Of a stretch of 64,000 nt of DNA, positions 1 to 64,000 are shown piece by piece; position 1 is the first letter of the stretch, and every line of letters begins with the position of its first letter. The stretch covers positions 34,240 to 98,239 of the forward strand of contig PEZW01000018.1 in assembly GCA_002773985.1 (NCBI GenBank), in the 5' to 3' direction. The translations under genes and the position numbers were made by a program. The DNA is from Candidatus Berkelbacteria bacterium CG10_big_fil_rev_8_21_14_0_10_43_13. Lineage in GTDB: Bacteria > Patescibacteriota > UBA1384 > XYA2-FULL-43-10 > 1-14-0-10-43-13. Under the pieces are notes generated by a model. That model saw nothing but the letters and a program-made list of their open reading frames with translations. It ran no database searches and was not told the origin of the DNA.

Positions 1-447
1 CGAGTCTATCCCGTTGGTCGTCTTGACAAAGACACGGTTGGATTAATTATCCTGACCAACGACGGTGAGCTGACCAAAGAGCTAACTCACCCCAGTTTTG
101 AGCATCAGAAAGAGTACCTAGTTGAATGTAGAATATTGAATCCTAAATCATGGAGAGAGAGGGATATTGTTAGTAGTGTGAAACAAAAACTAACTTCTGG
201 ACTTAAGATTGATGGCAAAGTAATGAAGGTAGATAGAGTTAAAACTGCCGAAATTCAAAATTCAAAATTCATTATTCTAACCTTAGTTCTCCACACCGGA
301 TACAATCGACAGGTTCGGAAAATGTGTGCTAAAATTGGACTAGAGGTAAAAAGATTAACTCGAATTGGTATCAGTAAACTTCACCTCGACGAGTTGCAGT
401 TGAAGCCAGGCGAATTCAAAAAGATTTCTAAGGAGGATGTTTTTTAA
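1..447 (+). CDS. Pseudouridine synthase, RsuA/RluB family (5' partial; continues upstream of the window)
   Basis: Frame 1 is open from nt 1 and translates to RVYPVGRLDKDTVGLIILTNDGELTKELTHP, which is the RsuA/RluB catalytic VGRLD block. The 136..447 ORF is the in-frame continuation of this gene, not a separate gene. Confidence 0.8.
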   Translation, partial: RVYPVGRLDKDTVGLIILTNDGELTKELTHPSFEHQKEYLVECRILNPKSWRERDIVSSVKQKLTSGLKIDGKVMKVDRVKTAEIQNSKFIILTLVLHTGYNRQVRKMCAKIGLEVKRLTRIGISKLHLDELQLKPGEFKKISKEDVF

Positions 448-1427
448 TGTTTAATCTGTTTCTGCTCTTTTCAATAGCTTTTAATACGCTCGGTTTATCC
501 GGCGCTGCTATAAAAGTTGATTCTGGCCTCATCTCCAGGTCCGCTGGCGACGCCTCAGTCGCAAACGCAGAAACTCTCAAGGTTGAACTACCTGATATTT
601 TGTCATATCCGACTGTAAATCAAGACGCTACAAAGCCAAAAATTTATGCTAAAAATTATATCCTTCTCGACAGTGATTCCGGCGCAATTTTAGCCTCACA
701 AAAACCATACGAGCGTGTTCCTGTCGCGTCCACTACCAAGATAATGACAGCTATAGTTGTACTTGAAAATTACAGCCTTGATGACGTGGCGACCGTCCAT
801 CAAGACGCGGTCACCGCTGTGTCAAACAGCGGTGCTATTCCCGATTTCTACACTGGAGAAAAGATGACCGTTCGCAATTTACTCTGGTGCATGCTGATGA
901 ATTCATCAAATGTTGCTGCTTACGCTCTGGCAGAACATATGAATTCAAAAAATGAAACAGGGCCTCAGAAATTTCTTACTTTGATGAATCAGCGAGCCAG
1001 AGACCTGGGTCTCAAAGATTCAGACTTTCGTGATCCTGCCGGACTTGACGGAAAGGGCTATTCTACGGCCTTTGACCTTACTGTTATAACCAAACAAGCA
1101 CTGAAAAGCTCTCTGTTTGCTCAGATTGTGAGAACGAAACAATCAACAGTTTATGATACTAGCGGGCGGTATATTCACCAGCTCAATAATTCAAATCGTC
1201 TTGTCAATGAGTGGAATTATCCGGGCGCGATCGGCGTCAAAACCGGTTATATGCCTGACACAGCTGAGCAACCCGGTGCCGGACACACCCTTGTTGCCGC
1301 AGTCGAGAGAAATGGTCATACTTTGATTTCAGTTATTCTAAACACTACCGCTGACACTCCGACAGCGTCAGCCGAAGAATCCCGCCGCCTTCAGGATTGG
1401 GGCTGGATGAGTGTTAGTTGGCAATAA
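447..1427 (+). CDS. D-alanyl-D-alanine carboxypeptidase (peptidase S11, PBP5/6-like)
   Basis: Signal peptide, SxxK motif (ASTTK) and SxN motif (SSN) in the spacing typical of DacA-like low-molecular-weight PBPs. The start overlaps the upstream stop (TAATG). Confidence 0.8.
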   Translation: MFNLFLLFSIAFNTLGLSGAAIKVDSGLISRSAGDASVANAETLKVELPDILSYPTVNQDATKPKIYAKNYILLDSDSGAILASQKPYERVPVASTTKIMTAIVVLENYSLDDVATVHQDAVTAVSNSGAIPDFYTGEKMTVRNLLWCMLMNSSNVAAYALAEHMNSKNETGPQKFLTLMNQRARDLGLKDSDFRDPAGLDGKGYSTAFDLTVITKQALKSSLFAQIVRTKQSTVYDTSGRYIHQLNNSNRLVNEWNYPGAIGVKTGYMPDTAEQPGAGHTLVAAVERNGHTLISVILNTTADTPTASAEESRRLQDWGWMSVSWQ

Positions 1428-1502
1428 TTCAATAGTATTTAGTATAAAGTTATTAGTATGGATACAAAATACCTATAACCTCATACTTTATATTTCATAC
1501 TT

Positions 1503-2198
1503 CTAAAGCGCTGTCTTGATCTCTTCCCACTTTTCGAGTGCTTTTTGTGCGGCGTCTGATTGAGCTTTTTGCTTTGATGGACCAGCGCCTATCGCCACTT
1601 CTTTACCGCCTAGATTAGCAGCAACCGTAAATGTTTTGGAGTGGTCTGGACCAACTTCGGAAACAACAGTATATGTCGGTGTCACGCCTATCTCGTCCTG
1701 AACCAGTTCCTGAAATCGACTCTTCGAATCGTATTCCAAGCCTTCGTTCAAAATTGCATCAAGTTTGTAACAGATGTTTTTCAAAATAAATTTTGTAGCT
1801 GTTTCAAAACCTTGGTCTAGATATATAGCCCCGATCAAAGCCTCAAATGCGTTAGCCAAAATAATATCTCGTGCCTTGCCAGTGTTTTTGGCTTCACCTC
1901 GAGAAGTTTTGATATAAGGATTCATCCCCAGACGCTTGGCTTCGACGGACAATGATTCTCCTTTGACCAGCGCGCTGCGCCAATTTGTCAAATCGCCCTC
2001 AGGTCGATCATATTTTTCATAAAGAAACTTTGTCGTGGCCAATTCCAAAACAGCATCACCCAAAAATTCTAACCGTTCATTGTGCTCAAGACCTGATGAT
2101 TTATGTTCATTGAGATAAGATCTGTGGATAAACACTCGCTCTAGGAGTGCTTTATCCTCAAATTTAACCTCAATAATCTTTTCAAAATCTTCTAACAT
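1503..2198 (-). CDS. rnc: Ribonuclease III
   Basis: RNase III signature ERLEFLGDAVLEL and a C-terminal dsRBD-like region. Length 231 aa. Confidence 0.9.
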   Translation of the reverse strand: MLEDFEKIIEVKFEDKALLERVFIHRSYLNEHKSSGLEHNERLEFLGDAVLELATTKFLYEKYDRPEGDLTNWRSALVKGESLSVEAKRLGMNPYIKTSRGEAKNTGKARDIILANAFEALIGAIYLDQGFETATKFILKNICYKLDAILNEGLEYDSKSRFQELVQDEIGVTPTYTVVSEVGPDHSKTFTVAANLGGKEVAIGAGPSKQKAQSDAAQKALEKWEEIKTAL

Positions 2199-2257
2199 AT
2201 ATTCCTTTCATTACCAACTGTCGTCTCGATCCAAGGGGTCGAAATGACAATTTGCAA

Positions 2258-2749
2258 TTAGCTATCTTTATCTCTTGATTTTAGTATTTGCTTTTCGCTT
2301 TGCTTATAAATCGTTCCCAAAACACCATTGACGAACTTAGATGAATTTTCACCACCAAACTCTTTGGATAATTCGACTGCCTCGTTTATAACAACTTTTG
2401 GTGGAACATCGTTGCAATTTTTCAGTTCATAAATGGCGATTTGTAAAATCACCTTGTCTATCAGAGAAATTTGGTCAACTGGCCAATCAGGCGCGACTTT
2501 ATCGATTACACCATCGAGAGCTTCTCGATCTTTTGAAACACCTTCTGTAACCATGCGAATAAAATCGCTTTCACATCGATCCGAGTACTCAGCCACGTTT
2601 CGAGCTTCAATTTCTGCCAAATCAACACCATCACGAAATTCCCATTCGTAGAGAGTTTGCATCGCAATCATACGTGAAAGGTGACGATTCAAATTTGCCT
2701 CCGCAAATAATAACCAATTACCAAGAAACAAGTTACAAACAGTATCCAA
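2258..2749 (-). CDS. nusB: Transcription antitermination factor NusB (true start probably downstream of the ORF-track start, near [17 protein letters not shown])
   Basis: The NusB fold signature ..R..AR..A.Q.LY.. is matched by [17 protein letters not shown], and the C-terminal [13 protein letters not shown] block is present. The N-terminal 20 aa of the ORF are likely non-coding. Confidence 0.75.
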
Positions 2750-2833
2750 GCTTCAATTTTTGAATATTCAAATTTGAATATTGTAATTTATTTGGTGATT
2801 GCTTACCCCTCGTAGCCCAATAGGGCGAGGTGG

Positions 2834-3013
2834 GGTATCTTGGTTATTGTTTCTTTTCGATTACTTGTTTGCCGTTATAGGTACCACAATTATAGCAAAC
2901 TTTGTGCATTTCCTTGGGCTCGTGACATTTTTCACAATAAGCCAATGCCGGTGCTATGACTTTGTCATGCATCCGTCTCATGCCCTGTTTTGAATTGTTT
3001 GTACGTTGTTTTG
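2834..3013 (-). CDS. rpmF: 50S ribosomal protein L32 (59 aa; absent from the ORF track because it is under 60 aa)
   Basis: The reverse strand translates to MAEPKQRTNNSKQGMRRMHDKVIAPALAYCEKCHEPKEMHKVCYNCGTYNGKQVIEKKQ. The KQRT..R.H and CxxC...CxxCG zinc-ribbon layout matches bacterial L32. The plus-strand ORF 2799..2993 is its antisense shadow. Confidence 0.85.
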
Positions 3014-3122
3014 GTTCGGCCATGGTAAGTTATAAGTTAATATATTGTAGACAGTAAGATATAATATTGCTGAGCAAATTACAGATTCTATTATTGCACA
3101 AAACTGTTTAAAAATCAACCTG

Positions 3123-5753
3123 CTACTTAATAACAATGTTTACTAATTTCTTCGGTACAACGATTGTTTTGACAATTTCATTCCCAGCAAGTATTTTCTT
3201 GATTTTTTCAGTTCCAAGTCCTAGCTTTTTCATTTCCTCGTCTGAAATAGCTGAATCAACCGAAATTTTATCACGAACTTTTCCATTGACCTGAATAACT
3301 ACTTCAATTTTGTCGAATATGAGATATTTTTTGTCTGGCTCAGGCCATTTTTGCATAGTTAAATCGCTGTGTATTACACTTTCATACAATTCCTCGGCAA
3401 TGTGCGGCGCAACGGGAGAGAGTAAAAGTATGAACTTTTCATAAGACTTTGTGGAAATTGAGCCTATCTTTTCAACTAAATTATTGAACTCCATCAATTT
3501 CGAGACCACCGTATTCATCTGAAAATTTTCTAGATCATTGGTCACGCCAGTAATCGTTTGGTTCAATTTGACCAGCAACTCTGTCGGATCAACTACGTTT
3601 TCTTTAACCAGTTCCTGATTTCGCCAGACACGCTTCAAAAAACGATAGACGCCCTGAACCCCAGCCATATTCCAGGCCGATTCCTGATCGTATGGACCGA
3701 TAAACATAACATAAGCGCGCAAAGTATCAGCACCAAATTCAGCGACAATCTCATCAGGATTTATCACGTTACCAAAAGACTTACTCATCTTGCGCCCATT
3801 AGGACCAAGGATGATACCGTGGGCGATTCTCTTGGCATAAGGCTCTAAAGTTGGTACGACGCCAATATCATAGAGAAATTTATGCCAAAAACGTGAATAG
3901 AGCAAGTGCAGTGTCGTGTGTTCCATCCCACCATTATAGATATCAACCCCACCTCCGCTCTTCGAGCTACGCGCGGCATCGCCGGCGTCCAGCCAATATT
4001 CCAACTCTTTGGCATGTTTGGTAAAGATATTCGAACCACTTTTAACTTTTGACTTTAAACTTTTAACTAATGTGTAAGCCAAGTAGTACCAACTCGAGCC
4101 CGCCCAGTTTGGCATGGTGTCCGTTTCTCTCTCGGCCCTGCCACCGCATTTCGGACAAGTCGTCACGACCCAATCTGTGATTTTGGCAAGAGGGGATTCA
4201 CCGGTATCTGATGGTTCATAATTGTCGACAACCGGCAATTCCAGTGGCAGTTGATCATCGGGCAGAGGAACACGACCGCATCCGCCAGTTGGCGGATCAC
4301 AATGAACGATCGGGATTGGCTCGCCCCAGTAATGCTGGCGGGAAAAAATCCAGTCGCGAAGTTTGTAGTTTGTAGTAAATTCACCGGCACCGATACTTTT
4401 TAACTTTTCAGTAATTTTGATCTTGGCTTCATCTGATGACAGTCCGTCAAATTCACCCGAATTAATTAAGATTCCATAGTCAACAATCGCTTTGTCTAAA
4501 ATTTCTGATTTATGATTCAAAATTGAAACGACTTGTTTGATCGGGATATGGTGTTTCTTGGCAAATTCATAATCGCGTTGATCGTGAGCCGGGACACCGA
4601 TGACAGCACCAGTCCCATAGCTGGTCAGGACATAATCAGCGACCCAAATCTCAATATGTTCACCATTGATCGGGTTGACGGCATAAACGCCATAGCATTT
4701 GACACCGGTTTTATCTTTTTGTAATTCAGTTCGCTCTAGTTCTGTTTTTTTCGCCGCCACTTCGACATATTCCTTGATCTCATGATAGTTTTGAATATGA
4801 TAGCCAAGTTTTTCTAAAATCGGGTGCTCTGGTGAAACAACGACAAAAGTTGTGCCAAAAAAGGTATCAATTCGAGTTGTATAAAATTCGATTTCTTCGT
4901 CGTGAACGGTATTACTAAAACCCTTGACCTCAAATCGAACATTAGTACCGGTCGAGCGACCGATCCAATTGATCTGTTGAGTTTTGATTTTATCCAAGTA
5001 ATCAACAGTTTCAAGGTCATCAACCAAGCGGTCAGCATAAGCGGTAATTCGAAGCATCCACTGTTTTTGCATTCTCTTCTCAGTTTCCGTGCCACAACGC
5101 TCGCATTTACCGTCAACAACTTCTTCATTGGCCAGATTTATCTTGCATGATGGACACCAATTGACCGGCATCTCAGCGCGAAAGGCAAGCCTAGGAGTAT
5201 GGTAATCATCATCGGCAACTTCGATTAATTTTCCATTTTTAATTCCATGTTTGTAAAATTGCAAGAAAATCCACTGAGTCCAGTGATAATATTCTGGATC
5301 AGTCGTGTTTATCTCACGCTTCCAATCAAATGAAAAACCAAGCGAGTGGATTTGCTTCTTGAAATTTGCAATATTATCAGCTGTCGCTTTTTGCGGTTTT
5401 ATTTTATTTTTTATAGCATAATTTTCTGTTGGCAGACCAAAAGCGTCCCAGCCGATCGGAAACATGACATTGTATCCCTGAAGCCGTTTCATCCTACAAT
5501 AAGCGTCAGAGGCGCCATAACCCATCAAGTGACCGACATGCAGCCCCGCCCCGGATGGATAGGGAAATTCAACCAAATGATAATGCTTGGGTTTATCGTC
5601 AAAATCAGCAGACTGACCGTATTTGTTTTTTTGCCAAATGTCTTGCCATTTTTTTTCGATGACACGAAAATCATACTCCTGCTTGTCGTCCGTAGCCTTG
5701 GCGGAGGAGGGCCACTTTTTCTCAATTTCGTGAAAATTGTATTTGTCTGTCAC
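3123..5753 (-). CDS. leuS: Leucyl-tRNA synthetase (GTG start)
   Basis: HIGH motif (HVGHLMGYGASDAY), KMSKS motif, editing CP1 domain and a zinc-binding Cys cluster. Length 876 aa. Confidence 0.95.
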   Translation of the reverse strand: MTDKYNFHEIEKKWPSSAKATDDKQEYDFRVIEKKWQDIWQKNKYGQSADFDDKPKHYHLVEFPYPSGAGLHVGHLMGYGASDAYCRMKRLQGYNVMFPIGWDAFGLPTENYAIKNKIKPQKATADNIANFKKQIHSLGFSFDWKREINTTDPEYYHWTQWIFLQFYKHGIKNGKLIEVADDDYHTPRLAFRAEMPVNWCPSCKINLANEEVVDGKCERCGTETEKRMQKQWMLRITAYADRLVDDLETVDYLDKIKTQQINWIGRSTGTNVRFEVKGFSNTVHDEEIEFYTTRIDTFFGTTFVVVSPEHPILEKLGYHIQNYHEIKEYVEVAAKKTELERTELQKDKTGVKCYGVYAVNPINGEHIEIWVADYVLTSYGTGAVIGVPAHDQRDYEFAKKHHIPIKQVVSILNHKSEILDKAIVDYGILINSGEFDGLSSDEAKIKITEKLKSIGAGEFTTNYKLRDWIFSRQHYWGEPIPIVHCDPPTGGCGRVPLPDDQLPLELPVVDNYEPSDTGESPLAKITDWVVTTCPKCGGRAERETDTMPNWAGSSWYYLAYTLVKSLKSKVKSGSNIFTKHAKELEYWLDAGDAARSSKSGGGVDIYNGGMEHTTLHLLYSRFWHKFLYDIGVVPTLEPYAKRIAHGIILGPNGRKMSKSFGNVINPDEIVAEFGADTLRAYVMFIGPYDQESAWNMAGVQGVYRFLKRVWRNQELVKENVVDPTELLVKLNQTITGVTNDLENFQMNTVVSKLMEFNNLVEKIGSISTKSYEKFILLLSPVAPHIAEELYESVIHSDLTMQKWPEPDKKYLIFDKIEVVIQVNGKVRDKISVDSAISDEEMKKLGLGTEKIKKILAGNEIVKTIVVPKKLVNIVIK

Positions 5754-5831
5754 TTTATAAACTTTCCAACTTTATGAACTTTATGAACTAATCTAGTAAT
5801 AATTTATCACTTATTCAGTGCAAATTCAATT

Positions 5832-5864
5832 AAAAAAACGGCTTACACCGTTTAATTTTGGTGG
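5832..5864. terminator. Bidirectional intrinsic terminator (AAACGG-cttaca-CCGTTT flanked by an A-run and a T-run) carrying a tRNA-CCA-end remnant (TGGTGG). Left copy of a 32-bp direct repeat.
   Basis: Hairpin 5836-5853 with a T-run after it and an A-run before it. The 32 nt at 5833-5864 are identical to 10322-10353. Confidence 0.55.
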
Positions 5865-6046
5865 TGTGTTTTAAATGAAGCTCGAACTTTTTTCGAACAA
5901 AATATTAAATAAATATTTTGGTTCCAATTTTGTAATGACCCGCTCGCGCTTCGCTCCCTAAATGTTGCAATGCGGTTCGGGCAAAAAGGAAGGGGTGTAG
6001 GGAGGGAATTTTTGCCCGATAACAGGTGGGGCGAGGGGGAGAAAAA

Positions 6047-7063
6047 TTAGTGACTTATCGGCAATTGCGGAAGTTCCTTTGCTTCGGCAATCATGCTGTT
6101 TCCAGTGATTATTTTACCTATTTCCATTCTAACAGTTTGTACATTATTGTGAATAGTGCAGTATATTTTATATCTATCCATCCAATTCTTATTATGATCT
6201 TTGATTTCCAAAAGCATCAAATTATATGCATCCTCTGCCTTACTCATTGCGTCTGACATATGAATTCTGAACTCACCTGTTTGCATATATTTTAGAATAG
6301 CTTTACCCTTTTCTTCTAACTTGTCTTTGGTCAGTTTTAATTTGTGCATTTCTAAAAGCGCGTTTCTAAGTAAAAAGGCAATATCAAGTAGGCCCATGGG
6401 GTCAATAATGATGATATCGTCTTCAATGAAAAATTTTGACTTTCCTTCTTTAATAGCATGAGTTACGATCACGGCATAATTCGCTTTTGCTTCTTCCTGA
6501 TGCCTTTTTACCTCATTGATAAATGAATTTTGATATGTCGCAGTCTTCTTGCATTCATACAAAATGCTACCAATATTCTCACCGTTATTTTTGATATATT
6601 GGATCGCATCACCTTTTTTTCCCGTTGGCCTAATCTCATCCTCAGGAAAGTTTTCCGTCAATAATTTAATAACTTCTTTTTCATAATCAAAACCAGCTGT
6701 TTGTGGAGTTCGTCCCTCTTTGAGTTGTTTCTCAAGAAGTGCGATTTTACCATTCGATACTTGTATTGCTTTCGCTTGGTTTTCGATTAATTTGCTCATC
6801 TTTTCTCTTTCGCGTTTTTCCTTTTCGACTCCTTGTTTAACACCGGATTCAAGCGCGAGTTTAGACATCTTTTTTAAATCGATTTTGTGCTTAGATTCCA
6901 AATCTAACTTTTCTTTTTTAGCTTTTTCAAGCTGTTTTTGGTTTTCCTTAATTTGTTTTTGCTGATCTTCCCACTGACCAACTATGGAAATCCATTTTTC
7001 CTTTGTCAAAATACTTTTGCACAAAGGACATAAAAAATCATTTTGCTGTTCGATGTTACTCAT
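6047..7063 (-). CDS. Zn-ribbon/coiled-coil protein with a C-terminal PD-(D/E)XK-like nuclease motif (DUF2130/RmuC-like)
   Basis: N-terminal CPLC..(C) ribbon, a long Lys/Glu-rich coiled coil, and a C-terminal GDAIQYI...ILYECKKT (D..ExK-like) block. The family assignment is by recollection of architecture, not a database hit. Confidence 0.45.
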   Translation of the reverse strand: MSNIEQQNDFLCPLCKSILTKEKWISIVGQWEDQQKQIKENQKQLEKAKKEKLDLESKHKIDLKKMSKLALESGVKQGVEKEKREREKMSKLIENQAKAIQVSNGKIALLEKQLKEGRTPQTAGFDYEKEVIKLLTENFPEDEIRPTGKKGDAIQYIKNNGENIGSILYECKKTATYQNSFINEVKRHQEEAKANYAVIVTHAIKEGKSKFFIEDDIIIIDPMGLLDIAFLLRNALLEMHKLKLTKDKLEEKGKAILKYMQTGEFRIHMSDAMSKAEDAYNLMLLEIKDHNKNWMDRYKIYCTIHNNVQTVRMEIGKIITGNSMIAEAKELPQLPISH

Positions 7064-7105
7064 AGTTTCCTCAATTCATTATTTAAGACCGTCCCTGTGC
7101 TTAAT

Positions 7106-7279
7106 CTAGTTTTTGGTTTTATCGACCAAAACATATACCTGACCTGCCTTTGGAGTGGGTGGAAGCGGCTCGCCCGTTACTACGGTGCGTTCCTTTCCGG
7201 TTTCTCCCCCTCTCGGACCAATAATTTCGTATTGGCCAGAGCGGGTGGCAGTTTGGCCGGGTTTGAAAGTCTGTTTCAT
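7106..7279 (-). CDS. YjzC-like small protein (57 aa; absent from the ORF track)
   Basis: Translation MKQTFKPGQTATRSGQYEIIGPRGGETGKERTVVTGEPLPPTPKAGQVYVLVDKTKN, with a GGAGG Shine-Dalgarno 5 nt upstream of the ATG. The FKPG...G.Y...G..G pattern recalls the Bacillus YjzC family. Confidence 0.55.
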   Translation of the reverse strand: MKQTFKPGQTATRSGQYEIIGPRGGETGKERTVVTGEPLPPTPKAGQVYVLVDKTKN

Positions 7280-7392
7280 GAGACCTCCAGTTTATTAATT
7301 AGGCAAGTTCGACATTCTTACCTGCTGATTTGCAGCCAGTCGTCATCTGCTCGCAGAGGTAAACAGGGGCGGTCTTACTAATTGTCAGGCCA

Positions 7393-7422
7393 CTTGACAC
7401 TTTCCAAACGTTTTCGATATAC
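7393..7422 (+). promoter_or_regulatory. Putative sigma70-like promoter for the LexA-MTase gene (TTGACA-18-TATACT)
   Basis: TTGACA at 7393-7398 and TATACT at 7417-7422, upstream of the AAGAGGA RBS and the ATG at 7468. A TTCGA...TCGAA inverted repeat overlaps the -10. Confidence 0.3.
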
Positions 7423-7467
7423 TTAAAATGTAATCGAAAATAAATCGAAAGTCAAGAGGACAATCAA

Positions 7468-9012
7468 ATGCTCACCAAAAGACAAAAACAAACACTTGAG
7501 TTTATCAAGTCATACATCAAAAAAAATGATTTTGCTCCCTCCCTCGAAGAAATAAAAGCCCATTTAAAACTCTCGTCGGTCTCCACCGCACATCATCATG
7601 TTAAGGCTCTTGAAGATCAAGGCTATTTAAGAAAAGAAGATAATGTAGCTCGTGCCATTGATGTAGCTGAACCAGAACAAATGATTCAGATCCCAATAAT
7701 GGGTCTTATCGCGGCTGGTTTCCCTATCGAAGCTATTGAACAGCGAGAAACCATAGCAATACCAAAAACAAAATTACCAAAATCAGGTCAATTTTATGCA
7801 CTAAAAGTAGCTGGCAATAGTATGGTGGAAGAGAACATCAACGATGGAGACATCGTTGTAATAAAACAACAGGATCAGGTTGAAAATGGACAAAAAGCAG
7901 TCGCCTTGATAGACAATTCTGAGGTTACACTTAAAAAAATATATAAAGAGAAGTCATGTATTAGACTACAACCAGCAAACCATTTGGTGAAACCAATGTA
8001 TTATAATGCTGAAAGGGTTGCCATTCAAGGAATCTTGATTGATGTTGTTAGAAATACGCAAGAAGACTTTTCTGTTAATATTGATCTTAATAACACTTTA
8101 AACAATTCAGAATATATCCAACCGAATGCTATTATATGTGGGGATGCTTTGGATATGTTAAAAAAAATAAAACCAAACTCAATTGATTTAGTGCTTTCGG
8201 ATATACCTTATGGAATTTCACTAGATGAGTGGGATGTTCTTCATTCAAATACAAACTCGGCACTCTTAGGCCAATCTCCTGCCCAGATTGGAAAAAAAGC
8301 TTTTAAGAGGCGTGGCAAACCAATCAATGGGTGGTCAAGCGCTGACAAAAATATACCTCTTGAATACCAGCAGTGGTGCTACTCTTGGGGAAAAAAATTA
8401 TTTCCACTTGTTAAGGAGGGTGGTAGTGTTTTTATTTTTGGTGCTAGACGTACAATACATCGAGCTGTTATTGCACTAGAAGATAGCGGTTTTTTGGTAA
8501 GAGACGTACTGGCGTGGGAAAAACCAAACGCTCATCACCGAGCACAAAGTTTGAGTAAAATTTTTTATAACAGAGGATTATACGATGTCGGTGAAAAATG
8601 GGAAGGATGGAAACTAGGCAATTTAGCTCCGAAATATGAACCCATAGCCTGGCTTTTCAAACCATACAAGATTACAATTGCCGACAATGTGTTGAAAAAT
8701 AAACTTGGTGCTATGAATATTGAAGCATGTTTGATAGGTGGGAAATCCCCAACTAATATTTTAAGATATGGTTTCGATAAAAATGAGTCAGGGTTTCACG
8801 AGGCTCAGAAACCAGTGAAGCTATTAGAATACTTGATTAAACTCGTTACAATTAAAGGCCAAACTGTGCTGGATCCATTTATTGGCTCCGGGTCAACCCT
8901 AGTTGCAGCAAAACGATTAGACAGAAAATATATCGGCTTCGATAAATCAGATGAGTACTGTAAAATATCCAATCAACGAATAGATGAAGACAATCATGAT
9001 CCAGAGGTTTAA
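7468..9012 (+). CDS. LexA-like repressor (wHTH plus S24 autopeptidase) fused to a beta-class N6A/N4C DNA methyltransferase. This is the M subunit of a Type II R-M system.
   Basis: Residues 1-197 are a complete LexA paralog: DNA-binding domain, an IAAGFP Ala-Gly cleavage site, catalytic Ser in GNSM and catalytic Lys in TLKK. It is roughly 45% identical by eye to the canonical lexA at 57861. Residues 200-514 carry MTase motif IV (SDIPYG) before motif I (VLDPFIGSGSTLVAAKRLDRKYIGFD), the PF01555-like beta-class order. Confidence 0.75.
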   Translation: MLTKRQKQTLEFIKSYIKKNDFAPSLEEIKAHLKLSSVSTAHHHVKALEDQGYLRKEDNVARAIDVAEPEQMIQIPIMGLIAAGFPIEAIEQRETIAIPKTKLPKSGQFYALKVAGNSMVEENINDGDIVVIKQQDQVENGQKAVALIDNSEVTLKKIYKEKSCIRLQPANHLVKPMYYNAERVAIQGILIDVVRNTQEDFSVNIDLNNTLNNSEYIQPNAIICGDALDMLKKIKPNSIDLVLSDIPYGISLDEWDVLHSNTNSALLGQSPAQIGKKAFKRRGKPINGWSSADKNIPLEYQQWCYSWGKKLFPLVKEGGSVFIFGARRTIHRAVIALEDSGFLVRDVLAWEKPNAHHRAQSLSKIFYNRGLYDVGEKWEGWKLGNLAPKYEPIAWLFKPYKITIADNVLKNKLGAMNIEACLIGGKSPTNILRYGFDKNESGFHEAQKPVKLLEYLIKLVTIKGQTVLDPFIGSGSTLVAAKRLDRKYIGFDKSDEYCKISNQRIDEDNHDPEV

Positions 9013-9022
9013 ATTGAAAATT

Positions 9023-9877
9023 TTATTTTAGTCCAGATATTTTTCTAATCTGAATTAGGCGATTATCAAGCTTCTCTGCCTTAATAAGTAACTCAATTGC
9101 TTTTTCTTTAGTTAGTGATGAAATTTCAGAAATTTTATTCTCGATATAAGCTATCTCTTCTTTCGCCATTCTTGTTAGCGCCACCTGCTCAACTTTTTTA
9201 AATCTACATAATTCTTTATTCGAAATCGAGAGAATTTTACAGATGGAGCTATCAATGGCTTTCCAATATAAGCTAGCATCTTTCTCCCCTTTGAGCTTTT
9301 CTCCTGATAGCCACAATCCCTTGTAGTCTAAGTTACCGCAATTGGGGCTAGACAATATGCAATATAAATGAATATATGAAAACAAAGTAACATTTTTTGC
9401 TGTTGCTTGTCTGTATATTTGACTACTATTTTTTGGGTACTGATACAGCGGCGATACAAGGCAAGCAAAGTCTTTATCTTTTTTCCATTTATCCAATGCT
9501 TCTACTTTAAAATCTTTTTGATTCTTTGCGGTTCTGCTTAATCTAAATAATTTAGCATCAGCGACTATTGTATAGTTTTTTGTTTCACCCTCAACATCTG
9601 CAGAGTCTGCTCTTTCTTTCAAGACTTTTGCGTTTAAACCCATAAATGAAAGCGCCCTCGCTAATAAAACATCAGAATACTTGGAGTATATTTTTTCCTC
9701 AGTCGAATCGTGTGAAAATGACTCAGGAATAATACCGCACTCAAGAAGATGAAGCATAACTTCTTCTTTGGTAAACTTCTCGACTATTGAGATTATCCTT
9801 TCACTATACTCAGTAAAAGAAAGTGGCTCATCAGAAATTTTAGAAATAAAATTTATAATTTCAATTCTTTTCATCAA
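9023..9877 (-). CDS. Type II restriction endonuclease, HindIII-like (PD-(D/E)XK)
   Basis: The block ADVEGET...YTIVADAKLFRLSRTAKNQKDFKVEALDKWKKDKDFACLVSPLYQYPKNSSQIY matches my recollection of the R.HindIII catalytic region (D..D-A-K). It overlaps the C-protein gene by 17 nt, which is characteristic of C-R operons. Confidence 0.6.
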   Translation of the reverse strand: MMKRIEIINFISKISDEPLSFTEYSERIISIVEKFTKEEVMLHLLECGIIPESFSHDSTEEKIYSKYSDVLLARALSFMGLNAKVLKERADSADVEGETKNYTIVADAKLFRLSRTAKNQKDFKVEALDKWKKDKDFACLVSPLYQYPKNSSQIYRQATAKNVTLFSYIHLYCILSSPNCGNLDYKGLWLSGEKLKGEKDASLYWKAIDSSICKILSISNKELCRFKKVEQVALTRMAKEEIAYIENKISEISSLTKEKAIELLIKAEKLDNRLIQIRKISGLK

Positions 9878-10079
9878 AAAGATCCTTTATATTTAATTTA
9901 AGAGATTTAGAAATTTTTTCAATATTCTCCAAGGTTATATTCTTCTCCGCTCTCTCAATCATCCCGATGTAAGTCCGGTGAACACCAGCAAAACCGGCAA
10001 GCTGCTCTTGCGATAGACCTTTCTTCAATCTTTCTTCGCGAACTTTGTCGCCAAATTTTTTTAGAATTTCTTTTTTCAT
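9861..10079 (-). CDS. Controller (C) protein of the R-M system (XRE-family HTH, 72 aa)
   Basis: Small HTH_3 protein (LSQEQLAGFAGVHRTYIGMIERAEKNITLENIEKIS). Its stop overlaps the REase start, and tandem palindromic boxes lie immediately upstream. Confidence 0.7.
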   Translation of the reverse strand: MKKEILKKFGDKVREERLKKGLSQEQLAGFAGVHRTYIGMIERAEKNITLENIEKISKSLKLNIKDLFDEKN

Positions 10080-10094
10080 ACAGATTAAATATAC

Positions 10095-10140
10095 AGATAT
10101 TGCTAACTTTAGTTCTACATACTATAGTTAGCATATAAAA
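10095..10140 (-). promoter_or_regulatory. Putative C-box operator pair (GCTAACT ATAGTATGTAG AACTAAAGTTAGC)
   Basis: A 7-bp outer inverted repeat GCTAACT/AGTTAGC encloses two ACT-N2-AGT cores (ACTATAGT and ACTAAAGT), 20-40 nt upstream of the C-gene ATG. Confidence 0.4.
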
Positions 10141-10321
10141 AGATAAACAAAAGGGGTTTCACTGTCTTTCGCGCGGCGGGAGGGAGGGCAAGTGAAAGTA
10201 AATAATCCGCCCCGCCCACAAAAAGCCCTACTTCGCTGAAGCTACGAAGGAGGCGCCGAGAGCGTGCGCATTCCCTCCCCATACCCCTCATTGCTCACAC
10301 CGAATAAAATTTAGAGCAAAT

Positions 10322-10353
10322 AAAAAACGGCTTACACCGTTTAATTTTGGTGG
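10322..10353. terminator. Bidirectional intrinsic terminator plus the CCA end of the adjacent tRNA-like fragment. Right copy of the 32-bp direct repeat.
   Basis: Identical to 5833-5864. Hairpin AAACGG/CCGTTT with flanking A-run and T-run. Confidence 0.55.
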
Positions 10354-10400
10354 ACCCTAGGAGACTCGAACTCCTGACCTAGCCGATAGATCGGCTCGCG
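10348..10400 (-). pseudogene. Truncated tRNA-like 3' fragment (anticodon arm with a 6-nt loop, T arm AGGAG-TTCGAGT-CTCCT, acceptor 3' strand, ACCA). There is no 5' acceptor or D arm.
   Basis: The reverse complement reads ...AGCCGATCTATCGGCTAGGTCAGGAGTTCGAGTCTCCTAGGGTCCACCA. No complementary 5' acceptor strand (AGGGTCC complement) exists upstream. Confidence 0.45.
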
Positions 10401-10414
10401 AATTTGTTTTTATT

Positions 10415-10491
10415 TGGTGGACCTGACCGGGCTTGAACCGGTGACCTCCTCGCTGCCAGCGAGGCGCTCTAGCCAACTGAGCTACAGGCCC
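10415..10491 (-). tRNA. tRNA-Ala (anticodon GGC), CCA encoded
   Basis: Hand-folded cloverleaf: acceptor GGGCCTG/CAGGTCC with the G3:U70 Ala identity pair, anticodon stem CCTCG/CGAGG, loop CUGGCAG, T arm ACCGG-TTCAAGC-CCGGT. Confidence 0.9.
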
Positions 10492-10645
10492 ATTAAAGAA
10501 AAACAAATGGCCCAACTAAGCTAAGGGCCCAATGTTGTCTGAATACAATTCTAGCACAAAAATCGTCAATCGAGAAGAGCATTGAAGTGCGTTGATTGAT
10601 TTCTGTTTTGCGATATAATAATGACATACTTATTTTGGAGGGAAT

Positions 10646-11839
10646 ATGCCGGATCAGGGGATACTAGAATATATCCGTGCCGAGAAGGCGCGTGGTGTCG
10701 ATGCTGAGACAACAAGAAACGAACTCTTGAAAGCCGGCTGGAAGGTCAGTGATATTGAGGTCGCTTTTCGTGCTATGACACCGGAGCCGACCGTAGAGAG
10801 TCACCCGACTGCCGTGACGGCTACTGATTTTTCGAAACTTACCGAACACAAACCATCACCAACAACGATCGCCTTGCAATCAGTTCCGAAATTCAAGTCG
10901 AAGAGATTGATCTTCGAGCTGTTTGCCGTGATCCTGATAGTTCTAGCCGGCGGGGGAATCACTTATGGATATTATTATCACCTCTCACCTTATCTGGTAC
11001 TGAACAAAAGTATGGGCAAGTTATCTGAAGTCAAGACCTTTGAATATTCTCTCACAATCTCAAACACTGACACATCAAACAAATATGACAACTTCACTCT
11101 ACAGTCCAGAGGCGTCGAAGATATCACTGATTTGAATAACACCAAAAGCTCGATCACTCTGAGTGGCACTTCGGCCGATGATAGCACCTTTACCAATCCG
11201 ATCGGATTTCAAATTGATTACCGCAACATTAGCCACAATATTTACGCCAAAGTAGACAAACTTGATGGACTCGAAGACCTGGCTGCGCCCATCTTCGATA
11301 AATGGATTAAGTTTGATTTAACTCCGATCAAGGAGCAATATGATCTCGACAAAGTTGACGAGCCAGTAGCTGGCAGTAAGGATGCATCCAAGATTTCGTC
11401 TGATCAGAAAGATAAATTGTATAAAGCGCTGAAGGCCGATAAAGTCTTTGACTTTTCAGAAAGATTGCTCAATGAAAAAGTAAATGGTGTCGATGCAACT
11501 CACTATCAAATCACTCTGAACAAAGAAGGTTTTCTAGAATTTTACACCGACGCCGCAAAAATTCTGTTTGACAGAGAGTTTACAAACAATGATATCAAAT
11601 CTATGAGGCAAGATTTACGAGTAATTAATTCCGCCGACATAGAGATTTGGATCGGCAAGAATGACTCACTGCCATATAAAATAGTCGGATCATCGCAAAT
11701 CGTCGATCCCAAGACATCTAAAATCACCGGCAGCTCGACCCTGACGCTGAATTTCAAGAATTTCAACAAATCGGTCACTGTCGCAACTCCTACCGATACA
11801 ATTTCGTTCGAAGAAGCCTTCGGCCTTCTCTTCAAGTAA
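10646..11839 (+). CDS. Hypothetical membrane-anchored protein (one TM helix near residue 95)
   Basis: Long ORF preceded by a TTGATT-16-TATAAT promoter-like sequence and a GGAGGG RBS. No recognisable catalytic motif. Confidence 0.5.
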   Translation: MPDQGILEYIRAEKARGVDAETTRNELLKAGWKVSDIEVAFRAMTPEPTVESHPTAVTATDFSKLTEHKPSPTTIALQSVPKFKSKRLIFELFAVILIVLAGGGITYGYYYHLSPYLVLNKSMGKLSEVKTFEYSLTISNTDTSNKYDNFTLQSRGVEDITDLNNTKSSITLSGTSADDSTFTNPIGFQIDYRNISHNIYAKVDKLDGLEDLAAPIFDKWIKFDLTPIKEQYDLDKVDEPVAGSKDASKISSDQKDKLYKALKADKVFDFSERLLNEKVNGVDATHYQITLNKEGFLEFYTDAAKILFDREFTNNDIKSMRQDLRVINSADIEIWIGKNDSLPYKIVGSSQIVDPKTSKITGSSTLTLNFKNFNKSVTVATPTDTISFEEAFGLLFK

Positions 11840-11884
11840 GATCTATTGTTGCCACAAAACGTCTTGTTGTGATAACATTAATCT

Positions 11885-13183
11885 ATGATTACCGAACATA
11901 AACCGAACTCTCATCAACCATTGGCTGAGAAATTGCGACCACAAACGCTGGATGATTTTGTTGGTCAGGAACACATCCTCGGTGAGGGGAAGATATTGCG
12001 GCGAATCATCGAGTCGGATCGAATTATCCCGATGATTTTTTGGGGACCACCCGGCTGTGGCAAGACTACATTAGCGAAAATTATTTCCAACAAAACTGAT
12101 TCTAGTTTTGTCTTCTTCTCCGCTGTCACCAGCGGCGTTGCTGATGCCAGAAAATTGATCGCCACCGCGCACGAGGAATTGGAAAATAAAAATCACCGCA
12201 CTATTTTATTTGTCGATGAAATTCATCGTTTTAGCAAATCACAGCAAGACCTGTTTTTGCCTTATGTCGAATCAGGCACTATTATTCTGATCGGGGCAAC
12301 AACAGAAAATCCCTCTTTTCAGGTCAACGCACCACTGCTATCCCGTGCTCGGGTTTTTCATTTTCGCGAAGTGACGATCGACGAAATTATTAAATTAGTA
12401 AAGTCGGTGATTAAAAGGATCAACGCTAAGCCGTCAGAATATTTCCCGACTTTATTTGGTGATTATAAAATAAAAATATCGATTACTGAAGATGCACTTC
12501 AAACTATCGCCAAACTTTGTGACGGTGATGTCAGAGACGCATATAACACTCTCGAGCTAGCAATTATTTCCGCTCCTTATTCTTCGAGTGAATCGAGAAG
12601 TAACAGAAGTAGTTCTCGACTAAGCTCGAACGATAAAATAAATATTGATCAAAAACTGGCCGAGGAATCGATCCAGCAGAAATTTATCCGTTACGACAAG
12701 GGAGCCGATCAACACTTCGATGCGATTTCTGCACTTCATAAATCAATCCGTGCCTCACAACCCGATGCCGCTCTACACTACTTGGCCCGTATGCTTGAAG
12801 CCGGTGAAGATCCACTTTATATTGTCAGACGACTTGTCCGACTCTCAGCCGAAGATATTGGTCTAGCTGACCCACAAGCACTAATTTTAGCTACTTCGAC
12901 GCAACAAGCAGTCCATTTTCTCGGCATGCCGGAATGCAATGATGTCATCGCTGAATTAGTCATTTATCTAGCAAAAGCCAAAAAATCCCGCGCAGTCGAT
13001 GACGCCTATAGTGCGGCAAAAAATGATGTTATAAATGCTCGACTTGACCCGATCCCACTCAAAATTCGCAATGCGCCGACAAAAATGATGAAGGATTTTG
13101 GCTTCGGCAAAGACTATAAAATGTACGACCAAGGGTCGCATCTGCCGGAGAATTTGAAAGATAAGAAATATTGGAAAGAATAG
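11885..13183 (+). CDS. rarA: Replication-associated recombination protein A (AAA+ ATPase RarA/MgsA)
   Basis: Walker A (FWGPPGCGKTTLA), Walker B (FVDEIHRF), and a C-terminal MgsA helical domain. It has a Ser-rich low-complexity insertion (SSSESRSNRSSSRLSS). Confidence 0.9.
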   Translation: MITEHKPNSHQPLAEKLRPQTLDDFVGQEHILGEGKILRRIIESDRIIPMIFWGPPGCGKTTLAKIISNKTDSSFVFFSAVTSGVADARKLIATAHEELENKNHRTILFVDEIHRFSKSQQDLFLPYVESGTIILIGATTENPSFQVNAPLLSRARVFHFREVTIDEIIKLVKSVIKRINAKPSEYFPTLFGDYKIKISITEDALQTIAKLCDGDVRDAYNTLELAIISAPYSSSESRSNRSSSRLSSNDKINIDQKLAEESIQQKFIRYDKGADQHFDAISALHKSIRASQPDAALHYLARMLEAGEDPLYIVRRLVRLSAEDIGLADPQALILATSTQQAVHFLGMPECNDVIAELVIYLAKAKKSRAVDDAYSAAKNDVINARLDPIPLKIRNAPTKMMKDFGFGKDYKMYDQGSHLPENLKDKKYWKE

Positions 13184-13233
13184 CTGGAAGTTCAAAGCTC
13201 AAGACTAGAAATCCAATGGTGAGGGTAAAAAAG

Positions 13234-14469
13234 TTATTCGTATCGCAGAGCGTCAAGAGGATTGATTTTAGCGGCGCGATGAGACGGGTAGATTCCGGTC
13301 AGATAGCCAATGAAAACTGAGAGGACAATAATCGTCAGCAAAAACCAGTTGGGGATATAAAACATGTTTATTGCCTCGCCGCCGAAAGATTGGGCGACTT
13401 GGGCAAAAACAACATTGACACTGAACATTGCAATATAACCAAGTATTACACCCGAAGCACCACCAACAAAACCGACTGCGACCGCTTCAAACATAAACAT
13501 CTGCTTAATCGCGCGATCAGTCGCACCGATAGCTTTCATCACGCCAATCTCCCGAGTGCGCTCGAGCAGCGCAATGGTCATCGTGTTGAACATACCGATT
13601 GAAGCGATGAAGAGCGCTATCAATCCAATGACGGCAAAAACTATCTGTGAGATGTGAAAAATTTTGTTCATCTGATCAAGCGTATCGATCAGGGCCGTCA
13701 CCGCAAAACCAAGTGCCGATATTTTATCCTTGAGTACTTGGACCGATTCAGCGTTCATGGCCTTAACTTTGAGCTCGAAATATTGAGAAAAATCAATCAA
13801 GTCAAAATTTTTCAGTGGGACGAACACATAGTTGCTCTCATCTTCGATGACACCGACCACCGTAAACTTGTCCGGAAGTTGGAAAACATCAGTTGTTTCC
13901 GCTGCTGTATTTGGCACAAATAAGTCAATGCCGATTTCCTGATTTAGTGCGACTTTAGAAGTATTGAAATTTAGTAATTTTGCGGTGGAACTGCTAATAA
14001 TTATTTTTTTCGCATCTTCTGGCTCATCGGAGAAAGTTGTGCCGTAGGTCATCGTTTTACCGGCCAAACGAAAGTATGAATTTTTCACACCAAAAAGTGC
14101 GCCCTGAGTTTTGATATCAGTCCCAGATAATTGAGCTGAGAGTGATTTGACTGGGCTGACCTCAGCCACTTCTGGCATAGATTTGATCTTGGAAATGGCG
14201 TCATCATTGATGGGGATAATGTTTGAAATATCGCCATTTGCCAAAACATCCAAGGTAACCAAAGACTCAGCATTTGCCACTTTATCAACAACGATTTTTT
14301 GCAATCCAAAAGTAAGACCAACGAGAAAAAGTACGGCGGCAATACCGATACCGATTCCGAAAACGGTTAGCACTGTCCGCATTTTCTTATTGCGGATTCT
14401 CTGGTAATTGATATTTAAAATGTCGCGAAAGCGAATGTCTGTTTTGAAGATATGCTTTTTCAATTTCAT
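13234..14469 (-). CDS. ABC transporter permease, FtsX/MacB-like
   Basis: N-terminal TM helix, a large periplasmic domain, and a C-terminal FtsX 3-TM bundle. Overlaps the upstream ATPase gene by 4 nt. Confidence 0.8.
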   Translation of the reverse strand: MKLKKHIFKTDIRFRDILNINYQRIRNKKMRTVLTVFGIGIGIAAVLFLVGLTFGLQKIVVDKVANAESLVTLDVLANGDISNIIPINDDAISKIKSMPEVAEVSPVKSLSAQLSGTDIKTQGALFGVKNSYFRLAGKTMTYGTTFSDEPEDAKKIIISSSTAKLLNFNTSKVALNQEIGIDLFVPNTAAETTDVFQLPDKFTVVGVIEDESNYVFVPLKNFDLIDFSQYFELKVKAMNAESVQVLKDKISALGFAVTALIDTLDQMNKIFHISQIVFAVIGLIALFIASIGMFNTMTIALLERTREIGVMKAIGATDRAIKQMFMFEAVAVGFVGGASGVILGYIAMFSVNVVFAQVAQSFGGEAINMFYIPNWFLLTIIVLSVFIGYLTGIYPSHRAAKINPLDALRYE

Positions 14470-15503
14470 AGAACCTCCAATAAAGCCTCAATGTTGTCAG
14501 CAATATGGTGAGCAGTATTTGAATAAAGCCCAGCACCACCATCTTTAGTTGGTAAATCGAGATTTTTTCGCAACGCACTAATAGTGATTTTTTTGTCGAT
14601 AGCCGCCTCAATAAGTATGGCAGTTCGCTCAATCTCAGTCTCAGCAAAACCATCAAGCTGGGTTTTCGACAAAATAATTTTCATTAACTTTATTATTTTT
14701 TCTTCTCTCTTGCTATGCTTTTGCTCGACATAAGTAGTCCAGGAGTTTTTCTTTGCTGGTCGCGATGCCTCGCGATGGTGATGAACGGTTTGTTTAATCA
14801 CTTTACCATCCAAAACGTGAATGACCCTATCCGCGTAGTGGAGCTGTTCTGGGTTATGGGTAACTACTATCATCGTCGTGCCGATGTCGTCGTTTAACCT
14901 TGCAAAAAGATCCATAACCTCTGTGGCTGAGGCCGAATCAAGATTGCCCGTTGGCTCATCAGCAATGATAATTGGAGGCTGACAGATCAGAGCTCGCATA
15001 ACTCCGACACGCTGTTGTTGGCCACCAGAAACTTCTGCTGGCAGTCGATCAGCCAGGGCCGACAAATTGAAATCGTTCAACATCTTCGAGACAATCTCAC
15101 GACGTTTTGCTGGTAGTATTTTAGAAAAAACCAGTGGCAAAGAAATATTATCAAAAATATTTAAAGATGGAATGAGGTCATAAGCCTGAAAAACCATTCC
15201 TACTTTTTCACGATGAAAAATTGCCTTCTCTTCCTTGTTCATCTTGTTTATATCGACACCGTCGATTACAACCTTGCCGCCATCAGGAACCTCTAGGCCG
15301 GCTAATATGTTTAACAAAGTAGATTTTCCAGACCCAGACGGTCCGAAAAGGAAAACAATCTCTCCAGGAAAAACCTCAAAACTGACTCCGGCGAGCGCCT
15401 TGACTCGGGATTGTTCCGATCCAAAAAACTTCTCAAGTTTTTCGACGATGATCACCGGCTTTTTTTTCTCTATTGTTTCTCTTATCATAAGTTTTTTGTC
15501 CAA
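14466..15503 (-). CDS. ABC transporter ATP-binding protein (MacB/LolD-like) with a C-terminal extension
   Basis: Walker A (GPSGSGKST), ABC signature (VSGGQQQRV), Walker B ([11 protein letters not shown]). Confidence 0.9.
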   Translation of the reverse strand: MDKKLMIRETIEKKKPVIIVEKLEKFFGSEQSRVKALAGVSFEVFPGEIVFLFGPSGSGKSTLLNILAGLEVPDGGKVVIDGVDINKMNKEEKAIFHREKVGMVFQAYDLIPSLNIFDNISLPLVFSKILPAKRREIVSKMLNDFNLSALADRLPAEVSGGQQQRVGVMRALICQPPIIIADEPTGNLDSASATEVMDLFARLNDDIGTTMIVVTHNPEQLHYADRVIHVLDGKVIKQTVHHHREASRPAKKNSWTTYVEQKHSKREEKIIKLMKIILSKTQLDGFAETEIERTAILIEAAIDKKITISALRKNLDLPTKDGGAGLYSNTAHHIADNIEALLEVL

Positions 15504-18500
15504 CTAAAGGCCTGTTTCAGACCACCAAGAATCAAATCAAATATCGAAGCATTTCTTGTCGGAGTCAACAACATATACTTGTCTGATTTTGCAACATTAC
15601 CGGCCTTGTCGTTGGAGAGAAGATAATACTGGTAAACGGTCGATGGCTTCAGATCGACCAAGACAACGGTGTGGTTTTTGACCAGATCAGATGAAAGGGG
15701 TGTAGAAATTACAGTTTTGCTACTCAGACTATTCTCAGCATAAACAACCTGACTATCGGCAGGTTTGTTTGTTTGCCATGTTATCACCGTCTGGACCTTG
15801 TCCTGAGATCCGGAAACAAGTGCGGAGCGGTTTTCAACTTTGGAAATTACCGGCGTATTACCATCGGCAGAAGTTGAAAAATTGTAAGAGCCGCTGCGGA
15901 CGGTATCACCCTTCTCTGTTCTCATGACAATATTGAAGGAATAACGTGAATCGTCCGAAAGATTAGATAAAGCTACCGTGTGAGTTCGCCCCAGATTGTT
16001 ATCCGCGACAGATAACGGCTTGGTGCTCAAATCACTATTGTACTCAACTATGCCGGTCGAGAGAGAAGCAGTGTTCCAACTAATACTGACCTTTGTCGTC
16101 TCTATATTATTGACCGAAACCGAGGAGATTGTGCCGGTCAACATCGTCACATCATAAAGACTCGAACTTGTCATATTGCCGGCAACGTCGGCGGACTGAA
16201 TTTTGTACTCATAGTTTTGGTTTGGCTCTAAGTTTTCAACTGTCACCGTATGTGCTCGTGAGTAGTTTGTGTCACCGGCAGTAGCAAAATCATCATTCGA
16301 ACCAATCAGCCGATACAAAACTGCTCCCGTCGAGCGAGTATCAGTGGTCCAGCTGACTGTAAAACTCTTCTCTGAAAGCGCTATCACTGTCGGACCACTA
16401 CTGGAGATCTTTGGCCCCAGACCGGAAACTGTCAAGGTCGGATCGGCGACAGAATTGATGACAGATTGTGCCGATTCAAAGGTTGTGTCACTGCTTCTTA
16501 CCGTCAAAGTAGTAAATGTCGCATCGGTATTGCTGTTTAAATTACCGGATTCATCGCTGGCGCTGACTAAATAATGATAGGTTGTGTCTGCAGTTAAGCC
16601 GCGAATAACCACTGTCTTGGTCTTGGTATAAGTATTGTTGCCTTCATTGGCACCATAAGTGTAATCAGTGGTGACTCCATACAAAACTCGACCAAGCGAA
16701 TCCTCATTTGATACAAACGTAATTGTCGCACCAGATGAGGTAATATCGGAAACTGTAACACTCGATATCGTCGGTGCCGTCACATCAGCAGTATCGGTAC
16801 CGGCCGAGGCAGTTGTGAAAGTGGAGGTATCGCTTGTTGTCGTGTTGCTACTTGCGTCTGTGCTGGAAACATTAAAGTAATAGGTTGTATTACTTGTCAG
16901 CCCAGACAAGGTCACTGCGTGACCGGTAACCGAAGTGGCCGAAGTTTCAGCCGATCCCAGCGAACCGGTGGCGCCATAGTTGACAACTGAATTGCTCGAC
17001 TCTGTAGTTGACCAAGTTACTCCGGCTGTCGTCAGCCCCACCACCGTGTTTATATTGGAGATGGTCGGTCCGGTTGTATCAGCCGCAGTCGAAAATGTCT
17101 GCGTTTCCGCATCGGTATTGGTCGTCTTGTTATTACTTGCATCATAAGATATTACTCGGAAATAATAAGTCGTATTAGAGGTTAGATTGGCCAAAGTGAC
17201 GGAATGACTAGTTGCCATTGTGGGCACGCCGGTTTCCGTTGCATAATTTGTGTCTGTGGAGTAGCCGACAGTTGAGTTCGACAATTCGTCGGTTGTCCAA
17301 GTGATAACGACCGAGTTCGTCGTTGGCGTGCCGGCAGCGACACTGGAGATTGCCGGGCCGGTGTAGTCACCACCACCGGATCCGTTTGGCATCAAGCCGG
17401 TACCTGATTGTGCGGCCGCAGCCGCGGCACTGCTTGGAGTACTGTAATTTGACTCATTTACATGATTGTCAACGACTGTGAGCTTGTAATAGTATGTTGT
17501 CGCATTATCAAGACTAGTATCTACATAATAATTTGTCAGCCGATTACTCACCTGCGCCAGAGTTGAAAAATTGTTGTTGTCTGTCGAGCGATAAAGCTGG
17601 TAATAATTGAATCCTTCCGTTGGGGTAGTAACAACATCCCAAGAAATAAATAGACGCCAATCAGAGGTTGAGGAATTCGATGTATCTTGTATCAGGACAT
17701 TTGTAGGGTTTTGGGCAGTTGTCGTTGAGACGGTAGCCGCAGTATTACCATACTGATCTTTGTAAGAAACATAAATTGATTCAGTCCGATCCACGGCCGC
17801 GCTTGCAGACCACGATTTTGAGGAAGCGTAAGAAATCCAGTTACCAGAGTCAGTATTATTTACGTCGGCAGACAAATCAGCACTATTAGAAATTTTCATT
17901 GAAACAGAGTTGCCATCAGTCGCAGCAAGAGTTAAAGTGTCGGTACGAGAATTTAAAATCACAGAGGTGCTCGTCGGCGCTTTTGAATCCATTGTCAATG
18001 CGCTAGTTTCGTCACTACTAAATTGATTGGCAGAATTACCATCATTTGCTACAAGTTTGATAGTAGCCGAGCTACTTTCAATCCCAGAAATATCGCTCGA
18101 CAGTGTCCAGGAAATACTTTTGCCAGTTCCAGTAGCGACTGTACCGACATCACCACTGACACCAGCGCTGACGCGGAGATAAATTGCATCAGAAGTCGAG
18201 TGAGACGCTGCTGTTGTACTTAGCTGTGCACGAGACAATCCCGACAATGCTGTACCGGACCGAGAGGTATAGGTGATCATCTCACTGCCAACTAAAATTG
18301 TCCCGCCACCAGTTGGCAAGAAGGTGTAAGCACTGGCATCGTCGGCTGTCAAAGTTGCACTCGTACCGGAAGATGTAATATCACCGCCAAGTATTGCACC
18401 AAATCCAGCAGTTAGATAAATACTGGCAGTGCTCTCCTCAGGATCAGACAAATTGTAATTGATTGTATACACGCCCGCTGATGATTCAGTGGGGGAGTTT

Positions 18501-20497
18501 GAAATCGAGACCGTTGGTGCGGTATTTAAAACATATTGTAGACTTAGATCACTCAGAGTCGGAGTGACACTTGTGTCTGTCGTCGAAAGAAATACTTTGT
18601 ATTTTAGCCATTCATCGTTTGTCCCGTCCGTCTGTGCAGAATTGATCGTTTCACCGCCAGCTGAGTTTGTATAAAAGTCGCCTGTACTAGTCGGTCCGAC
18701 AAAATCACTCCAGACACCTGGTGACCCAGTATCATCAACTGCAGTGCTGATCTGAAACTTAACATCAGTTCCAGCGGGCAAGCTTTCAGTCCAGCTGAGC
18801 TGGTTGAGGACGTCACCAGGATCAGATGAATCGTACGACGAAGAAATTAAAGTGCCGGAGGCCGCATACTGACTATAATTAATAGTAATGTCTGAAAGCA
18901 CAGATGTAGCAGATGGATTTGTTGTAGATAAAAATGCCTTGTATTGAAAATATTGGTTGCCGTTTAGACTAGAATCGATTACTGTACCGCTCGAAGTAAA
19001 ATATGTACCTGAGGTACCATCAGGACCAATAAAGCTCCAGGTTGCGTTATCATTATTGCCGGCAATTTGGAATTTAATCTCAGTATTACTGGGAGCTGTG
19101 GTATTAAAATCCAGATTACCAACAATCACTTTCCCGCTCAAATCGATGCTCTGAGAAATAAAATTACCGGAACTTTCATAGCCCTCAACTTTGTATGCGT
19201 ATAAAACAGGACTATCGGGAACACCAGTCATCCAATAGATATTTCCATTTGTATACACAAAATTACCAGACCAGGCTCGAGTCAACGCTGTCAAATCGGT
19301 TTTAGCTGACCAAGAGTCTCCAGCTACATCATATTGCCAGAAAGTACTTGTTCCATTACCTTTGTTAAAATATAAATAATCACCAGCGTTGACTAAAAAG
19401 GAACCGAGTCTATCGTTTGTCTCTGGAATCACTGCGAGATTTGTAGTCCAAGTCTCAAGAGTCAGATCGTAATATCCGAAGGTTGTATTATCCGAGCTAA
19501 CCTTGGTCGCATAAAGCTTGCCGTTATAGGGTGCAATATTGAAACCTACCCCTGCAGCATTTGAAGGTAGTGATACGCTGACCCAACTATCGGTCGCAAT
19601 TGTATAAACATAAAGAGAAGTTGCTGTACCTTCATATAAATAAATTTTTCCTTGGTAATAAATGCTTTGTAAATTCTGCGCGTAATTAGAGTTGTTACAA
19701 CTCGAACAAGCGGTTAAATCACCCCAAGAATCAGAGCTAATGTCATATTTATAAAAAGTATTGTTGACCAGATTGTACCAATAAATATCTGTACCATCAG
19801 AAGAAAGAGTCCCTTCGTTGGTTGCTGCCGGGGTAGTAGTTTGTGTTGACCATGTCCCCGCATCACTATCATAAGCATAGATATTGCTTGTATTATTATT
19901 TTGGTGTGTATAGATGACATTACCAATATTGGTCAATGTTCCTACACCAGCAGTATCTGCCGGGCCATTTGTCGTTGTCATAGCAGACCATGCGTTTGCC
20001 CCACTAAGGGCGGCTAGTTGGACAACGGCACTATCGCCACTGCCTGAGCTAGCAGTGCCACTATCAGTACCGGCACCAAAATCTGTATCATTTGTTTCCG
20101 TCGCAGAGCCAGCACTACTGGTCAAGGTTAGTTCTGTACCGGCAGTGACATCAGTGGCCGAATAATATTTTGTCCAGCCACTTTGGTTCGAAGTGTGATT
20201 CGCAGTTGAAACAGTATCGGCACCACCAGACCAGTTAGTTTGTAAAAAAATATATGATGTCGCCCTTGCAAAACCAGCTGGAAATAATAATGAGAATGTG
20301 CCTACGATTATAGCTATAAAAGCAGCAGTCAATCCCGTAAGATGAACTTTTTTGTGGTAGGGATGACGATGCCATTTATGATACATTTTGCTTTTACGCA
20401 GTAAAAAATTATGAAGTTTTTGAAAACACAAAAACCGCGCCCGTGAAGGCTCTTTCGTATAATCAAAACCTCTCCTGAGTCGACTGACTCCCCTCAT
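15485..20497 (-). CDS. Giant cell-surface protein (1670 aa; the probable start is an internal Met at 20386). It has an N-terminal membrane anchor, beta-propeller-like repeats and multiple fibronectin-III-like domains.
   Basis: Hydrophobic anchor (LTGLTAAFIAIIVGTFSLLF), Thr/Ser-rich sequence, and repeated YYF(R/N)V.S.DASSN and YHYLVSASDESGN Fn3-like strands. It is co-directional with, and overlaps, the ABC ATPase gene. Confidence 0.7.
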   Translation of the reverse strand: MRGVSRLRRGFDYTKEPSRARFLCFQKLHNFLLRKSKMYHKWHRHPYHKKVHLTGLTAAFIAIIVGTFSLLFPAGFARATSYIFLQTNWSGGADTVSTANHTSNQSGWTKYYSATDVTAGTELTLTSSAGSATETNDTDFGAGTDSGTASSGSGDSAVVQLAALSGANAWSAMTTTNGPADTAGVGTLTNIGNVIYTHQNNNTSNIYAYDSDAGTWSTQTTTPAATNEGTLSSDGTDIYWYNLVNNTFYKYDISSDSWGDLTACSSCNNSNYAQNLQSIYYQGKIYLYEGTATSLYVYTIATDSWVSVSLPSNAAGVGFNIAPYNGKLYATKVSSDNTTFGYYDLTLETWTTNLAVIPETNDRLGSFLVNAGDYLYFNKGNGTSTFWQYDVAGDSWSAKTDLTALTRAWSGNFVYTNGNIYWMTGVPDSPVLYAYKVEGYESSGNFISQSIDLSGKVIVGNLDFNTTAPSNTEIKFQIAGNNDNATWSFIGPDGTSGTYFTSSGTVIDSSLNGNQYFQYKAFLSTTNPSATSVLSDITINYSQYAASGTLISSSYDSSDPGDVLNQLSWTESLPAGTDVKFQISTAVDDTGSPGVWSDFVGPTSTGDFYTNSAGGETINSAQTDGTNDEWLKYKVFLSTTDTSVTPTLSDLSLQYVLNTAPTVSISNSPTESSAGVYTINYNLSDPEESTASIYLTAGFGAILGGDITSSGTSATLTADDASAYTFLPTGGGTILVGSEMITYTSRSGTALSGLSRAQLSTTAASHSTSDAIYLRVSAGVSGDVGTVATGTGKSISWTLSSDISGIESSSATIKLVANDGNSANQFSSDETSALTMDSKAPTSTSVILNSRTDTLTLAATDGNSVSMKISNSADLSADVNNTDSGNWISYASSKSWSASAAVDRTESIYVSYKDQYGNTAATVSTTTAQNPTNVLIQDTSNSSTSDWRLFISWDVVTTPTEGFNYYQLYRSTDNNNFSTLAQVSNRLTNYYVDTSLDNATTYYYKLTVVDNHVNESNYSTPSSAAAAAAQSGTGLMPNGSGGGDYTGPAISSVAAGTPTTNSVVITWTTDELSNSTVGYSTDTNYATETGVPTMATSHSVTLANLTSNTTYYFRVISYDASNNKTTNTDAETQTFSTAADTTGPTISNINTVVGLTTAGVTWSTTESSNSVVNYGATGSLGSAETSATSVTGHAVTLSGLTSNTTYYFNVSSTDASSNTTTSDTSTFTTASAGTDTADVTAPTISSVTVSDITSSGATITFVSNEDSLGRVLYGVTTDYTYGANEGNNTYTKTKTVVIRGLTADTTYHYLVSASDESGNLNSNTDATFTTLTVRSSDTTFESAQSVINSVADPTLTVSGLGPKISSSGPTVIALSEKSFTVSWTTDTRSTGAVLYRLIGSNDDFATAGDTNYSRAHTVTVENLEPNQNYEYKIQSADVAGNMTSSSLYDVTMLTGTISSVSVNNIETTKVSISWNTASLSTGIVEYNSDLSTKPLSVADNNLGRTHTVALSNLSDDSRYSFNIVMRTEKGDTVRSGSYNFSTSADGNTPVISKVENRSALVSGSQDKVQTVITWQTNKPADSQVVYAENSLSSKTVISTPLSSDLVKNHTVVLVDLKPSTVYQYYLLSNDKAGNVAKSDKYMLLTPTRNASIFDLILGGLKQAFSWTKNL

Positions 20498-20622
20498 TGA
20501 GTTCTGCCCGATTTAGCTATCTCTTTTCACTAACTAAATTATACTCTTTCCAGTCATTGCTTTCAATTAAATTTCTACGTCAAAAATACAGTCCTGCTGT
20601 TTATAAATCACAGAGTTCAAAC

Positions 20623-21450
20623 CTATTTCAATTTTTTGTTTTTTTCGACGGCAATCGCGCCATCCGGACAAAAACGAAAACAGTTGCCACAAGCAATGCA
20701 TTTTTCGAGATCAATTTCAGGCACCGGCGTGGCAAAAACACCGAGAGTGTCAGAAAATTTAAGAGCACCGACCGGGCATTTGACGATGCAAATACCACAA
20801 CCTTTGCATCGTTCCGGCAAGATCTGCGCGGTTTTTTCGGCATTTTTTATGATAATTTTACCAGTCGCAGGCTGAAAAGTCGGTCTGGAAAAATCCTTCA
20901 GTTCAAAAATATATTTTCGACCAGAAAGGTATGCCTGGCGACTTTTTTCTTTTATCTCTGGCGTTTTGAATTTTTTGCCGAGCAACTTCTCAATTTTTTG
21001 CCACACTTGATCCTCATCAAGATTAAGGACCCGACTTAGTTTTCCGGCAACAATCAGATTGAAGGCTTTTGGCGTAAATTTTTCTGTTGCAATCTGTGTC
21101 GCCGGAATACCAAAACTGTGAATCGCTTCATCAGGCAAGTCTCTAACTGAGACGGTAGAGGAATCGAAAACAACCTTTGTTTTTTTATTTATATATGCCA
21201 AAACACTCGCAACAGCCCGTTTCTGTAAAATAATGGCGTAATCAGCTGAATCAAAGCGAGGATAATAAATTTTTTCGTGCGACAAAATAATAAATGCGAC
21301 CGAGGGCGTACCGCGTTGTTCGACTCCAAAAACAGGAATGTATGATACATCTAACCCCTGTTCGGCTGCAACTTCCGTAATAACCTTGGCAATTGTCTGA
21401 ATCCCTTGTCCACCTTCACCGGCGAGAATAATTTTAGTCGTATCAATCAT
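20623..21450 (-). CDS. 2-oxoacid:ferredoxin oxidoreductase gamma subunit fused to a delta (2x[4Fe-4S] ferredoxin) domain
   Basis: N-terminal POR gamma-like domain (GEGGQGIQT...) and a C-terminal CKGCGICIVKCP...CIACGNCFRFCP double cluster. Confidence 0.8.
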   Translation of the reverse strand: MIDTTKIILAGEGGQGIQTIAKVITEVAAEQGLDVSYIPVFGVEQRGTPSVAFIILSHEKIYYPRFDSADYAIILQKRAVASVLAYINKKTKVVFDSSTVSVRDLPDEAIHSFGIPATQIATEKFTPKAFNLIVAGKLSRVLNLDEDQVWQKIEKLLGKKFKTPEIKEKSRQAYLSGRKYIFELKDFSRPTFQPATGKIIIKNAEKTAQILPERCKGCGICIVKCPVGALKFSDTLGVFATPVPEIDLEKCIACGNCFRFCPDGAIAVEKNKKLK

Positions 21451-22163
21451 TTTACCTCCCCGATTGGGTATGTTTTTTCCATCTCAAACGCCATATCCAG
21501 ACTGGCTTTGGCGCCCGTCTTCCAGTTGGTCGGACAGATCGATAATACCTCGACCAAGGCAAAATTATTATTTTCTTTTTGAGCCAAAATTGCTTTCTTT
21601 AGAGTTGATAATAAATGGATTGGATTTGTGACCGTCGTTCGGGCGATATATGCATCTTTGTGGGCCACATTGCGAATCAATTCAGGTCCCTTGAAACCAG
21701 CCCCCAACTCGGGTGATTTACCGACAGGCGAAGTCGGAGTGATCGTCCCGGGCAAAGTCGTGTAGGAGGATTGACCTCCCGTCATGGCAAAATTTTCATT
21801 GTTTATCACTATCACAGTGACAGGATTATTTCGATAGGCGGCGTGGATAATATTTTGCAAACCGATACCCCATGCGGCACCATCTCCCATATATGAGATG
21901 ACAATTCGCTTTGGCTTGACTAGTTTGTAGCCGACAAGGAGAGGCGTTGTCCGGCCGTGATGAGTCTGAATCGTCGGAACATCAAGAAAATTCCAAGCCA
22001 GGAGCGAGCAACCGATATCGACACCCATGGTGATCTCTTTTTGTATTCCGAGCCCATCAATGGCAAAACCAAGTTGTTTGAAAGTAATGCCGTGACCACA
22101 ACCCGGGCAAAAAAGATGCGGTTTCAGCTTGACGTTCCAACTTTTGGGTATTGTGCTAAGCAT
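21447..22163 (-). CDS. 2-oxoacid:ferredoxin oxidoreductase beta subunit (TPP-binding)
   Basis: TPP-binding GDG..WGIG motif (MGDGAAWGIGLQ) and the Cys ligands of the proximal cluster (CPGCGHG). Confidence 0.85.
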   Translation of the reverse strand: MLSTIPKSWNVKLKPHLFCPGCGHGITFKQLGFAIDGLGIQKEITMGVDIGCSLLAWNFLDVPTIQTHHGRTTPLLVGYKLVKPKRIVISYMGDGAAWGIGLQNIIHAAYRNNPVTVIVINNENFAMTGGQSSYTTLPGTITPTSPVGKSPELGAGFKGPELIRNVAHKDAYIARTTVTNPIHLLSTLKKAILAQKENNNFALVEVLSICPTNWKTGAKASLDMAFEMEKTYPIGEVK

Positions 22164-23202
22164 TGTGTTTTTTGATCTCCTTTAATATTTCTTCCGGAGT
22201 GAAACCCTCTGCCGGTTTGCTGATCTGACTAATCTTGGCCTTGATGTTATGACCGGCCAATTCCGCCTTGGCAATAGTCCCAAGTTGGCCATATGCTGAT
22301 TCTACGATAAATATGTGTTTGGCACCTCTAGCCACAGTTCGGAGTGCCTCACCGTCAAACGGATTCAGAGTAATCGGACGGAATAATCCAATCCTAATTC
22401 GCTCATGGCGCATTTTCAAAACAGTTTCTTTGGTCGCACTGGCAACAAGTCCGTGAGCGATTACCAGATAGCGAGCATCATTTGTGTGAAATGACTCTGA
22501 TTCAACAATTTTGTTTTTATTTTTCTCCCAGTCTGTGATGTGATTGTTGAGTAAAGTATTGAGCTCCTCCTCTGAACTGAAGCAGTTGCGAAGCCAGGTC
22601 GGCGCGCCTGATTCTGACAAAATTGGTTTGGACTCAACCGGTTTTAGAAGTTTTTTTAGCTCGACTGTCGCCTTCATCTTACCGAGATAACCGTCGCCGA
22701 GTACAAATGTGGGAAAGCGATATTTCCAAGCCGCCGAGAAGGCCTTGATCACCAAACTATACATTTCCTCAACATTCGAAGCCGAATAGACAATTCGAAA
22801 TGAATCACCGTTGCCACCATGGATCGCTAGATTGACTTCTTGTTGAGAAAAATTGACTGTCCCTGTTGATGGACCGCCTCTCTGCATCATAATACCGACG
22901 AAGGGGAGACGCATATTTTCCGCCATCGCGACAGGGTCTTGGAGCAAAACATGACCGATACCGGCAGAGGCCGTAAAGGCTTTTGCCCCTCCTAGTACCG
23001 CACCGAGGACACCAAATCCCGCCGCAATCTCATCCTCAGTTTGTAAATATTGCAAACTTTTATCAGTGACAGTTTGAGCAATCCAGCCTTCAAGAATTTC
23101 AGTTGCCGGAGTGATCGGATAGCCAAACATAATCTTGGCCCCCGCATCGACAGCACCACGCACCGCCGCCTCATTTCCAGTTATAAATATTTTTTCTGCC
23201 AT
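22156..23202 (-). CDS. 2-oxoacid:ferredoxin oxidoreductase alpha subunit
   Basis: POR/KOR alpha N-terminal domain (ITGNEAAVRGAVDAGAKIMFGYPITPATEI). Confidence 0.85.
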   Translation of the reverse strand: MAEKIFITGNEAAVRGAVDAGAKIMFGYPITPATEILEGWIAQTVTDKSLQYLQTEDEIAAGFGVLGAVLGGAKAFTASAGIGHVLLQDPVAMAENMRLPFVGIMMQRGGPSTGTVNFSQQEVNLAIHGGNGDSFRIVYSASNVEEMYSLVIKAFSAAWKYRFPTFVLGDGYLGKMKATVELKKLLKPVESKPILSESGAPTWLRNCFSSEEELNTLLNNHITDWEKNKNKIVESESFHTNDARYLVIAHGLVASATKETVLKMRHERIRIGLFRPITLNPFDGEALRTVARGAKHIFIVESAYGQLGTIAKAELAGHNIKAKISQISKPAEGFTPEEILKEIKKHNA

Positions 23203-23237
23203 ATCTAATGTCCTGTTGAAAAATAAAATTGAAAATC

Positions 23238-25241
23238 TTAACTAGTTATAATCCGAACATCCACCATCTCATAGCTGTCGTCAGTCACTATGATCGGATT
23301 GAAATCAACTTCCTTAATGTTTGAATAATTGTCGGCAAATGTCACCGCCTGACAAACAAGTTTCGACAACTTTTCTAAATTATACACCTTCTGTCCACGA
23401 GCACCAGCCAAGATTTTACCTATTTTTGTCGAAAGAATCAGATCAGTCGCCATTTTTTCAGTCAGGGGAGCTATAGCATAGCCGAAATCACCATAAATCT
23501 CAGAATAGATCCCGCCAGTACCAAAGAGGACTGTTGTTCCAACATTGCCATCTTTCTTAATTCCAAGAAGTAGCTCAAATTTACCCTTAATCATCTTGCC
23601 TGCCACCACCGGATAGCCAATTTTTTCTGCGGCCTTGATCAGGTCAGCCTCGCTTTGAATGTTTGTTGCCACTCCGCCTTCGTCCGTCTTGTGAGCAGTT
23701 TTATCAGCAACTTTGACCACGACCGGATAACCAATTTTGAGAGCCGCTTCCACTAATTCAGTTTTGTTCTGAGCCTTGTAGTAAGAAACTACAGGTAGAT
23801 CAAACTTTTTCAAGATAGGTTTCTCATCACCTGAATTGAAAACGTCGATCGCCGCAGTGGTAATTTTGACAGACTCTGACTCCGTCGAAAAATCGACCAG
23901 TGCGCGAATTGCGGTGACAGCTTCTTCTGGATACGAAAAACATGGTTTTGCTGCCTTTTCAATCAATTCCTTGGCAGTAGTAAGAATCTCACCACCGACA
24001 AAAGAAGCTAGTAAGGGCTTTTTACCATTAAAATTAACAACTACCTCAGCAGTGGCGACAATATCAGTCGAAGTCTGTGGTGTCAGAAGTAAGATAATTG
24101 CATCAACATTTTTGTCGGCAGAAATTATGTCTAGGGCCTTTTTGTAATCAATCGCTGTGGCATCGCCGAGCAAATCAACAGGATTTTTGAAACTAGCTTC
24201 AGATCGCATATTAGCTGACAACTTTCTGTTGGTCTCGTCACTAAATTCAGCCAACTCGAGGTGGGAGGCAGAGACGGCGTCAGAAGTTGCAATCGCCGGT
24301 CCGCCGGCATTAGTAATAATTGCTACTTTCTTTCCATTTACCTGTTTGCAACAACTAAATATTCGCGCTTTCAGCAATAAATCTTCTAAGTTGTCAGCCA
24401 AAATGACACCGGTCTGCTCGAGGTAGGTTTTGATCGCGACATAGGAAGTCACGACTGCACCTGTATGTGAGGCAGCCGCTTTGGCGCCCAGAGCACTTTT
24501 GCCACCAAAGAGAATGACCGTTGGCTTCTTTTTGGTATTTTCGTTCAGCAATTCTGTCAGCTCCGGTGTCACTTTTAAGCTCTCAATATAGCCAATAATA
24601 ACTTTAGTTTCTGGATCATCATATAGATATTTGAGAAGATCAACCTCACCAACCAAAGCCTTATTACCCAGTGAAAATATTTTAGAAAAACCGACCTGAG
24701 CTGAGTCAGACAAACTAATCATCGAGGAGATAATTGCTCCGGACTGAGACATGAAGGAAACAGCCCCTTTCTCAGGCATCCCCTTGGCAAAAGTAGCATT
24801 TAGCTTAATCTCAGTATTTATCAAGCCAAGACAGTTTGGCCCGATCAAAGTTACATCGTTTTGACGGCAGAATTTAACAACCTTGTCTTCAAGCTCCTTG
24901 CCCTCGCCGTTGATCTCAGAAAAACCGGCACTGATCACTACCACATTCCTGATATCAGCCGCGACACATTCGGCAAGAGCTGTCATCACAAAATCGCGGG
25001 GGATGACAATAATTGCTAGATTAACTGTCTTCTTTATCTCGGCGACAGACTTGAGAACTTTAAGACCAAGTATTTCGCCCCCCTTGGGATTGATGGGATA
25101 AACCTCACCAGTAAAACCAGCCGACTGGATATTTTGCAGTATCTGAAATCCGACCTTCTGGCTATGAGATGATGCTCCAATAATTGCAATCGATTTTGGC
25201 GAGATAGTTGATTTAATATTACTCATAAACATGATGCTCAA
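23238..25241 (-). CDS. Acetyl-CoA synthetase (ADP-forming), fused alpha and beta domains
   Basis: CoA-binding Rossmann domain (SIAIIGASSHSQKVGFQILQN), ligase-CoA domains and a C-terminal ATP-grasp domain. Length 667 aa. Confidence 0.85.
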   Translation of the reverse strand: MSIMFMSNIKSTISPKSIAIIGASSHSQKVGFQILQNIQSAGFTGEVYPINPKGGEILGLKVLKSVAEIKKTVNLAIIVIPRDFVMTALAECVAADIRNVVVISAGFSEINGEGKELEDKVVKFCRQNDVTLIGPNCLGLINTEIKLNATFAKGMPEKGAVSFMSQSGAIISSMISLSDSAQVGFSKIFSLGNKALVGEVDLLKYLYDDPETKVIIGYIESLKVTPELTELLNENTKKKPTVILFGGKSALGAKAAASHTGAVVTSYVAIKTYLEQTGVILADNLEDLLLKARIFSCCKQVNGKKVAIITNAGGPAIATSDAVSASHLELAEFSDETNRKLSANMRSEASFKNPVDLLGDATAIDYKKALDIISADKNVDAIILLLTPQTSTDIVATAEVVVNFNGKKPLLASFVGGEILTTAKELIEKAAKPCFSYPEEAVTAIRALVDFSTESESVKITTAAIDVFNSGDEKPILKKFDLPVVSYYKAQNKTELVEAALKIGYPVVVKVADKTAHKTDEGGVATNIQSEADLIKAAEKIGYPVVAGKMIKGKFELLLGIKKDGNVGTTVLFGTGGIYSEIYGDFGYAIAPLTEKMATDLILSTKIGKILAGARGQKVYNLEKLSKLVCQAVTFADNYSNIKEVDFNPIIVTDDSYEMVDVRIITS

Positions 25242-25258
25242 TTAATTTTTTAACGCTC

Positions 25259-26713
25259 TTAGTCTCCCGAAAGTAAAATTTTAAGCGCATCAAATACATT
25301 TGTCAAATCTGCCTTCGAATGGACGATTTCTTGCAGAAGTGTCTCACCTGATTTATGTTTTGTTTCAGCCGAGATAATAATAAATGGAAGATGAGACTGT
25401 CTCTGCTTCTCGTTCACCTGCTCAATCTTAGTATCTGCACCACCTTCCGCCCCACCGAAAGCCGAGCAAAAGACCACATAGCCAGAAGCGGCCAAGGCAT
25501 CCTTGACGATGCGACCAAGTGATTTATCCAGTAGTTTGACTTCGGTGACACACTCAGCAAACAAGCCCGCCTGACTAAATCGGTAAAGCGAGGGGAAATT
25601 AACGGTGATAAAGTCACACTGCTTCTGAGCAATCACCTGCAACGCCAGGTCAGTAATTTCCTCAGTAGTGCTGGTTTGCTTTTTTAGATGCGATTCCGAT
25701 CTAACTAGAGGGACTTTAATTTTTACGTGCCCAAGACCATCAAGATAATAGGTGTCTAGATTGTGCAAATTGTCCTGATCTGTCACTAGAGCCTGGTGAA
25801 GTCCTTGTTCATATAAAATGTTGGAAAGATATGACTGCAGATCCTTTTGAAAAAAATAATTAACTTTGGTGCGTAAATCGAATGGAAATTCTGAAATTGC
25901 CCAAAAATCCAAAAATGAAACGGCGCGCGAGGTTTTCTCGTTTGCAGACATAATGATTTCACGCAAAACATCAGTAAGTTGTGGAGAGGGTACAGACAAA
26001 AGAAACGGTAAATCAAAGCTGCTTATTTTGGGATTATGACGCAATTTGATAATAGTCGGGCTCATTTCAGCTGGTGTTTCTGACTTTTGCAATGCCAGCG
26101 CTTGCTTTGCAGACAACGCTGTCTGAGCTTTGCCAGACAAAAGCATTTTTACAATCAAAGCAGTGTTGTGTTTTTTCTTGTTTCCGCAGCCACTCAGACT
26201 AGCGATTTGACCATATTCAATTATTTTTAGACAATCTTCAATGGCAGATAAGCAGACAGCCGCATCTGCTTTTGTCGACACAGAGGAATCAAAGAACAGG
26301 TGAACGAAAAGACCAATAATAGAATTTCTTTTGGCGAACCTAGCTATTTCAGATAAGTTTTCAACTATTTCATCTAGATTATAGTTTGAAACCTGGGCGA
26401 GTATCTGGATTGAAGCGTTGTTTCGCTTTGCCGCATCTAAACTCGAGAGAAACCGCTGATTGTGTGACAGCGATTCCTGTGTCAAACGCACCCTGCTTTT
26501 GTTTGGTTGGCCGGTCGCTATCTCGGTATATCCAGTGTAGCAATCATCGTAAACACCTCTTTTTGATTGCAAAACAAGATGGCGATAGTCCTGCCAATAT
26601 TCTGAAAAAATAGCTGTTTGAGCTGCTGTAATTGCATTTCCCTGCCAGCTTGTGCTCAAGCCAAAACCGTCAGCAATTATTAATACAATAGGTTTTTTTT
26701 CTTTTTGTGTCAT
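25259..26713 (-). CDS. Degenerate paralog of cofactor-independent phosphoglycerate mutase, with catalytic residues lost
   Basis: N-terminal ILIIADGFG resembles iPGM LIILDGWG, but the GNSE(V)GH phosphoserine motif, the ADHGNAE block and the HT..PVP block are all absent. Start set at the internal Met (MTQKEKKP), which gives TAATATG stop-start spacing with gpmI. Confidence 0.55.
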   Translation of the reverse strand: MTQKEKKPIVLIIADGFGLSTSWQGNAITAAQTAIFSEYWQDYRHLVLQSKRGVYDDCYTGYTEIATGQPNKSRVRLTQESLSHNQRFLSSLDAAKRNNASIQILAQVSNYNLDEIVENLSEIARFAKRNSIIGLFVHLFFDSSVSTKADAAVCLSAIEDCLKIIEYGQIASLSGCGNKKKHNTALIVKMLLSGKAQTALSAKQALALQKSETPAEMSPTIIKLRHNPKISSFDLPFLLSVPSPQLTDVLREIIMSANEKTSRAVSFLDFWAISEFPFDLRTKVNYFFQKDLQSYLSNILYEQGLHQALVTDQDNLHNLDTYYLDGLGHVKIKVPLVRSESHLKKQTSTTEEITDLALQVIAQKQCDFITVNFPSLYRFSQAGLFAECVTEVKLLDKSLGRIVKDALAASGYVVFCSAFGGAEGGADTKIEQVNEKQRQSHLPFIIISAETKHKSGETLLQEIVHSKADLTNVFDALKILLSGD

Positions 26714-26714
26714 A

Positions 26715-28322
26715 TTAGTGCAGAACCAATGATTCAGCTTTTGTTTCACTTTTAAAGGGTATCTTCATCAGGTCCAATACTGTCGGGACAATGTTTGACA
26801 GGGAACCTCCACTTTTGAGCTTTGTTTTTGCGATTTGTTGATCGGCACTGACAATGATAAAAGGGACGGGATTTGTTGTGTGCTCTGTATCAGGCTCACC
26901 AGTGCGAGGATTGACCATCTGCTCAGCATTTCCATGATCAGCAAAGACAAAAACTGTGCCATTTTTCTGGAGCACAGTATTTAATATTTCTCCTAGACAC
27001 TTGTCAACAAATTCCACCGCTTTGACGGCGGCTTTCATATTACCAGTGTGCCCGACCATATCAGCGTTGGCAAAATTTACGATAAAAGTATCGTAGATAT
27101 TTTTATTGATTGCCTGTAGCAGTGTGTCTGTGACACCCTGTGCTGACATTTCCGGTTTCAAATCATATGTTGGCACATCGCGAGGGGAAGGAACCATTTT
27201 CCAATCTTCGCCAGGAAATGGCTTTTCACGGCCACCGTTCAGAAAATAAGTAACGTGGGCGTATTTTTCCGTTTCTGCTGTATGATATTGACGAAGATTA
27301 TTGAGCGATAATTGCTCAGCTAAAGGACTCATCACCTGTTGTGGTTCAAAGACATGATTTCCAAGCGTCGTGTCCCCATGCATGACAAAGGAAGCAAAAT
27401 AAAGATTTTTGAGCATCTTTCGGCCTGGCAACTTATCTCTCATGTCTGGTTCCAAAAAAGCATTTGTCAGCTCCCTTGCTCGATCAGCGCGATAATTGAA
27501 AAATACAACGCTGTCGTTGTCAGAGATAAGCTCGGCATGATTGTCTTTATTGATAATCACGCTTGGTTCGATAAATTCGTCGGTCATACCACGAGCATAT
27601 GATTTAGTGAAAATTTCACCGGCAGAACTAAATTTTGTGCCTTTACCTAGAGTCAATAAGTCATACGCCTCAGCGATTCGCTCCCAGCGATTATCGCGAT
27701 CCATCGCATAAAATCGGCCAATTATTGTCGAGATCTGGCCAACTCCGATCTCTCGCATCTGATTTTCAAGCTCCGCCAGTGTCTCAATACCAGTCATCGG
27801 CTCTGAATCACGACCATCAGTAAAAATATGCAAATAGACATTGCTAAAATTCATTTTTTTGCACAATCTCAAAATAGCATAAATATGGGAAATTTGACTG
27901 TGAGTACCAGTCTTTGAGAGAAGTCCCATCAAGTGCAGACGAGCATGGTTCTGCTGAGCTGAGTGGATAGCTCGATTCAAAACCTCATTTTTCTCGAAAC
28001 TGCCGTCTTCAATAAATTTATCAATAATTGATTGATCCTGATAAACCACGTGGCCAGCACCAATGTTTAGGTGTCCAGCCTCAGAATTTCCAGGGGATTC
28101 AGCCGGCAAACCAACCGCAGTTCCAGAAGCCTGGAGTGTTGTGTGCGGACACTTTTTTGTAATAGTGTTGTAGTTCTTTACCTCAGCAATACTGAGAGCA
28201 TTGCCACCCCAAACCGGAGCCACGCCCCAACCGTCTAATATAATCAAACCAAAAATATTCTTCTTTGTATTCGTGCCTAAAACCAAAATCCCTCCAAAAT
28301 CGTTTGCGATTTTGTCCTCCAT
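26715..28322 (-). CDS. gpmI: 2,3-bisphosphoglycerate-independent phosphoglycerate mutase
   Basis: LIILDGWG, GNSEAGHLNIGAGHVVYQD (catalytic Ser), ADHGNAEQM and HTTNPVPFIIV motifs. Length 535 aa. Confidence 0.9.
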   Translation of the reverse strand: MEDKIANDFGGILVLGTNTKKNIFGLIILDGWGVAPVWGGNALSIAEVKNYNTITKKCPHTTLQASGTAVGLPAESPGNSEAGHLNIGAGHVVYQDQSIIDKFIEDGSFEKNEVLNRAIHSAQQNHARLHLMGLLSKTGTHSQISHIYAILRLCKKMNFSNVYLHIFTDGRDSEPMTGIETLAELENQMREIGVGQISTIIGRFYAMDRDNRWERIAEAYDLLTLGKGTKFSSAGEIFTKSYARGMTDEFIEPSVIINKDNHAELISDNDSVVFFNYRADRARELTNAFLEPDMRDKLPGRKMLKNLYFASFVMHGDTTLGNHVFEPQQVMSPLAEQLSLNNLRQYHTAETEKYAHVTYFLNGGREKPFPGEDWKMVPSPRDVPTYDLKPEMSAQGVTDTLLQAINKNIYDTFIVNFANADMVGHTGNMKAAVKAVEFVDKCLGEILNTVLQKNGTVFVFADHGNAEQMVNPRTGEPDTEHTTNPVPFIIVSADQQIAKTKLKSGGSLSNIVPTVLDLMKIPFKSETKAESLVLH

Positions 28323-28625
28323 CTTGTCCCTCGTAGCCCGCAGTGGGCGAAGTGGGAAGCTTTATGCGAAGGAGGACTAGTCATTATTTATGCAATTTCT
28401 TATCCTATTATATTATGCTAGACTGTTTTTAGCAATTGCACACAACAAGCTTAATTCTTAATACTTTATTCTACGCGTTATGTGTAATTATTGTTCGAAG
28501 CTGAAAACTATCAGCTGATAACTTAAAAAGTTTATTAAACTTCTCGCTTCACGCTCGAAGAATAAAAAAACAGTTAAATGTTAATTTAATTGCACATAAC
28601 GCGTTTTATTTTTAATTCTGGTAAT

Positions 28626-29219
28626 ATGAACATCAAAAAACTAACACCTCAAAATTTTGAACAGGTTGTGACTGAAGCCGTAAATATTATCAAATCTGGC
28701 GGTCTTGTCATCGCACCTTTTGATACTGTCTATGGCATCATTTGCGATCCGAAAAATGACGAGGCTGTCAAAAAGATTTTTGATCTGAAGAAAAGACCAC
28801 TCGACAAAACTATTGGCCTGGCCGTCACTTCAATTCCAGCACTAGAATTGATTGCGGAAAACACTCATCCAGATTTTATAAAATCTCATATTTTCGGTCC
28901 GTATACATTTATATTGAAATCAAAGAAAAATAATGGCATTTCCAAATATTGCCAAAAAGAGGGGACTGTCGCAGTTAGAATTCCAAATTCGGAGCTAATT
29001 CTGACAATTGCTAAAAAGTCAGATTATATCCTCGCTCAAACCTCAGCCAATCTCACCGGCAAGCCAACATCTGCCTCGGTCGAAGAAATAACTGCCCAAT
29101 TTGAACCAAAAGTGTTGGACGCAATCGGATTAATTATCGACGGCGGCAATATCAAAAACCCCTCTCCATCACAAATTTTCGATCTAACAGGCGACAAGCC
29201 GATTGAGATTGCGAGATAA
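28626..29219 (+). CDS. tsaC: L-threonylcarbamoyladenylate synthase (TsaC/YrdC family). Start taken at MNIKK.
   Basis: YrdC fold signature (GGLVIAPFDTVYGIICD...LKKRPLDKTIGLAV). The ORF-track start at 28590 lies inside an 18-bp inverted repeat, so the internal Met is preferred. Confidence 0.8.
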   Translation: MNIKKLTPQNFEQVVTEAVNIIKSGGLVIAPFDTVYGIICDPKNDEAVKKIFDLKKRPLDKTIGLAVTSIPALELIAENTHPDFIKSHIFGPYTFILKSKKNNGISKYCQKEGTVAVRIPNSELILTIAKKSDYILAQTSANLTGKPTSASVEEITAQFEPKVLDAIGLIIDGGNIKNPSPSQIFDLTGDKPIEIAR

Positions 29220-29245
29220 GTTATTTTCTGCTATTATTTGGTCAT

Positions 29246-29288
29246 GCCGAAGTGCCTGCCTGCCGGCAGGCAGGGCGGAATTGGTATA
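29246..29288 (+). pseudogene. 5' part of a second tRNA-Leu(CAA)-like gene (acceptor plus D arm), interrupted by a 20-bp perfect palindrome (29255-29274)
   Basis: With the palindrome removed, the sequence is GCCGAAGTGGCGGAATTGGTATA, against GCCGCGGTGGCGGAATTGGTATA in the intact tRNA-Leu (21/23 identical). Confidence 0.5.
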
Positions 29289-29299
29289 ACCTATTATAT

Positions 29300-29539
29300 A
29301 TGTATTTTGTCTATGTATTAAAAAGTACAAAAAGGAATTATCATTATATTGGTATTAGCAATAATTTATCTCGAAGAATAAATCAACACAACAAGGGTTA
29401 CAACAAAACAACTAAGCCTTACACACCTTTTAAATTAATTTACAGTGAAAAGTACCCTGACCGTGTCTCAGCCAGAACTAGAGAAAAACAATTAAAAAGT
29501 GGTTGCGGTCGTGAATTTATTCGAAAAATAGATATTTAA
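29300..29539 (+). CDS. GIY-YIG nuclease-domain protein (about 80 aa, UPF0213/Slx1-like)
   Basis: MYFVYVLKSTKRNYHYIGISNNLSRRINQHN matches the GIY-(10-11)-YIG motif plus the conserved Arg and Asn. The ORF-track upstream extension (from 29252) runs through the palindrome and is unlikely to be coding. Confidence 0.7.
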   Translation: MYFVYVLKSTKRNYHYIGISNNLSRRINQHNKGYNKTTKPYTPFKLIYSEKYPDRVSARTREKQLKSGCGREFIRKIDI

Positions 29540-29569
29540 ATAATTTGATTAGCGTCTTGTTCATTTTGG

Positions 29570-29655
29570 GCCGCGGTGGCGGAATTGGTATACGCGTACG
29601 ACTCAAAATCGTATTCCCTCAAGGAATGTGGGTTCGATTCCCACCCGCGGCACCA
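29570..29655 (+). tRNA. tRNA-Leu (anticodon CAA), long variable arm, CCA encoded
   Basis: Hand fold: acceptor GCCGCGG/CCGCGGC, anticodon stem TACGA/TCGTA with loop CUCAAAA, variable hairpin TTCC-CTCA-AGGAA, T arm GTGGG-TTCGATT-CCCAC. Confidence 0.9.
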
Positions 29656-29670
29656 AATGAATAAGAATCG

Positions 29671-29769
29671 CACGACCTGTCTGCCGACAGGCAGGCTCAA
29701 AATCGTGTGGCCTCGTGCCTTATGGGTCTGCCTGTCGGTAGACAGGTTCAAATCCCACCTTCGGTACCA
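29671..29769 (+). pseudogene. 3' part of the split tRNA-Leu(CAA)-like gene (anticodon arm, variable arm, T arm, acceptor 3', CCA), carrying two 20-bp palindrome insertions (29676-29695 and 29727-29746)
   Basis: With the palindromes removed, the sequence is CACGA-CTCAAAA-TCGTG ... TGGG-TTCAAAT-CCCA-CCTTCGGT-A-CCA. The acceptor 3' strand CTTCGGT is complementary to the 5' fragment GCCGAAG, including compensatory changes relative to the intact gene. Confidence 0.5.
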
Positions 29770-29770
29770 A

Positions 29771-29800
29771 AAAAAACAGCTTAATTGCTGTTTTTTATTT
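29771..29800 (+). terminator. Intrinsic terminator (AACAGC-ttaatt-GCTGTT followed by a T-run)
   Basis: Hairpin 29775-29792 followed by TTTTTTATTT. Confidence 0.6.
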
Positions 29801-29864
29801 ATCCAATTTTGTTGATGGGCGGAAGGTTTCTGGCACACGGCCCGAAACCTTCCGCCCCGACACT

Positions 29865-30230
29865 TCAGGGCGACTCCTTGTCGCCCTGCAACTTCTTTGT
29901 CTCCTTCGAGGCCTGTTGTTCCGCGACGATCTTCATTCGCGGGCTATCCTTCACAGCCTCAGCCTCCGCAGCCTGTTGCTCAGCAACGATCCGCATCCGC
30001 AGACTATCGCTGAGATCAGCCGCATTACTCTCCTCACCGGCACGTTGTTCGGCGACGACCTCCGCCGCCGACATGTTCGGCTCCGGATCGGGCCGAACCG
30101 ACTCGCTTGGCTGCACCGCCACAGACTGTGCAGGTTTGTAGCCGTAGTCGTCGACTTTGTGGCAACCGACGAGAATTGAAAACCCGAGGGATGCCACCAC
30201 AATTGCCAACACATCGGAAAACTCTTCCAC
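29865..30230 (-). CDS. Putative lipoprotein with internal repeats, GC-rich
   Basis: Signal peptide with lipobox (SILVGC) and a tandem R/K-M-R/K-IVAEQQA motif. The GC content is clearly above the local background. Confidence 0.5.
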   Translation of the reverse strand: MEEFSDVLAIVVASLGFSILVGCHKVDDYGYKPAQSVAVQPSESVRPDPEPNMSAAEVVAEQRAGEESNAADLSDSLRMRIVAEQQAAEAEAVKDSPRMKIVAEQQASKETKKLQGDKESP

Positions 30231-30296
30231 TGTATGACTCCCTTTCCCTTGACATGTTTATAACATTTTTGACTGTGTGTGTCAACATTTTTGGGA

Positions 30297-30490
30297 GTAA
30301 CTGCTCACCCATCTTTTCATTTCGACCCCGTGAGCTCTGTCGAACGGTCGGAGAAATCTGACACGAAGTGTCATTCCCTCGGCTAGCTCGGGACAGGCTC
30401 TGAGCTTGTCGAAGGATCTTTTCAAGAAACAAGATCTCTCCACCCTCGACGAACCGAGGAGTCGAGATGACAATATGAAGTGAGTTAGTA
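30297..30490. repeat. MITE-like palindromic element (GTAACTGCTCA terminal repeats, GTCATTCC subterminal)
   Basis: Begins GTAACTGCTCACCC and ends GTGAGTTAGTAATTAC. It shares its termini and the GTCATTCCCTCGGC core with the copies at 42539, 48641 and 50041. Confidence 0.4.
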
Positions 30491-30633
30491 ATTACTTTTC
30501 TCTGAGAACACAAAAAAAACCGGCATCCGAATGGACAACCGATTACATTATTTTCTTTTTAATTTTGCTGTGTCGGCGAGGGTCCCCCGAAGGGTACCCC
30601 CGCCGACGAGCTTTCATCACGACGCCACTCCTG

Positions 30634-31089
30634 TTATTTCTCCGCCGCCACGGGGCGGAGAGAGGCGGCCATCTCCTTGGCCGCTTCCTCCGCTGTCGGG
30701 ACCCTCTGCACCAGAGGTGACGAAGGGTCGACCGCCGAATCAACCGGCAACAGCAAGCTGTCACCGGAGGACAGCTGGCCGTTGCTCGACGACCGCCTGT
30801 TAATGCGGTCGAGCTCAGCCTCCCAGTGCCGCTTGTCAGCGCCTTTCGGCGCAAACAAAGTGGCGATCGAGTGATACGTGTCGCCGTCCTGGACGGCGTA
30901 GTACCATCGCGTCGGCTCAGCAACAGCGGCACGGACCGCTACCGCACGCCGATTGCCATCATCGACGGCGCGGGTGATGAACGCCGCCGCGATGGCAACG
31001 ATCACGATCACTAGTACCAGCCACGCCGCAACCTCTTTCAAGGTCATCGGCTCGGCCGGTCGATCAAACGCTTTCACGTTTTTGCCCAT
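30634..31089 (-). CDS. LysM-domain membrane protein (start probably MGKNVK; the ORF track extends to 31164), GC-rich
   Basis: TM helix (WLVLVIVIVAIAAAFI) followed by a LysM-like block YYAVQDGDTYHSIATLF...GQLSSGDSLLLP. Confidence 0.55.
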   Translation of the reverse strand: MGKNVKAFDRPAEPMTLKEVAAWLVLVIVIVAIAAAFITRAVDDGNRRAVAVRAAVAEPTRWYYAVQDGDTYHSIATLFAPKGADKRHWEAELDRINRRSSSNGQLSSGDSLLLPVDSAVDPSSPLVQRVPTAEEAAKEMAASLRPVAAEK

Positions 31090-31386
31090 CTTCAGGGCTC
31101 CTTTTTCGGGCAGGATTGGCAGAATTGCCAAAATTATACTAACAGATTTGATAGTATTTGTCAATATATAAGCACAAAATTATGTTCAATTTAGTATTTT
31201 GTCAGACCCAAACTGTATAAACACCGGAATTCGCGCCATTTTCTAGTCGAAAGCTTTAGTCTTTTAGCCATCTTTTCAGCTTTATCTCAGCCAATATGGT
31301 ATAATATCAACGTAGATCCAAGTTCACAGTACCGAGTACCGAGCGCCCCCTAATACGTTATACGAGATACCTAATACGAAATTTGT

Positions 31387-31464
31387 ATGAGATTGCTTGT
31401 TATTGAAGACGATCACCAGCCTACGCCAAGGCTACGGCCGGCAGGACGAGGTTTGAGATATTAA
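31387..31464 (+). pseudogene. Duplicated 5' end of the response-regulator gene (MRLLVIEDDH then frameshifted junk and a stop)
   Basis: atgagattgcttgttattgaagacgatcacc at 31387-31417 against atgagattattggttatagaagatgatcaca at 31488-31518. The encoded peptide is identical. Confidence 0.35.
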
Positions 31465-31487
31465 ACTAGAATGCGAGATTTTAACAT

Positions 31488-32171
31488 ATGAGATTATTGG
31501 TTATAGAAGATGATCACAAAATTGCCAATGCAATTAAAAAAGGCTTAAATCAGGAGTCCTATGCTGTCGATGTTTCTTTTGACGGCAAGGACGGCTTGGC
31601 GACCGCTCTGACGATTGATTATGATTTAATTATTATCGACCGAATGTTACCCGGAGTTGACGGCATCAAGGTCTGCCAGGCTTTGCGTGACAAGAAATAT
31701 AACACGCCAATTCTCTTTCTGACCGCCAAAGATAAAATTTCTGACCGTGTCGAAGGTCTCAATGCTGGCGCTGATGATTATCTGATCAAGCCCTTTGCCT
31801 TCGAGGAATTATTGGCCCGCGTCCGCGCTCTTCTGCGACGGCCGAGCAAAACAGACGATACAGTGCTTCAAATTGCTGATCTGACGCTTGATCCGGCTCG
31901 TTTCGTCGTCAAGCGCAAAAACAAAGACATCAAACTCTCGAGCAAAGAGTTTGCACTACTGGAATACATAATGCGCAATCCTGATCGGATCTTGACCAAG
32001 GACAACATCATCGCCCATGTCTGGGATTACGACGCCGACATTTTGCCCAACACTGTCGAAGTTTACATTGGATATTTGCGTAATAAAATCGATCGACCAT
32101 TTCCCAAAGAACCCAACCTTATCCAGACAAGCAGGGGATTTGGCTACAAAATCACCGAGGCACCAGAATAA
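31488..32171 (+). CDS. OmpR-family response regulator
   Basis: Receiver domain (DD...D phospho-acceptor context, K) and a winged-helix trans_reg_C domain. Confidence 0.9.
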   Translation: MRLLVIEDDHKIANAIKKGLNQESYAVDVSFDGKDGLATALTIDYDLIIIDRMLPGVDGIKVCQALRDKKYNTPILFLTAKDKISDRVEGLNAGADDYLIKPFAFEELLARVRALLRRPSKTDDTVLQIADLTLDPARFVVKRKNKDIKLSSKEFALLEYIMRNPDRILTKDNIIAHVWDYDADILPNTVEVYIGYLRNKIDRPFPKEPNLIQTSRGFGYKITEAPE

Positions 32172-32295
32172 TCACAATGATTACAAAACTACAAATCAAT
32201 GCAAATCTTACAAATGGTTCCTCCCCTAAGCTAGGGGAGGCTAGGTGGGGTATGTATTTGTAGAATTTGTAATCAATTCGTAATTTTGTAATCCC

Positions 32296-33342
32296 TTGGC
32301 AACTATCATGAAGCTCCATAAGTCTCCCTATCTTCGTCTGACCCTATTTTACGTCCTGATCGTCATGACGATCAGCATGCTTTTTAGTTTTGTTATCTTC
32401 AATTTATCATCAAAAGAGCTCGACTCTGGACTTGGTCGACAATCACGTGTTATCTGGAATATAGGGCAAAACAACGGAATGATGACACCGTTTTCCGACA
32501 TTGACCAGATCCGCCAAAACCAGCTCAGTGAATCCGAGGATAATTTGCGCGACAATCTGATTTATTGGAATTTAATTATCCTGATATTGTCATCATTCTT
32601 GAGTTATTTTCTCGCCAAAAGCTCGATGCGACCGATCGAAGACGCACTTTACTCTCAAAACTGTTTTACCGCCGATGCTTCTCACGAGCTTCGTACTCCC
32701 TTGACTGCGATGAAGACCGAAGTTGAAGTAGCCTTGCGTGATAAAGATATCCATTTAGATGACGCCAAAAAGTTATTACAAAGTAACCTCGAAGAGATTG
32801 GCAAACTCGAATCTCTCTCAAATGCACTTCTCAAAGTTGCCCGAAGCCGAGAAGCAGCAAAAGCAAGTTTTACAAAAATTGCAATATCAAATATTGTCCT
32901 CGAAGCTTACGAAAAGATAGAAAGTCTGGCAAAGAAAAAATCGATTCACTTCACCTTCAAGGGTCAAGCAAAAGATCTTTTTGTCCACGGTGACACCCCA
33001 AGTCTCAACGAACTTTTTGTTATTCTTTTTGATAACGCGATCAAGTACTCAGATGAAAAATCAAAAGTTGATATTTATCTCTCCGCTGACAAGAAGCACG
33101 CAGTCGTGTCGGTAAAAGATCATGGTGTCGGCATCAAAGCAGGTGATGTACCGTATATTTTTAACCGTTTTTATCGTGCGGACAACTCACGTGTCAGAAA
33201 TGTCCCCGGTGGCTACGGTCTTGGGTTATCAATCGCCAGAAACATCGCTGAGATGCATGACGGGATCATCACGATCGAAAGTCAGCCCGGTCACGGCAGT
33301 GAGTTCAGAGTGACTTTTCCACTTTTACACTTGCCAAAATAG
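32296..33342 (+). CDS. Sensor histidine kinase (2 TM, HisKA plus HATPase_c)
   Basis: H-box ASHELRTPLTAM, N-box, G1 box DHGVGI, G2 box GGYGLGLSIA. Confidence 0.9.
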   Translation: MATIMKLHKSPYLRLTLFYVLIVMTISMLFSFVIFNLSSKELDSGLGRQSRVIWNIGQNNGMMTPFSDIDQIRQNQLSESEDNLRDNLIYWNLIILILSSFLSYFLAKSSMRPIEDALYSQNCFTADASHELRTPLTAMKTEVEVALRDKDIHLDDAKKLLQSNLEEIGKLESLSNALLKVARSREAAKASFTKIAISNIVLEAYEKIESLAKKKSIHFTFKGQAKDLFVHGDTPSLNELFVILFDNAIKYSDEKSKVDIYLSADKKHAVVSVKDHGVGIKAGDVPYIFNRFYRADNSRVRNVPGGYGLGLSIARNIAEMHDGIITIESQPGHGSEFRVTFPLLHLPK

Positions 33343-33420
33343 TAAAAAATCTATATAATAGATAGGTTGAGTATCCACAATCTAGTGGATTTTTGTTTGT
33401 AATAAAACAAGGAGGACAAG

Positions 33421-33888
33421 ATGACCAAAAAGAAAAAAATCAAAAAAATCACTCTAGATACTATTTCTGACGCAACTGTTGTCTGGGTTGGTACGACCCA
33501 ATCAATAATTGTTCACACTATTTTGTTTGCTCTCTTTTTCGCAGCTCACTGGATTTTCGGATTAACATACGACCTGATCTTGCTGATTTTAACCACGGTG
33601 GTCTCGCTTGAAGCAATTTATCTGGCTATCTTTATCCAACGCTCCGTCAATCAGCAGGCCGACAGACTTGACGACTTCGAGGAAAGCCTTGATGATGTCG
33701 AAGAGAGCTTGGATGATGTGGAGGAAAATCTTGACGACGTTGAGGAGTCAATCGATGCCGTCGAGGGTCACTTGGCCTCTGATCACGAAAAAACAGAGAT
33801 TGATCGCCACAAAAAACTGGACAAGACACTCGATCAAATTATTGACGAACTCAAAAATCTCAAGGCCAAGATCGACGATCTGGATTAA
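33421..33888 (+). CDS. Hypothetical 2-TM membrane protein with an acidic tandem repeat (LDDxEESLDDVEE, four copies) and a C-terminal coiled coil
   Basis: ORF with two hydrophobic helices. The repeats are visible directly in the sequence. Confidence 0.5.
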   Translation: MTKKKKIKKITLDTISDATVVWVGTTQSIIVHTILFALFFAAHWIFGLTYDLILLILTTVVSLEAIYLAIFIQRSVNQQADRLDDFEESLDDVEESLDDVEENLDDVEESIDAVEGHLASDHEKTEIDRHKKLDKTLDQIIDELKNLKAKIDDLD

Positions 33889-33951
33889 GCATTTCTTCAG
33901 CTTCCTGTTATAAGATCATATTAAGTTGATCATTAAACATAGGAGGCGCCA

Positions 33952-33990
33952 ATGGGAGAAACAAAAATGTGTACTTGCCAAGGCATGTGA
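33952..33990 (+). CDS. Mini-ORF MGETKMCTCQGM (12 codons) with a strong RBS and its own terminator
   Basis: AGGAGG lies 7 nt upstream of the ATG. A terminator hairpin (GACACG...CGTGTC then TTTTT) sits at 34046-34076. Confidence 0.25.
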   Translation: MGETKMCTCQGM

Positions 33991-34149
33991 TCATGCCGGA
34001 TCAGGGACCAACAATTTATTAAAAAAATAATTTAACCCATAAAAAAGACACGTCGATCGCTGGCGTGTCTTTTTGTCGCGAATACAATATTCAAATACAT
34101 AGCGCGTTATTAAGCCTGTTCTCAGGTTGTTGTTTTAAACTAATATTAG

Positions 34150-34300
34150 TTCTAGTCGCCCCGCTCACATCATCCTCCCCCGGTATGGGCGGGGCACTGA
34201 ACTGCTCACCACCTTCTTTGTCATCCTCGGGTTCAGCGGTGTGACTTGCTCCGCCTTGAGACTTAGGCGGGGCGAGAGAGTGAAGCCCGGGGATCTATAG
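34150..34300. repeat. MITE-like GC-rich palindromic element (same family as 42539-42779, opposite orientation)
   Basis: 34203-34265 is the near-exact reverse complement of 42700-42760. Confidence 0.5.
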
Positions 34301-34315
34301 GAGGTTTGGTCGCGA

Positions 34316-34891
34316 TTGTACTGTTTGAGTTTAAATAAAGTGATATTAAAGAAAGAGGTTATGGTGGACGAGGAAATGAAAGAGAAAAAAACAAACGAAT
34401 CTGAATATAATAAGATGAATCAGGAAAAAATGCACTACTATCGTCATCAGTATGGTCCGTTTGGAATGATTTTTGGTGTGCTAATTTTCTTGCTAATTCT
34501 CGGTGGTGTTTTTGCACTCGGCAGAGGATCAAGCCGACATTACGCTTATGGGAGTTTTGGTAAAATAGCGGGCACTGAAGCTAGCTATGGCGGCGGCGGA
34601 ATGATGAGGGGATATGGACGACATCGCGTGATTGATGGCGATGAGAACACCATCTCTGGTTATCGAAATAGAATTGCGGGACAGATTAGTACGGTCAATT
34701 CCGACAACATCGTCATAAAAGACACTGACGGCACCGCCTACACCGTCAAAATTGCCTCAGATACCTCAGTGGTTATTAACGGCAAGATCGACAAAGCCAG
34801 TAACCTTAAAGCCAGCAGTGAAGTCATCGTTGTCGGCGACTCAAACAGTGACGGCAGTATCAACGCAACAATCATCCGTAGTTTGCAATGA
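34316..34891 (+). CDS. Hypothetical membrane protein (N-terminal TM, Gly-rich linker, C-terminal beta-rich domain)
   Basis: ORF with a TM segment ([17 protein letters not shown]). No catalytic motifs. Confidence 0.45.
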
Positions 34892-34918
34892 AGCTCCCCA
34901 CGGCCAAGCCGTCGGGCA

Positions 34919-35230
34919 CATGCTGCCAAACTACTCAAACAGGCTGGCATAACCGATGACAAATTTTTACGCAAACCGACCAGACTATCTGGCGGTGAGC
35001 AGCAACGTGTTGCAATTGCCAGGGCGCTGGCAAACAATCCAAAATTAATTTTAGCTGACGAACCGACAGGTAATCTCGATTCGGCTACCGGGCAAATTGT
35101 TATTAATTTGCTCAAAAGCTTGGCGAAAACCGAGAACACAACTATACTCGCTGTTACTCACGATAACGGTGTTGCCGATCAAGCCGAAAGAACTTTCCGC
35201 CTCAAAGACGGCAGGCTTGTTTCGTCGTAA
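34919..35230 (+). pseudogene. 3' fragment of an ABC-transporter ATPase gene (signature, Walker B, H-loop), lacking Walker A
   Basis: Translates to [51 protein letters not shown]...[26 protein letters not shown]. It is in the same frame as the upstream ORF and begins directly after that ORF's TGA stop. Confidence 0.6.
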
Positions 35231-35344
35231 CTGTTGTCATTTCGACCGATGTGGTTTCAAAAGCGGAGAAACATCACAAAAAAACACTATGACCTGAGTT
35301 ATTTTTTTGCTAAAATATTAACATCAACCATAGTTACTTCCTGC

Positions 35345-35397
35345 GGTATCATTGCGAGCCAAGCCGATGTTCATCGGCTGGCGCGGCAATCTATCAC
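35345..35397. repeat. Short palindromic element GTCATTGCGAGCCAAGCCGATG-N-CATCGGCTGGCRCGGCAATC
   Basis: A near-identical copy occurs at 38810-38861, and a related start GTCATTGCGAGG at 36204. Confidence 0.45.
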
Positions 35398-35416
35398 AAT
35401 GTTAATAAAGTAGGCA

Positions 35417-36193
35417 ATGAAACAACAAATCACCGAAGAAGATCTCGTCAGGCTTTTTTCCTACCGGGACCGTGCTGAAAAACGACAAAGTGTACTTTTT
35501 AGTATATTTTACTATTTCATGTATTTCGCAATTTTTTCTGCGATAGTTTATTCTGTTATCAATTTCAATGCCGTCTCTTCGACAATCACTTATTGGTACA
35601 AAAGCAACTTTACGACGCAAACGACCGATGAAACACCTGTCGTTCAGATAAATGTGCCGAAAGTGCCAACTCTAGAGGAAGAAAAATACTCAACGCCGAA
35701 TGTCGCAGATAATCACATTGCGATTCCCGTATTGGATGTCAACGCACCAGTTACCTTTGGTGTCAACAATGTTTACAAAGAGGTTGAATCAAATTTAATC
35801 AATGGTGTTATTCAGATCAACGGCACCTCACTACCGGGACAAACCGGGAATATTTATATTACCGGTCATAGTTCCAATTACGTTTGGGTCAAAAGTGATT
35901 ATAACTCTATTTTTGCTCTACTTGATAAGCTCGTCATTGGCGACCAGATCTATATCAATTATAACGATGTTGTCTATGTTTATCAGGTTTTTGACACAAA
36001 AATTGTCGTGCCAAGTGACATTTCACTTTTAAAAGCTACAAATGATTCACGCCTGACCCTTGTAACTTGCTGGCCGGTCGGCACATCTCTAAAGCGCGTC
36101 GTCGTCCTGGCAAATCAAATTCATCCGGATCCCAAAAATAATACCAAGCCAGACACTCCGATCAATTTCCAGTCTTTGACTAGTGGACGATAA
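35417..36193 (+). CDS. Sortase family transpeptidase
   Basis: N-terminal TM helix, catalytic His (ITGHSSN), TLxTC motif (LTLVTCWP) and a conserved Arg downstream. Confidence 0.8.
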   Translation: MKQQITEEDLVRLFSYRDRAEKRQSVLFSIFYYFMYFAIFSAIVYSVINFNAVSSTITYWYKSNFTTQTTDETPVVQINVPKVPTLEEEKYSTPNVADNHIAIPVLDVNAPVTFGVNNVYKEVESNLINGVIQINGTSLPGQTGNIYITGHSSNYVWVKSDYNSIFALLDKLVIGDQIYINYNDVVYVYQVFDTKIVVPSDISLLKATNDSRLTLVTCWPVGTSLKRVVVLANQIHPDPKNNTKPDTPINFQSLTSGR

Positions 36194-36238
36194 AATTTTA
36201 CTTGTCATTGCGAGGATTAAGCCTGTAATTCGACTGTC

Positions 36239-37186
36239 ATGAGCACTCACTGTCAAATGATGGGCATCGATCTGTCGTGTTTTAGTCAGAATATTAAAGA
36301 GAAAAGTAGTTTGTTTATCCAAATTTTCATCAATGGTTTAGTCGCTGGCGCAATCTACGCTCTGATCGCGTCTGGTTTTTCGTTGATTTATTCGACCAAT
36401 AAATTTGTTCATTTTGCCCACGGCACCGTCGCGGTTTGGGGTGGTTATCTTCTGTACTGGTTTTATTCACTTTTAGGACTGGACTTTTGGCTCGCCGCTG
36501 TCCTGACAATCATTTCGACCGCTATCATTGGATTTTTACTCAATTTACTTTTTTACAAACCACTTAGAAAAAGGAAATCGAGTTCGTCGATTTTATTGAT
36601 CGCCAGCGTCGGACTTTTAATTTTGCTGGAATCACTTATTCAAATTTTCTTCGGAAATAATGTCAAAACAATTGGGTTTGTCCAGTCAAGAACGGGCATC
36701 TCGATTGCCGGTGGCTTAATCACGCCACTTCAAATCATAACAATCATCAGCGCGGTCATCCTTTTTATCTTTCTGACATGGTTTATGAATAAAACCAAGA
36801 CCGGCAAGGCGATGAGAGCTGTCGCCGACAACAAGGACGTGGCCGAGATCGTCGGGATTTCAGCAGAAAAAATTTATACTTGGTCTTTTGTAGTCGGCTC
36901 GGCTATCGCCGGCTTGGCCGGTATTTTGATCACACTTGAATACAATCTAACACCGACAATGGGAACAAACTTGATGATCAAAGGCTTCGCCGGCGCCATC
37001 ATCGGCGGCATCGGCAGCGTTCCTGGCGCTATCGCCGGCTCATTTTTTCTCGGTCTGGTCGAAAAATTCGGCATCTGGTTTTTACCTTCTGGTTTCCAAG
37101 ATGCTATTGCCTTCATTATTTTGTTTATTTTTCTATTATTTAAGTCAACTGGATTATTTACGGTCAAGAAAGAGGCAACAAAATGA
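36239..37186 (+). CDS. Branched-chain amino acid ABC transporter permease (LivH-like). True start possibly the TTG at about 36311.
   Basis: LivH-like N-terminus (IQIFINGLVAGAIYALIASGFSLIY) and 8-10 TM helices. Confidence 0.75.
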   Translation: MSTHCQMMGIDLSCFSQNIKEKSSLFIQIFINGLVAGAIYALIASGFSLIYSTNKFVHFAHGTVAVWGGYLLYWFYSLLGLDFWLAAVLTIISTAIIGFLLNLLFYKPLRKRKSSSSILLIASVGLLILLESLIQIFFGNNVKTIGFVQSRTGISIAGGLITPLQIITIISAVILFIFLTWFMNKTKTGKAMRAVADNKDVAEIVGISAEKIYTWSFVVGSAIAGLAGILITLEYNLTPTMGTNLMIKGFAGAIIGGIGSVPGAIAGSFFLGLVEKFGIWFLPSGFQDAIAFIILFIFLLFKSTGLFTVKKEATK

Positions 37187-38055
37187 TCTCGAGCTATTTT
37201 GGCGGATTACTGATAATGATTTCGATTTACTTGATTTTGGCACTGTCACTTCAACTCGCACTTGGCTTTTGTGGTTTGTTTAATCTCGGGTTTGTCGGCT
37301 TCTACGCTATCGGGGCTTATGCTTCCGCTCTTTTGGCTTTGTCCGGCCAACCGTTTTGGTTTTGCTTGCTCACCGCTGCTCTGGTACCAACAATCTTTGC
37401 TTATATACTTTCGACCGCAACCAATAAATTAAAAGGGGATTATCTCGCACTGGCAACGATGGGGTTTTCATTTGTGATCTACGCTGTCACTCTCAACTGG
37501 ATTGGACTGACCAAGGGTCCACTTGGACTACCCGGGATTCCGCGACCACAATTTTGGGGTATAGATTTCAACAACGACACAAACTTTTTAATTCTCTCTG
37601 CTCTGATCGCAATTTTAACTTATTTAATTCTACACAAAATTGCTTCATCGCCGTTTGGTAAAACACTCGAAGCCATCAGAGATGACGAATTGGCAGCCAA
37701 GAGCTTAGGTAAAAAGACAGCCACTGCCAAAAGCCTGGCCTTGATGATTTCAGCTTTTTTTGCTGGCATCGCCGGCTGCTTACTGGCATCTTATCTTTCA
37801 TACATCGATCCAACCTCTTTTATGTTTGTCAACTTGATTCCTATCCTAACCATTGTCGTTATCGGCGGACTTGCCTCTCTGCCCGGTACTGTCTTTGCAA
37901 CTATAATAATTGTCTTACTTCCTGAGCCGCTCCGCTTCATCGGCTTGCCATCATCACTGATCGGTCCGGGACGCCAATTGCTCTATGCCCTGTTTTTACT
38001 TTTAATACTTCTTTACAAACCAAAGGGGTTTTATGGAAAGGTTGAACTTGAGTAA
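37183..38055 (+). CDS. Branched-chain amino acid ABC transporter permease (LivM-like)
   Basis: Polytopic membrane protein with a LivM-like signature (LGFCGLFNLGFVGFYAIGAY). Start overlaps the upstream stop. Confidence 0.8.
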   Translation: MISSYFGGLLIMISIYLILALSLQLALGFCGLFNLGFVGFYAIGAYASALLALSGQPFWFCLLTAALVPTIFAYILSTATNKLKGDYLALATMGFSFVIYAVTLNWIGLTKGPLGLPGIPRPQFWGIDFNNDTNFLILSALIAILTYLILHKIASSPFGKTLEAIRDDELAAKSLGKKTATAKSLALMISAFFAGIAGCLLASYLSYIDPTSFMFVNLIPILTIVVIGGLASLPGTVFATIIIVLLPEPLRFIGLPSSLIGPGRQLLYALFLLLILLYKPKGFYGKVELE

Positions 38056-38782
38056 TATTTTGGAAATAAAAAATCTTAAGCGGTCATTTGGCGGCGTCAA
38101 AGCGGTTGACGGCTGTAGTTTTGAAATTGAGTCCGGCAAAATTATTGCCATGATAGGTCCAAATGGTTCAGGCAAGACAACCGTCTTTAATTTGATTTCC
38201 GGAATTTTATCTGTAGACTCAGGCAAAATAATCCTTGACGGATCCAATATCACTGATAATTCAGTTGAAGAAAGAGCCCGGTTGGGTATCTCGAGAATGT
38301 ATCAGCAATCGCGGCTGTTCAAAAATCTAACCGTCAAGGAAAATCTGTTGTTGGTGCTCGATCAGAGAAATTTTAATTTCTTTGCCAGGTCTAAGCCATC
38401 GACAGAACAGACAGAACAAATAAATGAAATTTTGGATTTATTTGAACTCAACAAAAAAATAAATATGCCGGTCAAAACTCTCAGCTTCGGTCAACGCCGA
38501 CTGATTGAAATTGCCCGAACATATCTCTTGCCACACAAAATTATGCTTCTCGATGAGCCGGTCGCCGGTGTTACGCCACATTTGCGAAACGAAATTTCAA
38601 AATTCTTAACCAAGCTTAAGGATGAGGGAGAGACTATTCTAATTATTGAACATGATATGAACTTTGTGTACAATTTAGTTGATGAGGTGGTGGTCATGGA
38701 TGCAGGTAAAATAATCGCACATGGCAATCCGGTTGAGATCGAGAAAAATCAAAAAGTCAAAGAAGCTTATCTCGGTGCATAA
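38033..38782 (+). CDS. ABC transporter ATP-binding protein (LivG-like)
   Basis: Walker A (GPNGSGKTT), signature (LSFGQRRLIEIAR), Walker B (LLDEPVAG). Confidence 0.85.
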   Translation: MERLNLSNILEIKNLKRSFGGVKAVDGCSFEIESGKIIAMIGPNGSGKTTVFNLISGILSVDSGKIILDGSNITDNSVEERARLGISRMYQQSRLFKNLTVKENLLLVLDQRNFNFFARSKPSTEQTEQINEILDLFELNKKINMPVKTLSFGQRRLIEIARTYLLPHKIMLLDEPVAGVTPHLRNEISKFLTKLKDEGETILIIEHDMNFVYNLVDEVVVMDAGKIIAHGNPVEIEKNQKVKEAYLGA

Positions 38783-38809
38783 ATGAATCTAGGCACCTAT
38801 CCGTCATTG

Positions 38810-38861
38810 CGAGCCAAGCCGATGAACATCGGCTGGCACGGCAATCTATGACTTTCGAAAT
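38810..38861. repeat. Second copy of the GTCATTGCGAGCCAAGCCGATG palindromic element
   Basis: Matches 35345-35397 with 2-3 mismatches. Confidence 0.45.
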
Positions 38862-38958
38862 GCAGAACTCAATTTATTAACATATTTTCCGATATATCAG
38901 ACAAGATGGAAATAAAATTTCTAAAATTTATGCAGAATTAATTTAAGAAGGTGGAGGA

Positions 38959-40143
38959 ATGGACAAAAAAGAAGAAGTGGAAGAACAGAAAAAAACCAAC
39001 TGGTGGCTACCAATCGGTTTAGTTATTTTATTGGTTGTATTTATCGGCGGGTTGTCGTGGTGGCAACAAAATAAAACGCCAAAGACCAATATTAAAATTG
39101 GAGTTATAGCACCACTGACAGGCGTAGCGGCACTTTATGGTCAGGGTTCGCTCGACATGATCAATATGGCTGTTGAAGAAATTAACAAAGCAGGTGGCAT
39201 CGACGGGCGAAATTTGAGTGTAGTTGCTGAAGATGGTAAATGTCAAGCTGATCAGGCCGTGATTGCTGCAAATAAGTTGATTCAGACTGACAAGGTTAAA
39301 TTTATTCTCGGTGGTCATTGTAGTAGTGAAACTGCCATAATCGCACCAATCTTGGACAAAAATAAAGTTTTTGGATTGGCCGGTGTTTCGACAGCCCCAG
39401 GAATTTTGGATAAATATTCTTATGTTTTTCGAACAAGTCCATCGAGTTCTGACCAATCAGCACAAATTGCACAGCTGGCTTATAATACTTACAATCTTAA
39501 AACAATCGCTACAATCACAGAACAGACAGCGTACGCAAAAGGTATTACTGATGATTTTATAAAAGATTTTGTCGCTTTGGGTGGAACAATTATCGACTCC
39601 GAGGAATATGCTTCAGGTCAAGCCGGTTTTCAAACCGAGTTAACAAAGATAAAGGCCGCCAAACCTGACGCGCTGTTCGTCTCTCCACAGGGGCAACCAA
39701 CTGCAATAGAAATTGCCAAAGAAATAAAAACTCTCAACATTACTGGAACACTTCTGGGTAATTCAGTTTTTGTTGGAAAGACGGTATACGCACAATCCGG
39801 TAATGCTCTCCCTGACGGAACATTTACTGTTGCTCCGTATGCTAATTTAACATCCAAAAATACAGCTGCATTAATTTCAAAATACAACGCTAAATATGGC
39901 AAGGATATTCCTTACAACAACTTTTTTGTTGGTGCGGCTTATGACGGTGTTTATATGCTAAAAAATGCATTGGTAAAATGCGGCGAAGATTCAACGTGTG
40001 TGAAGGATTACTTTTCTTCAATTAAAGATTACAACGGATCCGTTGCCACCTTTTCATTCAAGTCAAATGGTGACGCCGACATCAATAATTGGTACGAGCT
40101 GAAGTTGGTTGGTGGTAAGGAAGTATACTCAAAAGTTCAGTAA
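38959..40143 (+). CDS. Periplasmic substrate-binding protein (LivJ/K-like, type I PBP) with an N-terminal membrane anchor
   Basis: TM anchor, then IGVIAPLTGVAALYGQG and KFILGGHCSSETAII, typical of Leu/Ile/Val-binding proteins. Confidence 0.8.
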   Translation: MDKKEEVEEQKKTNWWLPIGLVILLVVFIGGLSWWQQNKTPKTNIKIGVIAPLTGVAALYGQGSLDMINMAVEEINKAGGIDGRNLSVVAEDGKCQADQAVIAANKLIQTDKVKFILGGHCSSETAIIAPILDKNKVFGLAGVSTAPGILDKYSYVFRTSPSSSDQSAQIAQLAYNTYNLKTIATITEQTAYAKGITDDFIKDFVALGGTIIDSEEYASGQAGFQTELTKIKAAKPDALFVSPQGQPTAIEIAKEIKTLNITGTLLGNSVFVGKTVYAQSGNALPDGTFTVAPYANLTSKNTAALISKYNAKYGKDIPYNNFFVGAAYDGVYMLKNALVKCGEDSTCVKDYFSSIKDYNGSVATFSFKSNGDADINNWYELKLVGGKEVYSKVQ

Positions 40144-40219
40144 TACAAAAATGATTTAATCTGCTCAAAAAGCTCATCTCTGGGCTTTTTTGAGTAGTTT
40201 GAGATATAATAAACTCATC

Positions 40220-41053
40220 ATGAAAAAGTCAAATTCCATAATCCTATTTGATCAAAAGAAAGTTCGCCGCACTTGGAATAAGGAGAGAGAGCTGTGGTAT
40301 TTTTCAGTCGTTGATGTTATTGAAATTTTAACCAATTCGACTATCCCAAAACGATACTGGAGTGATTTAAAAAATAAACTAAAAGACGAAGGAAGTGAGG
40401 TGTACGAAAAAATCGTACAACTGAAGTTTGTTGCCTCTGACGGTAAAAAATACGCGACAGACTGCTTTTCTACGGAAAATTTACTTCGTCTTGTTCAATC
40501 GATTCCCTCACCAAAGGCTGAGCCGTTTAAACTATGGCTGGCAAAAGTCGGATACGAGAGAATAGAAGAAACTGAGGATCCAGAGCTTGCTTTTGATCGG
40601 GCGATGAAAATTTATTTGCGAAAAGGTTATTCAAAGGAATGGATAAACCAGCGCTTGAAAAGTATTGAAGTACGCAAAGAGCTGACCGATGAATGGCACG
40701 AACGAGAAATGAAAGAGGGGCTGGAATACGCGATTTTAACGGATGAAATCACAAAAGCTTGGGCGGACAGGAGTGTCAGAGATTACAAAAAGCTGAAAAA
40801 ACTCAAAAAAGAAAATCTGAGAGATAATATGACCAATCTAGAGCTGATCTTGAATATGTTGGCCGAAGCCTCTACGATGGAAATTTCCAAAAAACAGAAG
40901 CCGACCGGATTACAAAAAAACAGGGAAGTGGCTCGAAAAGGTGGTTTAGCCGCAAAAAAAGCGCGATTAGAAGTGGAAAAGCAAACAGGTGAAAGTGTTG
41001 TGACTTCAAAGAATGCCAAAGTGTTGCGTCACGAGAACAAGAGACTAAAATAA
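40220..41053 (+). CDS. DNA-damage-inducible protein D-like (Bro-N domain) protein. Start taken at MKKSNS.
   Basis: Bro-N-like N-terminus (ELWYFSVVDVIEIL...SPKAEPFKLWLAKVGYERIEE) with a DinD-like size and layout. Located inside the liv operon. Confidence 0.55.
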   Translation: MKKSNSIILFDQKKVRRTWNKERELWYFSVVDVIEILTNSTIPKRYWSDLKNKLKDEGSEVYEKIVQLKFVASDGKKYATDCFSTENLLRLVQSIPSPKAEPFKLWLAKVGYERIEETEDPELAFDRAMKIYLRKGYSKEWINQRLKSIEVRKELTDEWHEREMKEGLEYAILTDEITKAWADRSVRDYKKLKKLKKENLRDNMTNLELILNMLAEASTMEISKKQKPTGLQKNREVARKGGLAAKKARLEVEKQTGESVVTSKNAKVLRHENKRLK

Positions 41054-41054
41054 T

Positions 41055-41759
41055 ATGCTAAAAATATCCTCTCTAAAATCCGGTTATGATGGTATGGAAA
41101 TTCTTCGCGGGGTTGATATTTATGTCGATCCGGGCGAGATTGTGGCATTGATCGGTACCAATGGAGCAGGCAAGTCGACATTACTCAAAAGCATTTTTAA
41201 CTTGGCAGATATCTATGATGGCCAAATTATTTTTAAAGACAAAGACATTACAAATCTACCAACACACGACTTGATTAGGGAGGGTATTAGCTTTGCTCCA
41301 CAGGGCAGACTGGTTTTTTCCGACATGACGGTGTTCGAAAATCTAGAGATGGGAGCTTTTATCTTTACCGACAAGGAGCTGGTCAAAAGAAATATTAAAG
41401 ATATATTTGAAAAATTCCCAACCCTTAAAGCAAAGCAGAAACATAACGCATCTACCCTTTCAGGGGGACAACAGCAATTGCTCTCAATCGCTCGTGCACT
41501 TGTTCAAAATCCTGAGTTACTACTCCTTGATGAACCATCACTTGGTCTTTCTCCAATCGCGATGAAAGAAGTGTTTAGTAAAATTGTTGAAATTAATCAT
41601 AGAAGTGTGTCAGTTTTAATTGTCGAACAAAACGTTAAACAGGCTGTCTCGATTGCAAACCGTACATACATACTTGAAAATGGGCGTGTCGCGCTTGAAG
41701 GAAATAAAGATATTTTAAAAAATCCCGAGACCAGCCAAATTTATTTTGGTCTAAAATAA
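41055..41759 (+). CDS. ABC transporter ATP-binding protein (LivF-like)
   Basis: Walker A (GTNGAGKST), signature (LSGGQQQLLSIAR), Walker B (LLLDEPSLG). Confidence 0.85.
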   Translation: MLKISSLKSGYDGMEILRGVDIYVDPGEIVALIGTNGAGKSTLLKSIFNLADIYDGQIIFKDKDITNLPTHDLIREGISFAPQGRLVFSDMTVFENLEMGAFIFTDKELVKRNIKDIFEKFPTLKAKQKHNASTLSGGQQQLLSIARALVQNPELLLLDEPSLGLSPIAMKEVFSKIVEINHRSVSVLIVEQNVKQAVSIANRTYILENGRVALEGNKDILKNPETSQIYFGLK

Positions 41760-41800
41760 GCAATAGTCCTACTTATTATTAAAGAGATTTATATTCAGAT

Positions 41801-42523
41801 TTACCGAATCTTTGCCATTTTGTACTTACCGTCATCCTGAAAATAGAGTTCTGAACCACGACTCCCGATAGCAAAGATGGTCGGCGTATCACTGGATAAT
41901 TTCACAAGGGCAGTGTCGTTTTGACCATTTGACTCGATAAGACGAATTTCTTTGCCCTGTTGATATACTATATGAGCAAGATCCGGATACCAGACTGCGC
42001 CCTGGACAGGTGATGCAAATCGAGTTACGAGTTGATTACCGACCCAAATCTCGTATTCATTGTACAACAATTGATCAGGGGCATTTGACGCCAGAACTTC
42101 GGTTGGTTCCGTCAAAATACCGATTTTATCCGGATCAGTCAGATCAGAAACAGGTATTTTCGAACGAAAAAGTATGATGTCACTAAATTCATTGACAGAC
42201 TGAGATCTCACCTGCAGACCAAGCTTCCATGACACATATCCAGATTTATCGACTGAAACATGATATAAACCGGGCGTCAGGTTTTCAACAAAACTTGAGG
42301 ATTCTTCCTGACGCAGATCATTTACGCTGATCGTCACATTTCGTGGCTGAAATTTGAGATAGAGTACGCCGGTTTTTACGACTCTGAAGGTTGAAAAATC
42401 GAAACGATAACCTTCAGCATAAAAGATAACACCAAGGGACATTAAAATAACAATGAATGCAACTATGGATTGTCCAAACAAAATTTTTGGCAGCAAACGT
42501 GTACGTCGATCATTTCTAACCAT
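41801..42523 (-). CDS. PEGA-domain membrane-anchored protein
   Basis: N-terminal TM helix, and a PEGA-like beta domain (NVTISVNDLRQ...TPGLYHVSVDKSGYVSWKLGLQV). Confidence 0.55.
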   Translation of the reverse strand: MVRNDRRTRLLPKILFGQSIVAFIVILMSLGVIFYAEGYRFDFSTFRVVKTGVLYLKFQPRNVTISVNDLRQEESSSFVENLTPGLYHVSVDKSGYVSWKLGLQVRSQSVNEFSDIILFRSKIPVSDLTDPDKIGILTEPTEVLASNAPDQLLYNEYEIWVGNQLVTRFASPVQGAVWYPDLAHIVYQQGKEIRLIESNGQNDTALVKLSSDTPTIFAIGSRGSELYFQDDGKYKMAKIR

Positions 42524-42538
42524 TTTGTGCTTTCATAA

Positions 42539-42779
42539 TATTGCAAACTGTAACTGCTCACTCGGCTGTCATTCCCGCCCCGTATCAGAGTACGGGATAA
42601 ACTCCGGCGGGTCATCGATTCTGAGGGATGAGCCCTCAGGCTCAGACTCGAATGAGAATCCAGGTGGCACAATCGCAACCGAACTTCCTGGATCCCCGGG
42701 CTTCACTCCCTCGCCCCGCCTAAGTCTCAAGGCGGGGCAAGTCACACCGCTGAAACCGAGGATGACAGAAAGGATGGAT
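42539..42779. repeat. MITE-like element (about 240 bp) with 11-bp perfect terminal inverted repeats GTAACTGCTCA/TGAGCAGTTAC and internal hairpins
   Basis: The terminal repeats are read directly. The interior shares GTCATTCCCGCC...GGATGACAG with the copies at 34150, 48641 and 50041. Confidence 0.55.
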
Positions 42780-42865
42780 GAGCAGTTACTGCAAATTGTC
42801 TTGTAACTTTACATTTATTACAATACAATAATAGCAAATAGTATAGAAAAAATAAATGAGGTTTT

Positions 42866-44128
42866 ATGGCAAAGTTCAAAATAACAGGACAAACAAAATT
42901 AAACGGTACCATCAAAATAGGTGGAGCAAAGAACGCAGCTTTAAAAATTTTACAAGCGGCAATTTTAGCAGATTCACCGTCAACCATTTCAAATGTGCCG
43001 AACATCTTGGATATAAATAAAAGCCTGGCAATCCTTGAAAGCATTGGTGCTAAAATTAAGCTTACAAACAACGTTGTAACGATCGACCCGACAGAGATAA
43101 AATCGTCACATCCAGATGAAAAATTAATGAAAAAATTGCGCGGATCAATCGTTCTGATCGGGGCACTTCTATCGAAATTCGGTCACGCCGTCTTTTCCCA
43201 GCCGGGTGGCTGTTTGATCGGTTCCAGACCGATCGACGACCATCTCGATTTATTCAAACAGCTCGGCGTCAAAATTACCTCCGACGACCATACTTTTTAT
43301 CTCGGCGGTAAACCACAAGCCGGAAAAATTGTCCTCAATAAAATGAGTGTTACCGCGACTGAAAACGCTATTTTGGCGACAGTTTTTTCCCCTGGAAAAA
43401 CCGAGATACATATAGCTGCAGCCGAGCCGGAAATCGCTGACTTGGCCAACTATTTGAATAAAATGGGGGCAAAAATCTCCGGCGCCGGCACTCATGTCAT
43501 CACTGTTGAGGGTGTGAGCAGTCTATCCGGAACAGATTATGAAGTCATGCCTGATCGGATAGAAGCGGGAACATATCTGGCCGCTGCGATTGCGACAAAT
43601 TCCGGGCTCGAGATTGGCCCAGTTATCAGTGACCATCTGTCCATCTATCTTAAAAAGATGAAAGACGCCGGAGCTAGTTTTTCAATAGTGAATCACAATG
43701 GCGCTGAATATATTAAAACTTCACGACACTCCGGTCTCACTGCTCAATCTATCGACACGCGTCCGTACCCGGGTTTTTCGACCGATCTCCAATCGCCTTA
43801 TGCAGTCCTGATGACTCAAGCAAAAGGATTGACAAATATTTTTGAAACCATGTTTGAAGGCCGATTTGCTTATCTCGAACAAGTAAGGAAAATGGGGGCG
43901 AGTACAGAGATCGTCAATACGCACGAATTTACCATTTCAGGTCCGTGCGAACTAACAGGGGCAGAGGTTTCTGGCGCTGACATCCGTGGAGGTGCCGCTC
44001 TAGTTATCGCTGCGTTGATTGCCAAAGGAGAAACAATTATCACCGATATCGAATTTGTTGATCGCGGCTATGAAAATATGGATAAAAAATTACGTGCCGT
44101 CGGCGCCGATATTGAACGAATTAGCTAG
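42866..44128 (+). CDS. murA: UDP-N-acetylglucosamine 1-carboxyvinyltransferase
   Basis: EPSP-synthase fold signature KITGQTKLNGTIKIGGAKNAALKIL and a catalytic Cys-containing loop. Length 420 aa. Confidence 0.9.
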   Translation: MAKFKITGQTKLNGTIKIGGAKNAALKILQAAILADSPSTISNVPNILDINKSLAILESIGAKIKLTNNVVTIDPTEIKSSHPDEKLMKKLRGSIVLIGALLSKFGHAVFSQPGGCLIGSRPIDDHLDLFKQLGVKITSDDHTFYLGGKPQAGKIVLNKMSVTATENAILATVFSPGKTEIHIAAAEPEIADLANYLNKMGAKISGAGTHVITVEGVSSLSGTDYEVMPDRIEAGTYLAAAIATNSGLEIGPVISDHLSIYLKKMKDAGASFSIVNHNGAEYIKTSRHSGLTAQSIDTRPYPGFSTDLQSPYAVLMTQAKGLTNIFETMFEGRFAYLEQVRKMGASTEIVNTHEFTISGPCELTGAEVSGADIRGGAALVIAALIAKGETIITDIEFVDRGYENMDKKLRAVGADIERIS

Positions 44129-44170
44129 CGACTAATTTTTAACTCTTAATTTTAAATCAATTTATATTTA

Positions 44171-44258
44171 TTACCACTGTTGTGTAGTTGTCATGCTGAA
44201 CTCGTTTCAGCATCTCGGAATCAAGCCGCGGGATCCCGAAACGAGTTCGGGATGACAT
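44171..44258. repeat. MITE-like element (TTACCACTGTTGTGTA terminus, GTCATGCTG...GGGATGAC hairpin)
   Basis: Shares its 16-nt terminus with the copies at 59738 and 63705. Confidence 0.45.
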
Positions 44259-44377
44259 AAAAGATTTAATTGTACAACATTAGTATTTATTCTAATTTTC
44301 TAACAATAGAACATTGGGATTTTATTAGAAATTAAGTCAAAGACTCCCCTTTGGGGGAAATTAGAAATTTTATTAGC

Positions 44378-45385
44378 ATGATCCGCAAAATAGCCATCGA
44401 TCTTGGAACCAACAATGTTCGAGTTTATATTCCCAAGAAGGGGATAGTTATTAGCGATCCTAGCGTTGTTGCTCTCCAGGCCGCTGACAACAAGGTTATG
44501 GCAATTGGCGAAGAAGCCAAGAAAATGATCGGACGAACCCCGGAGAGCATCATCGCTGCCAGTCCGCTCAGAGATGGTGCGATTGCCAGTTTCCATATCG
44601 CGGAAGCCATGCTCAAGCACTACATCGACAAAGTTTCTGGTAGTATCCGTCTTTTCAAACCAGACATTATGGTTTCGATTCCTGCCGGTGTCACTTCGAC
44701 AGAGAGACGTGCCGTTATCGATGCCTGTAACTCTGCTGGCGCCAAACAAACTTATTTGATCAAGCAACCAGTCGCCGCGGCACTAGGAGCAGGAATCCCG
44801 ATTGCCATTCCTGCCGGCAACATGATTATTGATATTGGTGGCGGTACTAGCGAAGTTGCCGTCATCTCACTCGGCGATGTCGTCGCTTCGACTTCCGTAC
44901 GCGTTGGTGGCAATAAATTTGATTCTGCTATTGCCAATTATGTTCGAAAAAAACACAATCTTATTATCGGCGATCAAACTGCTGAAGAGATCAAGATTAA
45001 GATCGGTTCAGCTCAACCGTTGAAAAAAGAGTTGAAAATGGAAGCCTCTGGGTCAAATTCTATTACTGGCCTACCTGAAAGCATCATTCTCTCATCAGAG
45101 GAAATCGTCGCAGCCATCAAAACACCACTTCTGGAGATTATCAACGCAGTCAAAGATGTTTTACAAAAAACCCCTCCAGAACTCGCTTCCGATATTATGG
45201 ATAAAGGGGTCATCTTGACCGGTGGCGGCTCGCTCCTTCGCAACATCGATGCGCTCTTGACAAAGGTCACAGGAGTTCCCTGTGAAGTAGCAAACAACCC
45301 GATGGAGTGTGTCGTTAAGGGGTCTGGAATTGCTCTCGAAAATCTCGACGCATTTAAGAAGTCAGTTCTTTGGTCCAAAAGCTAG
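44378..45385 (+). CDS. mreB: Rod shape-determining protein MreB (start taken at MIRKIAIDLGT)
   Basis: Actin-fold phosphate-1 motif IAIDLGTNNVRV and the MreB-specific blocks. Confidence 0.9.
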   Translation: MIRKIAIDLGTNNVRVYIPKKGIVISDPSVVALQAADNKVMAIGEEAKKMIGRTPESIIAASPLRDGAIASFHIAEAMLKHYIDKVSGSIRLFKPDIMVSIPAGVTSTERRAVIDACNSAGAKQTYLIKQPVAAALGAGIPIAIPAGNMIIDIGGGTSEVAVISLGDVVASTSVRVGGNKFDSAIANYVRKKHNLIIGDQTAEEIKIKIGSAQPLKKELKMEASGSNSITGLPESIILSSEEIVAAIKTPLLEIINAVKDVLQKTPPELASDIMDKGVILTGGGSLLRNIDALLTKVTGVPCEVANNPMECVVKGSGIALENLDAFKKSVLWSKS

Positions 45386-45487
45386 ATCATTCTACAAATT
45401 ACAAATTTAATACAAAAATACAAATATCGATAAACTGATTTGTATATTTGTAATCAGATTTGTAATATGTAGAGATTTGGAGCTATT

Positions 45488-46585
45488 ATGATCATCGGCA
45501 TCGACGCTTCAAAAGCAGCAGTCAAAAATAGAACTGGCATAGAAAATCTTGTCTATGAGCTTATTTTGAATTTGATAAAAATCGATCACAATAATATCTA
45601 TTATCTATACACCAACGCCCCTCTGCCAAAAGAACTCAAACACCAGCTAAATTTTATCGAAAAGTTAGATCGACGAAAACGTTTCTGGAATAGCTGGTTC
45701 TTACCCCAAATTGTTCGCACAAATAAGTGTGATGTCTATCTCCAGCCAACCGATAAAATTCCAGCAAGCGCCCCGAAAAAATCAATTGCAATTGTTCATG
45801 ACCTGGCTTGGAAGTATTTTCCCGCAGCATATTCTGTTCTCGGAAATATACGCCAAAGGCAGGCGATTGATAATTACTTACGCCGAGCCAAAAAACTAAT
45901 CTGCGTCAGTGAATCAACAAAAAATGACCTGACCAAATATTTTCCCGAAGCGAAATCAAAAGCCTCCGTCGTCCCGCTCGGATACGACAAAAATGTTTTT
46001 CATCCATTTTCGTCACCACGTGATTTGCTTAAAATTGATAGCCCTTATATTCTCTCTGTCGGACGTCTCGAGGAGCGAAAAAATACCGCTCGCCTGATAA
46101 ATGCATTTGTTAGCTTGAAAAAGGAGAAGGGGATCGAGCACAAACTTGTTCTCATCGGCTCGCCTGGATATAATTTTGATGTTATTTACAGATTGATCAA
46201 CGATGCGGGACAATATGCCAAAGATATCGTCTTGCCTGGCTTTATCAAACGCGATAAACTGGCCGAGGTAATCGCTCGCGCTGATGTCTTTGCGTTTCCG
46301 ACACTCTACGAAGGTTTTGGCTTGTCAGTTCTCGAAGCGTTGGCCTGTGGTGTCCCGGTAGTCACGTCCAATGTCTCGTCATTGCCGGAAATTGTTGGCA
46401 ACGCCGCTCTGCTCTGTAATCCCGAGGATGAAAATGACATTGGCGAAAAAATATTTCAATTTATCTCCGACGAAAAACTAAGAGATAAATATTCCCGTCG
46501 AGCCGTCGATCAAGCTACCAAGTTTTCTTGGGAAAAAACAGCAAGAGAGACTCTGAACATTATTGAGAAATGGAAAAATGAATAA
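45488..46585 (+). CDS. Glycosyltransferase family 4 (GT-B)
   Basis: EX7E motif (EGFGLSVLEALACGVPVV). Confidence 0.8.
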   Translation: MIIGIDASKAAVKNRTGIENLVYELILNLIKIDHNNIYYLYTNAPLPKELKHQLNFIEKLDRRKRFWNSWFLPQIVRTNKCDVYLQPTDKIPASAPKKSIAIVHDLAWKYFPAAYSVLGNIRQRQAIDNYLRRAKKLICVSESTKNDLTKYFPEAKSKASVVPLGYDKNVFHPFSSPRDLLKIDSPYILSVGRLEERKNTARLINAFVSLKKEKGIEHKLVLIGSPGYNFDVIYRLINDAGQYAKDIVLPGFIKRDKLAEVIARADVFAFPTLYEGFGLSVLEALACGVPVVTSNVSSLPEIVGNAALLCNPEDENDIGEKIFQFISDEKLRDKYSRRAVDQATKFSWEKTARETLNIIEKWKNE

Positions 46586-47735
46586 AACAGAAAATGAAAA
46601 AAATGGGCTAAAGGTCGCACTTGTTTGTGATTTTTTGACCAAGATGGGCGGCGCCCAAAAAACCCTTGCCGCCATCTGTGAACTTTATCCTGATGCGCCC
46701 ATTTATTGCATGATTTACGATGAAGAGGGGACGCACGGTATTTTTAAAAATCACAAAATAATTACTACTAGTCTGCAAAAATACCAGATATTTTTCCGAC
46801 AAAAACCAAAATATTTAATCGGTAAATATTCTCGAGCCGTCGAAGAACACGACCTTTCAAAATACGACGTTGTCATTTCCTCAAATGATTCCTATGCACA
46901 CGGCGTCATCACCAAACCGGAGACTTTCCACCTCTGCTACTGCCACACACCAACTCGCTATCTCTGGGACTGGACAAACGAATATCTGCATGAAAATAAT
47001 ATCGGTTGGGGTTTGAAAGGGTTGTATATCCGCAACATTCTCCACAAATATCGTCTCTGGGATCGAGCTTCAGCTGATCGCGTTGACCATTTTCTGGCTA
47101 ATTCGGAAAATGTTCGAAAAAGAATATCCAAATACTATCGACAAGATAGCCGTGTTTTATATCCACCAGTTGAAGTATCTGAAATTGAAATGGCAAAAGA
47201 TGGTCCAAGCGATTATTTTCTGATCGTCTCGCGACTCGAACCATACAAGCGCATCGACCTAGTTATCGATGTTTGCAATAAATTGCAGAAAAAATTGATT
47301 ATCGTCGGCGAGGGATCATCACAGGCAGATCTCGAAGCAATTTCCGGACCGACAATTAAATTCGTCGGTTGGCAAAGCGATGTGAAGACCTATCAATTTT
47401 ATCGTGATTGTCGCGCCTTTATCTTCGCCGGCGAGGATGATTTTGGCATCACACCTCTCGAGGCGATGGCGGCTGGGCGACCGGTTATCGCCTATAGTCG
47501 CGGCGGAGCACTGGAAACAGTTGTTCAAAACGTGACAGGAGTTTTTTTTGATAATCCGACGACCGAATCGCTCGAAAAAGCAATTGTCGAGCTGGAAGAA
47601 AAGTATGATACCTTCATACCACAAAATTGTCGCTCCCAAGCTGAGAAATTTTCTAAAGAAAAGTTTTTAGAACATCTAAGCCATCATGTCGATGATGGTT
47701 ACCGGAAATATTTGGAGAAAATGAAAAATGCCTAG
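46578..47735 (+). CDS. Glycosyltransferase family 4 (GT-B). Start taken at MNKTENEK.
   Basis: EX7E motif (DFGITPLEAMAAGRPVIA). Confidence 0.8.
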   Translation: MNKTENEKNGLKVALVCDFLTKMGGAQKTLAAICELYPDAPIYCMIYDEEGTHGIFKNHKIITTSLQKYQIFFRQKPKYLIGKYSRAVEEHDLSKYDVVISSNDSYAHGVITKPETFHLCYCHTPTRYLWDWTNEYLHENNIGWGLKGLYIRNILHKYRLWDRASADRVDHFLANSENVRKRISKYYRQDSRVLYPPVEVSEIEMAKDGPSDYFLIVSRLEPYKRIDLVIDVCNKLQKKLIIVGEGSSQADLEAISGPTIKFVGWQSDVKTYQFYRDCRAFIFAGEDDFGITPLEAMAAGRPVIAYSRGGALETVVQNVTGVFFDNPTTESLEKAIVELEEKYDTFIPQNCRSQAEKFSKEKFLEHLSHHVDDGYRKYLEKMKNA

Positions 47736-48567
47736 AAACATTATCAATGTCCTCGGTGTGACTTTTGACAATCTCTCTTTTGCTGAAGCAGAACAAAAAA
47801 TTGTTGACTTCGTCGAATCGAGCCAAAAATCAATTATCACTACTCCGAACACAGAGTTTGTCATTCGCGCCCAAACTGATGAAGAGTTCAAGGATATATT
47901 AAATAAAAAATCAAAACTAAATCTGCCAGACAGCTATGGCATCCTTTGGGCCGCCCATTTTCTCGATTTCAAAGCTCCAAAAAATAAATATTTACGTGCA
48001 ATTACTATTACTATTTACTGGTTTTTGTCACTTTTATTTCTGCCACTTGCTACTAGGCGTTATCACACACCACTTCAAGAAAAAATCTCCGGGTCTGATT
48101 TTATCTGGTCTATTGCCAAGGTCGCCGCTCAAAACAAGTACCGTCTTTTTCTTTTTGGCGGCACCGCCACAGTTGCCGAACGAGTCGCCCTGAAACTCCA
48201 AACCGATGTCCCAGGCCTTCGTGTTGCTGGCGTCTTCGATGGAAAAATAGGTGCCAAGGGCTCAGAAATAATTGAGGTGATCAATCATTCCAAAGCCGAC
48301 ATCTTGCTTGCCTGCCTTGGCGCGCCCAAGCAAGAACGTTGGCTTGTCGAAAACTTAGCCAAAACTTGTTGCAAAGTCGGCGTCGGTCTCGGCGGTACTT
48401 TTGATTTCATCGCCAAGATAACACCGCGCGCTCCGCACTGGATGCAAAAAAGTGGGCTAGAGTGGCTTTATCGCTTAATTCACGAACCAAATCGAGCCAA
48501 ACGTCAACTCGCCCTACCCAAACTCGCTTGGCTGGTCTTGAGGGAAAAGATGAAACAACCCTCTTGA
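47728..48567 (+). CDS. WecB/TagA/CpsF-family glycosyltransferase (GT26) with a hydrophobic insertion
   Basis: LGAPKQERWL and C-terminal WLYRLIHEPNR blocks typical of TagA/WecG. Confidence 0.75.
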   Translation: MPRNIINVLGVTFDNLSFAEAEQKIVDFVESSQKSIITTPNTEFVIRAQTDEEFKDILNKKSKLNLPDSYGILWAAHFLDFKAPKNKYLRAITITIYWFLSLLFLPLATRRYHTPLQEKISGSDFIWSIAKVAAQNKYRLFLFGGTATVAERVALKLQTDVPGLRVAGVFDGKIGAKGSEIIEVINHSKADILLACLGAPKQERWLVENLAKTCCKVGVGLGGTFDFIAKITPRAPHWMQKSGLEWLYRLIHEPNRAKRQLALPKLAWLVLREKMKQPS

Positions 48568-48640
48568 TTTTTAGGCTACTTTGAGTTAAAGTATAATCAA
48601 TGTTAGTGGTCCTTCGGACCACTTCTTTTTTTCAGAAATG

Positions 48641-48776
48641 TAACTGCTCATTTGCAGTGTCATTCCCGCGCAGGCGGGAATCCAGGCAGCACAAACTTTT
48701 TATGGATCCCCGGGCACCACTCTCGAGAACACCGCTGGTCCCGAGGATGACAATGATAGGGTGAGTGAGTAGTTAC
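48641..48776. repeat. MITE-like element (TGTAACTGCTCA ... GAGTAGTTACA, with GTCATTCCCGCGCAGGCGGGAATCC hairpin)
   Basis: Same termini and core hairpin as the copy at 50041. Confidence 0.5.
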
Positions 48777-48848
48777 AAAAAAATACACAGTTCAAATATT
48801 GAACTCTGTGCTATAATTAAATTTAAGATTTAGATAAGAGGAGTTGTT

Positions 48849-50030
48849 ATGAAACAAGTTAGCCCGTTCATGTTGGCGATAGACGACATTTGCGAAGAAA
48901 AAGGTTTGGACAAGGCAATTATTTTGGAAACTGTCGAGGCAGCACTTGCTGCTGCTTATCGTAAGGACTATGGTAAAGCACGACAGATAATTCGCACCAA
49001 GCTAAACCCGGAAACCGGTCAAGCTGAAATGTTTCGCATCTATGACGTCATCGAGGACCCCGAAGAGATCAAGGAACACGAACACGAGCTGACACTAGAT
49101 GAAGCAAAGGAAATTGACGCCAAAGCCGAATACGGCAAAGAAGTTATCGTCCCGCTACCACACCACGATGATTTTGGTCGTATCGCCGCCCAGACCGCCA
49201 AGCAGGTTATCATCCAGCGCATTCGTGAAGCTGAGCGCGACTTACTCTTTGCTGAGTTCAAAGACAAGGAAAACAAAATCATCACTGCAACAGTTTCCCA
49301 GCTTGAAGGCAGAAATATTGTTGTCAGCCTTGGTAAGGTAAATGGTATTTTGTATCCCTCCGAGCAAATTCCCAACGAGCGCTATCATCTAGGCCAAAGA
49401 CTAAAGGTTGTCGTCAAGGAGGTTTCACAGTCGGTCAAGGGTCCACAGATTATCGTTTCTAGAAGCAACGAAGAGCTTATTCGAGGACTATTTGAAATCG
49501 AGGTGCCAGAGATTCTGGCTGGCACTGTCGAGATAAAAAGTATCGCCCGAGAAGCTGGCTTCAGGACAAAAATTGCCGTCATCGCCACAGAAGACAAGGT
49601 TGATCCGGTCGGTTCGTGCGTCGGTCAACGTGGCACCAGGGTCCAGGCCGTACTTGATGAGATTGGCATGGAGAAAATTGATATAGTTCTCTGGGATGAA
49701 GATGTCGAACAATTTATCATGAACGCTTTGTCGCCAGCCAAGACTCGCCAGATTCAAATTTCATCCAAAGACAGCAAGGCTACCGTTTACGTCGACACCG
49801 ACAACCTATCACTTGCAATCGGCAAAAATGGTCAAAACGTTCGTCTTGCCTCAAAACTTACTGGATGGGGGATCGACATCAAATCACTTGAAGACCTCGG
49901 CGAAGAAGCAGCTGCTGAAGCAGTTGAGAAGAAAGAGATGACTATCAGTACTGCCAAAAAAGCTCCAGCCAAGAAGAAGGTATCAAAAAAGTCAAAGGCC
50001 AAAAAAGACAAAATTATTGACGAAGAATAA
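48849..50030 (+). CDS. nusA: Transcription termination/antitermination factor NusA
   Basis: NusA N-terminal domain, S1 domain (LGQRLKVVVKEV) and two KH domains. Length 393 aa, with a Lys-rich tail. Confidence 0.9.
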   Translation: MKQVSPFMLAIDDICEEKGLDKAIILETVEAALAAAYRKDYGKARQIIRTKLNPETGQAEMFRIYDVIEDPEEIKEHEHELTLDEAKEIDAKAEYGKEVIVPLPHHDDFGRIAAQTAKQVIIQRIREAERDLLFAEFKDKENKIITATVSQLEGRNIVVSLGKVNGILYPSEQIPNERYHLGQRLKVVVKEVSQSVKGPQIIVSRSNEELIRGLFEIEVPEILAGTVEIKSIAREAGFRTKIAVIATEDKVDPVGSCVGQRGTRVQAVLDEIGMEKIDIVLWDEDVEQFIMNALSPAKTRQIQISSKDSKATVYVDTDNLSLAIGKNGQNVRLASKLTGWGIDIKSLEDLGEEAAAEAVEKKEMTISTAKKAPAKKKVSKKSKAKKDKIIDEE

Positions 50031-50040
50031 CTCACTTTTA

Positions 50041-50165
50041 ATGTCTACTCGTATTATTCTGTCATTCCCGCGCAGGCGGGAATCCAGGCGAGTTGAATAA
50101 TTTCGAAAGCAAAGTATTGCAACCAAACTTCCTGGATCCCGGATCAGTGTCCGGGATGACAAAAA
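50041..50165. repeat. MITE-like element (GTCATTCCCGCGCAGGCGGGAATCC ... GTCCGGGATGAC)
   Basis: Its core hairpin is identical to the one at 48641. Confidence 0.5.
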
Positions 50166-50192
50166 CGCAATATTATTTTTTGAGGAACAAAA

Positions 50193-52709
50193 ATGAACAA
50201 TGATATATTCAATAAATTCACCCCTAGTCTGAAGAAAACTTTGATAGACGCAGAGCAAATCGCTCGCGAACGCAATCTCACTCTCGACACGGAGCACCAG
50301 CTTTTGGCCATTTTGCAAAATAGGGATACTTTGGCCGCTGAGATACTGACAAGCTTTGATGTTACCTCCGATAGAGCCGAGCTGATCTCGTCGCTGATCT
50401 CGCACAAAAAAACCAAAACGACAAAACCTACAGTGATTACTGAATCAGCCAAAAAATCCCTCCAACTTGCCGTTCAAACGGCTCTAAAATACCGCCATTC
50501 CAATGTTGGCTCAGAACACCTTCTCCTGGCTCTGATTTCCAATAAAATGTTTAACTCATATCTCGTTATCGAGCGTATCGGTGTTGACCCGAAAAAAATC
50601 AAGAAACAGGTCGAGTCAATCTTCAATGGTATCAATCAATCGTTTAATCAGCTGGACAGTCAACCACAAATCAATCCAATGATAAACCCGAGCAATCTCC
50701 TAGAAGACGAAGGAATAGCTGATGAACAGTTTTTCGGTCCAATGCCACCGATGCCAGGTTTAAATAATCCTGCCCAAACAAAAGAATCTACTCTCGACAC
50801 CCATTCGACAAATCTAACTGCACTGACAAAAACAAAGAAACTAGATCCGGTGATCGGCCGAGAAAAGGAGATTCATCGTTTGATCCAGACACTATCGCGC
50901 CGAACGAAAAACAATCCGGTGCTTGTCGGCGAGCCGGGTGTCGGAAAAACAGCGATTGTCGAAGGTCTAGCCCAGAAAATTATCAAGGGCGAAGTTCCTG
51001 AAAAAATTGCTAATACCGAAATTTTGTCTCTCGATTTAGGCTCGATTCTAGCTGGAACGATGTACCGTGGCCAATTTGAAAGCCGAGTCAAAAAGATTTT
51101 GGCCGAAATAGAGAAACGCAAAAACATCATTCTTTTCGTCGACGAAGTTCATATGATCATCGGCGCTGGTTCGACCGAAGGTTCGGTCGACGCCGCAAAC
51201 CTGCTCAAACCAATGTTGGCCAAAGGCAAGCTCCGTCTGATCGGCGCGACAACATTTAACGAGTACAAGAAATATATCGAAAAAGACTCCGCCTTCGAGC
51301 GACGCTTCCAACCGATCAAGGTTGAGGAACCGACTCGTGACGAAGCATATAAAATTTTGACTGGGATTAAGAGTTATTACGAAGAATTTCATCATGTAAA
51401 ATATAGTCCCGAATCTCTCGATGCTGCCGTCGATTTTTCCATCCGCTATATTCATGACCGATCCCTGCCAGACAAGGCGATTGACCTGATCGACGAAGCC
51501 GGCGCCGCCCATAACTCCGAGGTCAAGAAGGCTGATCCGCTGTCAAAATTACAAAAAGAATTAGCTCAAATTTCACGTGAAAAAGAAAAATTAATTGACG
51601 CTGAGAAATACGAACAAGCAACGCTTTTGCGCGAAAAAAGCTTAAAACTCCAAAACAAAATCAAGCAACTAAAGTCAGACCGAAAAGCCGCTTCTGTTCC
51701 CGAAATAAATGCCCGAGATATCGCTGATTTAGTTTCCGAGTGGACTGGAGTACCCGTGACCACGATGTCGCTCAAGGAGAGAAGCAGCTACATAAATCTT
51801 GATAAGAAATTGAAAAAATACATCGTCGGACAGGACGAAGCGATCGTCGAGCTGGCCCGGGCGATCAAACGAGCTCGAACTGGTATCGCCAATCCGGCCA
51901 GACCGATTGGCTCCTTCATCTTCCTCGGCCCGACCGGGGTAGGCAAGACCGAACTGGCCAAGGTTTTAGCGCGCGAAATCTTTGGTAGTGAAAAAACACT
52001 GGTCAAAATAGATATGTCTGAGTTTGCCGAGAAGCACAATGTTGCTCGCTTGATTGGCGCGCCTGCGGGCTACATCGGCTACGAAGAAGGTGGCAAGCTG
52101 ACGGAGAAAATTCGCCAAAATCCTTACTCTGTCATTCTCTTCGACGAGATCGAGAAGGCTCATCCTGAAGTCTTTAATATTTTACTACAAATCATGGATG
52201 AGGGGGCACTGACCGACGCAAAGGGTCGCACAGTTGATTTCAAAAATACTATTATCATCATGACTTCAAATCTCGGCACTGATATCATTCGTCGCCAAGC
52301 AGCGATCGGTTTTGGTCACTCGAAATCAGACCAAGGCAGATATGAGATGATGAAAGAAAACGTCATCGAGACTGTCGAGAAAACTTTTCGACCGGAATTT
52401 ATCAACCGACTCGACAAAGTCATCGTCTTTTCACCACTGAGCAAAATCGTCATTCGCAAAATTGTCGATCTACAAATTGGCGAATTAGTCACACGATTGG
52501 CAAATAAAAATATTAAGCTGGTCGTTCCGATCGATGTCCGCAAATTCATCGCTGACAAGAGTTATTCCGACGACTACGGTGCCAGACCCATCCGCAAATT
52601 CATCGCCGACAAGATCGAAAGCATTCTCTCTGACAAACTGCTCGAACATGACACAGCCGAAAACCTAACTCTAAAATTGAAGCTGGAAAAAGATAAAATA
52701 ATTTTATAA
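50193..52709 (+). CDS. clpC: ATP-dependent Clp protease ATP-binding subunit ClpC
   Basis: Two Clp_N repeats, two AAA+ modules (GEPGVGKT and GPTGVGKT) and a UvrB/C-like motif between them. Confidence 0.9.
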   Translation: MNNDIFNKFTPSLKKTLIDAEQIARERNLTLDTEHQLLAILQNRDTLAAEILTSFDVTSDRAELISSLISHKKTKTTKPTVITESAKKSLQLAVQTALKYRHSNVGSEHLLLALISNKMFNSYLVIERIGVDPKKIKKQVESIFNGINQSFNQLDSQPQINPMINPSNLLEDEGIADEQFFGPMPPMPGLNNPAQTKESTLDTHSTNLTALTKTKKLDPVIGREKEIHRLIQTLSRRTKNNPVLVGEPGVGKTAIVEGLAQKIIKGEVPEKIANTEILSLDLGSILAGTMYRGQFESRVKKILAEIEKRKNIILFVDEVHMIIGAGSTEGSVDAANLLKPMLAKGKLRLIGATTFNEYKKYIEKDSAFERRFQPIKVEEPTRDEAYKILTGIKSYYEEFHHVKYSPESLDAAVDFSIRYIHDRSLPDKAIDLIDEAGAAHNSEVKKADPLSKLQKELAQISREKEKLIDAEKYEQATLLREKSLKLQNKIKQLKSDRKAASVPEINARDIADLVSEWTGVPVTTMSLKERSSYINLDKKLKKYIVGQDEAIVELARAIKRARTGIANPARPIGSFIFLGPTGVGKTELAKVLAREIFGSEKTLVKIDMSEFAEKHNVARLIGAPAGYIGYEEGGKLTEKIRQNPYSVILFDEIEKAHPEVFNILLQIMDEGALTDAKGRTVDFKNTIIIMTSNLGTDIIRRQAAIGFGHSKSDQGRYEMMKENVIETVEKTFRPEFINRLDKVIVFSPLSKIVIRKIVDLQIGELVTRLANKNIKLVVPIDVRKFIADKSYSDDYGARPIRKFIADKIESILSDKLLEHDTAENLTLKLKLEKDKIIL

Positions 52710-52853
52710 ATTTCTCTATTTATATAAATAATGTCACTCTGAATGCACATGAAGAGTCTGTTTTCTGATTCTGAATGCAAATTCAATCACGGGACGCTCG
52801 GCGACCAAATCAATGGTCTGCCAAACGTCCCGCACGGCTTGTAGGTGGACAGA

Positions 52854-53288
52854 CTAGCCGTCACCATCAAGACTCTGAAGCAGTTCCCCGAGACCGCTGA
52901 TGAGGGTATTGTCCATCAGCCGAGCGGAGCTTGCCATGTAACTAATGTCAACCAGCCCCCCTGACAGCTTGGCCAATGTGGTCGCGGAAACTCTCATGAC
53001 CTCGGGGTCGTCTGTCGTCTTGATCTTGGCCGACAGTACCTCAACGACCGATTCCAGGGCGTACTTCAACACCCTGAGATCATCCTGCGTCTGCACCCTT
53101 GTGAAGAAGGCGCCGAGGTTGGCGCCATCATGAAGCTCGAGTAGCCTCAAGATCTCATTCGCCAGACTGGTGATCGTCATGGCGGCTGGCGATGCCTCAG
53201 GAATGAGATCCCCGAAGTACACAGCGAGCTTGCCCTCGTCCAGCGGATCGCTCTCGTCACCAAATCGGTCCGAACCTGTGTCACTCAT
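52854..53288 (-). CDS. Hypothetical acidic protein encoded in a GC-rich segment (start taken at MSDTGS)
   Basis: ORF with visibly higher GC than its neighbours. A palindromic GAGTACTCAGTAC...GTACTGAGTACT site lies upstream (53365-53410), and a CGGGACG/CGTCCCG hairpin lies downstream. Confidence 0.4.
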   Translation of the reverse strand: MSDTGSDRFGDESDPLDEGKLAVYFGDLIPEASPAAMTITSLANEILRLLELHDGANLGAFFTRVQTQDDLRVLKYALESVVEVLSAKIKTTDDPEVMRVSATTLAKLSGGLVDISYMASSARLMDNTLISGLGELLQSLDGDG

Positions 53289-53496
53289 CTCGACTCCCTT
53301 TGTCAGTGCGATGGCAAAAGAGTACAATATTAAGACAAATTTTGCAATATTTCTCCTGAGTACTCAGTACTATGCACTGCATACTGCGTACTGAGTACTA
53401 TCTAGATTTGACTTTCACGCTTGAGTCCTGCTAAAATTGGCTCAGTTGAGATCGAATTCTGAATAATATCATTCTTAATTCTGAAAGAGGAACTCT

Positions 53497-54792
53497 ATGG
53501 GCAAACAAGTCTATCAAACAGCGCGGGGAACCAAGGATATCCTACCAGCCGAACAGCCGTACTGGGCACAGATCAAACAAGTTGCCGAAAAAACCTTACT
53601 TGGACTCGGTTTTGGCCGCATCACACTGCCGCATTTTGAAGACGCTGATATCTACACCAAGGGGATCGGCGCTGATACTGACATCGTGTCCAAGGAAATG
53701 TTTTATCTCAAATCTCACACTGATAGCGACTCGGTCAAACTTGCCCTCCGACCCGAAGGTACTGCCGGCGCTGTCCGCTCTTATATCCAAAACGGTATGT
53801 CAAGTTTGTCACAGCCCGTCCGCCTATATTACACCGGCGCTATGTTTCGTCACGAGCGACCACAAAAGGGCCGCTTTCGTGAATTTTATCAGGTCGGCGT
53901 CGAGATTTTTGGCGATGATTCAGCCAAAGCTGATTATCTCGTCATAATGTCTGCTTGGGAGATCCTGAATCGTCTTGGTTTAAAAAACTTAATCGTCTAT
54001 GCCAATTCGATCGGCTGCCCGAAATGTCGGCCGAAATATATTGCGAAATTAAAAAAATATTACAAAAGTCATCTCGACAATCTCTGCACTGATTGCCAAA
54101 ATCGTTATGAAGTCAATCCACTTCGCCTGCTCGATTGTAAGGAAGACAGTTGTCAGAAGGTCGCCAAGGGCGCCCCGACCATGCTCGACAATCTCTGCAC
54201 TGATTGCAAGACACATTTCCAGCAAACTCTCGAGTATCTTGATTATTTCAACATCCGCTACGATCTGGATCCGACACTGGTCCGCGGCCTCGATTATTAC
54301 ACGCGGACTGTTTTCGAAATCGTTGATAAGAGTGACAAGGGGCGCAAAAACACCATTGTCGGCGGGGGTCGCTACGACGGCTTGGTCGAATTACTTGGTG
54401 GTCATTCGACTCCAGCTGTCGGCTATTCGATCGGGCTAGAGAGACTGGTTGGGGCGATGAAAGAGCAGGGGATTAAGCCGCCAAAAACTCGCGGCGTTGA
54501 AGTCTGTATTCTCCAGCTCGGTGACAAAGCGCGAGAAATTTCCAAAAAAATTTACGACACCTTGGCAAAATCTGATATAAATGTTTATTTTGTCCCTAGT
54601 AATGATGGTATCCGACCACAGATCAAGTCAGCTGCCAAGATTGGGGCAACATACGCCGTCATCATCGGCCAGAAGGAAGCGCTCAACGATGAGATTATTC
54701 TGCGCGACCTGACCTCGTCCTCACAGGAAGTTTTCTCCTCCAAGGATATCGCCGAAGAGATCAAGAACCGCTTGATCAAATGTGAATGCTAA
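53497..54792 (+). CDS. hisS: Histidyl-tRNA synthetase
   Basis: Class II motifs (LRPEGTAGAVRSY and FRHERPQKGRFREFYQVG), a Cys-rich insertion domain and a C-terminal anticodon-binding domain. Confidence 0.9.
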   Translation: MGKQVYQTARGTKDILPAEQPYWAQIKQVAEKTLLGLGFGRITLPHFEDADIYTKGIGADTDIVSKEMFYLKSHTDSDSVKLALRPEGTAGAVRSYIQNGMSSLSQPVRLYYTGAMFRHERPQKGRFREFYQVGVEIFGDDSAKADYLVIMSAWEILNRLGLKNLIVYANSIGCPKCRPKYIAKLKKYYKSHLDNLCTDCQNRYEVNPLRLLDCKEDSCQKVAKGAPTMLDNLCTDCKTHFQQTLEYLDYFNIRYDLDPTLVRGLDYYTRTVFEIVDKSDKGRKNTIVGGGRYDGLVELLGGHSTPAVGYSIGLERLVGAMKEQGIKPPKTRGVEVCILQLGDKAREISKKIYDTLAKSDINVYFVPSNDGIRPQIKSAAKIGATYAVIIGQKEALNDEIILRDLTSSSQEVFSSKDIAEEIKNRLIKCEC

Positions 54793-54840
54793 CAACTTTG
54801 AACTTTACATACTTTTTTACTTTATAAACTTTCTCACTTT

Positions 54841-55293
54841 ATGAACTTATCCCTTGTTCTCGACAATATCCGCTCGATGCAAAACGTCGGTTCGATTTTT
54901 CGAACCGCCGACGCTGCTGGAGTTAGTAAGATTTATCTCTGTGGCTTCACGCCCAAACCACCGCGCAAGGAGATCGACAAAGCGGCTCTCGGCGCCGTTG
55001 ATTTTGTCGAGTGGGAATACCAAGACAATTTAAAAAATTTAATTTTCAATTTAAAAACAAAAGGGATTAAAATCATTGCCCTCGAACAGCATGAAAACTC
55101 AACCCCTTATACGTCATACGTTATACCTAATACGAATACTCTCGCTCTCATCGTCGGTAACGAAGTCGACGGCATCTCCAAAGAAATTTTGGAACTATGC
55201 GACGACATTATCGAAATCCCGATGCACGGCCAGAAGAATTCTCTAAATGTTGCCGTCGCCACAGGCATCGTGTTATTCGAATTAATAAAATAA
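54841..55293 (+). CDS. SpoU/TrmH-family RNA 2'-O-methyltransferase (SPOUT)
   Basis: SPOUT motifs NVGSIFRTADAAGV, LIVGNEVDGIS, and the knot region NSLNVAVATGIVLFE. Confidence 0.8.
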   Translation: MNLSLVLDNIRSMQNVGSIFRTADAAGVSKIYLCGFTPKPPRKEIDKAALGAVDFVEWEYQDNLKNLIFNLKTKGIKIIALEQHENSTPYTSYVIPNTNTLALIVGNEVDGISKEILELCDDIIEIPMHGQKNSLNVAVATGIVLFELIK

Positions 55294-55383
55294 TTTTATT
55301 ACAAACAAACACACCACTCTAATAGATCTTTAAGTCTTTAAATCATTAAACACACTATTCTTTTCTATACTTCCGCTATTACT

Positions 55384-55426
55384 TTTTATCCTTTTGACTA
55401 ACGATCGTTGTATAAAAGGATAAAAA
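55384..55426. promoter_or_regulatory. 42-bp palindrome TTTTATCCTTTT-gactaaCGATCGttgtat-AAAAGGATAAAA (left copy)
   Basis: Outer 12-bp arms are perfect with an AACGATCGTT core. It lies 17 nt upstream of the 55443 ATG. Confidence 0.5.
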
Positions 55427-55442
55427 GTTTTAGAATTACATT

Positions 55443-56042
55443 ATGATCCAAAAAGAGACAAAAGAAATTATTAAATTAACTAGCAAGGAAATTTTACTTC
55501 TTTTTGCGGACGGGGTGGCATCTCTCGGATTTGCATTTACAAAATCCAAAAAAGACAAAAATGCTTTAGGAAAATATTTAGATGAACGATCCATCGATCG
55601 ATCAGATTTTTCACGAAAAATATATCGTCTCAAGCAACGCGGTTATATCCGAAAAATCGTTGAAAACAAGAGTGATTATATTGAGCTTACCGACTTAGGT
55701 AAAAATCGTGTAGAGATAAATTATTTAAATGAGCTGAAACCGAGAATTTCAGATCACTGGGACAAAAAATGGCGAATTATAATTTTTGACATTCCGGAAA
55801 AGTACCGCACAATCCGTGATGTCATCCGTTCAAAACTTTATGAACTTGGTTTTATCCAGGTTCAAAAAAGCGTGTTTGTATATCCGTTTGATTGCCATCA
55901 TGATATACAATTAATTTGTAAACATTATGGTGGATCAACCTATATTAAATATATGATCGCAGAAATTATTGAGGGGGAAGAAGAGTTCATAGAAATATTT
56001 ATTAATAATAACATACTAACTAAAGATATTTTATCCTTTTAA
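55443..56042 (+). CDS. wHTH plus Cas2-fold (PaaX-C-like) putative transcriptional regulator
   Basis: The C-terminal WRIIIFDIPEKYRTIRDVIRSKLYELGFIQVQKSVFVYPFD resembles the Cas2/PaaX_C fold, and the N-terminal region looks like a wHTH. No CRISPR array is present. Confidence 0.5.
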   Translation: MIQKETKEIIKLTSKEILLLFADGVASLGFAFTKSKKDKNALGKYLDERSIDRSDFSRKIYRLKQRGYIRKIVENKSDYIELTDLGKNRVEINYLNELKPRISDHWDKKWRIIIFDIPEKYRTIRDVIRSKLYELGFIQVQKSVFVYPFDCHHDIQLICKHYGGSTYIKYMIAEIIEGEEEFIEIFINNNILTKDILSF

Positions 56043-56070
56043 CTAACGATCGTTAGTTAAAAGGATAAAA
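56029..56070. promoter_or_regulatory. Perfect 42-bp palindrome TTTTATCCTTTTAACTAACGA/TCGTTAGTTAAAAGGATAAAA (right copy), overlapping the stop of the 55443 gene
   Basis: The left arm's reverse complement equals the right arm exactly. Confidence 0.55.
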
Positions 56071-56115
56071 ATAAAGTTGAATAGTAAAAATAGCCACAAT
56101 TTTTGCAGAATAATT

Positions 56116-57438
56116 ATGAGAATAAAAATTGAGAAGTTAATATATGAAGGCTGGGGCATCGGGCACGACGAAAATGGTCGCGCTGTTTTTGTCAAAAAAT
56201 CTGTTCCTGGCGACGTCTTGGATGTCAAAATAACCAAAGAAAAAAAGTCCTATACTGAAGCTGTGATTGAAAAAATAATCGAGCCATCAGAAAAAAGAAT
56301 TGATCCACCATGTCAATATTTTGATCTCTGTGGTGGCTGTGAACACCAAAATATTGCTTATCCTGATCAATTGAAATTTAAAGAAGAAATTTTTAGAGAA
56401 ACGCTGTCGCGGACAAAAATTGAGACAGAGATATTGCCAATCGTGCAAGCCTCTGAGCCATTCTTTTATCGCAACTCCATCCGTTTCTTTTTGGTCGAGC
56501 AAAAAAGCGGAAAGAAAATTTTCACTCGCCACAATTATCTCTACACTGATGGCTTAGTCGAAGCAGAAAGCTGTTTGCTCCAATCAGTAAAATCAAACCT
56601 GATTTTGTCTCTGATTTTAGAAGTCGTCAATTCTGATCGCAACAAATCTCTATCCGGTTTTTATCAGGTCAAGATCCGTGAAGGTAAATTTACTGATGAA
56701 TTTATGGTCGAGCTGATGACTGATGACAATAAGTTGCCATTTGAGCTGGAACTAAAAACCGCCCTCAATCAAATTCCGGAGATTAAGTCCCTCTATCACA
56801 CAGTCACTCCACAGAGGCAACTGAGGAATATTCGACGACGCTTACTTCATGGCTCACCAATAATAAGCGAAAAGATTGATAAATATAAATTTCAGATTTC
56901 GCCAGATTCTTTTTTTCAGACCAATTCACTCGGAGTTAAGGCTTTATATGACAAGATCAAGGAATTCGCACAGATCGAAATGGGGGACACTGCTCTTGAT
57001 CTTTTCTGCGGTACTGGCACGATCGGTATTTATCTCTCGACACTGGCCAAGGAAGTTGTCGGCGTCGAAGTCGTCCAAAGTGCCGTCAATGACGCCAAAG
57101 TCAATGCTAGAATAAATAATATTTATAATTGTGAATTTATCCACGCCGATGTAAATATGTGGCTTAGAAATGAAAAAATTGAAAAATATGAAAATATAAA
57201 AATTATCCTCGATCCGCCTCGCGCTGGGCTAAACAAAGAATTGATCAAAAAACTTTCTAACTTTTTGTCCTTGAAAAACTTTACAAACTTAATTTATGTT
57301 TCCTGCAACCCTGCGACTTTTGCCCGCGACATCAATGAATTTGAATTACATGGACTAAAATTAAAAAAAGTCCAGCCACTGGACATGTTTCCGCAAACCC
57401 ATCACCTCGAATGTGTCGGATTATTGCAAAAGATCTAA
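56116..57438 (+). CDS. rlmD: 23S rRNA (uracil-C5)-methyltransferase RlmD/RumA family (TRAM, [4Fe-4S] Cys cluster, SAM MTase). Start taken at MRIKIEK.
   Basis: TRAM domain, CQYFDLCGGCEHQ cluster, SAM motif LDLFCGTGTIG and the catalytic Cys near the C-terminus (YVSCNPAT). Confidence 0.8.
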   Translation: MRIKIEKLIYEGWGIGHDENGRAVFVKKSVPGDVLDVKITKEKKSYTEAVIEKIIEPSEKRIDPPCQYFDLCGGCEHQNIAYPDQLKFKEEIFRETLSRTKIETEILPIVQASEPFFYRNSIRFFLVEQKSGKKIFTRHNYLYTDGLVEAESCLLQSVKSNLILSLILEVVNSDRNKSLSGFYQVKIREGKFTDEFMVELMTDDNKLPFELELKTALNQIPEIKSLYHTVTPQRQLRNIRRRLLHGSPIISEKIDKYKFQISPDSFFQTNSLGVKALYDKIKEFAQIEMGDTALDLFCGTGTIGIYLSTLAKEVVGVEVVQSAVNDAKVNARINNIYNCEFIHADVNMWLRNEKIEKYENIKIILDPPRAGLNKELIKKLSNFLSLKNFTNLIYVSCNPATFARDINEFELHGLKLKKVQPLDMFPQTHHLECVGLLQKI

Positions 57439-57448
57439 TCAGTGCAAA

Positions 57449-57633
57449 CGAGCCGCTCGAGATTTTGGTAAACCAGGAGCGGCTCCGAAAAGGGGAGGTG
57501 AGGTGGCCTGTCTCTAGGAGCGCCAATGCGATGCCTGTGTGACATTCTAGACTACTGCTCGTCACAGCAGCCGAGAATGTGGCCAACCACACAGGCACTA
57601 TCCGTGTCGGGATTGTCGCACCACCTCACCTGT
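57449..57633 (+). other. GC-rich, highly structured element (local hairpin GAGCCGCTC/GAGCGGCTC, long-range helices GGAGGTGAGGTGG/CCACCTCACCTG and CCTGTGTG/CACACAGG, inner ACATTCT/AGAATGT and CTGCT/AGCAG). Candidate ncRNA or palindromic repeat.
   Basis: The nested complementary segments were read directly. It is followed by T-runs, and sits between rlmD and lexA. Confidence 0.3.
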
Positions 57634-57860
57634 GATTATATTAGCGTTTTTCAATTTTTTGTCAATCTTATTAAAAGTTTTCCACAGGCCTTTGTTTGAC
57701 TTTTGTTTGGGTTATGTTCGATAATGTATAAGTAAACAGACCGAACACAATCGGATTTCAATTCTACCGACACTAAATATTAATCCGCATTTGTATGTTT
57801 GTATTAGATTTGTCCCCCAAAGGGGGATCTCCCCTTGGGATGATAATTTGTAGATATCTT

Positions 57861-58466
57861 ATGGAAACACTGACAAAAAAACAAAAAGAAATCCTAGAAT
57901 ATATCCGTCAATTCATTGACGAAAACGGCTACGCGCCGAGCTATCGCGAGATTGCTGCTTATTTTGAATTATCATCGACCGGAACCATCGCTGAATACGT
58001 TTCTATATTAGAAGATAAGGGCTATCTGACAAAGGAAGCGACCGAAGCTCGTGCGATCCAGTTGACACCGGCTTATGATGACGGCGTCGAGTTGCACTCG
58101 ATACAACTCCTTGGAATTATCGACGCCGGCCGGCCGATCGAAGCCATCAGGACAAACGAAACAATAGACATACCTCGTGATATGCTGGGGCGACATACTT
58201 TTGCCCTCAAGGTTCGTGGCGAATCAATGATTGATGACGGCATTTTGGAGGGGGACTATGTCATCATTGAACAGACATCTTTGCCAAAAAACGGCGAGAT
58301 CGTCGTCGCCTTGATCGATAATTCGAACGCCACACTAAAACGCTACTATAGTGAAAAAAATAGTGTTCGTCTCCAGCCGGCCAACAAGACGATGAAGCCA
58401 ATGCTATTCAAAAAAAATCGTGTCACCATCCAGGGTCGTGTTAAAGGCGTCATCCGCAAGTTCTAA
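57861..58466 (+). CDS. lexA: LexA repressor (start taken at METLTKK)
   Basis: wHTH domain, DAG cleavage site, Ser (GESM) and Lys (TLKR) dyad of the S24 peptidase. Confidence 0.85.
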   Translation: METLTKKQKEILEYIRQFIDENGYAPSYREIAAYFELSSTGTIAEYVSILEDKGYLTKEATEARAIQLTPAYDDGVELHSIQLLGIIDAGRPIEAIRTNETIDIPRDMLGRHTFALKVRGESMIDDGILEGDYVIIEQTSLPKNGEIVVALIDNSNATLKRYYSEKNSVRLQPANKTMKPMLFKKNRVTIQGRVKGVIRKF

Positions 58467-58572
58467 ATATTTTTTTCAATTCAAAATCATTTACACAAAA
58501 GTTCTTTTGGTAAAAATAGACAACAAATTTCGTTGTGCTATAATTTAGATGTATATTTTCCGAAGGAGGGAA

Positions 58573-59316
58573 ATGGGGATATCAGACGACATTTCGCCAC
58601 GACGAAATCATCACTCGACACACGCTATACCGAAGCCTGAAATAAAACTTCCGGTTGCTTCTGATGATGATTTAAAACCAGAAAAAACCCACAAGACTGT
58701 AGAGCCGAAGAAGAAGACGGAAACAGATGGAGATTTGTTTACACCAAACAATGAAAGTGACTTTTTTCCGCCAAGCAAGAAGGCCAAAGAGCCAATAAAA
58801 ATTTCAGCCGCAAAAACACCCACCAAAGAGAAAAACTCAGAGACTGATCAGCGAAAGACTGTTTTTTCTTGGCGGCAGGCATTTCGCAATATTATAGCTA
58901 TTGTCATCATTGTGTTGCTGACGATATTGATTTATAGCAATATCGACTCAATTAAGAATTTTGTTTCCGACGGTGACACAACAAAGAAATCTGGCGATGC
59001 AAACGCAGTAACTGTTGTGGAAACACCGGCGGCTCCTGACAAGACAACCACTACTATTCAAGTCTTGAACGGTAGTGGAGTCAACAATATCGCAGCCACT
59101 TATAAGACAATTCTCAGCCAGGCAGGGTACAATGTTGCAGCGATTGGAAACGCCTCGCGCTATGATTACTGGAGCACTTATGTTTATTACAAAACCGGAT
59201 ATGATACCATCGCTTCAGATATTAAAACCGTCCTGAAGCGAAAATCGACACTGTTAAAAAATGACGACACGATGACAAAAAATTATGACATTGTCATAAT
59301 CATGGGAAGCCACTAA
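58573..59316 (+). CDS. LytR_C (LCP C-terminal) domain protein with a TM helix (start taken at MGISDD)
   Basis: C-terminal TIQVLNGSGVNNIAATYKTILSQAGYNVAAIGNA block typical of LytR_C, and one TM helix. Confidence 0.55.
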   Translation: MGISDDISPRRNHHSTHAIPKPEIKLPVASDDDLKPEKTHKTVEPKKKTETDGDLFTPNNESDFFPPSKKAKEPIKISAAKTPTKEKNSETDQRKTVFSWRQAFRNIIAIVIIVLLTILIYSNIDSIKNFVSDGDTTKKSGDANAVTVVETPAAPDKTTTTIQVLNGSGVNNIAATYKTILSQAGYNVAAIGNASRYDYWSTYVYYKTGYDTIASDIKTVLKRKSTLLKNDDTMTKNYDIVIIMGSH

Positions 59317-59475
59317 ATCTTTCGCGACACCTGACTACCACAAATACATTTCTGGTTTGTTTGTGTTTAGATACTGAAAGTGGTGACGAATTTCTAATTT
59401 CTAATTTCCCCCAAAGGGGAGTCTTTGACTTAATTTCTAAACAAATTTTAAGGTTAAATTCCTAAATTTCACATT

Positions 59476-59736
59476 ATGGATCTGCTAATTTCAATATTTA
59501 GTTTCTACGACAAAACCCTCTCCGGACTGCCAGCAAATGCCCAGTTTTTTATCGCTTTATTGCTAATCGCCTTGATTTGCTGGTCTTTTTATTCTATTTT
59601 TGCTCATGGGCACTGGATTTTTATCATTATTTTTGTCATTCTATTCCCAGGTGCCTGGCCAGCCCTAAAATCAATCGGCGTTATTACTTGGGCAGCTCTT
59701 AAGTTTCTAATCGTCAGAATCCGCATCAATATATAA
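59476..59736 (+). CDS. Small hypothetical membrane protein (2-3 TM)
   Basis: Hydrophobic ORF downstream of a TCCCCCAAAGGGGAG palindrome. Confidence 0.35.
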   Translation: MDLLISIFSFYDKTLSGLPANAQFFIALLLIALICWSFYSIFAHGHWIFIIIFVILFPGAWPALKSIGVITWAALKFLIVRIRINI

Positions 59737-59737
59737 A

Positions 59738-59845
59738 TATTACCACTGTTGTGTAATTCGGATCGAAGTGTCATTCTGAGGTAACGAAGAACCTCTCTAG
59801 ATCCTTCGCTTCCAAACTACATCGGCTCAGGATGACAATTAGACA
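59738..59845. repeat. MITE-like element (ATTACCACTGTTGTGTAATTCGGATCGAAGTGTCATTCTGAGG ... CTCAGGATGACAATT)
   Basis: An inverted, near-identical copy lies at 63618-63720. Confidence 0.5.
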
Positions 59846-59969
59846 GCTCATGTAAATTTTATAAATTTTCTGGTTGCAAAAAAACAATGTCTTTGTCCTA
59901 CAGTGTGCCACCCAACATAAATAAGTGATCAATTTGTGTCAACTTTAATAACCAACCGAAAGGGTATAT

Positions 59970-61220
59970 ATGAGCGAGACAAATGCATTTGACAATGCGA
60001 TTGCCCAGATCGAAAATGCTTCGGGTTGTTGCAGTAATAGTGACAAAAAATTAATTGAGATATTGAAATTTCCCCAGAAAATTATTGAGGTTTCGATTCC
60101 TCTCCGGATGGACAATGGCAGTATCCGTGTTTTTACTGGATTTAGAGTTCAACACAATAACGCTAGGGGACCATACAAGGGTGGGGTGCGCTTTCATCCC
60201 GGAGTTACTCTTGATGAAGTCAAGGCACTTTCACTCTGGATGTCGATGAAATGTGCCGTTGTCAATATTCCTTACGGTGGTGCAAAAGGCGGAATCATCG
60301 TCGACCCCAAAAAATTAACCGGGCATGAGCTAGAGCACCTGACACGAGGTTATGTCGATAAAGTTTTTGACTTCATCGGTCCGATAAAAGATGTGCCGGC
60401 ACCTGACGTTAATACAAATGCCCAAACGATGGCTTGGATTATGGACGAGTATTCACTTCTCAGCCGAGAACACTCACCAGCTGTAGTCACTGGTAAACCT
60501 GTCGCAAATGAGGGCTCGCTTGGTCGTGACACGGCAACAGCAATGGGAGGAAAACACGTTTTACTTGAATATTTGAAAGCAAAAGGCGTTAACCCAAAAA
60601 CCATGACCGTCGCAGTCCAAGGTTTTGGTAACGCGGGTTACAATATCGCCAAATTGCTTCATGACGAAGGTATGTCTATCGTCGCAATCGCCGATTCCAA
60701 GGGGACTGTGTATAACGAAAGCGGCATCGACCCGATGCGGGCACTTAAGTACAAAGAAAAGCATGGCAGTATCAAAAATTTACCTGACAGTGTCGAAATA
60801 AAATCAGAAGAAATATTTGGGCTAGATTGTGATGTTCTCATCCCAGCTGCACTTGAAAACGCTATCGATCACAAAATCGCCAAAACAGTCAAAGCTAAAA
60901 TAATTTTAGAACTAGCAAACGGCCCGATCACTCCTGAGGCTGATATTATTTTGAAGGAAAAAAATATTACGGTAATTCCTGATATCTTGGCAAACTCTGG
61001 TGGTGTCACCGTCAGTTATTTTGAATGGGTTCAGAACCTTTCTCGAGATTATTGGACACTTGAAACAGTAGAAAACAAGCTTCGCGAGATTATGGTAAAT
61101 GCATTTACTGATATATATAATTTTGCCAATCGCAAGAAGGCCACGATGCGCTCTGCAGCATTTGCTTTAGCGATGAATAGGATTATTGAAGCAACTAAAA
61201 ACAGAGGAATATTGTCATGA
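59970..61220 (+). CDS. gdhA: Glutamate dehydrogenase
   Basis: Glu/Leu/Phe/Val dehydrogenase active-site block ([11 protein letters not shown]) and an NAD(P) Rossmann GxGxxG motif (QGFGNAG). Confidence 0.9.
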
Positions 61221-62155
61221 CAGAAACCAAAAAGTATGATGTTGTCATAATCGGTGGTGGACCGGCTGGATTAACTGCTGGAATTTATGCTGGACGTCGG
61301 GCGCTGAAGACGTTGGTTGCAACAAAAGATATTGGTGGTCAAATCGCTCAAACAAGCGAAGTTGAAAATTACCCTGGTTTCGAATTGATTTCAGGTTTTG
61401 ATCTAGCCAAGAAATTTTTCAATCAAGCTAAAAAGTTTGGTGCCGAGATTAAATTTGATGAAGCCAAAAAGATTACAAAATCAAAAGATGGTTTCAAGAT
61501 CAAATTTACTCGCGAAACAGTCGAAGCCAAAACCATTATTCTGGCTTTCGGTAAGAAACCGCGAGAACTTGGTGTCCCCGGAGAAGAAAGGCTTAGAGGC
61601 GCCGGAGTTTCGTATTGTGCCACCTGCGACGCACCATTTTTCAAAGGAAAAATACTGACAATAGTTGGTGGTGGTAACACCGCCTTGGAGTCATCGATAT
61701 TTTCCGCCGCTATCGCCAAAAAAGTTTATCTTATATATCGTGGCTCTGAATTTCGTGGCGAAAAGATTCTGCAAGAAAAAGTAAAGAAAATTCCAAATGT
61801 TGAGATAATGTTTAGCGAAGAAGTGACAGAAGTTTTTGGCAAAGACACTGTCGACTCGATCTCTCTTAAATCGGGCAAAAAGCTCAAAACTGATGGCATA
61901 ATTGTCGAAATCGGCTTTGTAGTTGATCGGACACTGGCCGAGGGATTTGTTGAGATGGACGAAAAAAATCAGATTGTTATCAATCCACTTCAAGAAACCT
62001 CAGTTCCTGGAATTTTTGCTGCTGGCGATCTGACGCAGACAGCAGCCAAACAAGTTGTCATCGCTGCTGGAGAAGGTGCAAAAGCAGCCCTGTCCTGCTT
62101 CGACTATCTTCAGCGAATTGACGGCAAACGTGGCATTTTAGCCGACTGGCATTAA
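61217..62155 (+). CDS. trxB: Thioredoxin-disulfide reductase
   Basis: FAD motif ([14 protein letters not shown]), redox-active [17 protein letters not shown] motif. Confidence 0.9.
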
Positions 62156-62278
62156 TGTTTCAAAGTAAGACTGGGCCATTTTGCAGTCGCAAAACGGAGT
62201 TGCTTTATTATTCTTTTCGAATTCGTTATAATATTCTTATACGAATTGTTTTTACGATATTTCAAATAAGGAGGGTAA

Positions 62279-63595
62279 GTGGCTGCAATTAAAGAAATCC
62301 GCGCTAGTGAAATTTTAGATTCTAGAGGAAATCCCACAGTTTCTTGCGAAATTTTACTTGATGACGCGACATACGCTGTCGGATATGTCCCTTCAGGCGC
62401 TTCCGCTGGCAAATATGAGGCTATTGAGCTAAGAGATGGGGACAAGAAACGTTTCAACGGCAAAGGCGTTCTCAAGGCCGTCAACAACGTAAACACCTCT
62501 ATCAGAAGTGCTCTTATCGGTATGGATGTGGCCAATATCTCTCAAGTTGATCAGAAAATGATTGCTCTCGACGGTACCACAAATAAAGCCACCTTGGGCG
62601 CAAACGCGATATTGTCTGTATCCTTTTCTGTCGCTAAAGCCGCCGCCAAAAGTAGTAGGATGCAGTTGCACCAATATCTTGCCGCATTGATGGGTAAACG
62701 GACAGACAAGTTAATTCTTCCAATCCCATTTTTTAATATTTTAAACGGTGGTAAACACGCTGTTGGTTCGACAGATTTTCAGGAGTATATGATTGTTCCG
62801 ATCAAATTTCCCTCATTTCGCGAGGCTTATCGGGCGGCTACTGAGATTAATCACGCCTTGGGCAAAATACTCGAAGAAAGAAATTATCAGCCACTTGTTG
62901 GAGACGAGGGAGGCTATGCTCCATCACTTTTTTCAAACGAACAAGCCATGGAGCTTTTGATGATGGCGATTGCCGAAGCTGATTATCGGGCTGGAGAAAA
63001 TATCTTTATCGCCCTTGACCCTGCGGCTAGTCGGATTTATTCTGAAGAAAACTTTTATGAACTTCACCGAGAAAATAAATCACTCACCAGTGACGAACTG
63101 ATTAATTTTTACGAGGCTTGGATAGAAAAATATCCGATTATTTCCATCGAGGATCCACTGGCTGAAGGTGATTGGGATGCTTGGCGTGATATGACCCAGC
63201 GCGTCGGAGATAAAATCGAGATAATAGGTGACGACATTTATGTTACAAATACCGAATTGTTGAAGAAGGGGATTGAGCAAAAAGCCTCGACTGGCATCCT
63301 TGTTAAGCCGAATCAGATCGGAACTGTGACTGAAACTCTCCAGACTGTGAAAATGGCTGAAGACTCAGGCTTCAAAGTGATGATTTCTCACCGCTCCGGT
63401 GAAACAGAGGATACCTTTATCTCTGACCTGGCCGTCGCGACTGGATGTGGTACGATCAAATCTGGTGCTCCTTGTCGCTCGGAGAGAACATCAAAGTACA
63501 ATCGTCTCTGTGAGATAGAGGACAAAAATCAGGGGAACGCTTCTCTCGCGACATGGTCTATGTCAGACGATGTGGTTGTCACACCTCAACTGTAA
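62279..63595 (+). CDS. eno: Enolase (GTG start, AAGGAGGG RBS)
   Basis: N-terminal SEILDSRGNPTV, catalytic Lys/Glu blocks, SHRSGETED. Confidence 0.95.
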   Translation: MAAIKEIRASEILDSRGNPTVSCEILLDDATYAVGYVPSGASAGKYEAIELRDGDKKRFNGKGVLKAVNNVNTSIRSALIGMDVANISQVDQKMIALDGTTNKATLGANAILSVSFSVAKAAAKSSRMQLHQYLAALMGKRTDKLILPIPFFNILNGGKHAVGSTDFQEYMIVPIKFPSFREAYRAATEINHALGKILEERNYQPLVGDEGGYAPSLFSNEQAMELLMMAIAEADYRAGENIFIALDPAASRIYSEENFYELHRENKSLTSDELINFYEAWIEKYPIISIEDPLAEGDWDAWRDMTQRVGDKIEIIGDDIYVTNTELLKKGIEQKASTGILVKPNQIGTVTETLQTVKMAEDSGFKVMISHRSGETEDTFISDLAVATGCGTIKSGAPCRSERTSKYNRLCEIEDKNQGNASLATWSMSDDVVVTPQL

Positions 63596-63617
63596 ATAAA
63601 ATAATACTGGTGTTGCA

Positions 63618-63720
63618 CAATTGTCATCCTGAGCCGATGTAGTTTGGAGGCGAAGGATCTCAGAGATTCTTCGTTACCTCAGAATGACACTTCGATCAGA
63701 ATTACACAACAATGGTAAAT
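63618..63720. repeat. MITE-like element, inverted copy of 59738-59845
   Basis: Its reverse complement matches 59741-59840 with few mismatches. Confidence 0.5.
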
Positions 63721-63728
63721 AATATAAA

Positions 63729-63768
63729 AAATCCCGCCATTTCTCAGGCGGGATTTTTTATATTTCTA
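63729..63768. terminator. Bidirectional intrinsic terminator (A-run, ATCCCGCC-atttctca-GGCGGGAT, T-run) shared by eno and the convergent transglycosylase gene
   Basis: Perfect 8-bp stem flanked by AAAAAA and TTTTTT. Confidence 0.7.
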
Positions 63769-64000
63769 GACCGTAACTTCGTGCTAAATTCTTAATTTTA
63801 TTTAGATAAGAAATTGAACGATTATACTTCAAAATGGCGTTATCTTTATCAGCCTGATAATTGCAATCACTCAAAAGTTTTGCAGCTGAATATATTGCAT
63901 CAGAAACATTGTGGACATTTTTCACCCCGTCACCATCACCATCAACAGCGTGCCCACGAAACGTTGAGGGCATAAACTGCATCGGGCCGGTCGCACCGGA
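63758..64000 (-). CDS. Lytic transglycosylase (SLT domain), 3' part only. The gene continues past the window end.
   Basis: The reverse strand near the window end reads SGATGPMQFMPSTF, the SLT catalytic motif. The ORF is open to nt 64000. Confidence 0.75.
   Translation of the reverse strand, partial: SGATGPMQFMPSTFRGHAVDGDGDGVKNVHNVSDAIYSAAKLLSDCNYQADKDNAILKYNRSISYLNKIKNLARSYGLEI

Follow-up and report, generated by a model that had tools for sequence, protein, structure and literature searches.

The window, the whole stretch of 64,000 nucleotides that was analysed, carries on its minus strand a gpmI gene (26715 to 28322) encoding an active cofactor-independent phosphoglycerate mutase (iPGM) of 535 aa, as assigned on TIGR01307 (600.7 bits, cutoff 330.65) and on the presence of 16 out of 16 catalytic residues. 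Its signature motifs lie at residues 78-84 (GNSEAGH), 461-467 (ADHGNAE) and 481-487 (HTTNPVP). Directly downstream on the same strand, at 25259 to 26713, is a frame of 484 aa from its ATG, annotated at NCBI as hypothetical protein COT78_02715, which is a degenerate iPGM paralog and a predicted pseudoenzyme. These coordinates confirm the adjacency of the two genes given in a preliminary description of the locus. Both sequences bear out its further claim that GNSE(V)GH, ADHGNAE and HTxxPVP are absent from the paralog and present in gpmI; the counterparts in the paralog are a shortened loop around DDCYTGY, SAFGGAE and QRQSHLP, respectively. The paralog begins with KKPIVLIIADGFGLS, and the iPGM N-terminus that had been described is therefore kept, although the string reads VLIIADGFG and not ILIIADGFG, a trivial slip.

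A gap of 1 nt separates the stop codon of gpmI (26715-26717) from the start codon of the paralog (26711-26713). The junction TAAtATG, read from the sequence, spans 26711 to 26717 on the minus strand, and the coding strand reads CTG CAC TAA T ATG ACA, in agreement with the spacing first reported. No AGGAGG-like motif was seen upstream of the paralog start on reading the junction in the window, and a scan of the window found no terminator-like site between the two genes. A longer GTG-started frame for the paralog, extending to 26749, was rejected, as the ATG is favoured both by where the homologues begin and by the 484 aa of the NCBI model. The idea that gpmI is fused to the paralog by a programmed frameshift or by read-through was also rejected, since the junction ranges from -17 to +221 nt and the frames differ among loci.

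The gene for an ADP-forming acetyl-CoA synthetase, acd (23238 to 25241, minus strand; Pfam CoA_binding, Succ_CoA_lig and ATP-grasp_5), starts 17 nt past the paralog stop and is syntenic in loci L001, L003, L005, L007, L009, L013 and the P0040 locus. Three subunits of a 2-oxoacid:ferredoxin oxidoreductase (20623 to 23202, minus strand; Pfam POR_N, TPP_enzyme_C and POR gamma with Fer4) are encoded by genes that overlap or lie 35 nt apart, and these are also syntenic in sister loci. The Sua5/YrdC gene (28590 to 29219, plus strand; PF01300, E 3.7e-40), divergent from gpmI, forms the conserved upstream edge and occupies the same place in L001, L003, L006, L007, L009, L011, L012, L013 and the P0040 locus. 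By consensus scan only, a promoter-like TTGCTA-17-TATAAT was located upstream of gpmI at 28407 to 28435 (minus strand), a candidate operon promoter, and a promoter-like TTGACA-17-TAAAAT (11/12) at 25278 to 25306 (minus strand), in the 3' end of the paralog and upstream of acd.

Homology, fold and active site of the paralog

The paralog aligns with gpmI over its full length at 23% identity (BLASTP E 2e-22), and comparison with iPGM by hhalign gave a probability of 100% (E 5.5e-45, 452 columns); the profile of the paralog family matched the iPGM structure 1o99 in the PDB with an E of 5e-40. Both iPGM domains score above their Pfam gathering cutoffs but weakly, PF01676 with 41.4 bits (cutoff 24.3) and PF06415 with 29.4 bits (cutoff 27), whereas the cutoffs were not reached on TIGR01307 (92.9 bits against 330.65, hence below the equivalog level) and NF003897 (61.1 bits against 862). 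No other Pfam or NCBIfam family was matched by the paralog, which has no extra domain. Its AF2 model (pLDDT 81.9) adopts the two-domain iPGM fold, and in a Foldseek search with this model the top 22 matches were all iPGMs (E 1e-25 to 4e-22); 1ejj, 1o98 and 1o99 matched with E of about 1e-25 and TM of 0.66-0.71. P0165, a member of the same clade with 26% identity to the paralog, was also predicted to have the iPGM fold (pLDDT 82.5, E 7e-31). The paralog is a full-length iPGM homologue, far beyond chance, and it shares with GpmI/iPGM (TIGR01307; PF01676 and PF06415; 1EJJ/1O98) the architecture of an alkaline-phosphatase-fold phosphatase domain into which a transferase domain is inserted; the two are also comparable in length and homologous from end to end.

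Where the paralog differs from GpmI/iPGM is in the active site and, as described below, in its rate of evolution. Only 1 of the 16 catalytic residues is kept, with no register shift, and the same count was obtained in all 11 close homologues, whereas the six flanking gpmI genes tested each have 16 out of 16. Among the 44 positions that do not vary in true iPGMs, 13 are kept in the paralog, and these are mostly Gly, Pro and Asp. Among the Mn2+ ligands D12, S62, D403, H407, D444, H445 and H462, in what we take from the 1EJJ literature to be the G. stearothermophilus numbering, D12 alone is kept; the other six, including the Ser nucleophile, are replaced in 11/11 close homologues. As an independent check, the metal positions of the active site were found to be invariant in 30 diverse true iPGMs. 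None of the eight substrate-binding residues (H123, R153, D154, R185, R191, R261, R264 and K336) is kept in the window paralog, and these positions vary across the degenerate clade with the exception of K336, which is replaced by Asn throughout the core family. The loop of the Ser nucleophile (GNSEVGH) has suffered a 7-residue deletion in the hhalign alignment, and the position of the nucleophile is occupied by Pro in most members and by Cys in the window copy only.

Two residues of the window copy were considered as replacements and rejected: the Cys at or near Ser62 as a nucleophile, being unique to this copy and not aligned to Ser62 by hhalign, and the His of SHLPF near H462 as a metal ligand, not being conserved in the family. 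Compensating catalytic residues at shifted positions, which the preliminary description had named as the finding that would overturn it, were found neither by hhalign profile-profile alignment nor by structure prediction and fold search. Having lost the Ser loop, all Mn2+ ligands but one and every substrate-binding Arg, Lys and His, the paralog is predicted from its sequence to be incapable of metal-dependent catalysis, whether as a phosphoglycerate mutase or as a phosphatase. The reading of the gene as a pseudoenzyme or a neofunctionalised duplicate is upheld by the loss of 15 of the 16 active-site residues in the paralog and in its close homologues.

Distribution and evolution of the gpmI-paralog pair

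Similarly degenerate proteins form about 75 representative clusters at 50% identity, with open frames of 480-530 codons, and the named members are Candidatus Berkelbacteria or Patescibacteria. Intact, full-length frames were present in independent NCBI, JGI, ENA and Logan assemblies. Conservation of the pair in related genomes, proposed at the outset as a check, was observed at all 13 loci examined outside the window, where an intact gpmI is immediately followed by the paralog in the same orientation, usually with overlapping or abutting stop and start codons; the gap was -17 to +3 nt in nine of the ten sister loci with junction DNA and +221 nt in the remaining one (L001). The conserved layout is Sua5 followed by a divergent unit, (pgi) gpmI-X-(acd-porABG), where X is the paralog. 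Since the pair persists where acd and por are both missing downstream (L012) or where acd alone is missing (L004), the constant neighbour of the paralog is gpmI. The 221-nt gap in L001 and the promoter-like site in the 3' end of the paralog suggest that the operon may be more modular than the layout implies.

A scan of metagenomes with the window gpmI, in which generic iPGM motifs served as patterns, gave 80 loci, mostly unrelated iPGMs at 42-50% identity, and these were used as a negative control: in 56 unrelated iPGM loci the downstream sequence was long enough, and none of them had a degenerate copy there. A scan of GTDB species genomes with the family alignment produced 87 pattern matches, none of them confirmed by tblastn, and a search for which 59 distant degenerate proteins were aligned as the query had the P0020 sub-family among the matches listed, which supplied long contigs and the name Berkelbacteria.

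Compared with gpmI, the paralog evolves about 3-fold faster (2.3- to 6.6-fold). The pairwise identity matrices of the two proteins agree on the nearest neighbours, and the distances in one are correlated with those in the other (Spearman 0.65), which is consistent with one old duplication followed by co-inheritance; a neighbour-joining tree of the degenerate proteins is open to long-branch attraction. Taken together, the sequences argue that the duplication is ancient and lineage-wide, not local, and place the paralog in a large, fast-evolving clade; the gene sits in a central-carbon operon that is itself conserved. Among the loci, L007 and L009 alone form a moderately close pair, for which dN (NG86) is 0.379 in the paralog and 0.372 in Sua5, a bona fide enzyme. 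In this pair dS is saturated for pgi, for gpmI and for the paralog (returned as -1 by Biopython), and omega of the paralog is therefore an upper bound only, at most about 0.36, taken from the dS of neighbouring genes in the operon (at least about 1.05, NG86). From this bound and the spread of intact copies, the paralog appears to be kept by selection across Candidatus Berkelbacteria and related Patescibacteria.

Residues conserved across the degenerate clade are almost only those also conserved in true iPGMs, i.e. structural ones, and no clear clade-wide interaction surface or ligand site could be recognised. The N-terminal block 16-45 is more conserved in the paralog than in true iPGMs, and by charge and pI the paralog is more basic than its own gpmI in 9/11 loci, a weak trend. 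The flanking gpmI genes, 54-90% identical between lineages and with all catalytic residues, look entirely self-sufficient, an observation that speaks against a partner for the enzyme, as do the faster evolution of the paralog and its almost purely structural conservation.

Possible roles of the paralog

In light of these data, the paralog is very probably a selected pseudoenzyme without phosphoglycerate mutase function. CPR/Patescibacteria genomes are about 1 Mb in size and have shed nearly everything dispensable, and the retention of a 1.5-kb gene for a dead enzyme throughout the lineage, within a core energy operon, thus implies a central-carbon function that has gone unrecognised. The explanation that we tentatively place first, while holding it to be short of probable, is that the paralog, an ancient dead duplicate of gpmI, has a non-catalytic role as partner or regulator, either for iPGM or for the fermentative carbon module. 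The paralog would be made together with iPGM through translational coupling and would be a non-enzymatic protein partner, whether for iPGM or for the module leading from lower glycolysis to acetate, stabilising, regulating or scaffolding the enzyme much as trypanosomatid 'prozymes' do with their active twins. Action of the paralog through iPGM or this module is conceivable on present data, with the balance leaning somewhat the other way. A tandem duplicate is by default next to its parent gene, so that the adjacency of gpmI and the paralog is by itself weak evidence of a functional link. Bacterial iPGMs are generally monomers, and a heteromer would then have had no obvious homomer interface in an ancestor to start from.

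A narrower version, in which the paralog is an obligate or regulatory iPGM subunit and a 'prozyme'-type switch on the 3PG/2PG flux or on Mn dependence, is unlikely. If true, the iPGM of Berkelbacteria would be the first heteromeric cofactor-independent phosphoglycerate mutase, and the subunit would provide a switch in ultra-small CPR cells whose fermentation to acetate runs via POR and ACD.

Dead paralogs that control an active enzyme are known elsewhere; bacterial HisZ, for instance, is a dead HisRS paralog that regulates HisG. The AdoMetDC prozyme of T. brucei is a catalytically dead paralog that regulates its active twin (PMC5201418). Like the prozymes, the paralog described here duplicates an active enzyme, has lost the catalytic residues, is apparently under purifying selection and is encoded together with the enzyme; unlike them, its effect on iPGM is a proposal by analogy, iPGM is not known to need a partner, and gpmI bears no sign of partner dependence. 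In cyanobacteria, iPGM is regulated by PirC, a small protein under PII control (10.1101/2024.10.28.619893), which is a precedent for a dedicated iPGM-binding protein at the 3PG/2PG step. PirC is unrelated to iPGM, whereas the protein proposed here is itself an iPGM homologue of full size, and its host belongs to the CPR.

A second explanation, which we regard as possible if somewhat less so than a partner of iPGM or its module, is that the paralog is a neofunctionalised, non-catalytic protein with a role apart from iPGM, such as a metabolite binder, a scaffold or a protein with another partner; it would be next to gpmI because it was born there and co-expression is convenient. The core family keeps Asp12 and has His66 replaced by Tyr, Lys336 by Asn and His445 by Phe, and other sub-families carry patterns of the E..FY..R..NHK type, so that the pocket could have been remodelled. 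The conserved N-terminal block, the fast evolution, which fits a lineage-specific function, and the basic charge also agree with such a role. Against it, clade-wide conservation does not extend beyond the shared structural core, neither an added domain nor another family match is present, and the tight stop/start overlap with gpmI has been kept over deep divergence while pgi, acd and por come and go.

It is improbable that the paralog is a new enzyme with a different, metal-independent active site on the iPGM scaffold. Members of the iPGM/AlkP fold with a changed reaction exist, for example PhpG (NF038358, among the NCBIfam matches of gpmI), and the core family has invariant polar residues (D15, H45, Y62, D93, K96, R97, N98, K128, H138, E159, Q204, D234, D312, N315 and E391), but most of them are shared with true iPGMs or variable in the wider degenerate clade, and no candidate catalytic constellation is found clade-wide. 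The Arg and Lys residues of the substrate cleft have become variable and the nucleophile loop carries its 7-residue deletion, which also argue against a new enzyme. A very divergent but active phosphoglycerate mutase or phosphatase isozyme is highly improbable: both Pfam domains are recognised and several clade members are annotated as iPGM in IMG, but 15 of 16 active-site residues are missing without compensation by shifted residues in hhalign, the scores fall far under both NCBIfam cutoffs and an intact gpmI is always next door. That the gene is a pseudogene in decay, or an artefact of assembly or annotation, is suggested by the fast substitution and by dS saturation in the sole measurable pair but can practically be dismissed in view of the intact frames in independent assemblies and in lineages whose gpmI is only 54-60% identical, the dN/dS of at most about 0.36 and the confident AF2 models of two members only 26% identical.

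We found no curated family and no paper describing the degenerate iPGM paralog. Some pipelines label it as iPGM, and such labels inflate or distort metabolic reconstructions of CPR genomes; for pseudoenzyme biology, the family adds a bacterial, glycolytic example from the alkaline phosphatase superfamily. Paralogs of iPGM are reported to be rare in bacteria (Foster et al. 2010, PMC2964296). Two tandem pairs of intact iPGMs (L088 and L023) are available for comparison, in which both copies have 16/16 catalytic residues and are 44-46% identical, whereas in the pair described here one copy is fully degenerate and the identity is about 20%.

Active site and fold of the gpmI paralog

The intact gpmI of the window (26715..28322, minus strand, 535 aa) scores 600.7 bits with TIGR01307, the iPGM equivalog model with a cutoff of 330.65 bits, and is followed by the paralog (25259..26713, minus strand), 484 aa counted from the ATG and named 'hypothetical protein COT78_02715' by NCBI. 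The window comes from a Candidatus Berkelbacteria MAG of the CG10_big_fil_rev series. Read along the coding strand, the gpmI-paralog junction is CTG CAC TAA T ATG ACA, containing the same TAATATG stop/start string as in the preliminary description. A longer, GTG-started frame reaching 26749 was rejected; the ATG is the supported start because homologues begin there and NCBI likewise models a protein of 484 aa.

The paralog is homologous to iPGM over its entire length. It aligns end to end with the adjacent gpmI protein (23% identity, E 2e-22) and carries both iPGM Pfam domains just over threshold (41.4 and 29.4 bits), and its sole NCBIfam match is TIGR01307 at 92.9 bits, far under the cutoff. 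A profile built from the 11 closest homologues matches G. stearothermophilus iPGM structures (E 5e-40), and comparison of the paralog-family profile with that of 30 diverse true iPGMs gave a probability of 100% over 452 columns. The iPGM fold is retained: the best 22 PDB matches of the AF2 model (pLDDT 81.9, pTM 0.78) are all iPGM crystal structures (E ~1e-25, TM up to 0.71), with far weaker matches to phosphopentomutase and alkaline phosphatases, and P0165, a degenerate-clade protein 26% identical to the window paralog, is also modelled with an iPGM fold (pLDDT 82.5).

The 16 residues that form the active site of G. stearothermophilus iPGM were mapped, numbered as in the 1EJJ literature; independently of this numbering, all 16 positions are invariant among 30 true iPGMs. 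All 16 residues are present in gpmI of the window and in five sister genes, and Asp12 is the only one kept in the paralog and all 10 close homologues. In the profile-profile alignment the Ser62 loop of the paralog has a 7-residue deletion, and the iPGM motifs TDGRD, ETEKYAH, NADMVGHTG and ADHGNAE become FDSSV, TDQDNLH, PSLYRFSQAG and SAFGGAE, respectively. The dead active site proposed in the preliminary description withstood a search for catalytic residues at shifted positions, as alignment to the 30 true iPGMs (452 columns) revealed no register shift and, among 44 columns that never vary in true iPGMs, the paralog keeps 13, nearly all of them structural-type Gly, Pro, Asp or Asn. Its sequence predicts that the paralog is incapable of metal-dependent phosphoglycerate mutase or phosphatase activity.

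In the core family of closest homologues the former metal site holds a conserved Pro, Tyr, Asn, Tyr, Phe set and the former substrate-binding Arg positions are variable; we read the refilled site as metal-free fold stabilisation, not as a new catalytic centre. Nearly all residues conserved across the degenerate clade are also conserved in true iPGMs, and an N-terminal block, G-x-G-L-S-x-x-W-x-G-N-A...F...W...H, is more conserved in the clade than in true iPGMs.

Linkage to gpmI and selection

Thirteen loci outside the window were examined, drawn from the core family and from four sub-families that differ greatly: L001, L003, L004, L005, L006, L007 and L009 (P0020 type, Berkelbacteria), L011, L012 (Patescibacteria group bacterium, 460-kb contig), L013, the fragment L014, the P0040 locus (without DNA) and L002, which lacks upstream DNA and is uninformative. 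The pair proved conserved in related genomes, a check suggested earlier: every informative locus has an intact gpmI and then, directly and on the same strand, the degenerate gene. The stop/start distance is +1 nt in the window and +221 nt in L001; nine other sister loci have values of -17, -11, -8, -4, -4, -4, +1, +2 and +3 nt. No Shine-Dalgarno-like AGGAGG was seen upstream of the paralog starts at inspected junctions, which would fit termination-reinitiation coupling.

The layout is a divergent Sua5/YrdC gene, often pgi, then gpmI, the paralog, acd (ADP-forming acetyl-CoA synthetase) and three por (2-oxoacid:ferredoxin oxidoreductase) subunits. pgi is absent from the window (28323-28589, between Sua5 and gpmI), L006, L011 and the P0040 locus, acd from L004, and both acd and por from L012; the only constant part is the gpmI-paralog pair, whose two genes are never apart in the informative loci. 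Nearest neighbours agree between the pairwise identity matrices of the two proteins, with correlated distances (Spearman 0.65), a pattern compatible with a single ancient duplication and joint inheritance thereafter. Among 80 generic metagenome iPGM loci used as control, the 56 with at least 1.4 kb downstream had no degenerate copy after gpmI except L014, whose gpmI is the one most closely related to that of the window (55% identity). Two generic loci, L088 (2930-6105) and L023 (2501-5742), hold tandem iPGM pairs in which both copies have 16/16 catalytic residues, are 44-46% identical and overlap by 7-25 nt, on low-GC contigs (0.34-0.35); they might have arisen by a separate duplication or correspond, 'undegenerated', to the Berkelbacteria pair.

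Open frames of 480-530 codons persist across the divergence of the degenerate clade. Between L007 and L009, the closest pair with DNA and that used for dN/dS, dS is saturated for the paralog (55% amino acid identity, dN 0.379) and gpmI (90%, dN 0.061), is 3.9 for Sua5 (57%, dN 0.372) and ~0.7-1.35 for acd, porA and porB (91-97%, dN 0.02-0.05). With an NG86 dS of at least ~1.05 borrowed from acd, porA and porB, the dN/dS of the paralog is at most ~0.36, an upper bound. Over 11 matched loci its divergence is ~3 times (2.3 to 6.6) that of the neighbouring gpmI, with a mean identity of 29% versus 61%. The open frames, the dN/dS bound and the divergence rates therefore indicate purifying selection on the paralog that is relaxed yet real; these genomes' Sua5, a genuine enzyme, evolves at a comparable rate. 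As a weak trend, the paralog is more basic than the flanking gpmI in 9 of the 11 matched loci (pI 5.7-9.1 versus 5.35-6.66).

Several minor features surround the pair. A bact-PGI_C pgi lies between Sua5 and gpmI in most sister loci (L001, L003, L004, L007, L009, L012 and L013 compared). A near-consensus (11/12) sigma-70-like TTGACA-17-TAAAAT (25278-25306, minus strand) sits in the 3'-terminal part of the paralog gene, shortly before acd begins, and could serve acd-por as an internal promoter. A giant 1670-aa protein after the por genes (15485-20497, minus strand) is syntenic with one of 1685 aa in L001 (12175 onward, after por), for which fn3/Ig-type Pfam matches are on record. L004 has a His_Phos_1 (dPGM-superfamily) gene ~4 kb from the gpmI pair (8481-9179, minus strand), which might give that genome a further, non-homologous PGM-type protein. 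Beside the Sua5 end, a small GIY-YIG gene (29252..29539, plus strand) and tRNA-Leu(caa) (29570-29655) are followed, within 29252-31200, by a GC-rich patch (0.51-0.61 versus ~0.41 nearby) with overlapping ORFs in several frames, including one of 176 aa (30634..31164, minus strand) that looks like a LysM-type membrane protein without a Pfam match; the patch may be foreign or integrated DNA.

Possible roles of the paralog

By analogy, we tentatively favour a non-catalytic partner that would be made by co-translation with GpmI and would bind, stabilise or regulate GpmI or the adjacent fermentative module. The logic is that known for 'prozyme' dead paralogs (PMC5201418), here applied to GpmI, and cyanobacterial iPGM is described as a control point regulated by a protein, PirC (10.1101/2024.10.28.619893). 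The main rival, itself a real possibility, is a binding or scaffold role unrelated to iPGM, the gene having merely stayed at its site of duplication. Tandem duplicates adjoin by default, bacterial iPGMs are typically monomers and the flanking gpmI looks self-sufficient, all of which speak for such an unrelated role. Much less likely than either is a new metal-free enzyme, which we consider improbable; beside an active site reduced to Asp12 a cryptic active PGM is very improbable, and beside the persisting open frames a decaying pseudogene is scarcely credible.

Extent and classification of the degenerate family

A word-indexed search returned 10 relatives of the paralog at 34-51% identity, with a sharp drop from these to true iPGMs. 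An exhaustive search of 1.84 billion representatives with the paralog-family profile placed nine core-family representatives above 435 bits, followed by a continuum from 288 down to 134 bits, with true iPGMs at ~135-160 bits. When the best 150 representatives were mapped, 81 had 0-4 of the 16 active-site residues, and ~75 of these make up the degenerate clade described here. Nearly all degenerate proteins lie on one side of a crude NJ tree, apart from true iPGMs, with five outliers among true and partly degenerate iPGMs; long-branch attraction is a caveat for this tree. P0001, P0023 and P0165 are named Candidatus Berkelbacteria, P0043 'Patescibacteria group bacterium' and P0057 'bacterium ADurb.Bin400'; one member lies on a 5-kb 'Actinobacteria' MAG contig that is probably mis-binned.

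By fold and Pfam domains the paralog belongs to the iPGM/alkaline-phosphatase superfamily, but it falls short of iPGM/GpmI in every catalytic feature and scores below the equivalog cutoff, and is therefore not to be filed as GpmI. We found no NCBIfam model covering it and no literature description of a dead iPGM paralog, and we rate it as a predicted pseudoenzyme branch within the iPGM family. The case is clean, extends through the lineage, lends itself to testing and bears on annotation; its mechanism is hypothetical. In a systematic survey of bacterial PGMs, iPGM paralogs were reported to be rare and to occur mainly with larger genomes (PMC2964296), whereas this paralog is found in the tiny CPR genome of Berkelbacteria, a candidate phylum among the deep CPR lineages (Jaffe et al., PMC7304191). 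For P0020, P0161, P0018, P0028, P0049 and P0057, systematic misannotation in CPR metabolic reconstructions is likely. Seven other proteins (P0055, P0069, P0081, P0133, P0135, P0127 and P0158) keep the phosphatase-domain metal ligands K-D-H-D-H-H with several transferase-domain substrate residues changed, and may represent enzymes of the iPGM fold that act on another substrate.

Follow-up and report, generated by a model that had tools for sequence, protein, structure and literature searches.

How a tRNA-Leu(CAA) gene came to lie in two halves on either side of a nuclease gene and a second, complete tRNA-Leu(CAA), and why the halves are themselves broken by short palindromes, is the question raised by one locus in the 64,000-nt stretch of Candidatus Berkelbacteria DNA analyzed here (the window). 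The split resident gene is called type A and the complete gene type B. The features of the locus are listed below.

29209 to 29237, forward strand: promoter-like site (TTGCGA, 17 nt, TATTAT, with TG before the -10; from a consensus scan only)
29246 to 29288, forward strand: type A tRNA-Leu(CAA) 5′ fragment (nucleotides 1-9 GCCGAAGTG, then P1, then the D-stem 5′ strand and D loop GCGGAATTGGTATA)
29255 to 29274, no strand assigned: palindrome P1, CCTGCCTGCCGGCAGGCAGG, perfect, between tRNA nucleotides 9 and 10
29289 to 29668, forward strand: inserted cassette of 380 nt (spacer, GIY-YIG gene, spacer, intact tRNA-Leu(CAA), 13-nt trailer)
29300 to 29539, forward strand: GIY-YIG nuclease gene, 79 amino acids, catalytic core only (PF01541)
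29555 to 29569, forward strand: left arm of an inverted repeat (5′ leader), pairing with the trailer of the intact tRNA
29570 to 29655, forward strand: intact type B tRNA-Leu(CAA), CCA included
29653 to 29666, forward strand: right arm of the inverted repeat (CCA and trailer)
29669 to 29769, forward strand: type A tRNA-Leu(CAA) 3′ fragment, containing P2 and P3
29676 to 29695, no strand assigned: palindrome P2, CCTGTCTGCCGACAGGCAGG, two transitions, at the anticodon-stem 5′ strand/loop boundary (31/32)
29727 to 29746, no strand assigned: palindrome P3, TCTGCCTGTCGGTAGACAGG, four transitions, at the T-stem 5′ strand/T loop boundary (53/54)
29771 to 29796, forward strand: terminator-like hairpin, AAAAAACAGC / GCTGTTTTTT, 10 bp, 100% complementary, directly after the resident CCA

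Organization of the interrupted gene and its insert

Type A was reconstructed from 29246-29288 and 29669-29769 minus the three 20-nt palindromes. After removal of the palindromes and fusion of 29288 to 29669, ARAGORN with its default thresholds called an 84-nt tRNA-Leu(CAA), which scored 53.4 bits against a tRNA-Leu HMM, compared with 65.4 bits for the intact gene; with the palindromes left in, the Rfam tRNA model (RF00005) gave no match to the halves, even at E ≤ 10. An earlier note on this DNA, whose coordinates and sequences all proved correct, had read the halves in just this way; for the 3′ half the tRNA identity stands, and the start moves from 29671 to 29669 (CGCACGA). This half supplies the D-stem 3′ strand, the anticodon arm (CAA), the variable arm, the T arm, the acceptor 3′ strand and CCA. 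The reconstructed acceptor is GCCGAAG, with strands that are still complementary. Compensatory differences between types A and B, already pointed out for the acceptor (pairs 5-68 and 6-67), extend to the anticodon-stem pair 27-43 and the variable arm.

The cassette interrupts the resident gene precisely where the D loop meets the 3′ strand of the D stem, and the gene is short of 2 nt at the junction (D-stem/position-26 region) by comparison with the uninterrupted gene of a related Berkelbacteria contig, L216, a single case. Both genes said to lie between the halves were recovered, type B by ARAGORN and RF00005 (62.3 bits) and the nuclease by PF01541 (64.6 bits against a cut-off of 22.6, E = 1.1e-17, residues 1-67). 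Catalytic residues Y5, Y16, R26 and E62 are invariant, and H30 nearly so, among 39 homologues, and the same catalytic residues do not vary in the 10 closest. Among solved structures, the nearest relatives are the UPF0213 proteins 1ywl and 1zg2, which are single-domain proteins, followed by the nuclease domain of SLX1. No DNA-binding module of the I-TevI or Seg type was found, the catalytic domain filling residues 1-67 of 79, and the protein is therefore not a classical sequence-specific homing endonuclease on its own. PHROGs yielded no family match and a plasmid search no relatives; relatives in an annotated phage collection are only 33-41% identical, PADLOC returned marginal matches only, and NCBIfam only a sub-threshold match to a group-I-intron endonuclease. 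No intron RNA family was detected in the split-tRNA locus.

Judged from its sequence, type B is the working tRNA copy of the locus. The inverted repeat around it (arms 29555-29576 and 29645-29666) is 86% complementary, and the cassette ends 2 nt beyond the right arm, at 29668; the repeat is kept in a sister lineage, L011, where one A-to-G change gives a G.T pair. The promoter-like site is presumed to be that of the resident tRNA-Leu and is a candidate driver of the whole unit now; a homologous stretch precedes the uninterrupted tRNA in L216. The hairpin behind the resident CCA probably serves as a terminator, and L216 has one at the equivalent place, 3′ of its tRNA 3′ fragment. A transcript of the whole unit would then start at the former tRNA promoter and stop at the former terminator.

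Each palindrome consists of two abutted 10-nt inverted arms, starting with CCTG and ending with CAGG, and the DNA hairpin of P1 has a predicted energy of -8 kcal/mol. Across the 64 kb, the family pattern was matched without mismatch by P1-P3, each on both strands, and with 3 mismatches at one other site; shuffled sequence gave a mean of 0.3 matches. L011, otherwise near-identical in this stretch, carries a second unit directly after P1, and this one extra 20-nt unit identifies the palindromes as real insertions, as the earlier note had held; an invasion of the whole genome is not borne out, as all three copies in the 64 kb are confined to about 140 nt of tRNA remnant. The reverse complement of P3 is 1 nt off the second unit of L011. 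Relative to L216, the P1-P3 insertions are clean, with no target duplication. A sequencing artifact was rejected: 10 contigs from several studies carry the identical locus, and the palindrome also has transition variants and subfamilies common to several loci.

Empty sites and recent exchange in related Berkelbacteria

The uninterrupted tRNA-Leu sought among relatives was found in L216 and L214, where type A is intact at the syntenic site after Sua5, an empty site. The L216 gene matches the reconstructed halves at 82 of 84 bases: the 5′ fragment minus P1 is identical to L216 3118-3140, and the 3′ fragment carries two substitutions, one giving an A49.C65 mismatch. In a third lineage (L219), and also in L220, type B stands alone at this locus, which lacks the nuclease gene, the palindromes and any tRNA-Leu fragments. 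The cassette is polymorphic, being present in the window and L011 and absent from the Sua5-tRNA-Leu site in L216, L214, L219 and L220. At the level of sequence, these comparisons show that the resident type A gene behind Sua5 was broken at the boundary of the D loop with the 3′ strand of the D stem, and that the 380-nt insert brought the nuclease gene together with a different, apparently functional tRNA-Leu(CAA), type B. They support the earlier view of a nuclease-bearing insertion into a once-functional tRNA-Leu with a replacement tRNA.

The window and L011 share 93-100% identity over 29200-29500, compared with 67-92% in the flanking host genes, and their nuclease genes differ by a pS of 0.05 and a pN of 0.006. 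As the 5′ fragment and the nuclease gene are far closer than the flanking genes, the cassette moved recently; read from this divergence, the two were exchanged between lineages recently.

Since L011 has deleted most of the 3′ half, the type A halves are a former tRNA gene and now decaying pseudogene fragments. That the split gene might still work, as a permuted or split tRNA whose inserts are removed from the transcript in the manner of archaeal split and multi-intron tRNAs, is highly improbable. The halves do lie on one strand between the promoter-like site and the terminator-like hairpin, their acceptor strands still pair, and the inserts are at or near loop positions; nevertheless, besides the deletion in L011, the 2 nt of the D-stem/position-26 region have gone and the A49.C65 mismatch has been gained relative to L216. 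Moreover, the palindromes are fully paired hairpins with no bulge-helix-bulge at the insert boundaries, unlike the archaeal cases, an intact isoacceptor lies inside the insert, and the fragments in other genomes are plainly truncated.

It is also extremely improbable that the duplicated tRNA pieces are attL/attR-type scars of an integrase-inserted island, namely the GC-rich stretch at 29800-31200. Synteny between the window and L011 stops just past the tRNA locus, this adjoining 1.4 kb has 56% GC against about 42% elsewhere, and L216 and L214 have, at the T loop, a non-coding insert of their own that is accompanied by a second copy of the tRNA 3′ end, all of which would suit such an island. 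However, the nuclease gene is the only long ORF between the fragments, leaving no room for an integrase, and the fragments are complementary halves around 380 nt rather than direct repeats of a tRNA 3′ end. In L216, the uninterrupted tRNA is likewise followed by the start of the GC-rich stretch, so the stretch appears older than the cassette, and its arrival with the cassette was rejected. Pfam returned nothing for its two ORFs.

We consider the locus very probably a single instance of a selfish cassette that has a minimal GIY-YIG nuclease at its center and resides in tRNA-Leu genes. The predicted nuclease would break tRNA-Leu DNA, and repair would copy or capture the cassette; because a working tRNA is always left, the insertion would be tolerated. 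The 2-nt loss at the junction fits the 2-nt 3′ overhangs left by the GIY-YIG enzyme SegB of phage T4 (PMC2330249).

The nuclease clade and the palindrome family across phyla

Related nuclease loci number 493 in GTDB species genomes, and the clade counts were taken from 80 of them, one set of species genomes. The hosts are Bacteroidota, Ignavibacteriota and Patescibacteria, and the cassette is chromosomal. In 72 of the 80 loci the nuclease gene lies within 200 nt of a same-strand tRNA-Leu, and 15 have tandem nuclease copies; a search for flanking tRNA-Leu fragments detected them in 32 of the 80 at E ≤ 0.01 and, with the threshold relaxed to E ≤ 10, in 62 of 87 sequences. The lineage-specific acceptor of the adjacent full tRNA is also that of the fragment for 23 of 29 5′ fragments and 25 of 29 3′ fragments, which points to local partial duplication or gene conversion at most loci, probably not an imported tRNA. 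The window falls in the minority class, whose fragment acceptor is unlike that of the adjacent full tRNA; its nested, diverged tRNA arrangement recurs in L143, L165 and L193. Neither the association of the clade with tRNA-Leu nor the palindrome was described in the literature searched, largely outside subscription journals and with the exact 20-mer included, which is not proof of novelty.

The palindrome was found in 49 of the 80 nuclease loci. Most copies at these loci (58 of 64) lie within tRNA-Leu-like flanks, and 50 of the 58 follow one of five tRNA HMM positions: 15 (20 copies), 32 (10), 39 (9), 64 (6) and 23 (5). These sites correspond to the interior of the D loop, the D-loop/D-stem junction, both edges of the anticodon loop and the T-stem/T-loop junction, and are thus mostly helix-loop junctions. 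The P2 variant recurs at the P2 site in L143, shifted by one base (32/33) in L152, and at the D-loop/D-stem junction in L148 and L194, while the P3 site is filled by other palindrome copies in L139, L183, L195, L199, L208 and L047. The palindromes are therefore a cross-phylum family tightly tied to tRNA fragments adjoining GIY-YIG genes, and this family at fixed cloverleaf positions replaces the RPE- or HIP-like behavior suggested in the earlier note. Nested and tandem copies exist, and in L091 the two 10-nt arms may carry cargo that includes whole tRNA genes. Present across phyla, inserted in either orientation and without target duplication, the palindrome has the make-up of a hairpin mini-element: exact flanking repeats of at least 5 nt accompanied none of 122 metagenome copies and 3 of 42 viral copies.

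It is possible, though doubtful, that the palindromes are an independent dispersed mini-repeat of the REP or MITE kind, without a link to the nuclease, which has pooled in a dispensable remnant of a compact genome. Exact copies of the 20-mer were found in at least 120 metagenome contigs and at least 35 viral stretches, mostly intergenic and with no clade GIY-YIG gene nearby; a clade nuclease gene was on the same contig in 10 of 120 metagenome loci, tRNA-like flanks accompanied 10 of 127 metagenome copies (about 8%), and viral contigs of 60-68% GC have the palindrome and no clade nuclease gene. Since most palindromes elsewhere are far from a clade nuclease, the palindrome may move by an unrelated mechanism. 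Against this, tolerance alone predicts scatter, whereas copies concentrate at the five positions, with only 6 of 64 elsewhere in 233 kb of nuclease loci, spacers and 3′ UTRs being spared; all three window copies share the short remnant, and a GIY-YIG gene lies within 100 nt of the palindrome in 6 of 120 metagenome loci, where a rough estimate gives about 0.8 expected. Excising the palindrome from the 120 metagenome loci yielded no extra ARAGORN tRNA, and the tRNA pieces there are therefore true fragments.

The palindromes might instead be kept for a benefit to the cassette, such as immunity of the target site, a block to recombination that would lose the nuclease, or hairpins that stabilize or insulate mRNA ends. 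They occur only in non-functional tRNA copies, form stable hairpins and lie roughly 25-50 nt before the start codon (5′ fragments) or 20-50 nt past the stop (3′ fragments), and in L258 and L260 one variant provides the TAG stop of the nuclease ORF. We nonetheless regard this as unlikely: position relative to the ORF varies, with P2 and P3 of the window beyond the intact tRNA, the palindrome is common where the nuclease gene is absent, and selection leaves one 20-mer in different phyla unexplained.

The reading that we prefer, with low confidence, is that palindrome sites are places where the nuclease nicks or cuts hairpin-prone tRNA DNA: a structure-sensing enzyme would open these sites and the palindrome would be captured there. 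Tentatively, the 20-nt palindrome and the 79-aa nuclease may even form one undescribed system, in which cutting at helix-loop boundaries spreads a tRNA-replacing cassette among bacterial phyla and inserts, with no target duplication, a universal hairpin able to carry cargo. A general preference for the tips of larger hairpins was not convincing (flanking stems of at least 6 bp in 3.3% of copies against 1.8% of controls), and the claim of structural targeting is therefore restricted to tRNA contexts.

Comparison with known systems

Rickettsia palindromic elements are about 100-150 bp long and typically lie in frame within protein genes, whereas the palindrome described here lies in tRNA-derived or intergenic DNA and, at 20 nt, has a length not divisible by 3. 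Closer in size are cyanobacterial small dispersed repeats and yeast mitochondrial GC clusters, which are very small palindromic mobile repeats. REPINs (PMC3116915) and the REP superfamilies (PMC3733652) are likewise short palindromic dispersed repeats, and the palindrome resembles all of these as a GC-rich unit of 20-40 nt that is dispersed, mostly non-coding and sometimes nested or tandem. REP superfamilies carry GTAG or CGTC end tags (PMC3733652), whereas the palindrome has neither and ends in CCTG/CAGG; it keeps one sequence across phyla instead of differing between species, and at nuclease loci it occupies fixed tRNA-derived positions. It also differs from a MITE in consisting solely of its two abutted arms, P1-P3 having no target-site duplication.

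SegB promotes segmental amplification of the T4 tRNA region (PMC13096335), and the likeness to the present locus lies in a GIY-YIG gene among or next to tRNA genes and in preferential inheritance of the nuclease gene with the flanking tRNA region; the counterparts here are the tandem fragment-plus-nuclease arrays and the 2-nt junction loss. However, the present protein is core only and UPF0213/SLX1-related, without a PHROG and distant from its phage relatives, and the chromosomal cassette lies within the tRNA gene, leaving tRNA fragments behind, and has a conserved palindrome associated with it. Elements that integrate at tRNA genes and bring a tRNA segment to restore them similarly split the gene, keep a working tRNA and leave a partial copy, but here there is no integrase, the unit is 0.3-0.4 kb, a complete second tRNA is carried in the window, and breakpoints fall in the D, anticodon or T arms instead of a fixed 3′ att core. 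In the same phylum, Patescibacteria, tRNA genes harbor group I introns at anticodon-loop and T-arm positions (PMC13011429), which are also positions of some of the present insertions; the inserts here are 20 nt or a protein-plus-tRNA cassette, and the interrupted copy is a decaying pseudogene rather than a spliced gene.

If correct, our reading would place the cassette among the smallest gene-drive-like elements known, at about 0.3 kb and with a nuclease lacking a DNA-binding domain. Its target gene is essential and universally conserved, and the cassette would persist there because every insertion leaves or supplies a working copy; this would explain its crossing of phyla. It would also account for a class of tRNA-Leu pseudogene fragments and of small ORFs annotated, without context, as "GIY-YIG nuclease family protein", and the predicted nuclease could serve as a structure-specific tool. 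That Patescibacteria, Bacteroidota and phage contigs share the palindrome unchanged makes it worth asking how 20 nt of DNA moves and chooses structured targets, and the palindrome offers a simple marker for finding such loci. In L144, five tandem tRNA-Leu calls by ARAGORN were partly spurious, four of them being 5′-truncated copies that carry the palindrome.

A resident tRNA-Leu gene interrupted by a cassette of nuclease and tRNA

The earlier note described the locus as a split tRNA-Leu with a nuclease ORF and 20-nt palindromes (P1 to P3), and rechecking against the sequence agreed with this description. The source is a Candidatus Berkelbacteria bacterium (Patescibacteria/CPR), and the nuclease shares 100% identity with a protein from assembly CG10_big_fil_rev_8_21_14_0_10_43_13.

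Features of the locus and adjacent DNA (window coordinates)
29209-29237, promoter-like site, putatively the old tRNA promoter
29255-29274, palindrome P1, perfect
29300-29539, GIY-YIG nuclease ORF, 79 aa (PF01541, E=1.1e-17)
29676-29695, palindrome P2
29727-29746, palindrome P3
29771-29796, terminator-like hairpin, putatively the old tRNA terminator
29817-29857, 18-bp inverted repeat
29865-30230, minus strand, 121-aa ORF without a Pfam match
29903-29940 and 29963-30000, 60-nt direct repeat
30634-31164, minus strand, 176-aa ORF without a Pfam match

ARAGORN and Rfam identified one intact tRNA-Leu(CAA) at 29570-29655 (type B), and the halves of the split gene (type A), with the palindromes left in, matched no Rfam tRNA model even at E ≤ 10. 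Excising the palindromes and fusing 29288 to 29669 produced a sequence that ARAGORN, run with its defaults, called as an 84-nt tRNA-Leu(CAA); a tRNA-Leu HMM gave this reconstructed gene 53.4 bits, compared with 65.4 bits for the intact gene. The differences between the two copies in the acceptor stem, anticodon stem and variable arm are all fully compensated, so both were functioning tRNAs at the time of divergence, which supports the earlier proposal that the split copy was once functional.

For locus comparison, the regions around homologues of Sua5/TsaC, the gene upstream of the locus, were fetched. The uninterrupted tRNA-Leu sought in related genomes is present at the same site, directly after Sua5, in the relatives L216 (a Berkelbacteria contig; Sua5 63% identical) and L214 (65%), as a tRNA-Leu(CAA) that shares 82 of 84 positions with the reconstructed split gene. 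The lengths differ only by 2 nt (CG), which the window lacks precisely at the insertion point. In L219 and L220 (Sua5 60%), the other tRNA type stands alone at this place and equals the window's intact copy at 83 of 86 positions, while the nuclease gene, tRNA-Leu fragment and palindrome are all absent from the locus after Sua5. These comparisons back the proposed nuclease-bearing insertion of a second tRNA into a tRNA gene, and indicate that a 380-nt cassette (29289-29668) with the type B tRNA interrupted type A, the resident gene, at the border of the D loop with the 3′ strand of the D stem (23/24). The sister lineage L011 (Sua5 84%) carries the same cassette and has lost most of the 3′ fragment, which marks the split gene as a pseudogene in decay.

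Exchange of the cassette between lineages, evidently recent, is apparent on alignment with L011. In 60-nt bins, host genes show 67-92% identity. Identity rises to 93-100% across the block at 29200-29500, which spans the promoter region and 5′ fragment together with most of the nuclease gene, and synonymous divergence of the nuclease gene is only 0.05. Within the block, an extra 20-nt palindrome immediately follows P1 in L011, so a single unit was recently gained or lost. One metagenome contig (L004, 1186-1501) matches the window exactly through Sua5, the 5′ fragment and the nuclease gene, and diverges from 3 bases past the nuclease stop codon into unrelated sequence not in the window; this contig could be an assembly chimera, or else a deletion variant without the tRNA.

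The cassette's intact tRNA has a leader/trailer inverted repeat of 12-15 bp (29555-29569 and 29653-29666), kept in L011 apart from a single change, which produces a G.T pair. Inverted repeats likewise flank nested tRNAs in other contigs (L047, L091, L165); the flanks in L091 resemble two halves of the 20-nt palindrome, and in L047 one tRNA-Ala is nested in the anticodon loop of a second tRNA-Ala, and no nuclease gene separates the two. Downstream, 29800-31200 is 56% GC, against ~42% around it. The first ~55 nt of this stretch have a homologue after the L216 tRNA locus, there preceding a minus-strand ORF, and L011 has different DNA in place of the stretch, whose start appears older than the cassette. 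After the uninterrupted type A tRNA, L216 (3204-3420) and L214 (3160-3360) contain a separate GC-rich, palindrome-rich non-coding insert of ~180 and ~200 nt, respectively, followed by a duplicated tRNA 3′ end, aagtCCCACCTTCGGTAC, and in L216 by a terminator-like hairpin. It has the look of a second insertion at this tRNA, of a type different from the cassette.

The nuclease clade and its tRNA-Leu neighbours

The nuclease comprises the catalytic core only, and its nearest solved structures are UPF0213 proteins (1ywl, 1zg2), followed by the structure-specific nuclease SLX1. A profile scan of GTDB species genomes yielded 493 related loci; the best 80 (53-69% identical), from Bacteroidota, Ignavibacteriota, Patescibacteria and two MAGs labelled Gammaproteobacteria, were analysed. 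Among these best 80 of 493, a same-strand tRNA-Leu lies within 200 nt of the nuclease gene in 72 (anticodons CAA 52, TAA 13, GAG 4, TAG 2, CAG 1), downstream in 39 loci and upstream in 33. The tRNA-Leu HMM detected further partial tRNA-Leu copies beside the nuclease gene, arranged either as 5′ fragment, gene and full tRNA or as full tRNA, gene and 3′ fragment, and 15 of the 80 loci have more than one nuclease copy, often in tandem fragment-plus-gene units. Fragment and neighbouring full tRNA have the same lineage-specific acceptor sequence in 23 of 29 and 25 of 29 cases, and most fragments are therefore likely to be local partial duplications. The window belongs with L143, L165 and L193 to a minority class whose fragments are unlike the adjacent intact tRNA; in all of these except L165, the nuclease gene and intact tRNA have fragments on either side. 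On other contigs, related nuclease genes adjoin fragments of tRNA-Asn, -Lys, -Ser and -Arg.

A Cyclobacteriaceae chromosome (L144, 1736-2590) contains a nuclease gene, an intact tRNA-Leu(CAA) and then four tandem 192-nt units, each a 5′-truncated tRNA-Leu with a D-loop palindrome plus the downstream terminator region. In L258 (380-411) and L260 (1733-1764), the nuclease ORF extends into a tRNA T-stem fragment, its TAG stop supplied by the palindrome variant CCTGTCTACCGACAGGTAGA.

Placement and distribution of the palindrome

P1 to P3 are the sole 0-mismatch matches to the family pattern in the 64-kb window, with one more at 3 mismatches; shuffled sequence gave a mean of 0.3 matches. Compared with L216, all three are clean insertions, with target bases neither duplicated nor lost. 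Within the best 80 nuclease loci, 49 contain a total of 64 palindrome-like copies, 58 of them with tRNA-Leu-like flanks, and placement is stereotyped, at few positions. Copies were inserted after HMM position 15 within the D loop (20), 32 and 39 at the two edges of the anticodon loop (10 and 9), 64 at the T-stem/T-loop junction (6), 23 at the D-loop/D-stem junction (5), 14 (3) and 12 (2), with three more after 70, 72 and 79. P2 and P3 occupy two recurrent sites and the cassette itself a third (23/24). The same variants recur across phyla, both orientations are found at one site, and copies are nested within each other or in tandem. Some have 6-88 nt of other sequence between their two 10-nt arms, which in L091 includes a whole tRNA-Val.

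The exact 20-mer was found in at least 120 metagenome contigs and 35 viral-contig stretches. Among the matches listed, only ~8% of the copies in the metagenome sample have recognisable tRNA flanks and only 10 of 120 metagenome loci have this clade's nuclease gene on the same contig; the gene is absent from the palindrome-bearing viral contigs of 60-68% GC. The palindrome-nuclease link is therefore, in these loci, a strong association rather than a proven dependence. Capture of the palindrome at nuclease breaks seems the most likely origin, though our confidence in it is low; alternatively, the palindrome may target its sites independently, or may be selected for a role in immunity or mRNA stability. 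Nuclease and palindrome may together make up one mobile system of a new kind, which we consider possible but less likely than not.

Outside tRNA contexts, a minority of palindromes have flanking direct repeats of 7-14 nt or lie within short tandem-repeat-like sequence (~7% of metagenome loci and ~21% of viral contigs, versus ~0.5% of controls; for example L223 1660, L229 8396, L239 3391, L015 429 and L053 196). In the high-GC viral contigs L245 (2239-2330) and L222 (8616), a palindrome lies at the variable-region/T-stem boundary of tRNA-Met; ARAGORN still calls a 92-nt tRNA in L245, so a hairpin there might be accommodated in the way a long variable arm is. In L156 (1760-1851), L175 (1760-1852), and L142 and L154 (1764-1817), the palindrome's 10-nt arms surround 33-73 nt of unrelated AT-rich sequence shortly downstream of the nuclease gene, in L156 directly preceding a tRNA 3′ fragment; they may represent longer forms within this hairpin family.

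Possible mechanism and relation to known systems

What the locus records is insertion of a nuclease-plus-tRNA cassette into a resident tRNA-Leu, then decay of the remnants. In the mechanism that we propose, the nuclease would break tRNA-Leu DNA, and repair would copy or capture the cassette; the unit would probably be transcribed from the old promoter-like site (29209-29237) to the old terminator-like hairpin (29771-29796). The nuclease has no DNA-binding domain and is similar to SLX1, so it would more plausibly recognise DNA by its structure than by a long sequence.

Nearest among known systems are free-standing GIY-YIG homing endonucleases in phage tRNA clusters (SegB), integrative elements targeting tRNA genes, and very small palindromic repeats (REP/REPIN and similar). 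None of them combines a core-only nuclease, cross-phylum residence inside tRNA-Leu genes and a conserved 20-nt hairpin at fixed cloverleaf positions. No published description of the clade's tRNA-Leu association or of the palindrome was found in the literature open to searching, and a recent survey of tRNA insertions in Patescibacteria reported group I introns, with palindromes, hairpins, pseudogenes and GIY-YIG unmentioned (PMC13011429). REP superfamilies carry GTAG or CGTC tags (PMC3733652), whereas the palindrome here is without them. Two features recall T4 SegB: the tandem arrays are similar to its reported segmental amplification (PMC13096335), and the loss of 2 nt at the junction is consistent with the 2-nt 3′ overhangs that it is reported to leave (PMC2330249).

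Follow-up and report, generated by a model that had tools for sequence, protein, structure and literature searches.

A GC-rich two-gene islet beside tRNA-Leu in Berkelbacteria: a candidate resident and fast-diversifying envelope module

In textbook terms, atypical base composition beside a tRNA gene marks a recently acquired genomic island; tRNA-linked islands insert at the 3' end of a tRNA gene by means of an integrase. Replacement-type variable surface loci hold hypervariable alleles between conserved flanks, exchange them by homologous recombination and are usually AT-rich, and the vls locus of Borrelia is a GC-rich antigenic-variation locus for a surface protein in an AT-rich genome. Proteins of the YneA type measure about 100-165 aa, are under SOS/LexA control, are typically encoded divergently from lexA and inhibit septal peptidoglycan synthesis via FtsW; ChiZ (Rv2719c) of M. 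tuberculosis is a similar SOS cell-division inhibitor with a single transmembrane (TM) helix and a LysM domain. In YneA of Bacillus subtilis itself, a single TM helix precedes the extracellular LysM domain (PMC13396833).

The locus described here lies in a 64,000-nt stretch of a Candidatus Berkelbacteria genome (the whole analysed stretch is called the window) and is the strongest compositional outlier of that stretch. Its GC-rich core, delimited as the maximal-scoring GC segment, covers ~1.25 kb (29817-31062) with a GC content of 0.57 vs ~0.42 elsewhere, and consists of two GC-rich blocks with a MITE copy in between. In 300-nt windows the GC content is 0.53-0.64 from 29700 to 31050 and ~0.42 outside. 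The compositional deviation that the first-pass annotation had placed at 29800-31170 was confirmed by the sliding-window and tetranucleotide calculations, as the 1371-nt interval reaches a GC content of 0.552, compared with 0.421 +/- 0.029 in all remaining windows of this length (z = 4.5, maximum elsewhere 0.497), and has the largest tetranucleotide distance of the whole stretch. Arg-rich ORFs do appear in several frames of the islet, as had been remarked, and the coding pattern GC1 > GC2 < GC3 is found solely in two minus-strand ORFs, the same two that had been picked out as plausible genes. Their proteins are rich in Ala, Arg, Gly and Pro, with few Lys, Ile and Asn. An assembly chimera or artefact was ruled out, since 1961 nt (29560-31520) are identical or differ by one base in five independent assemblies. 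With a probability of roughly 55%, the islet is no recent import but a resident envelope module at the level of the clade, which diversifies rapidly and whose GC content is actively maintained, probably via RNA structure. The features of the locus are collected in Table 1.

Table 1. Features of the GC-rich islet and its surroundings (positions in the window)
Feature	Position	Strand	Remarks
tRNA-Leu(CAA), intact	29570-29655	+	Inside a split older tRNA-Leu
GC-rich stem-loop after repeat-protein gene	29817-29857	-	Inverted repeat, 18 nt, 94% complementary
Repeat-protein gene	29865-30230	-	121 aa; GTG start; coding GC1/2/3 pattern; repeats
Repeat-protein promoter, sigma-70-like	30257-30285	-	TTGACA, 17 nt, TATAAA; read from the sequence
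MITE copy	30297-30490	+	Terminal inverted repeats GTAACTGCTCA...GTAATTAC; in the spacer between the islet genes
Stem-loop after LysM gene	30572-30607	-	Inverted repeat; C(UUCG)G loop in the sense transcript
LysM gene	30634-31089	-	151-aa bitopic membrane protein; coding GC1/2/3 pattern
Palindrome TTGGCAGAATTGCCAA	31116-31131		Just downstream of the LysM promoter; candidate operator
LysM-gene promoter	31136-31164	-	TTGACA, 17 nt, TG-TAGTAT; 10/12 matches, TG extension
OmpR-family response regulator	31488-32171	+	Divergent from the LysM gene
Histidine kinase	32308-33342		Downstream of the response regulator

The LysM gene (GC1/2/3 of 0.65/0.49/0.76) has an AAGGAG ribosome-binding site (RBS) 7 nt upstream of its ATG, and its product features a short N-terminus (MGKNVKAFDR...), one TM helix at about residues 20-38, an extended LysM domain at residues 63-116 and a C-terminal tail. 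A single-sequence AF2 model contains a helix at residues 17-56 with a pLDDT of up to 92, the pLDDT over the LysM domain being ~50. The Pfam LysM model (PF01476) gave no match to the 151-aa protein even at E <= 10, and the orthologue from the related lineage L005 matched it over the full model length at E = 0.061 (13.7 bits, cut-off 20.9). When a profile of four orthologues was compared by hhalign with verified LysM repeats, namely 13 repeats taken from proteins scored as LysM by Pfam and from the solved structure 4uz2, residues 63-116 aligned with 98.6% probability (E = 1.2e-15). Profile matches in the PDB were the solved LysM structures 4uz2 at 0.001 and 1e0g at 0.01, and an exhaustive phmmer search of 1.84 billion representatives returned only LysM-repeat proteins, the best at 5e-13 and none above 41% identity. 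At the level of sequence comparison the LysM domain is confirmed, and the TM-plus-LysM architecture proposed in the first pass stands despite the silence of Pfam. The stretch carrying the promoter and TTGGCAGAATTGCCAA hardly differs between the window and L005/L006, with the adjoining coding region unalignable. The GC-rich stem-loop, 26 nt past the stop codon, forms 18 pairs that are nearly invariant in three lineages, and this hairpin is the sole part of the islet interior that can still be aligned as DNA (91% over 56 nt with L005, 89% with L009).

The repeat-protein gene (GC1/2/3 of 0.68/0.41/0.68) has its RBS, GGGAAAGGGAG, at 30239-30249 after the promoter, and the same TTGACA-N17-TATAAA arrangement precedes the gene in L009; this promoter was missing from the promoter scan because the scan rule demands a -10 hexamer that ends in T. 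The stem-loop ~8 nt past the stop codon is kept in L009, where a compensatory change has turned an A-T pair into G-C. Another hairpin (29866-29888) extends over the stop codon and the final codons before it. The product had been described as a lipoprotein with tandem repeats, and the repeats are confirmed: two and a half Ala/Glu/Gln-rich repeats of 20 aa, DSxRM(R/K)IVAEQQA..., are encoded by 60-nt units, those at 29903-29948 and 29963-30008 being 76% identical and the third copy degenerate; they went unreported by TRF run with default-like settings. The hydrophobic N-terminus ends in a lipobox-like L-V-G-C (Cys23), which agrees with [LVI][ASTVI][GAS]C and follows a 13-residue hydrophobic stretch, and a Pro-rich stretch is present. 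However, the case for a lipoprotein or lipid-anchored protein in this lineage is weak, because the n-region is acidic (MEEFSD) where a lipoprotein would carry a positively charged one and L005 lacks the Cys. The lipobox is not universal in the family, reading A-V-G-C in L009 (orthologue at 10982-11416, 61% aa identity), while the L005 orthologue (14103-14486, 38% aa identity) has Phe instead of Cys and a single repeat.

In related Berkelbacteria the same GC-rich genes recur in the same orientation, again located between tRNA-Leu and this two-component system. The pair lies directly upstream of the orthologous response regulator in L005/L006 (Sua5 84% identical at the aa level) and directly after tRNA-Leu in L009-L011 (Sua5 63%), and the LysM gene is present in L015 (Sua5 57%), so that LysM orthologues are available from L005/L006, L009/L011 and L015. 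In these relatives the pair has a GC content of 0.60-0.69 and a GC3 of 0.71-0.81 in genomes of 0.43-0.46 GC; over all lineages, the window included, the GC3 of islet genes is ~0.68-0.81 and the genomic GC 0.42-0.46. The arrangement of response regulator and histidine kinase is shared with L005/L006 and with L016 (Sua5 50%), where a non-homologous small membrane-protein gene with a GC content of 0.60 stands upstream of the same response regulator. An MFS transporter gene separates the tRNA from the pair in L005, L012 and L017, and the islet adjoins the tRNA here because this gene is absent. The comparison of synteny, which had been proposed as a check on acquisition, goes against the inference of horizontal acquisition from position and composition: gene pair, order and strand are conserved. 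The context is not strictly identical owing to the MFS gene. No relative with an otherwise intact locus lacked the pair among those recovered, and in the sample examined the pair is restricted to one clade; sampling is thin, with only three to four effectively independent lineages.

The word-indexed protein search returned self matches only for both islet proteins, but it missed the orthologues located by synteny and is unreliable, so the orphan-like appearance of the pair was not sustained. A Sua5-based search of genome and metagenome contigs yielded only distant matches of 30-38% identity. Nothing significant was found for either protein in Pfam, NCBIfam, PHROGs or PADLOC, and the only Rfam match was the tRNA. 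Neither a search of phage DNA nor a search of viral contigs with both protein profiles and the conserved hairpin gave a match, hence there is no sign of phage origin. Separately, L005 contains a third GC-rich segment (11601-11978) with no convincing ORF and no match to the profiles of the pair or to Rfam.

Divergence of the islet proteins outpaces that of their neighbours by a factor of 5-30. In the comparison of the window with L005, flanking genes show dS of 0.86-1.62 and dN of 0.03-0.11, whereas dN is 0.50 and 0.85 for the two islet genes; with L009, dS of the flanks reaches 2 or more. Across the lineages, synonymous sites in the flanks are near saturation or fully saturated. The flanks are 77-84% identical to L005 as DNA, nothing aligns inside the islet save the 56-nt hairpin, and homology returns within the LysM gene, ~15 nt from its 5' end. 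Such a layout is what recurrent cassette replacement would leave, in which the pair or its single genes are swapped among Berkelbacteria or re-imported from an unsampled GC-rich reservoir (phage, plasmid or host) by recombination in the conserved flanks (tRNA-Leu with its terminator, hairpin and promoter), the GC content mirroring that of the reservoir. The repeat-protein gene fits this model, being nearer to L009 than to L005 while Sua5 and PGM show the opposite. Together with the left junction (tRNA 3' end, terminator and GC hairpin) it is 76% identical to L009, where the flanking genes reach 68-73%; its dS is 0.72, with a dN/dS of ~0.4, against 2 or more for the flanks, and its identity at fourfold sites is 0.62 against 0.37-0.45, a comparison that comprises 37 sites only. 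These values point to allele exchange, and the 250-nt tract that has recombined within the population in the neighbouring histidine kinase and the insertion scars at tRNA-Leu are in keeping with replacement. On the other hand, the phmmer search retrieved generic LysM proteins and no GC-rich donor, the viral contigs matched neither profile nor hairpin, swaps among AT-rich Berkelbacteria alone would not hold the GC content high, and the LysM alleles, equidistant at ~30% aa identity among three lineages, are uninformative. Replacement as the full account of the islet is considered rather unlikely.

A single ancient transfer into the common ancestor, after which GC-richness was never ameliorated and no force maintained it, is improbable. 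GC1, GC2 and amino-acid usage do resemble those of a GC-rich genome, and the limitation of the pair to one clade in the sample suits such an origin. Nevertheless, with flank dS of ~0.9-1.6 for the closest pair and saturation for the others, a rough two-state decay calculation leaves less than half of the initial GC3 excess on the shortest branch and would require an ancestral GC3 above 1. GC3 is equally high in all lineages without a gradient with divergence, and a slower mutation rate at the locus is disfavoured by the high dN. As estimated from dS, the synonymous turnover of the flanks excludes a passive relic for a GC3 excess of ~0.3. Since GC3 has not decayed to the genomic value, we infer that the composition of the islet is actively maintained; an acquisition predating the split of these lineages is possible.

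The base pairing of the islet genes suggests what may maintain it. The folding energies of all eight islet genes compared, relative to synonymous-codon shuffles, have z-scores from -2.66 to -6.46, with none of 40 shuffles reaching the native energy. In the controls, 44 other genes of the window averaged -0.29 (sd 0.97; a single gene, at -3.1, was at or below -2.66), and 15 segments of native GC-rich genes from L003 averaged -0.44 with a minimum of -2.41. When UTRs and hairpins were included, the z-scores against dinucleotide shuffles were -5.7 and -9.3. As every islet gene folds far better than its synonymous shuffles, the maintaining agent would most likely be selection that acts on the nucleotide sequence and favours extensively paired transcripts. 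The excess is present on both strands, however, and may reflect DNA-level palindromes or a mutational process instead of selection on RNA. It is a more speculative step, and a doubtful one, to propose that a dedicated local process keeps the locus GC-rich, hairpin-laden and fast-diversifying across a clade of AT-rich CPR bacteria, either through selection for hyper-structured envelope-gene mRNAs tied to the adjacent two-component system or through hairpin-driven (quasi-palindrome template-switch) GC-biased mutation. If true, the islet would represent a compositional micro-domain that is stable and belongs neither to the foreign islands nor to the RNA genes.

In the preferred reading of a resident envelope module, the two genes would be transcribed separately, each from a predicted sigma-70-like promoter with its own RBS and GC-rich 3' stem-loop. 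The repeat protein is predicted to be small and exported, probably lipid-anchored in this lineage, and the LysM protein to be membrane-anchored with an extracytoplasmic LysM domain that would bind peptidoglycan. By analogy with YneA, the latter would act at the wall-membrane interface, through tethering or modulation of peptidoglycan synthesis. Judged from the conserved divergent adjacency, the pair is probably controlled by, or works with, the neighbouring two-component system. Rapid diversification of the exposed parts, with at least one exchange of a repeat allele between lineages, would have given rise to the orphan-like sequences.

Recent integration of the islet beside tRNA-Leu in this genome, as the first-pass annotation had suggested from position and composition, was not supported and is highly improbable. 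The atypical GC, GC3 and tetranucleotide composition and the empty word-indexed search would fit a newcomer, as would the tRNA, a demonstrable insertion hot spot: pieces of the older split tRNA-Leu lie at 29246-29288 and 29668-29769, and scars of repeated insertion mark the locus. Against it, the pair occupies the same locus in diverged relatives, no repeat of the tRNA 3' end was found on the far (right) side of the islet, and no integrase Pfam family occurs among the neighbours within ~10 kb, the islet consisting of two genes only. Att-like duplications of the tRNA 3' end do exist in L009 and L006, but between tRNA and islet and not around the islet. The promoters are AT-rich, host-like and conserved with L005, the five assemblies show it to be fixed in the population and without variation, and a native MITE has already inserted into the islet. 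The MITE between the genes had been correctly recognized, with its start exact, and two further copies lie in the window (42550-42789 and 48640-48776). All three measure 137-240 bp and are bounded by GTAACTGCTCA / TGAGCAGTTAC, as expected of a short non-coding multicopy element with terminal inverted repeats; GTAACTGCTCA occurs five times in the 64-kb window where 0.76 occurrences are expected, and the 3' terminal repeat of the islet copy is degenerate. The islet MITE is carried by all assemblies of this population and is missing in L005 and L009, where the spacers measure 175 and 165 bp.

It is scarcely credible that neither ORF is genuine and that the islet is instead a structured, GC-rich element of non-coding RNA or DNA, for although the folding z-scores are very negative, GC-rich DNA yields long ORFs in all frames and neither protein matches Pfam, the coding pattern is confined to these two frames, lineages with DNA too diverged to align preserve the frames, lengths, TM helix, LysM motif and C-terminal motifs, LysM homology stands at 98.6%, RBS and promoter are in place, and Rfam gives no match. 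Two further candidates were rejected. The hairpins lack R-box ends on inspection and both genes have promoters of their own, which sets the islet apart from an integron cassette with attC; a diversity-generating retroelement (DGR) or antigenic variation was discarded, since the window contains neither a template nor paralogous repeats and the population does not vary at this locus.

The locus bears on how composition is read. Automated finders would call an island here, and since this island signature belongs to a conserved resident locus, the islet is a concrete case in which calling horizontal transfer from composition gives a false positive. It also poses the question of what holds two small envelope genes at 60-67% GC, and strongly over-structured, in genomes of 42-46% GC even though synonymous sites have been turned over. 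For CPR biology, it offers candidates for interaction with the wall, a host or phages in an uncultured lineage: a LysM protein that evolves fast and is probably exposed at the surface, and its partner, both encoded beside a two-component system.

Among known systems, the islet resembles tRNA-linked islands in its atypical composition, its small cargo genes and its place beside a tRNA with insertion scars, and differs from them in having neither an integrase nor a flanking att duplication (the att-like repeats lie outside it), in its presence in related lineages and in its host-like promoters. With Borrelia vls it shares a locally raised GC content at a surface-protein locus of an otherwise AT-rich genome, but the window contains no silent donor cassettes or paralogous segments and the population shows no variation. 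The likeness to replacement-type surface loci goes further, comprising conserved flanks around an unalignable interior, predicted exposed envelope proteins, dN far above that of the flanks and one gene whose tree conflicts with the species tree; the differences are the 0-1 changes in five assemblies, the GC-richness and the excess of RNA/DNA structure. Different from YneA, the islet LysM protein has a longer C-terminal tail, its gene is GC-rich, hypervariable and paired with a repeat-protein gene, and it adjoins a divergent OmpR-type response regulator and tRNA-Leu instead of lexA; its score with the YneA model of NCBIfam (NF010723) is 12.2 bits against a cut-off of 60 (E = 0.13). Yet YneA is the sole NCBIfam model that touches it. 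Both are small bitopic proteins with a short N-terminus, one TM helix and a LysM domain, predicted to be extracellular in the 151-aa islet protein and of the same extended subtype, with an insertion and a conserved Trp, and the YneA-like 101-aa protein P0015 aligns with the islet protein from the TM helix through the LysM domain.

Across 29700-31050 the GC content rises from ~0.42 to 0.53-0.64 in sliding windows. The GC-rich islet proposed in the first-pass annotation was borne out by both compositional checks: the 1371-nt interval has a GC content of 0.552 versus 0.421 +/- 0.029 in other windows of the same size (z = 4.5, next highest 0.497), and its tetranucleotide deviation is the largest within the 64 kb. 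Many ORFs overlap the islet in different frames and several are Arg-rich, as had been described, and the coding signature GC1 > GC2 < GC3 is found only in the two minus-strand ORFs already named as genes, while GC3 of neighbouring genes is 0.28-0.51. The start of the LysM gene is most likely the ATG at 31089, because AAGGAG lies 7 nt upstream, whereas the upstream TTG at 31164 is located in AT-rich DNA. An assembly artefact is excluded, since 29560-31520 is identical or differs by one base in five independent assemblies (JGI and ENA samples). A weaker second GC-rich patch between the Clp ATPase gene and hisS carries a 157-aa orphan ORF without Pfam or PADLOC match.

Coordinates of the islet and of surrounding features
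Feature	Position	Strand	Particulars
Maximal-scoring GC segment of the window	29817-31062		
Repeat-protein gene	29865-30230	-	GC1/2/3 0.68/0.41/0.68
Direct repeats in the repeat-protein gene	29903-29948, 29963-30008		60 nt (20 aa); weaker third copy
LysM gene	30634-31089	-	GC1/2/3 0.65/0.49/0.76
Palindrome TTGGCAGAATTGCCAA	31116-31131		conserved, at LysM-gene promoter
MITE, islet copy	30297-30490		delimited by GTAACTGCTCA
MITE, further copies	42550-42789, 48640-48776		delimited by GTAACTGCTCA; internal motifs GTCATTCC...GGATGACA
Split tRNA-Leu(CAA), native type	29246-29288, 29668-29769		broken in D-loop by 379-nt insert
GIY-YIG gene	29300-29539		in the insert
Intact tRNA-Leu(CAA)	29570-29655		in the insert; other allele type
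20-nt palindromes, CCTGCCTGCCGGCAGGCAGG type	29255-29274, 29676-29695, 29727-29746		in broken tRNA-Leu
AT-rich 34-nt stretch	31347-31380		upstream of response regulator gene
Repeat of this stretch	55103-55136		88% identical; most AT-rich part of window
First 10 codons of response regulator gene	31487-31517		MRLLVIEDDH
Duplicate of these codons	31386-31416		101 nt upstream; same peptide, synonymous differences
Variable histidine kinase tract	32748-33000		residues 151-234
Second GC-rich patch	52854-53327	-	GC 0.58

Neither islet protein gave anything significant in Pfam, PHROGs or PADLOC. For the 151-aa product of the LysM gene, an exhaustive phmmer search (1.84 billion representatives) returned multi-LysM proteins only (best 5e-13), with the alignments falling on their LysM repeats. 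The four-orthologue profile matched the solved LysM domains 4uz2 (0.001) and 1e0g (0.01), and hhalign against 13 verified LysM repeats assigned residues 63-116 with 98.6% probability (E = 1.2e-15). The domain belongs to an extended subtype, and its ~9-residue insertion with a Trp is probably the reason why the Pfam LysM model misses it. As the AF2 model contains a confident helix at residues 17-56, the predicted architecture comprises a short N-terminus, one TM helix, the LysM domain and a tail, in agreement with the TM plus LysM protein first suggested. Peptidoglycan binding at the membrane surface would be the expected role of this protein. The 121-aa repeat protein combines a hydrophobic N-terminus terminated by L-V-G-C with a Pro-rich stretch and Ala/Glu/Gln-rich repeats. 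The tandem repeats noticed earlier are real; the proposed lipoprotein nature of the protein is plausible but weak, given an acidic n-region and one orthologue in which Phe takes the place of the Cys.

By its flanking Sua5 protein the organism is a Candidatus Berkelbacteria from Crystal Geyser. Contigs of relatives, gathered via the same protein, cover three to four independent lineages, and most of them stop near the locus. In L005/L006 (Sua5 84% at the amino acid level), tRNA-Leu is followed by a GC-rich ORF-less segment, an MFS transporter gene, minus-strand genes of 127 and 164 aa (GC 0.61 and 0.60, GC3 0.73 and 0.71) and orthologous response regulator and histidine kinase genes. In L009-L011 (63%) a 144-aa lipobox protein and a 142-aa TM protein (GC 0.64 and 0.67) come directly after tRNA-Leu, and in L015 (57%) a LysM-type GC-rich gene (GC 0.69) adjoins it. 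On sequence criteria these small genes are orthologues of the islet pair. HMMs of these genes recover all copies, and the alignments have ESVRPDPEP, MSAAEVVAEQRA, PRMRIV and GDKESP* in common for the repeat protein, and MGKNV.AFDR, the TM segment and the LysM motif for the LysM protein. L016 (50%) bears a non-homologous 179-aa membrane-protein gene (GC 0.60), divergent upstream of the same response regulator gene. The small-gene islet is the top GC-rich segment of every locus. The order Sua5, tRNA-Leu, MFS is also found in the related contigs L012 and L017; no MFS homologue was found in the window, and the absence of this gene at the locus is why the islet pair abuts the tRNA. The ORF-less segment (L005 11601-11978, L006 11370-11750; GC 0.62), lying between tRNA-Leu and the MFS gene of the closest relative, has no counterpart in the window; a convincing ORF, resemblance to the islet pair and an Rfam match are all lacking.

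Compared with L005, the window shows 77-84% DNA identity in the flanking genes (dN 0.03-0.11, dS 0.86-1.62), while in the islet interior only a 56-nt hairpin aligns (91%) and the two genes reach dN 0.50 and 0.85 with amino acid identities of 39% and 29%; against L009 the flank dS is saturated. GC3 is equally high in the islet genes of all lineages, and under a two-state decay (a rough calculation) less than half of any initial excess would be left even on the shortest branch. With so much synonymous turnover and uniformly high GC3, the excess of ~0.3 cannot, on this estimate, be a passive remnant, so that the composition must be either maintained or repeatedly re-imported.

Computational MFE z-scores against synonymous-codon shuffles point to a large excess of predicted secondary structure in the islet genes. 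All eight of them, from five lineages and including the non-homologous gene of L016, gave z from -2.66 to -6.46, and 0/40 shuffles reached the native energy. The 44 other genes of the window had a mean z of -0.29 (sd 0.97; 1/44 <= -2.66), 15 segments taken from native GC-rich genes of the unrelated contig L003 a mean of -0.44 (minimum -2.41), and the small gene in the second GC-rich patch an ordinary z of ~-1.2. The excess is present on both strands, the sense being slightly stronger in 5/6 genes. The hairpin 3' of the LysM gene, whose loop reads C(UUCG)G in the sense RNA, is nearly invariant across three lineages, and that 3' of the repeat-protein gene contains a compensatory change.

The reading to which we commit is that the islet would be an envelope module conserved in the clade, whose protein parts diversify rapidly while GC-richness is kept at the nucleotide level, most likely via selection that favours base pairing in the transcripts. 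Its main competitor is a model in which alleles of the islet genes are recurrently exchanged or re-imported: the repeat-protein gene and the left junction are nearer to L009 than to L005 (76% DNA identity), the reverse of the Sua5 tree, with dS of 0.72 versus at least 2 in the flanks and fourfold identity of 0.62 versus 0.37-0.45. However, no GC-rich donor was found among the 1.84 billion representatives or the scanned viral contigs, and exchange confined to AT-rich genomes would leave the high GC unmaintained. Local maintenance and exchange are not exclusive.

Horizontal acquisition, previously proposed from the tRNA position and composition, is, as a recent event, essentially refuted by the synteny comparison, as the pair is conserved in relatives, albeit in a context not strictly identical. 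No integrase lies within ~10 kb, and the right side of the islet lacks any repeat derived from the tRNA. The att-like tRNA 3'-end duplications of L009 and L006 sit between tRNA and islet, making the islet the chromosomal flank for those events. The AT-rich promoter and putative operator region of the LysM gene is conserved with L005 until ~15 nt within the coding region. Judged from these comparisons, the islet cannot be classed as a recent tRNA-targeted island. The missing repeats in the window and the invariance within the population rule out ongoing hypervariation of the DGR or cassette-switching kind.

The annotated MITE proved genuine, its terminal motif occurring five times in the window versus 0.76 expected; the interiors of the two further copies are very unlike in length and sequence. 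Its absence from the islet locus of L005 and L009 indicates a later, lineage-specific insertion.

The tRNA-Leu locus itself is unusual. Removal of the insert and the three palindromes restores an 84-nt tRNA-Leu(CAA) by ARAGORN, 82/86 identical to the intact L009 and L007 genes, while the inserted tRNA is 84/86 identical to that of L012. The palindrome type has no other occurrence in the 64 kb, and two tandem copies lie at the homologous 5' site of L006 (10400-10440). Nested tRNA-Leu also occurs at L006 10390-10880, L017 1894-2260 and L018 3574-3979, in the latter two without any ORF and with short inverted repeats on both sides. The nested tRNA looks like a homing-type element targeting the D-loop and bringing a replacement tRNA. 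The GIY-YIG gene is probably multi-copy or mobile, because several short same-population contigs (region 29252-29542; L026, L027) end at or branch after its end at 29542 and L026 runs on into a different, MotB-like-looking context. Extra tRNA-Leu 3'-end fragments (...TCCCACCTTCGGTAC...) 150-450 nt downstream of the tRNA (L009 10704-10884, L006 10856-11335) flank short AT-rich inserts and resemble att-type scars left by elements, now decayed, that had integrated at the 3' end of the tRNA.

On the right flank, the duplicated 5' end of the response regulator gene is followed by a 35-nt GC-rich insert (CAGCCTACGCCAAGGCTACGGCCGGCAGGACGAGG); the whole arrangement (31386-31486) is conserved in L005/L006 and looks like an old insertion carrying a replacement 5' end. 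The second HisKA/DHp helix and linker usually determine partner specificity. The variable kinase tract encodes this region and holds, within ~250 nt, 52/53 differences (19 amino acid changes) from contig L001, which is otherwise identical over 9.7 kb; it is a putative recombinant tract or alternative allele. The divergent arrangement with the OmpR-type pair, conserved in the window, L005 and L016, and the conserved promoter palindrome suggest that the LysM module is regulated by, or cooperates with, this pair.

Among known systems, YneA shares the TM plus LysM architecture of the 151-aa protein, including the short N-terminus and the tail (PMC13396833). The YneA model, however, scores this protein at 12 bits versus a cut-off of 60, and no lexA lies near the LysM gene; YneA may thus be regarded as an analogue, without family assignment.
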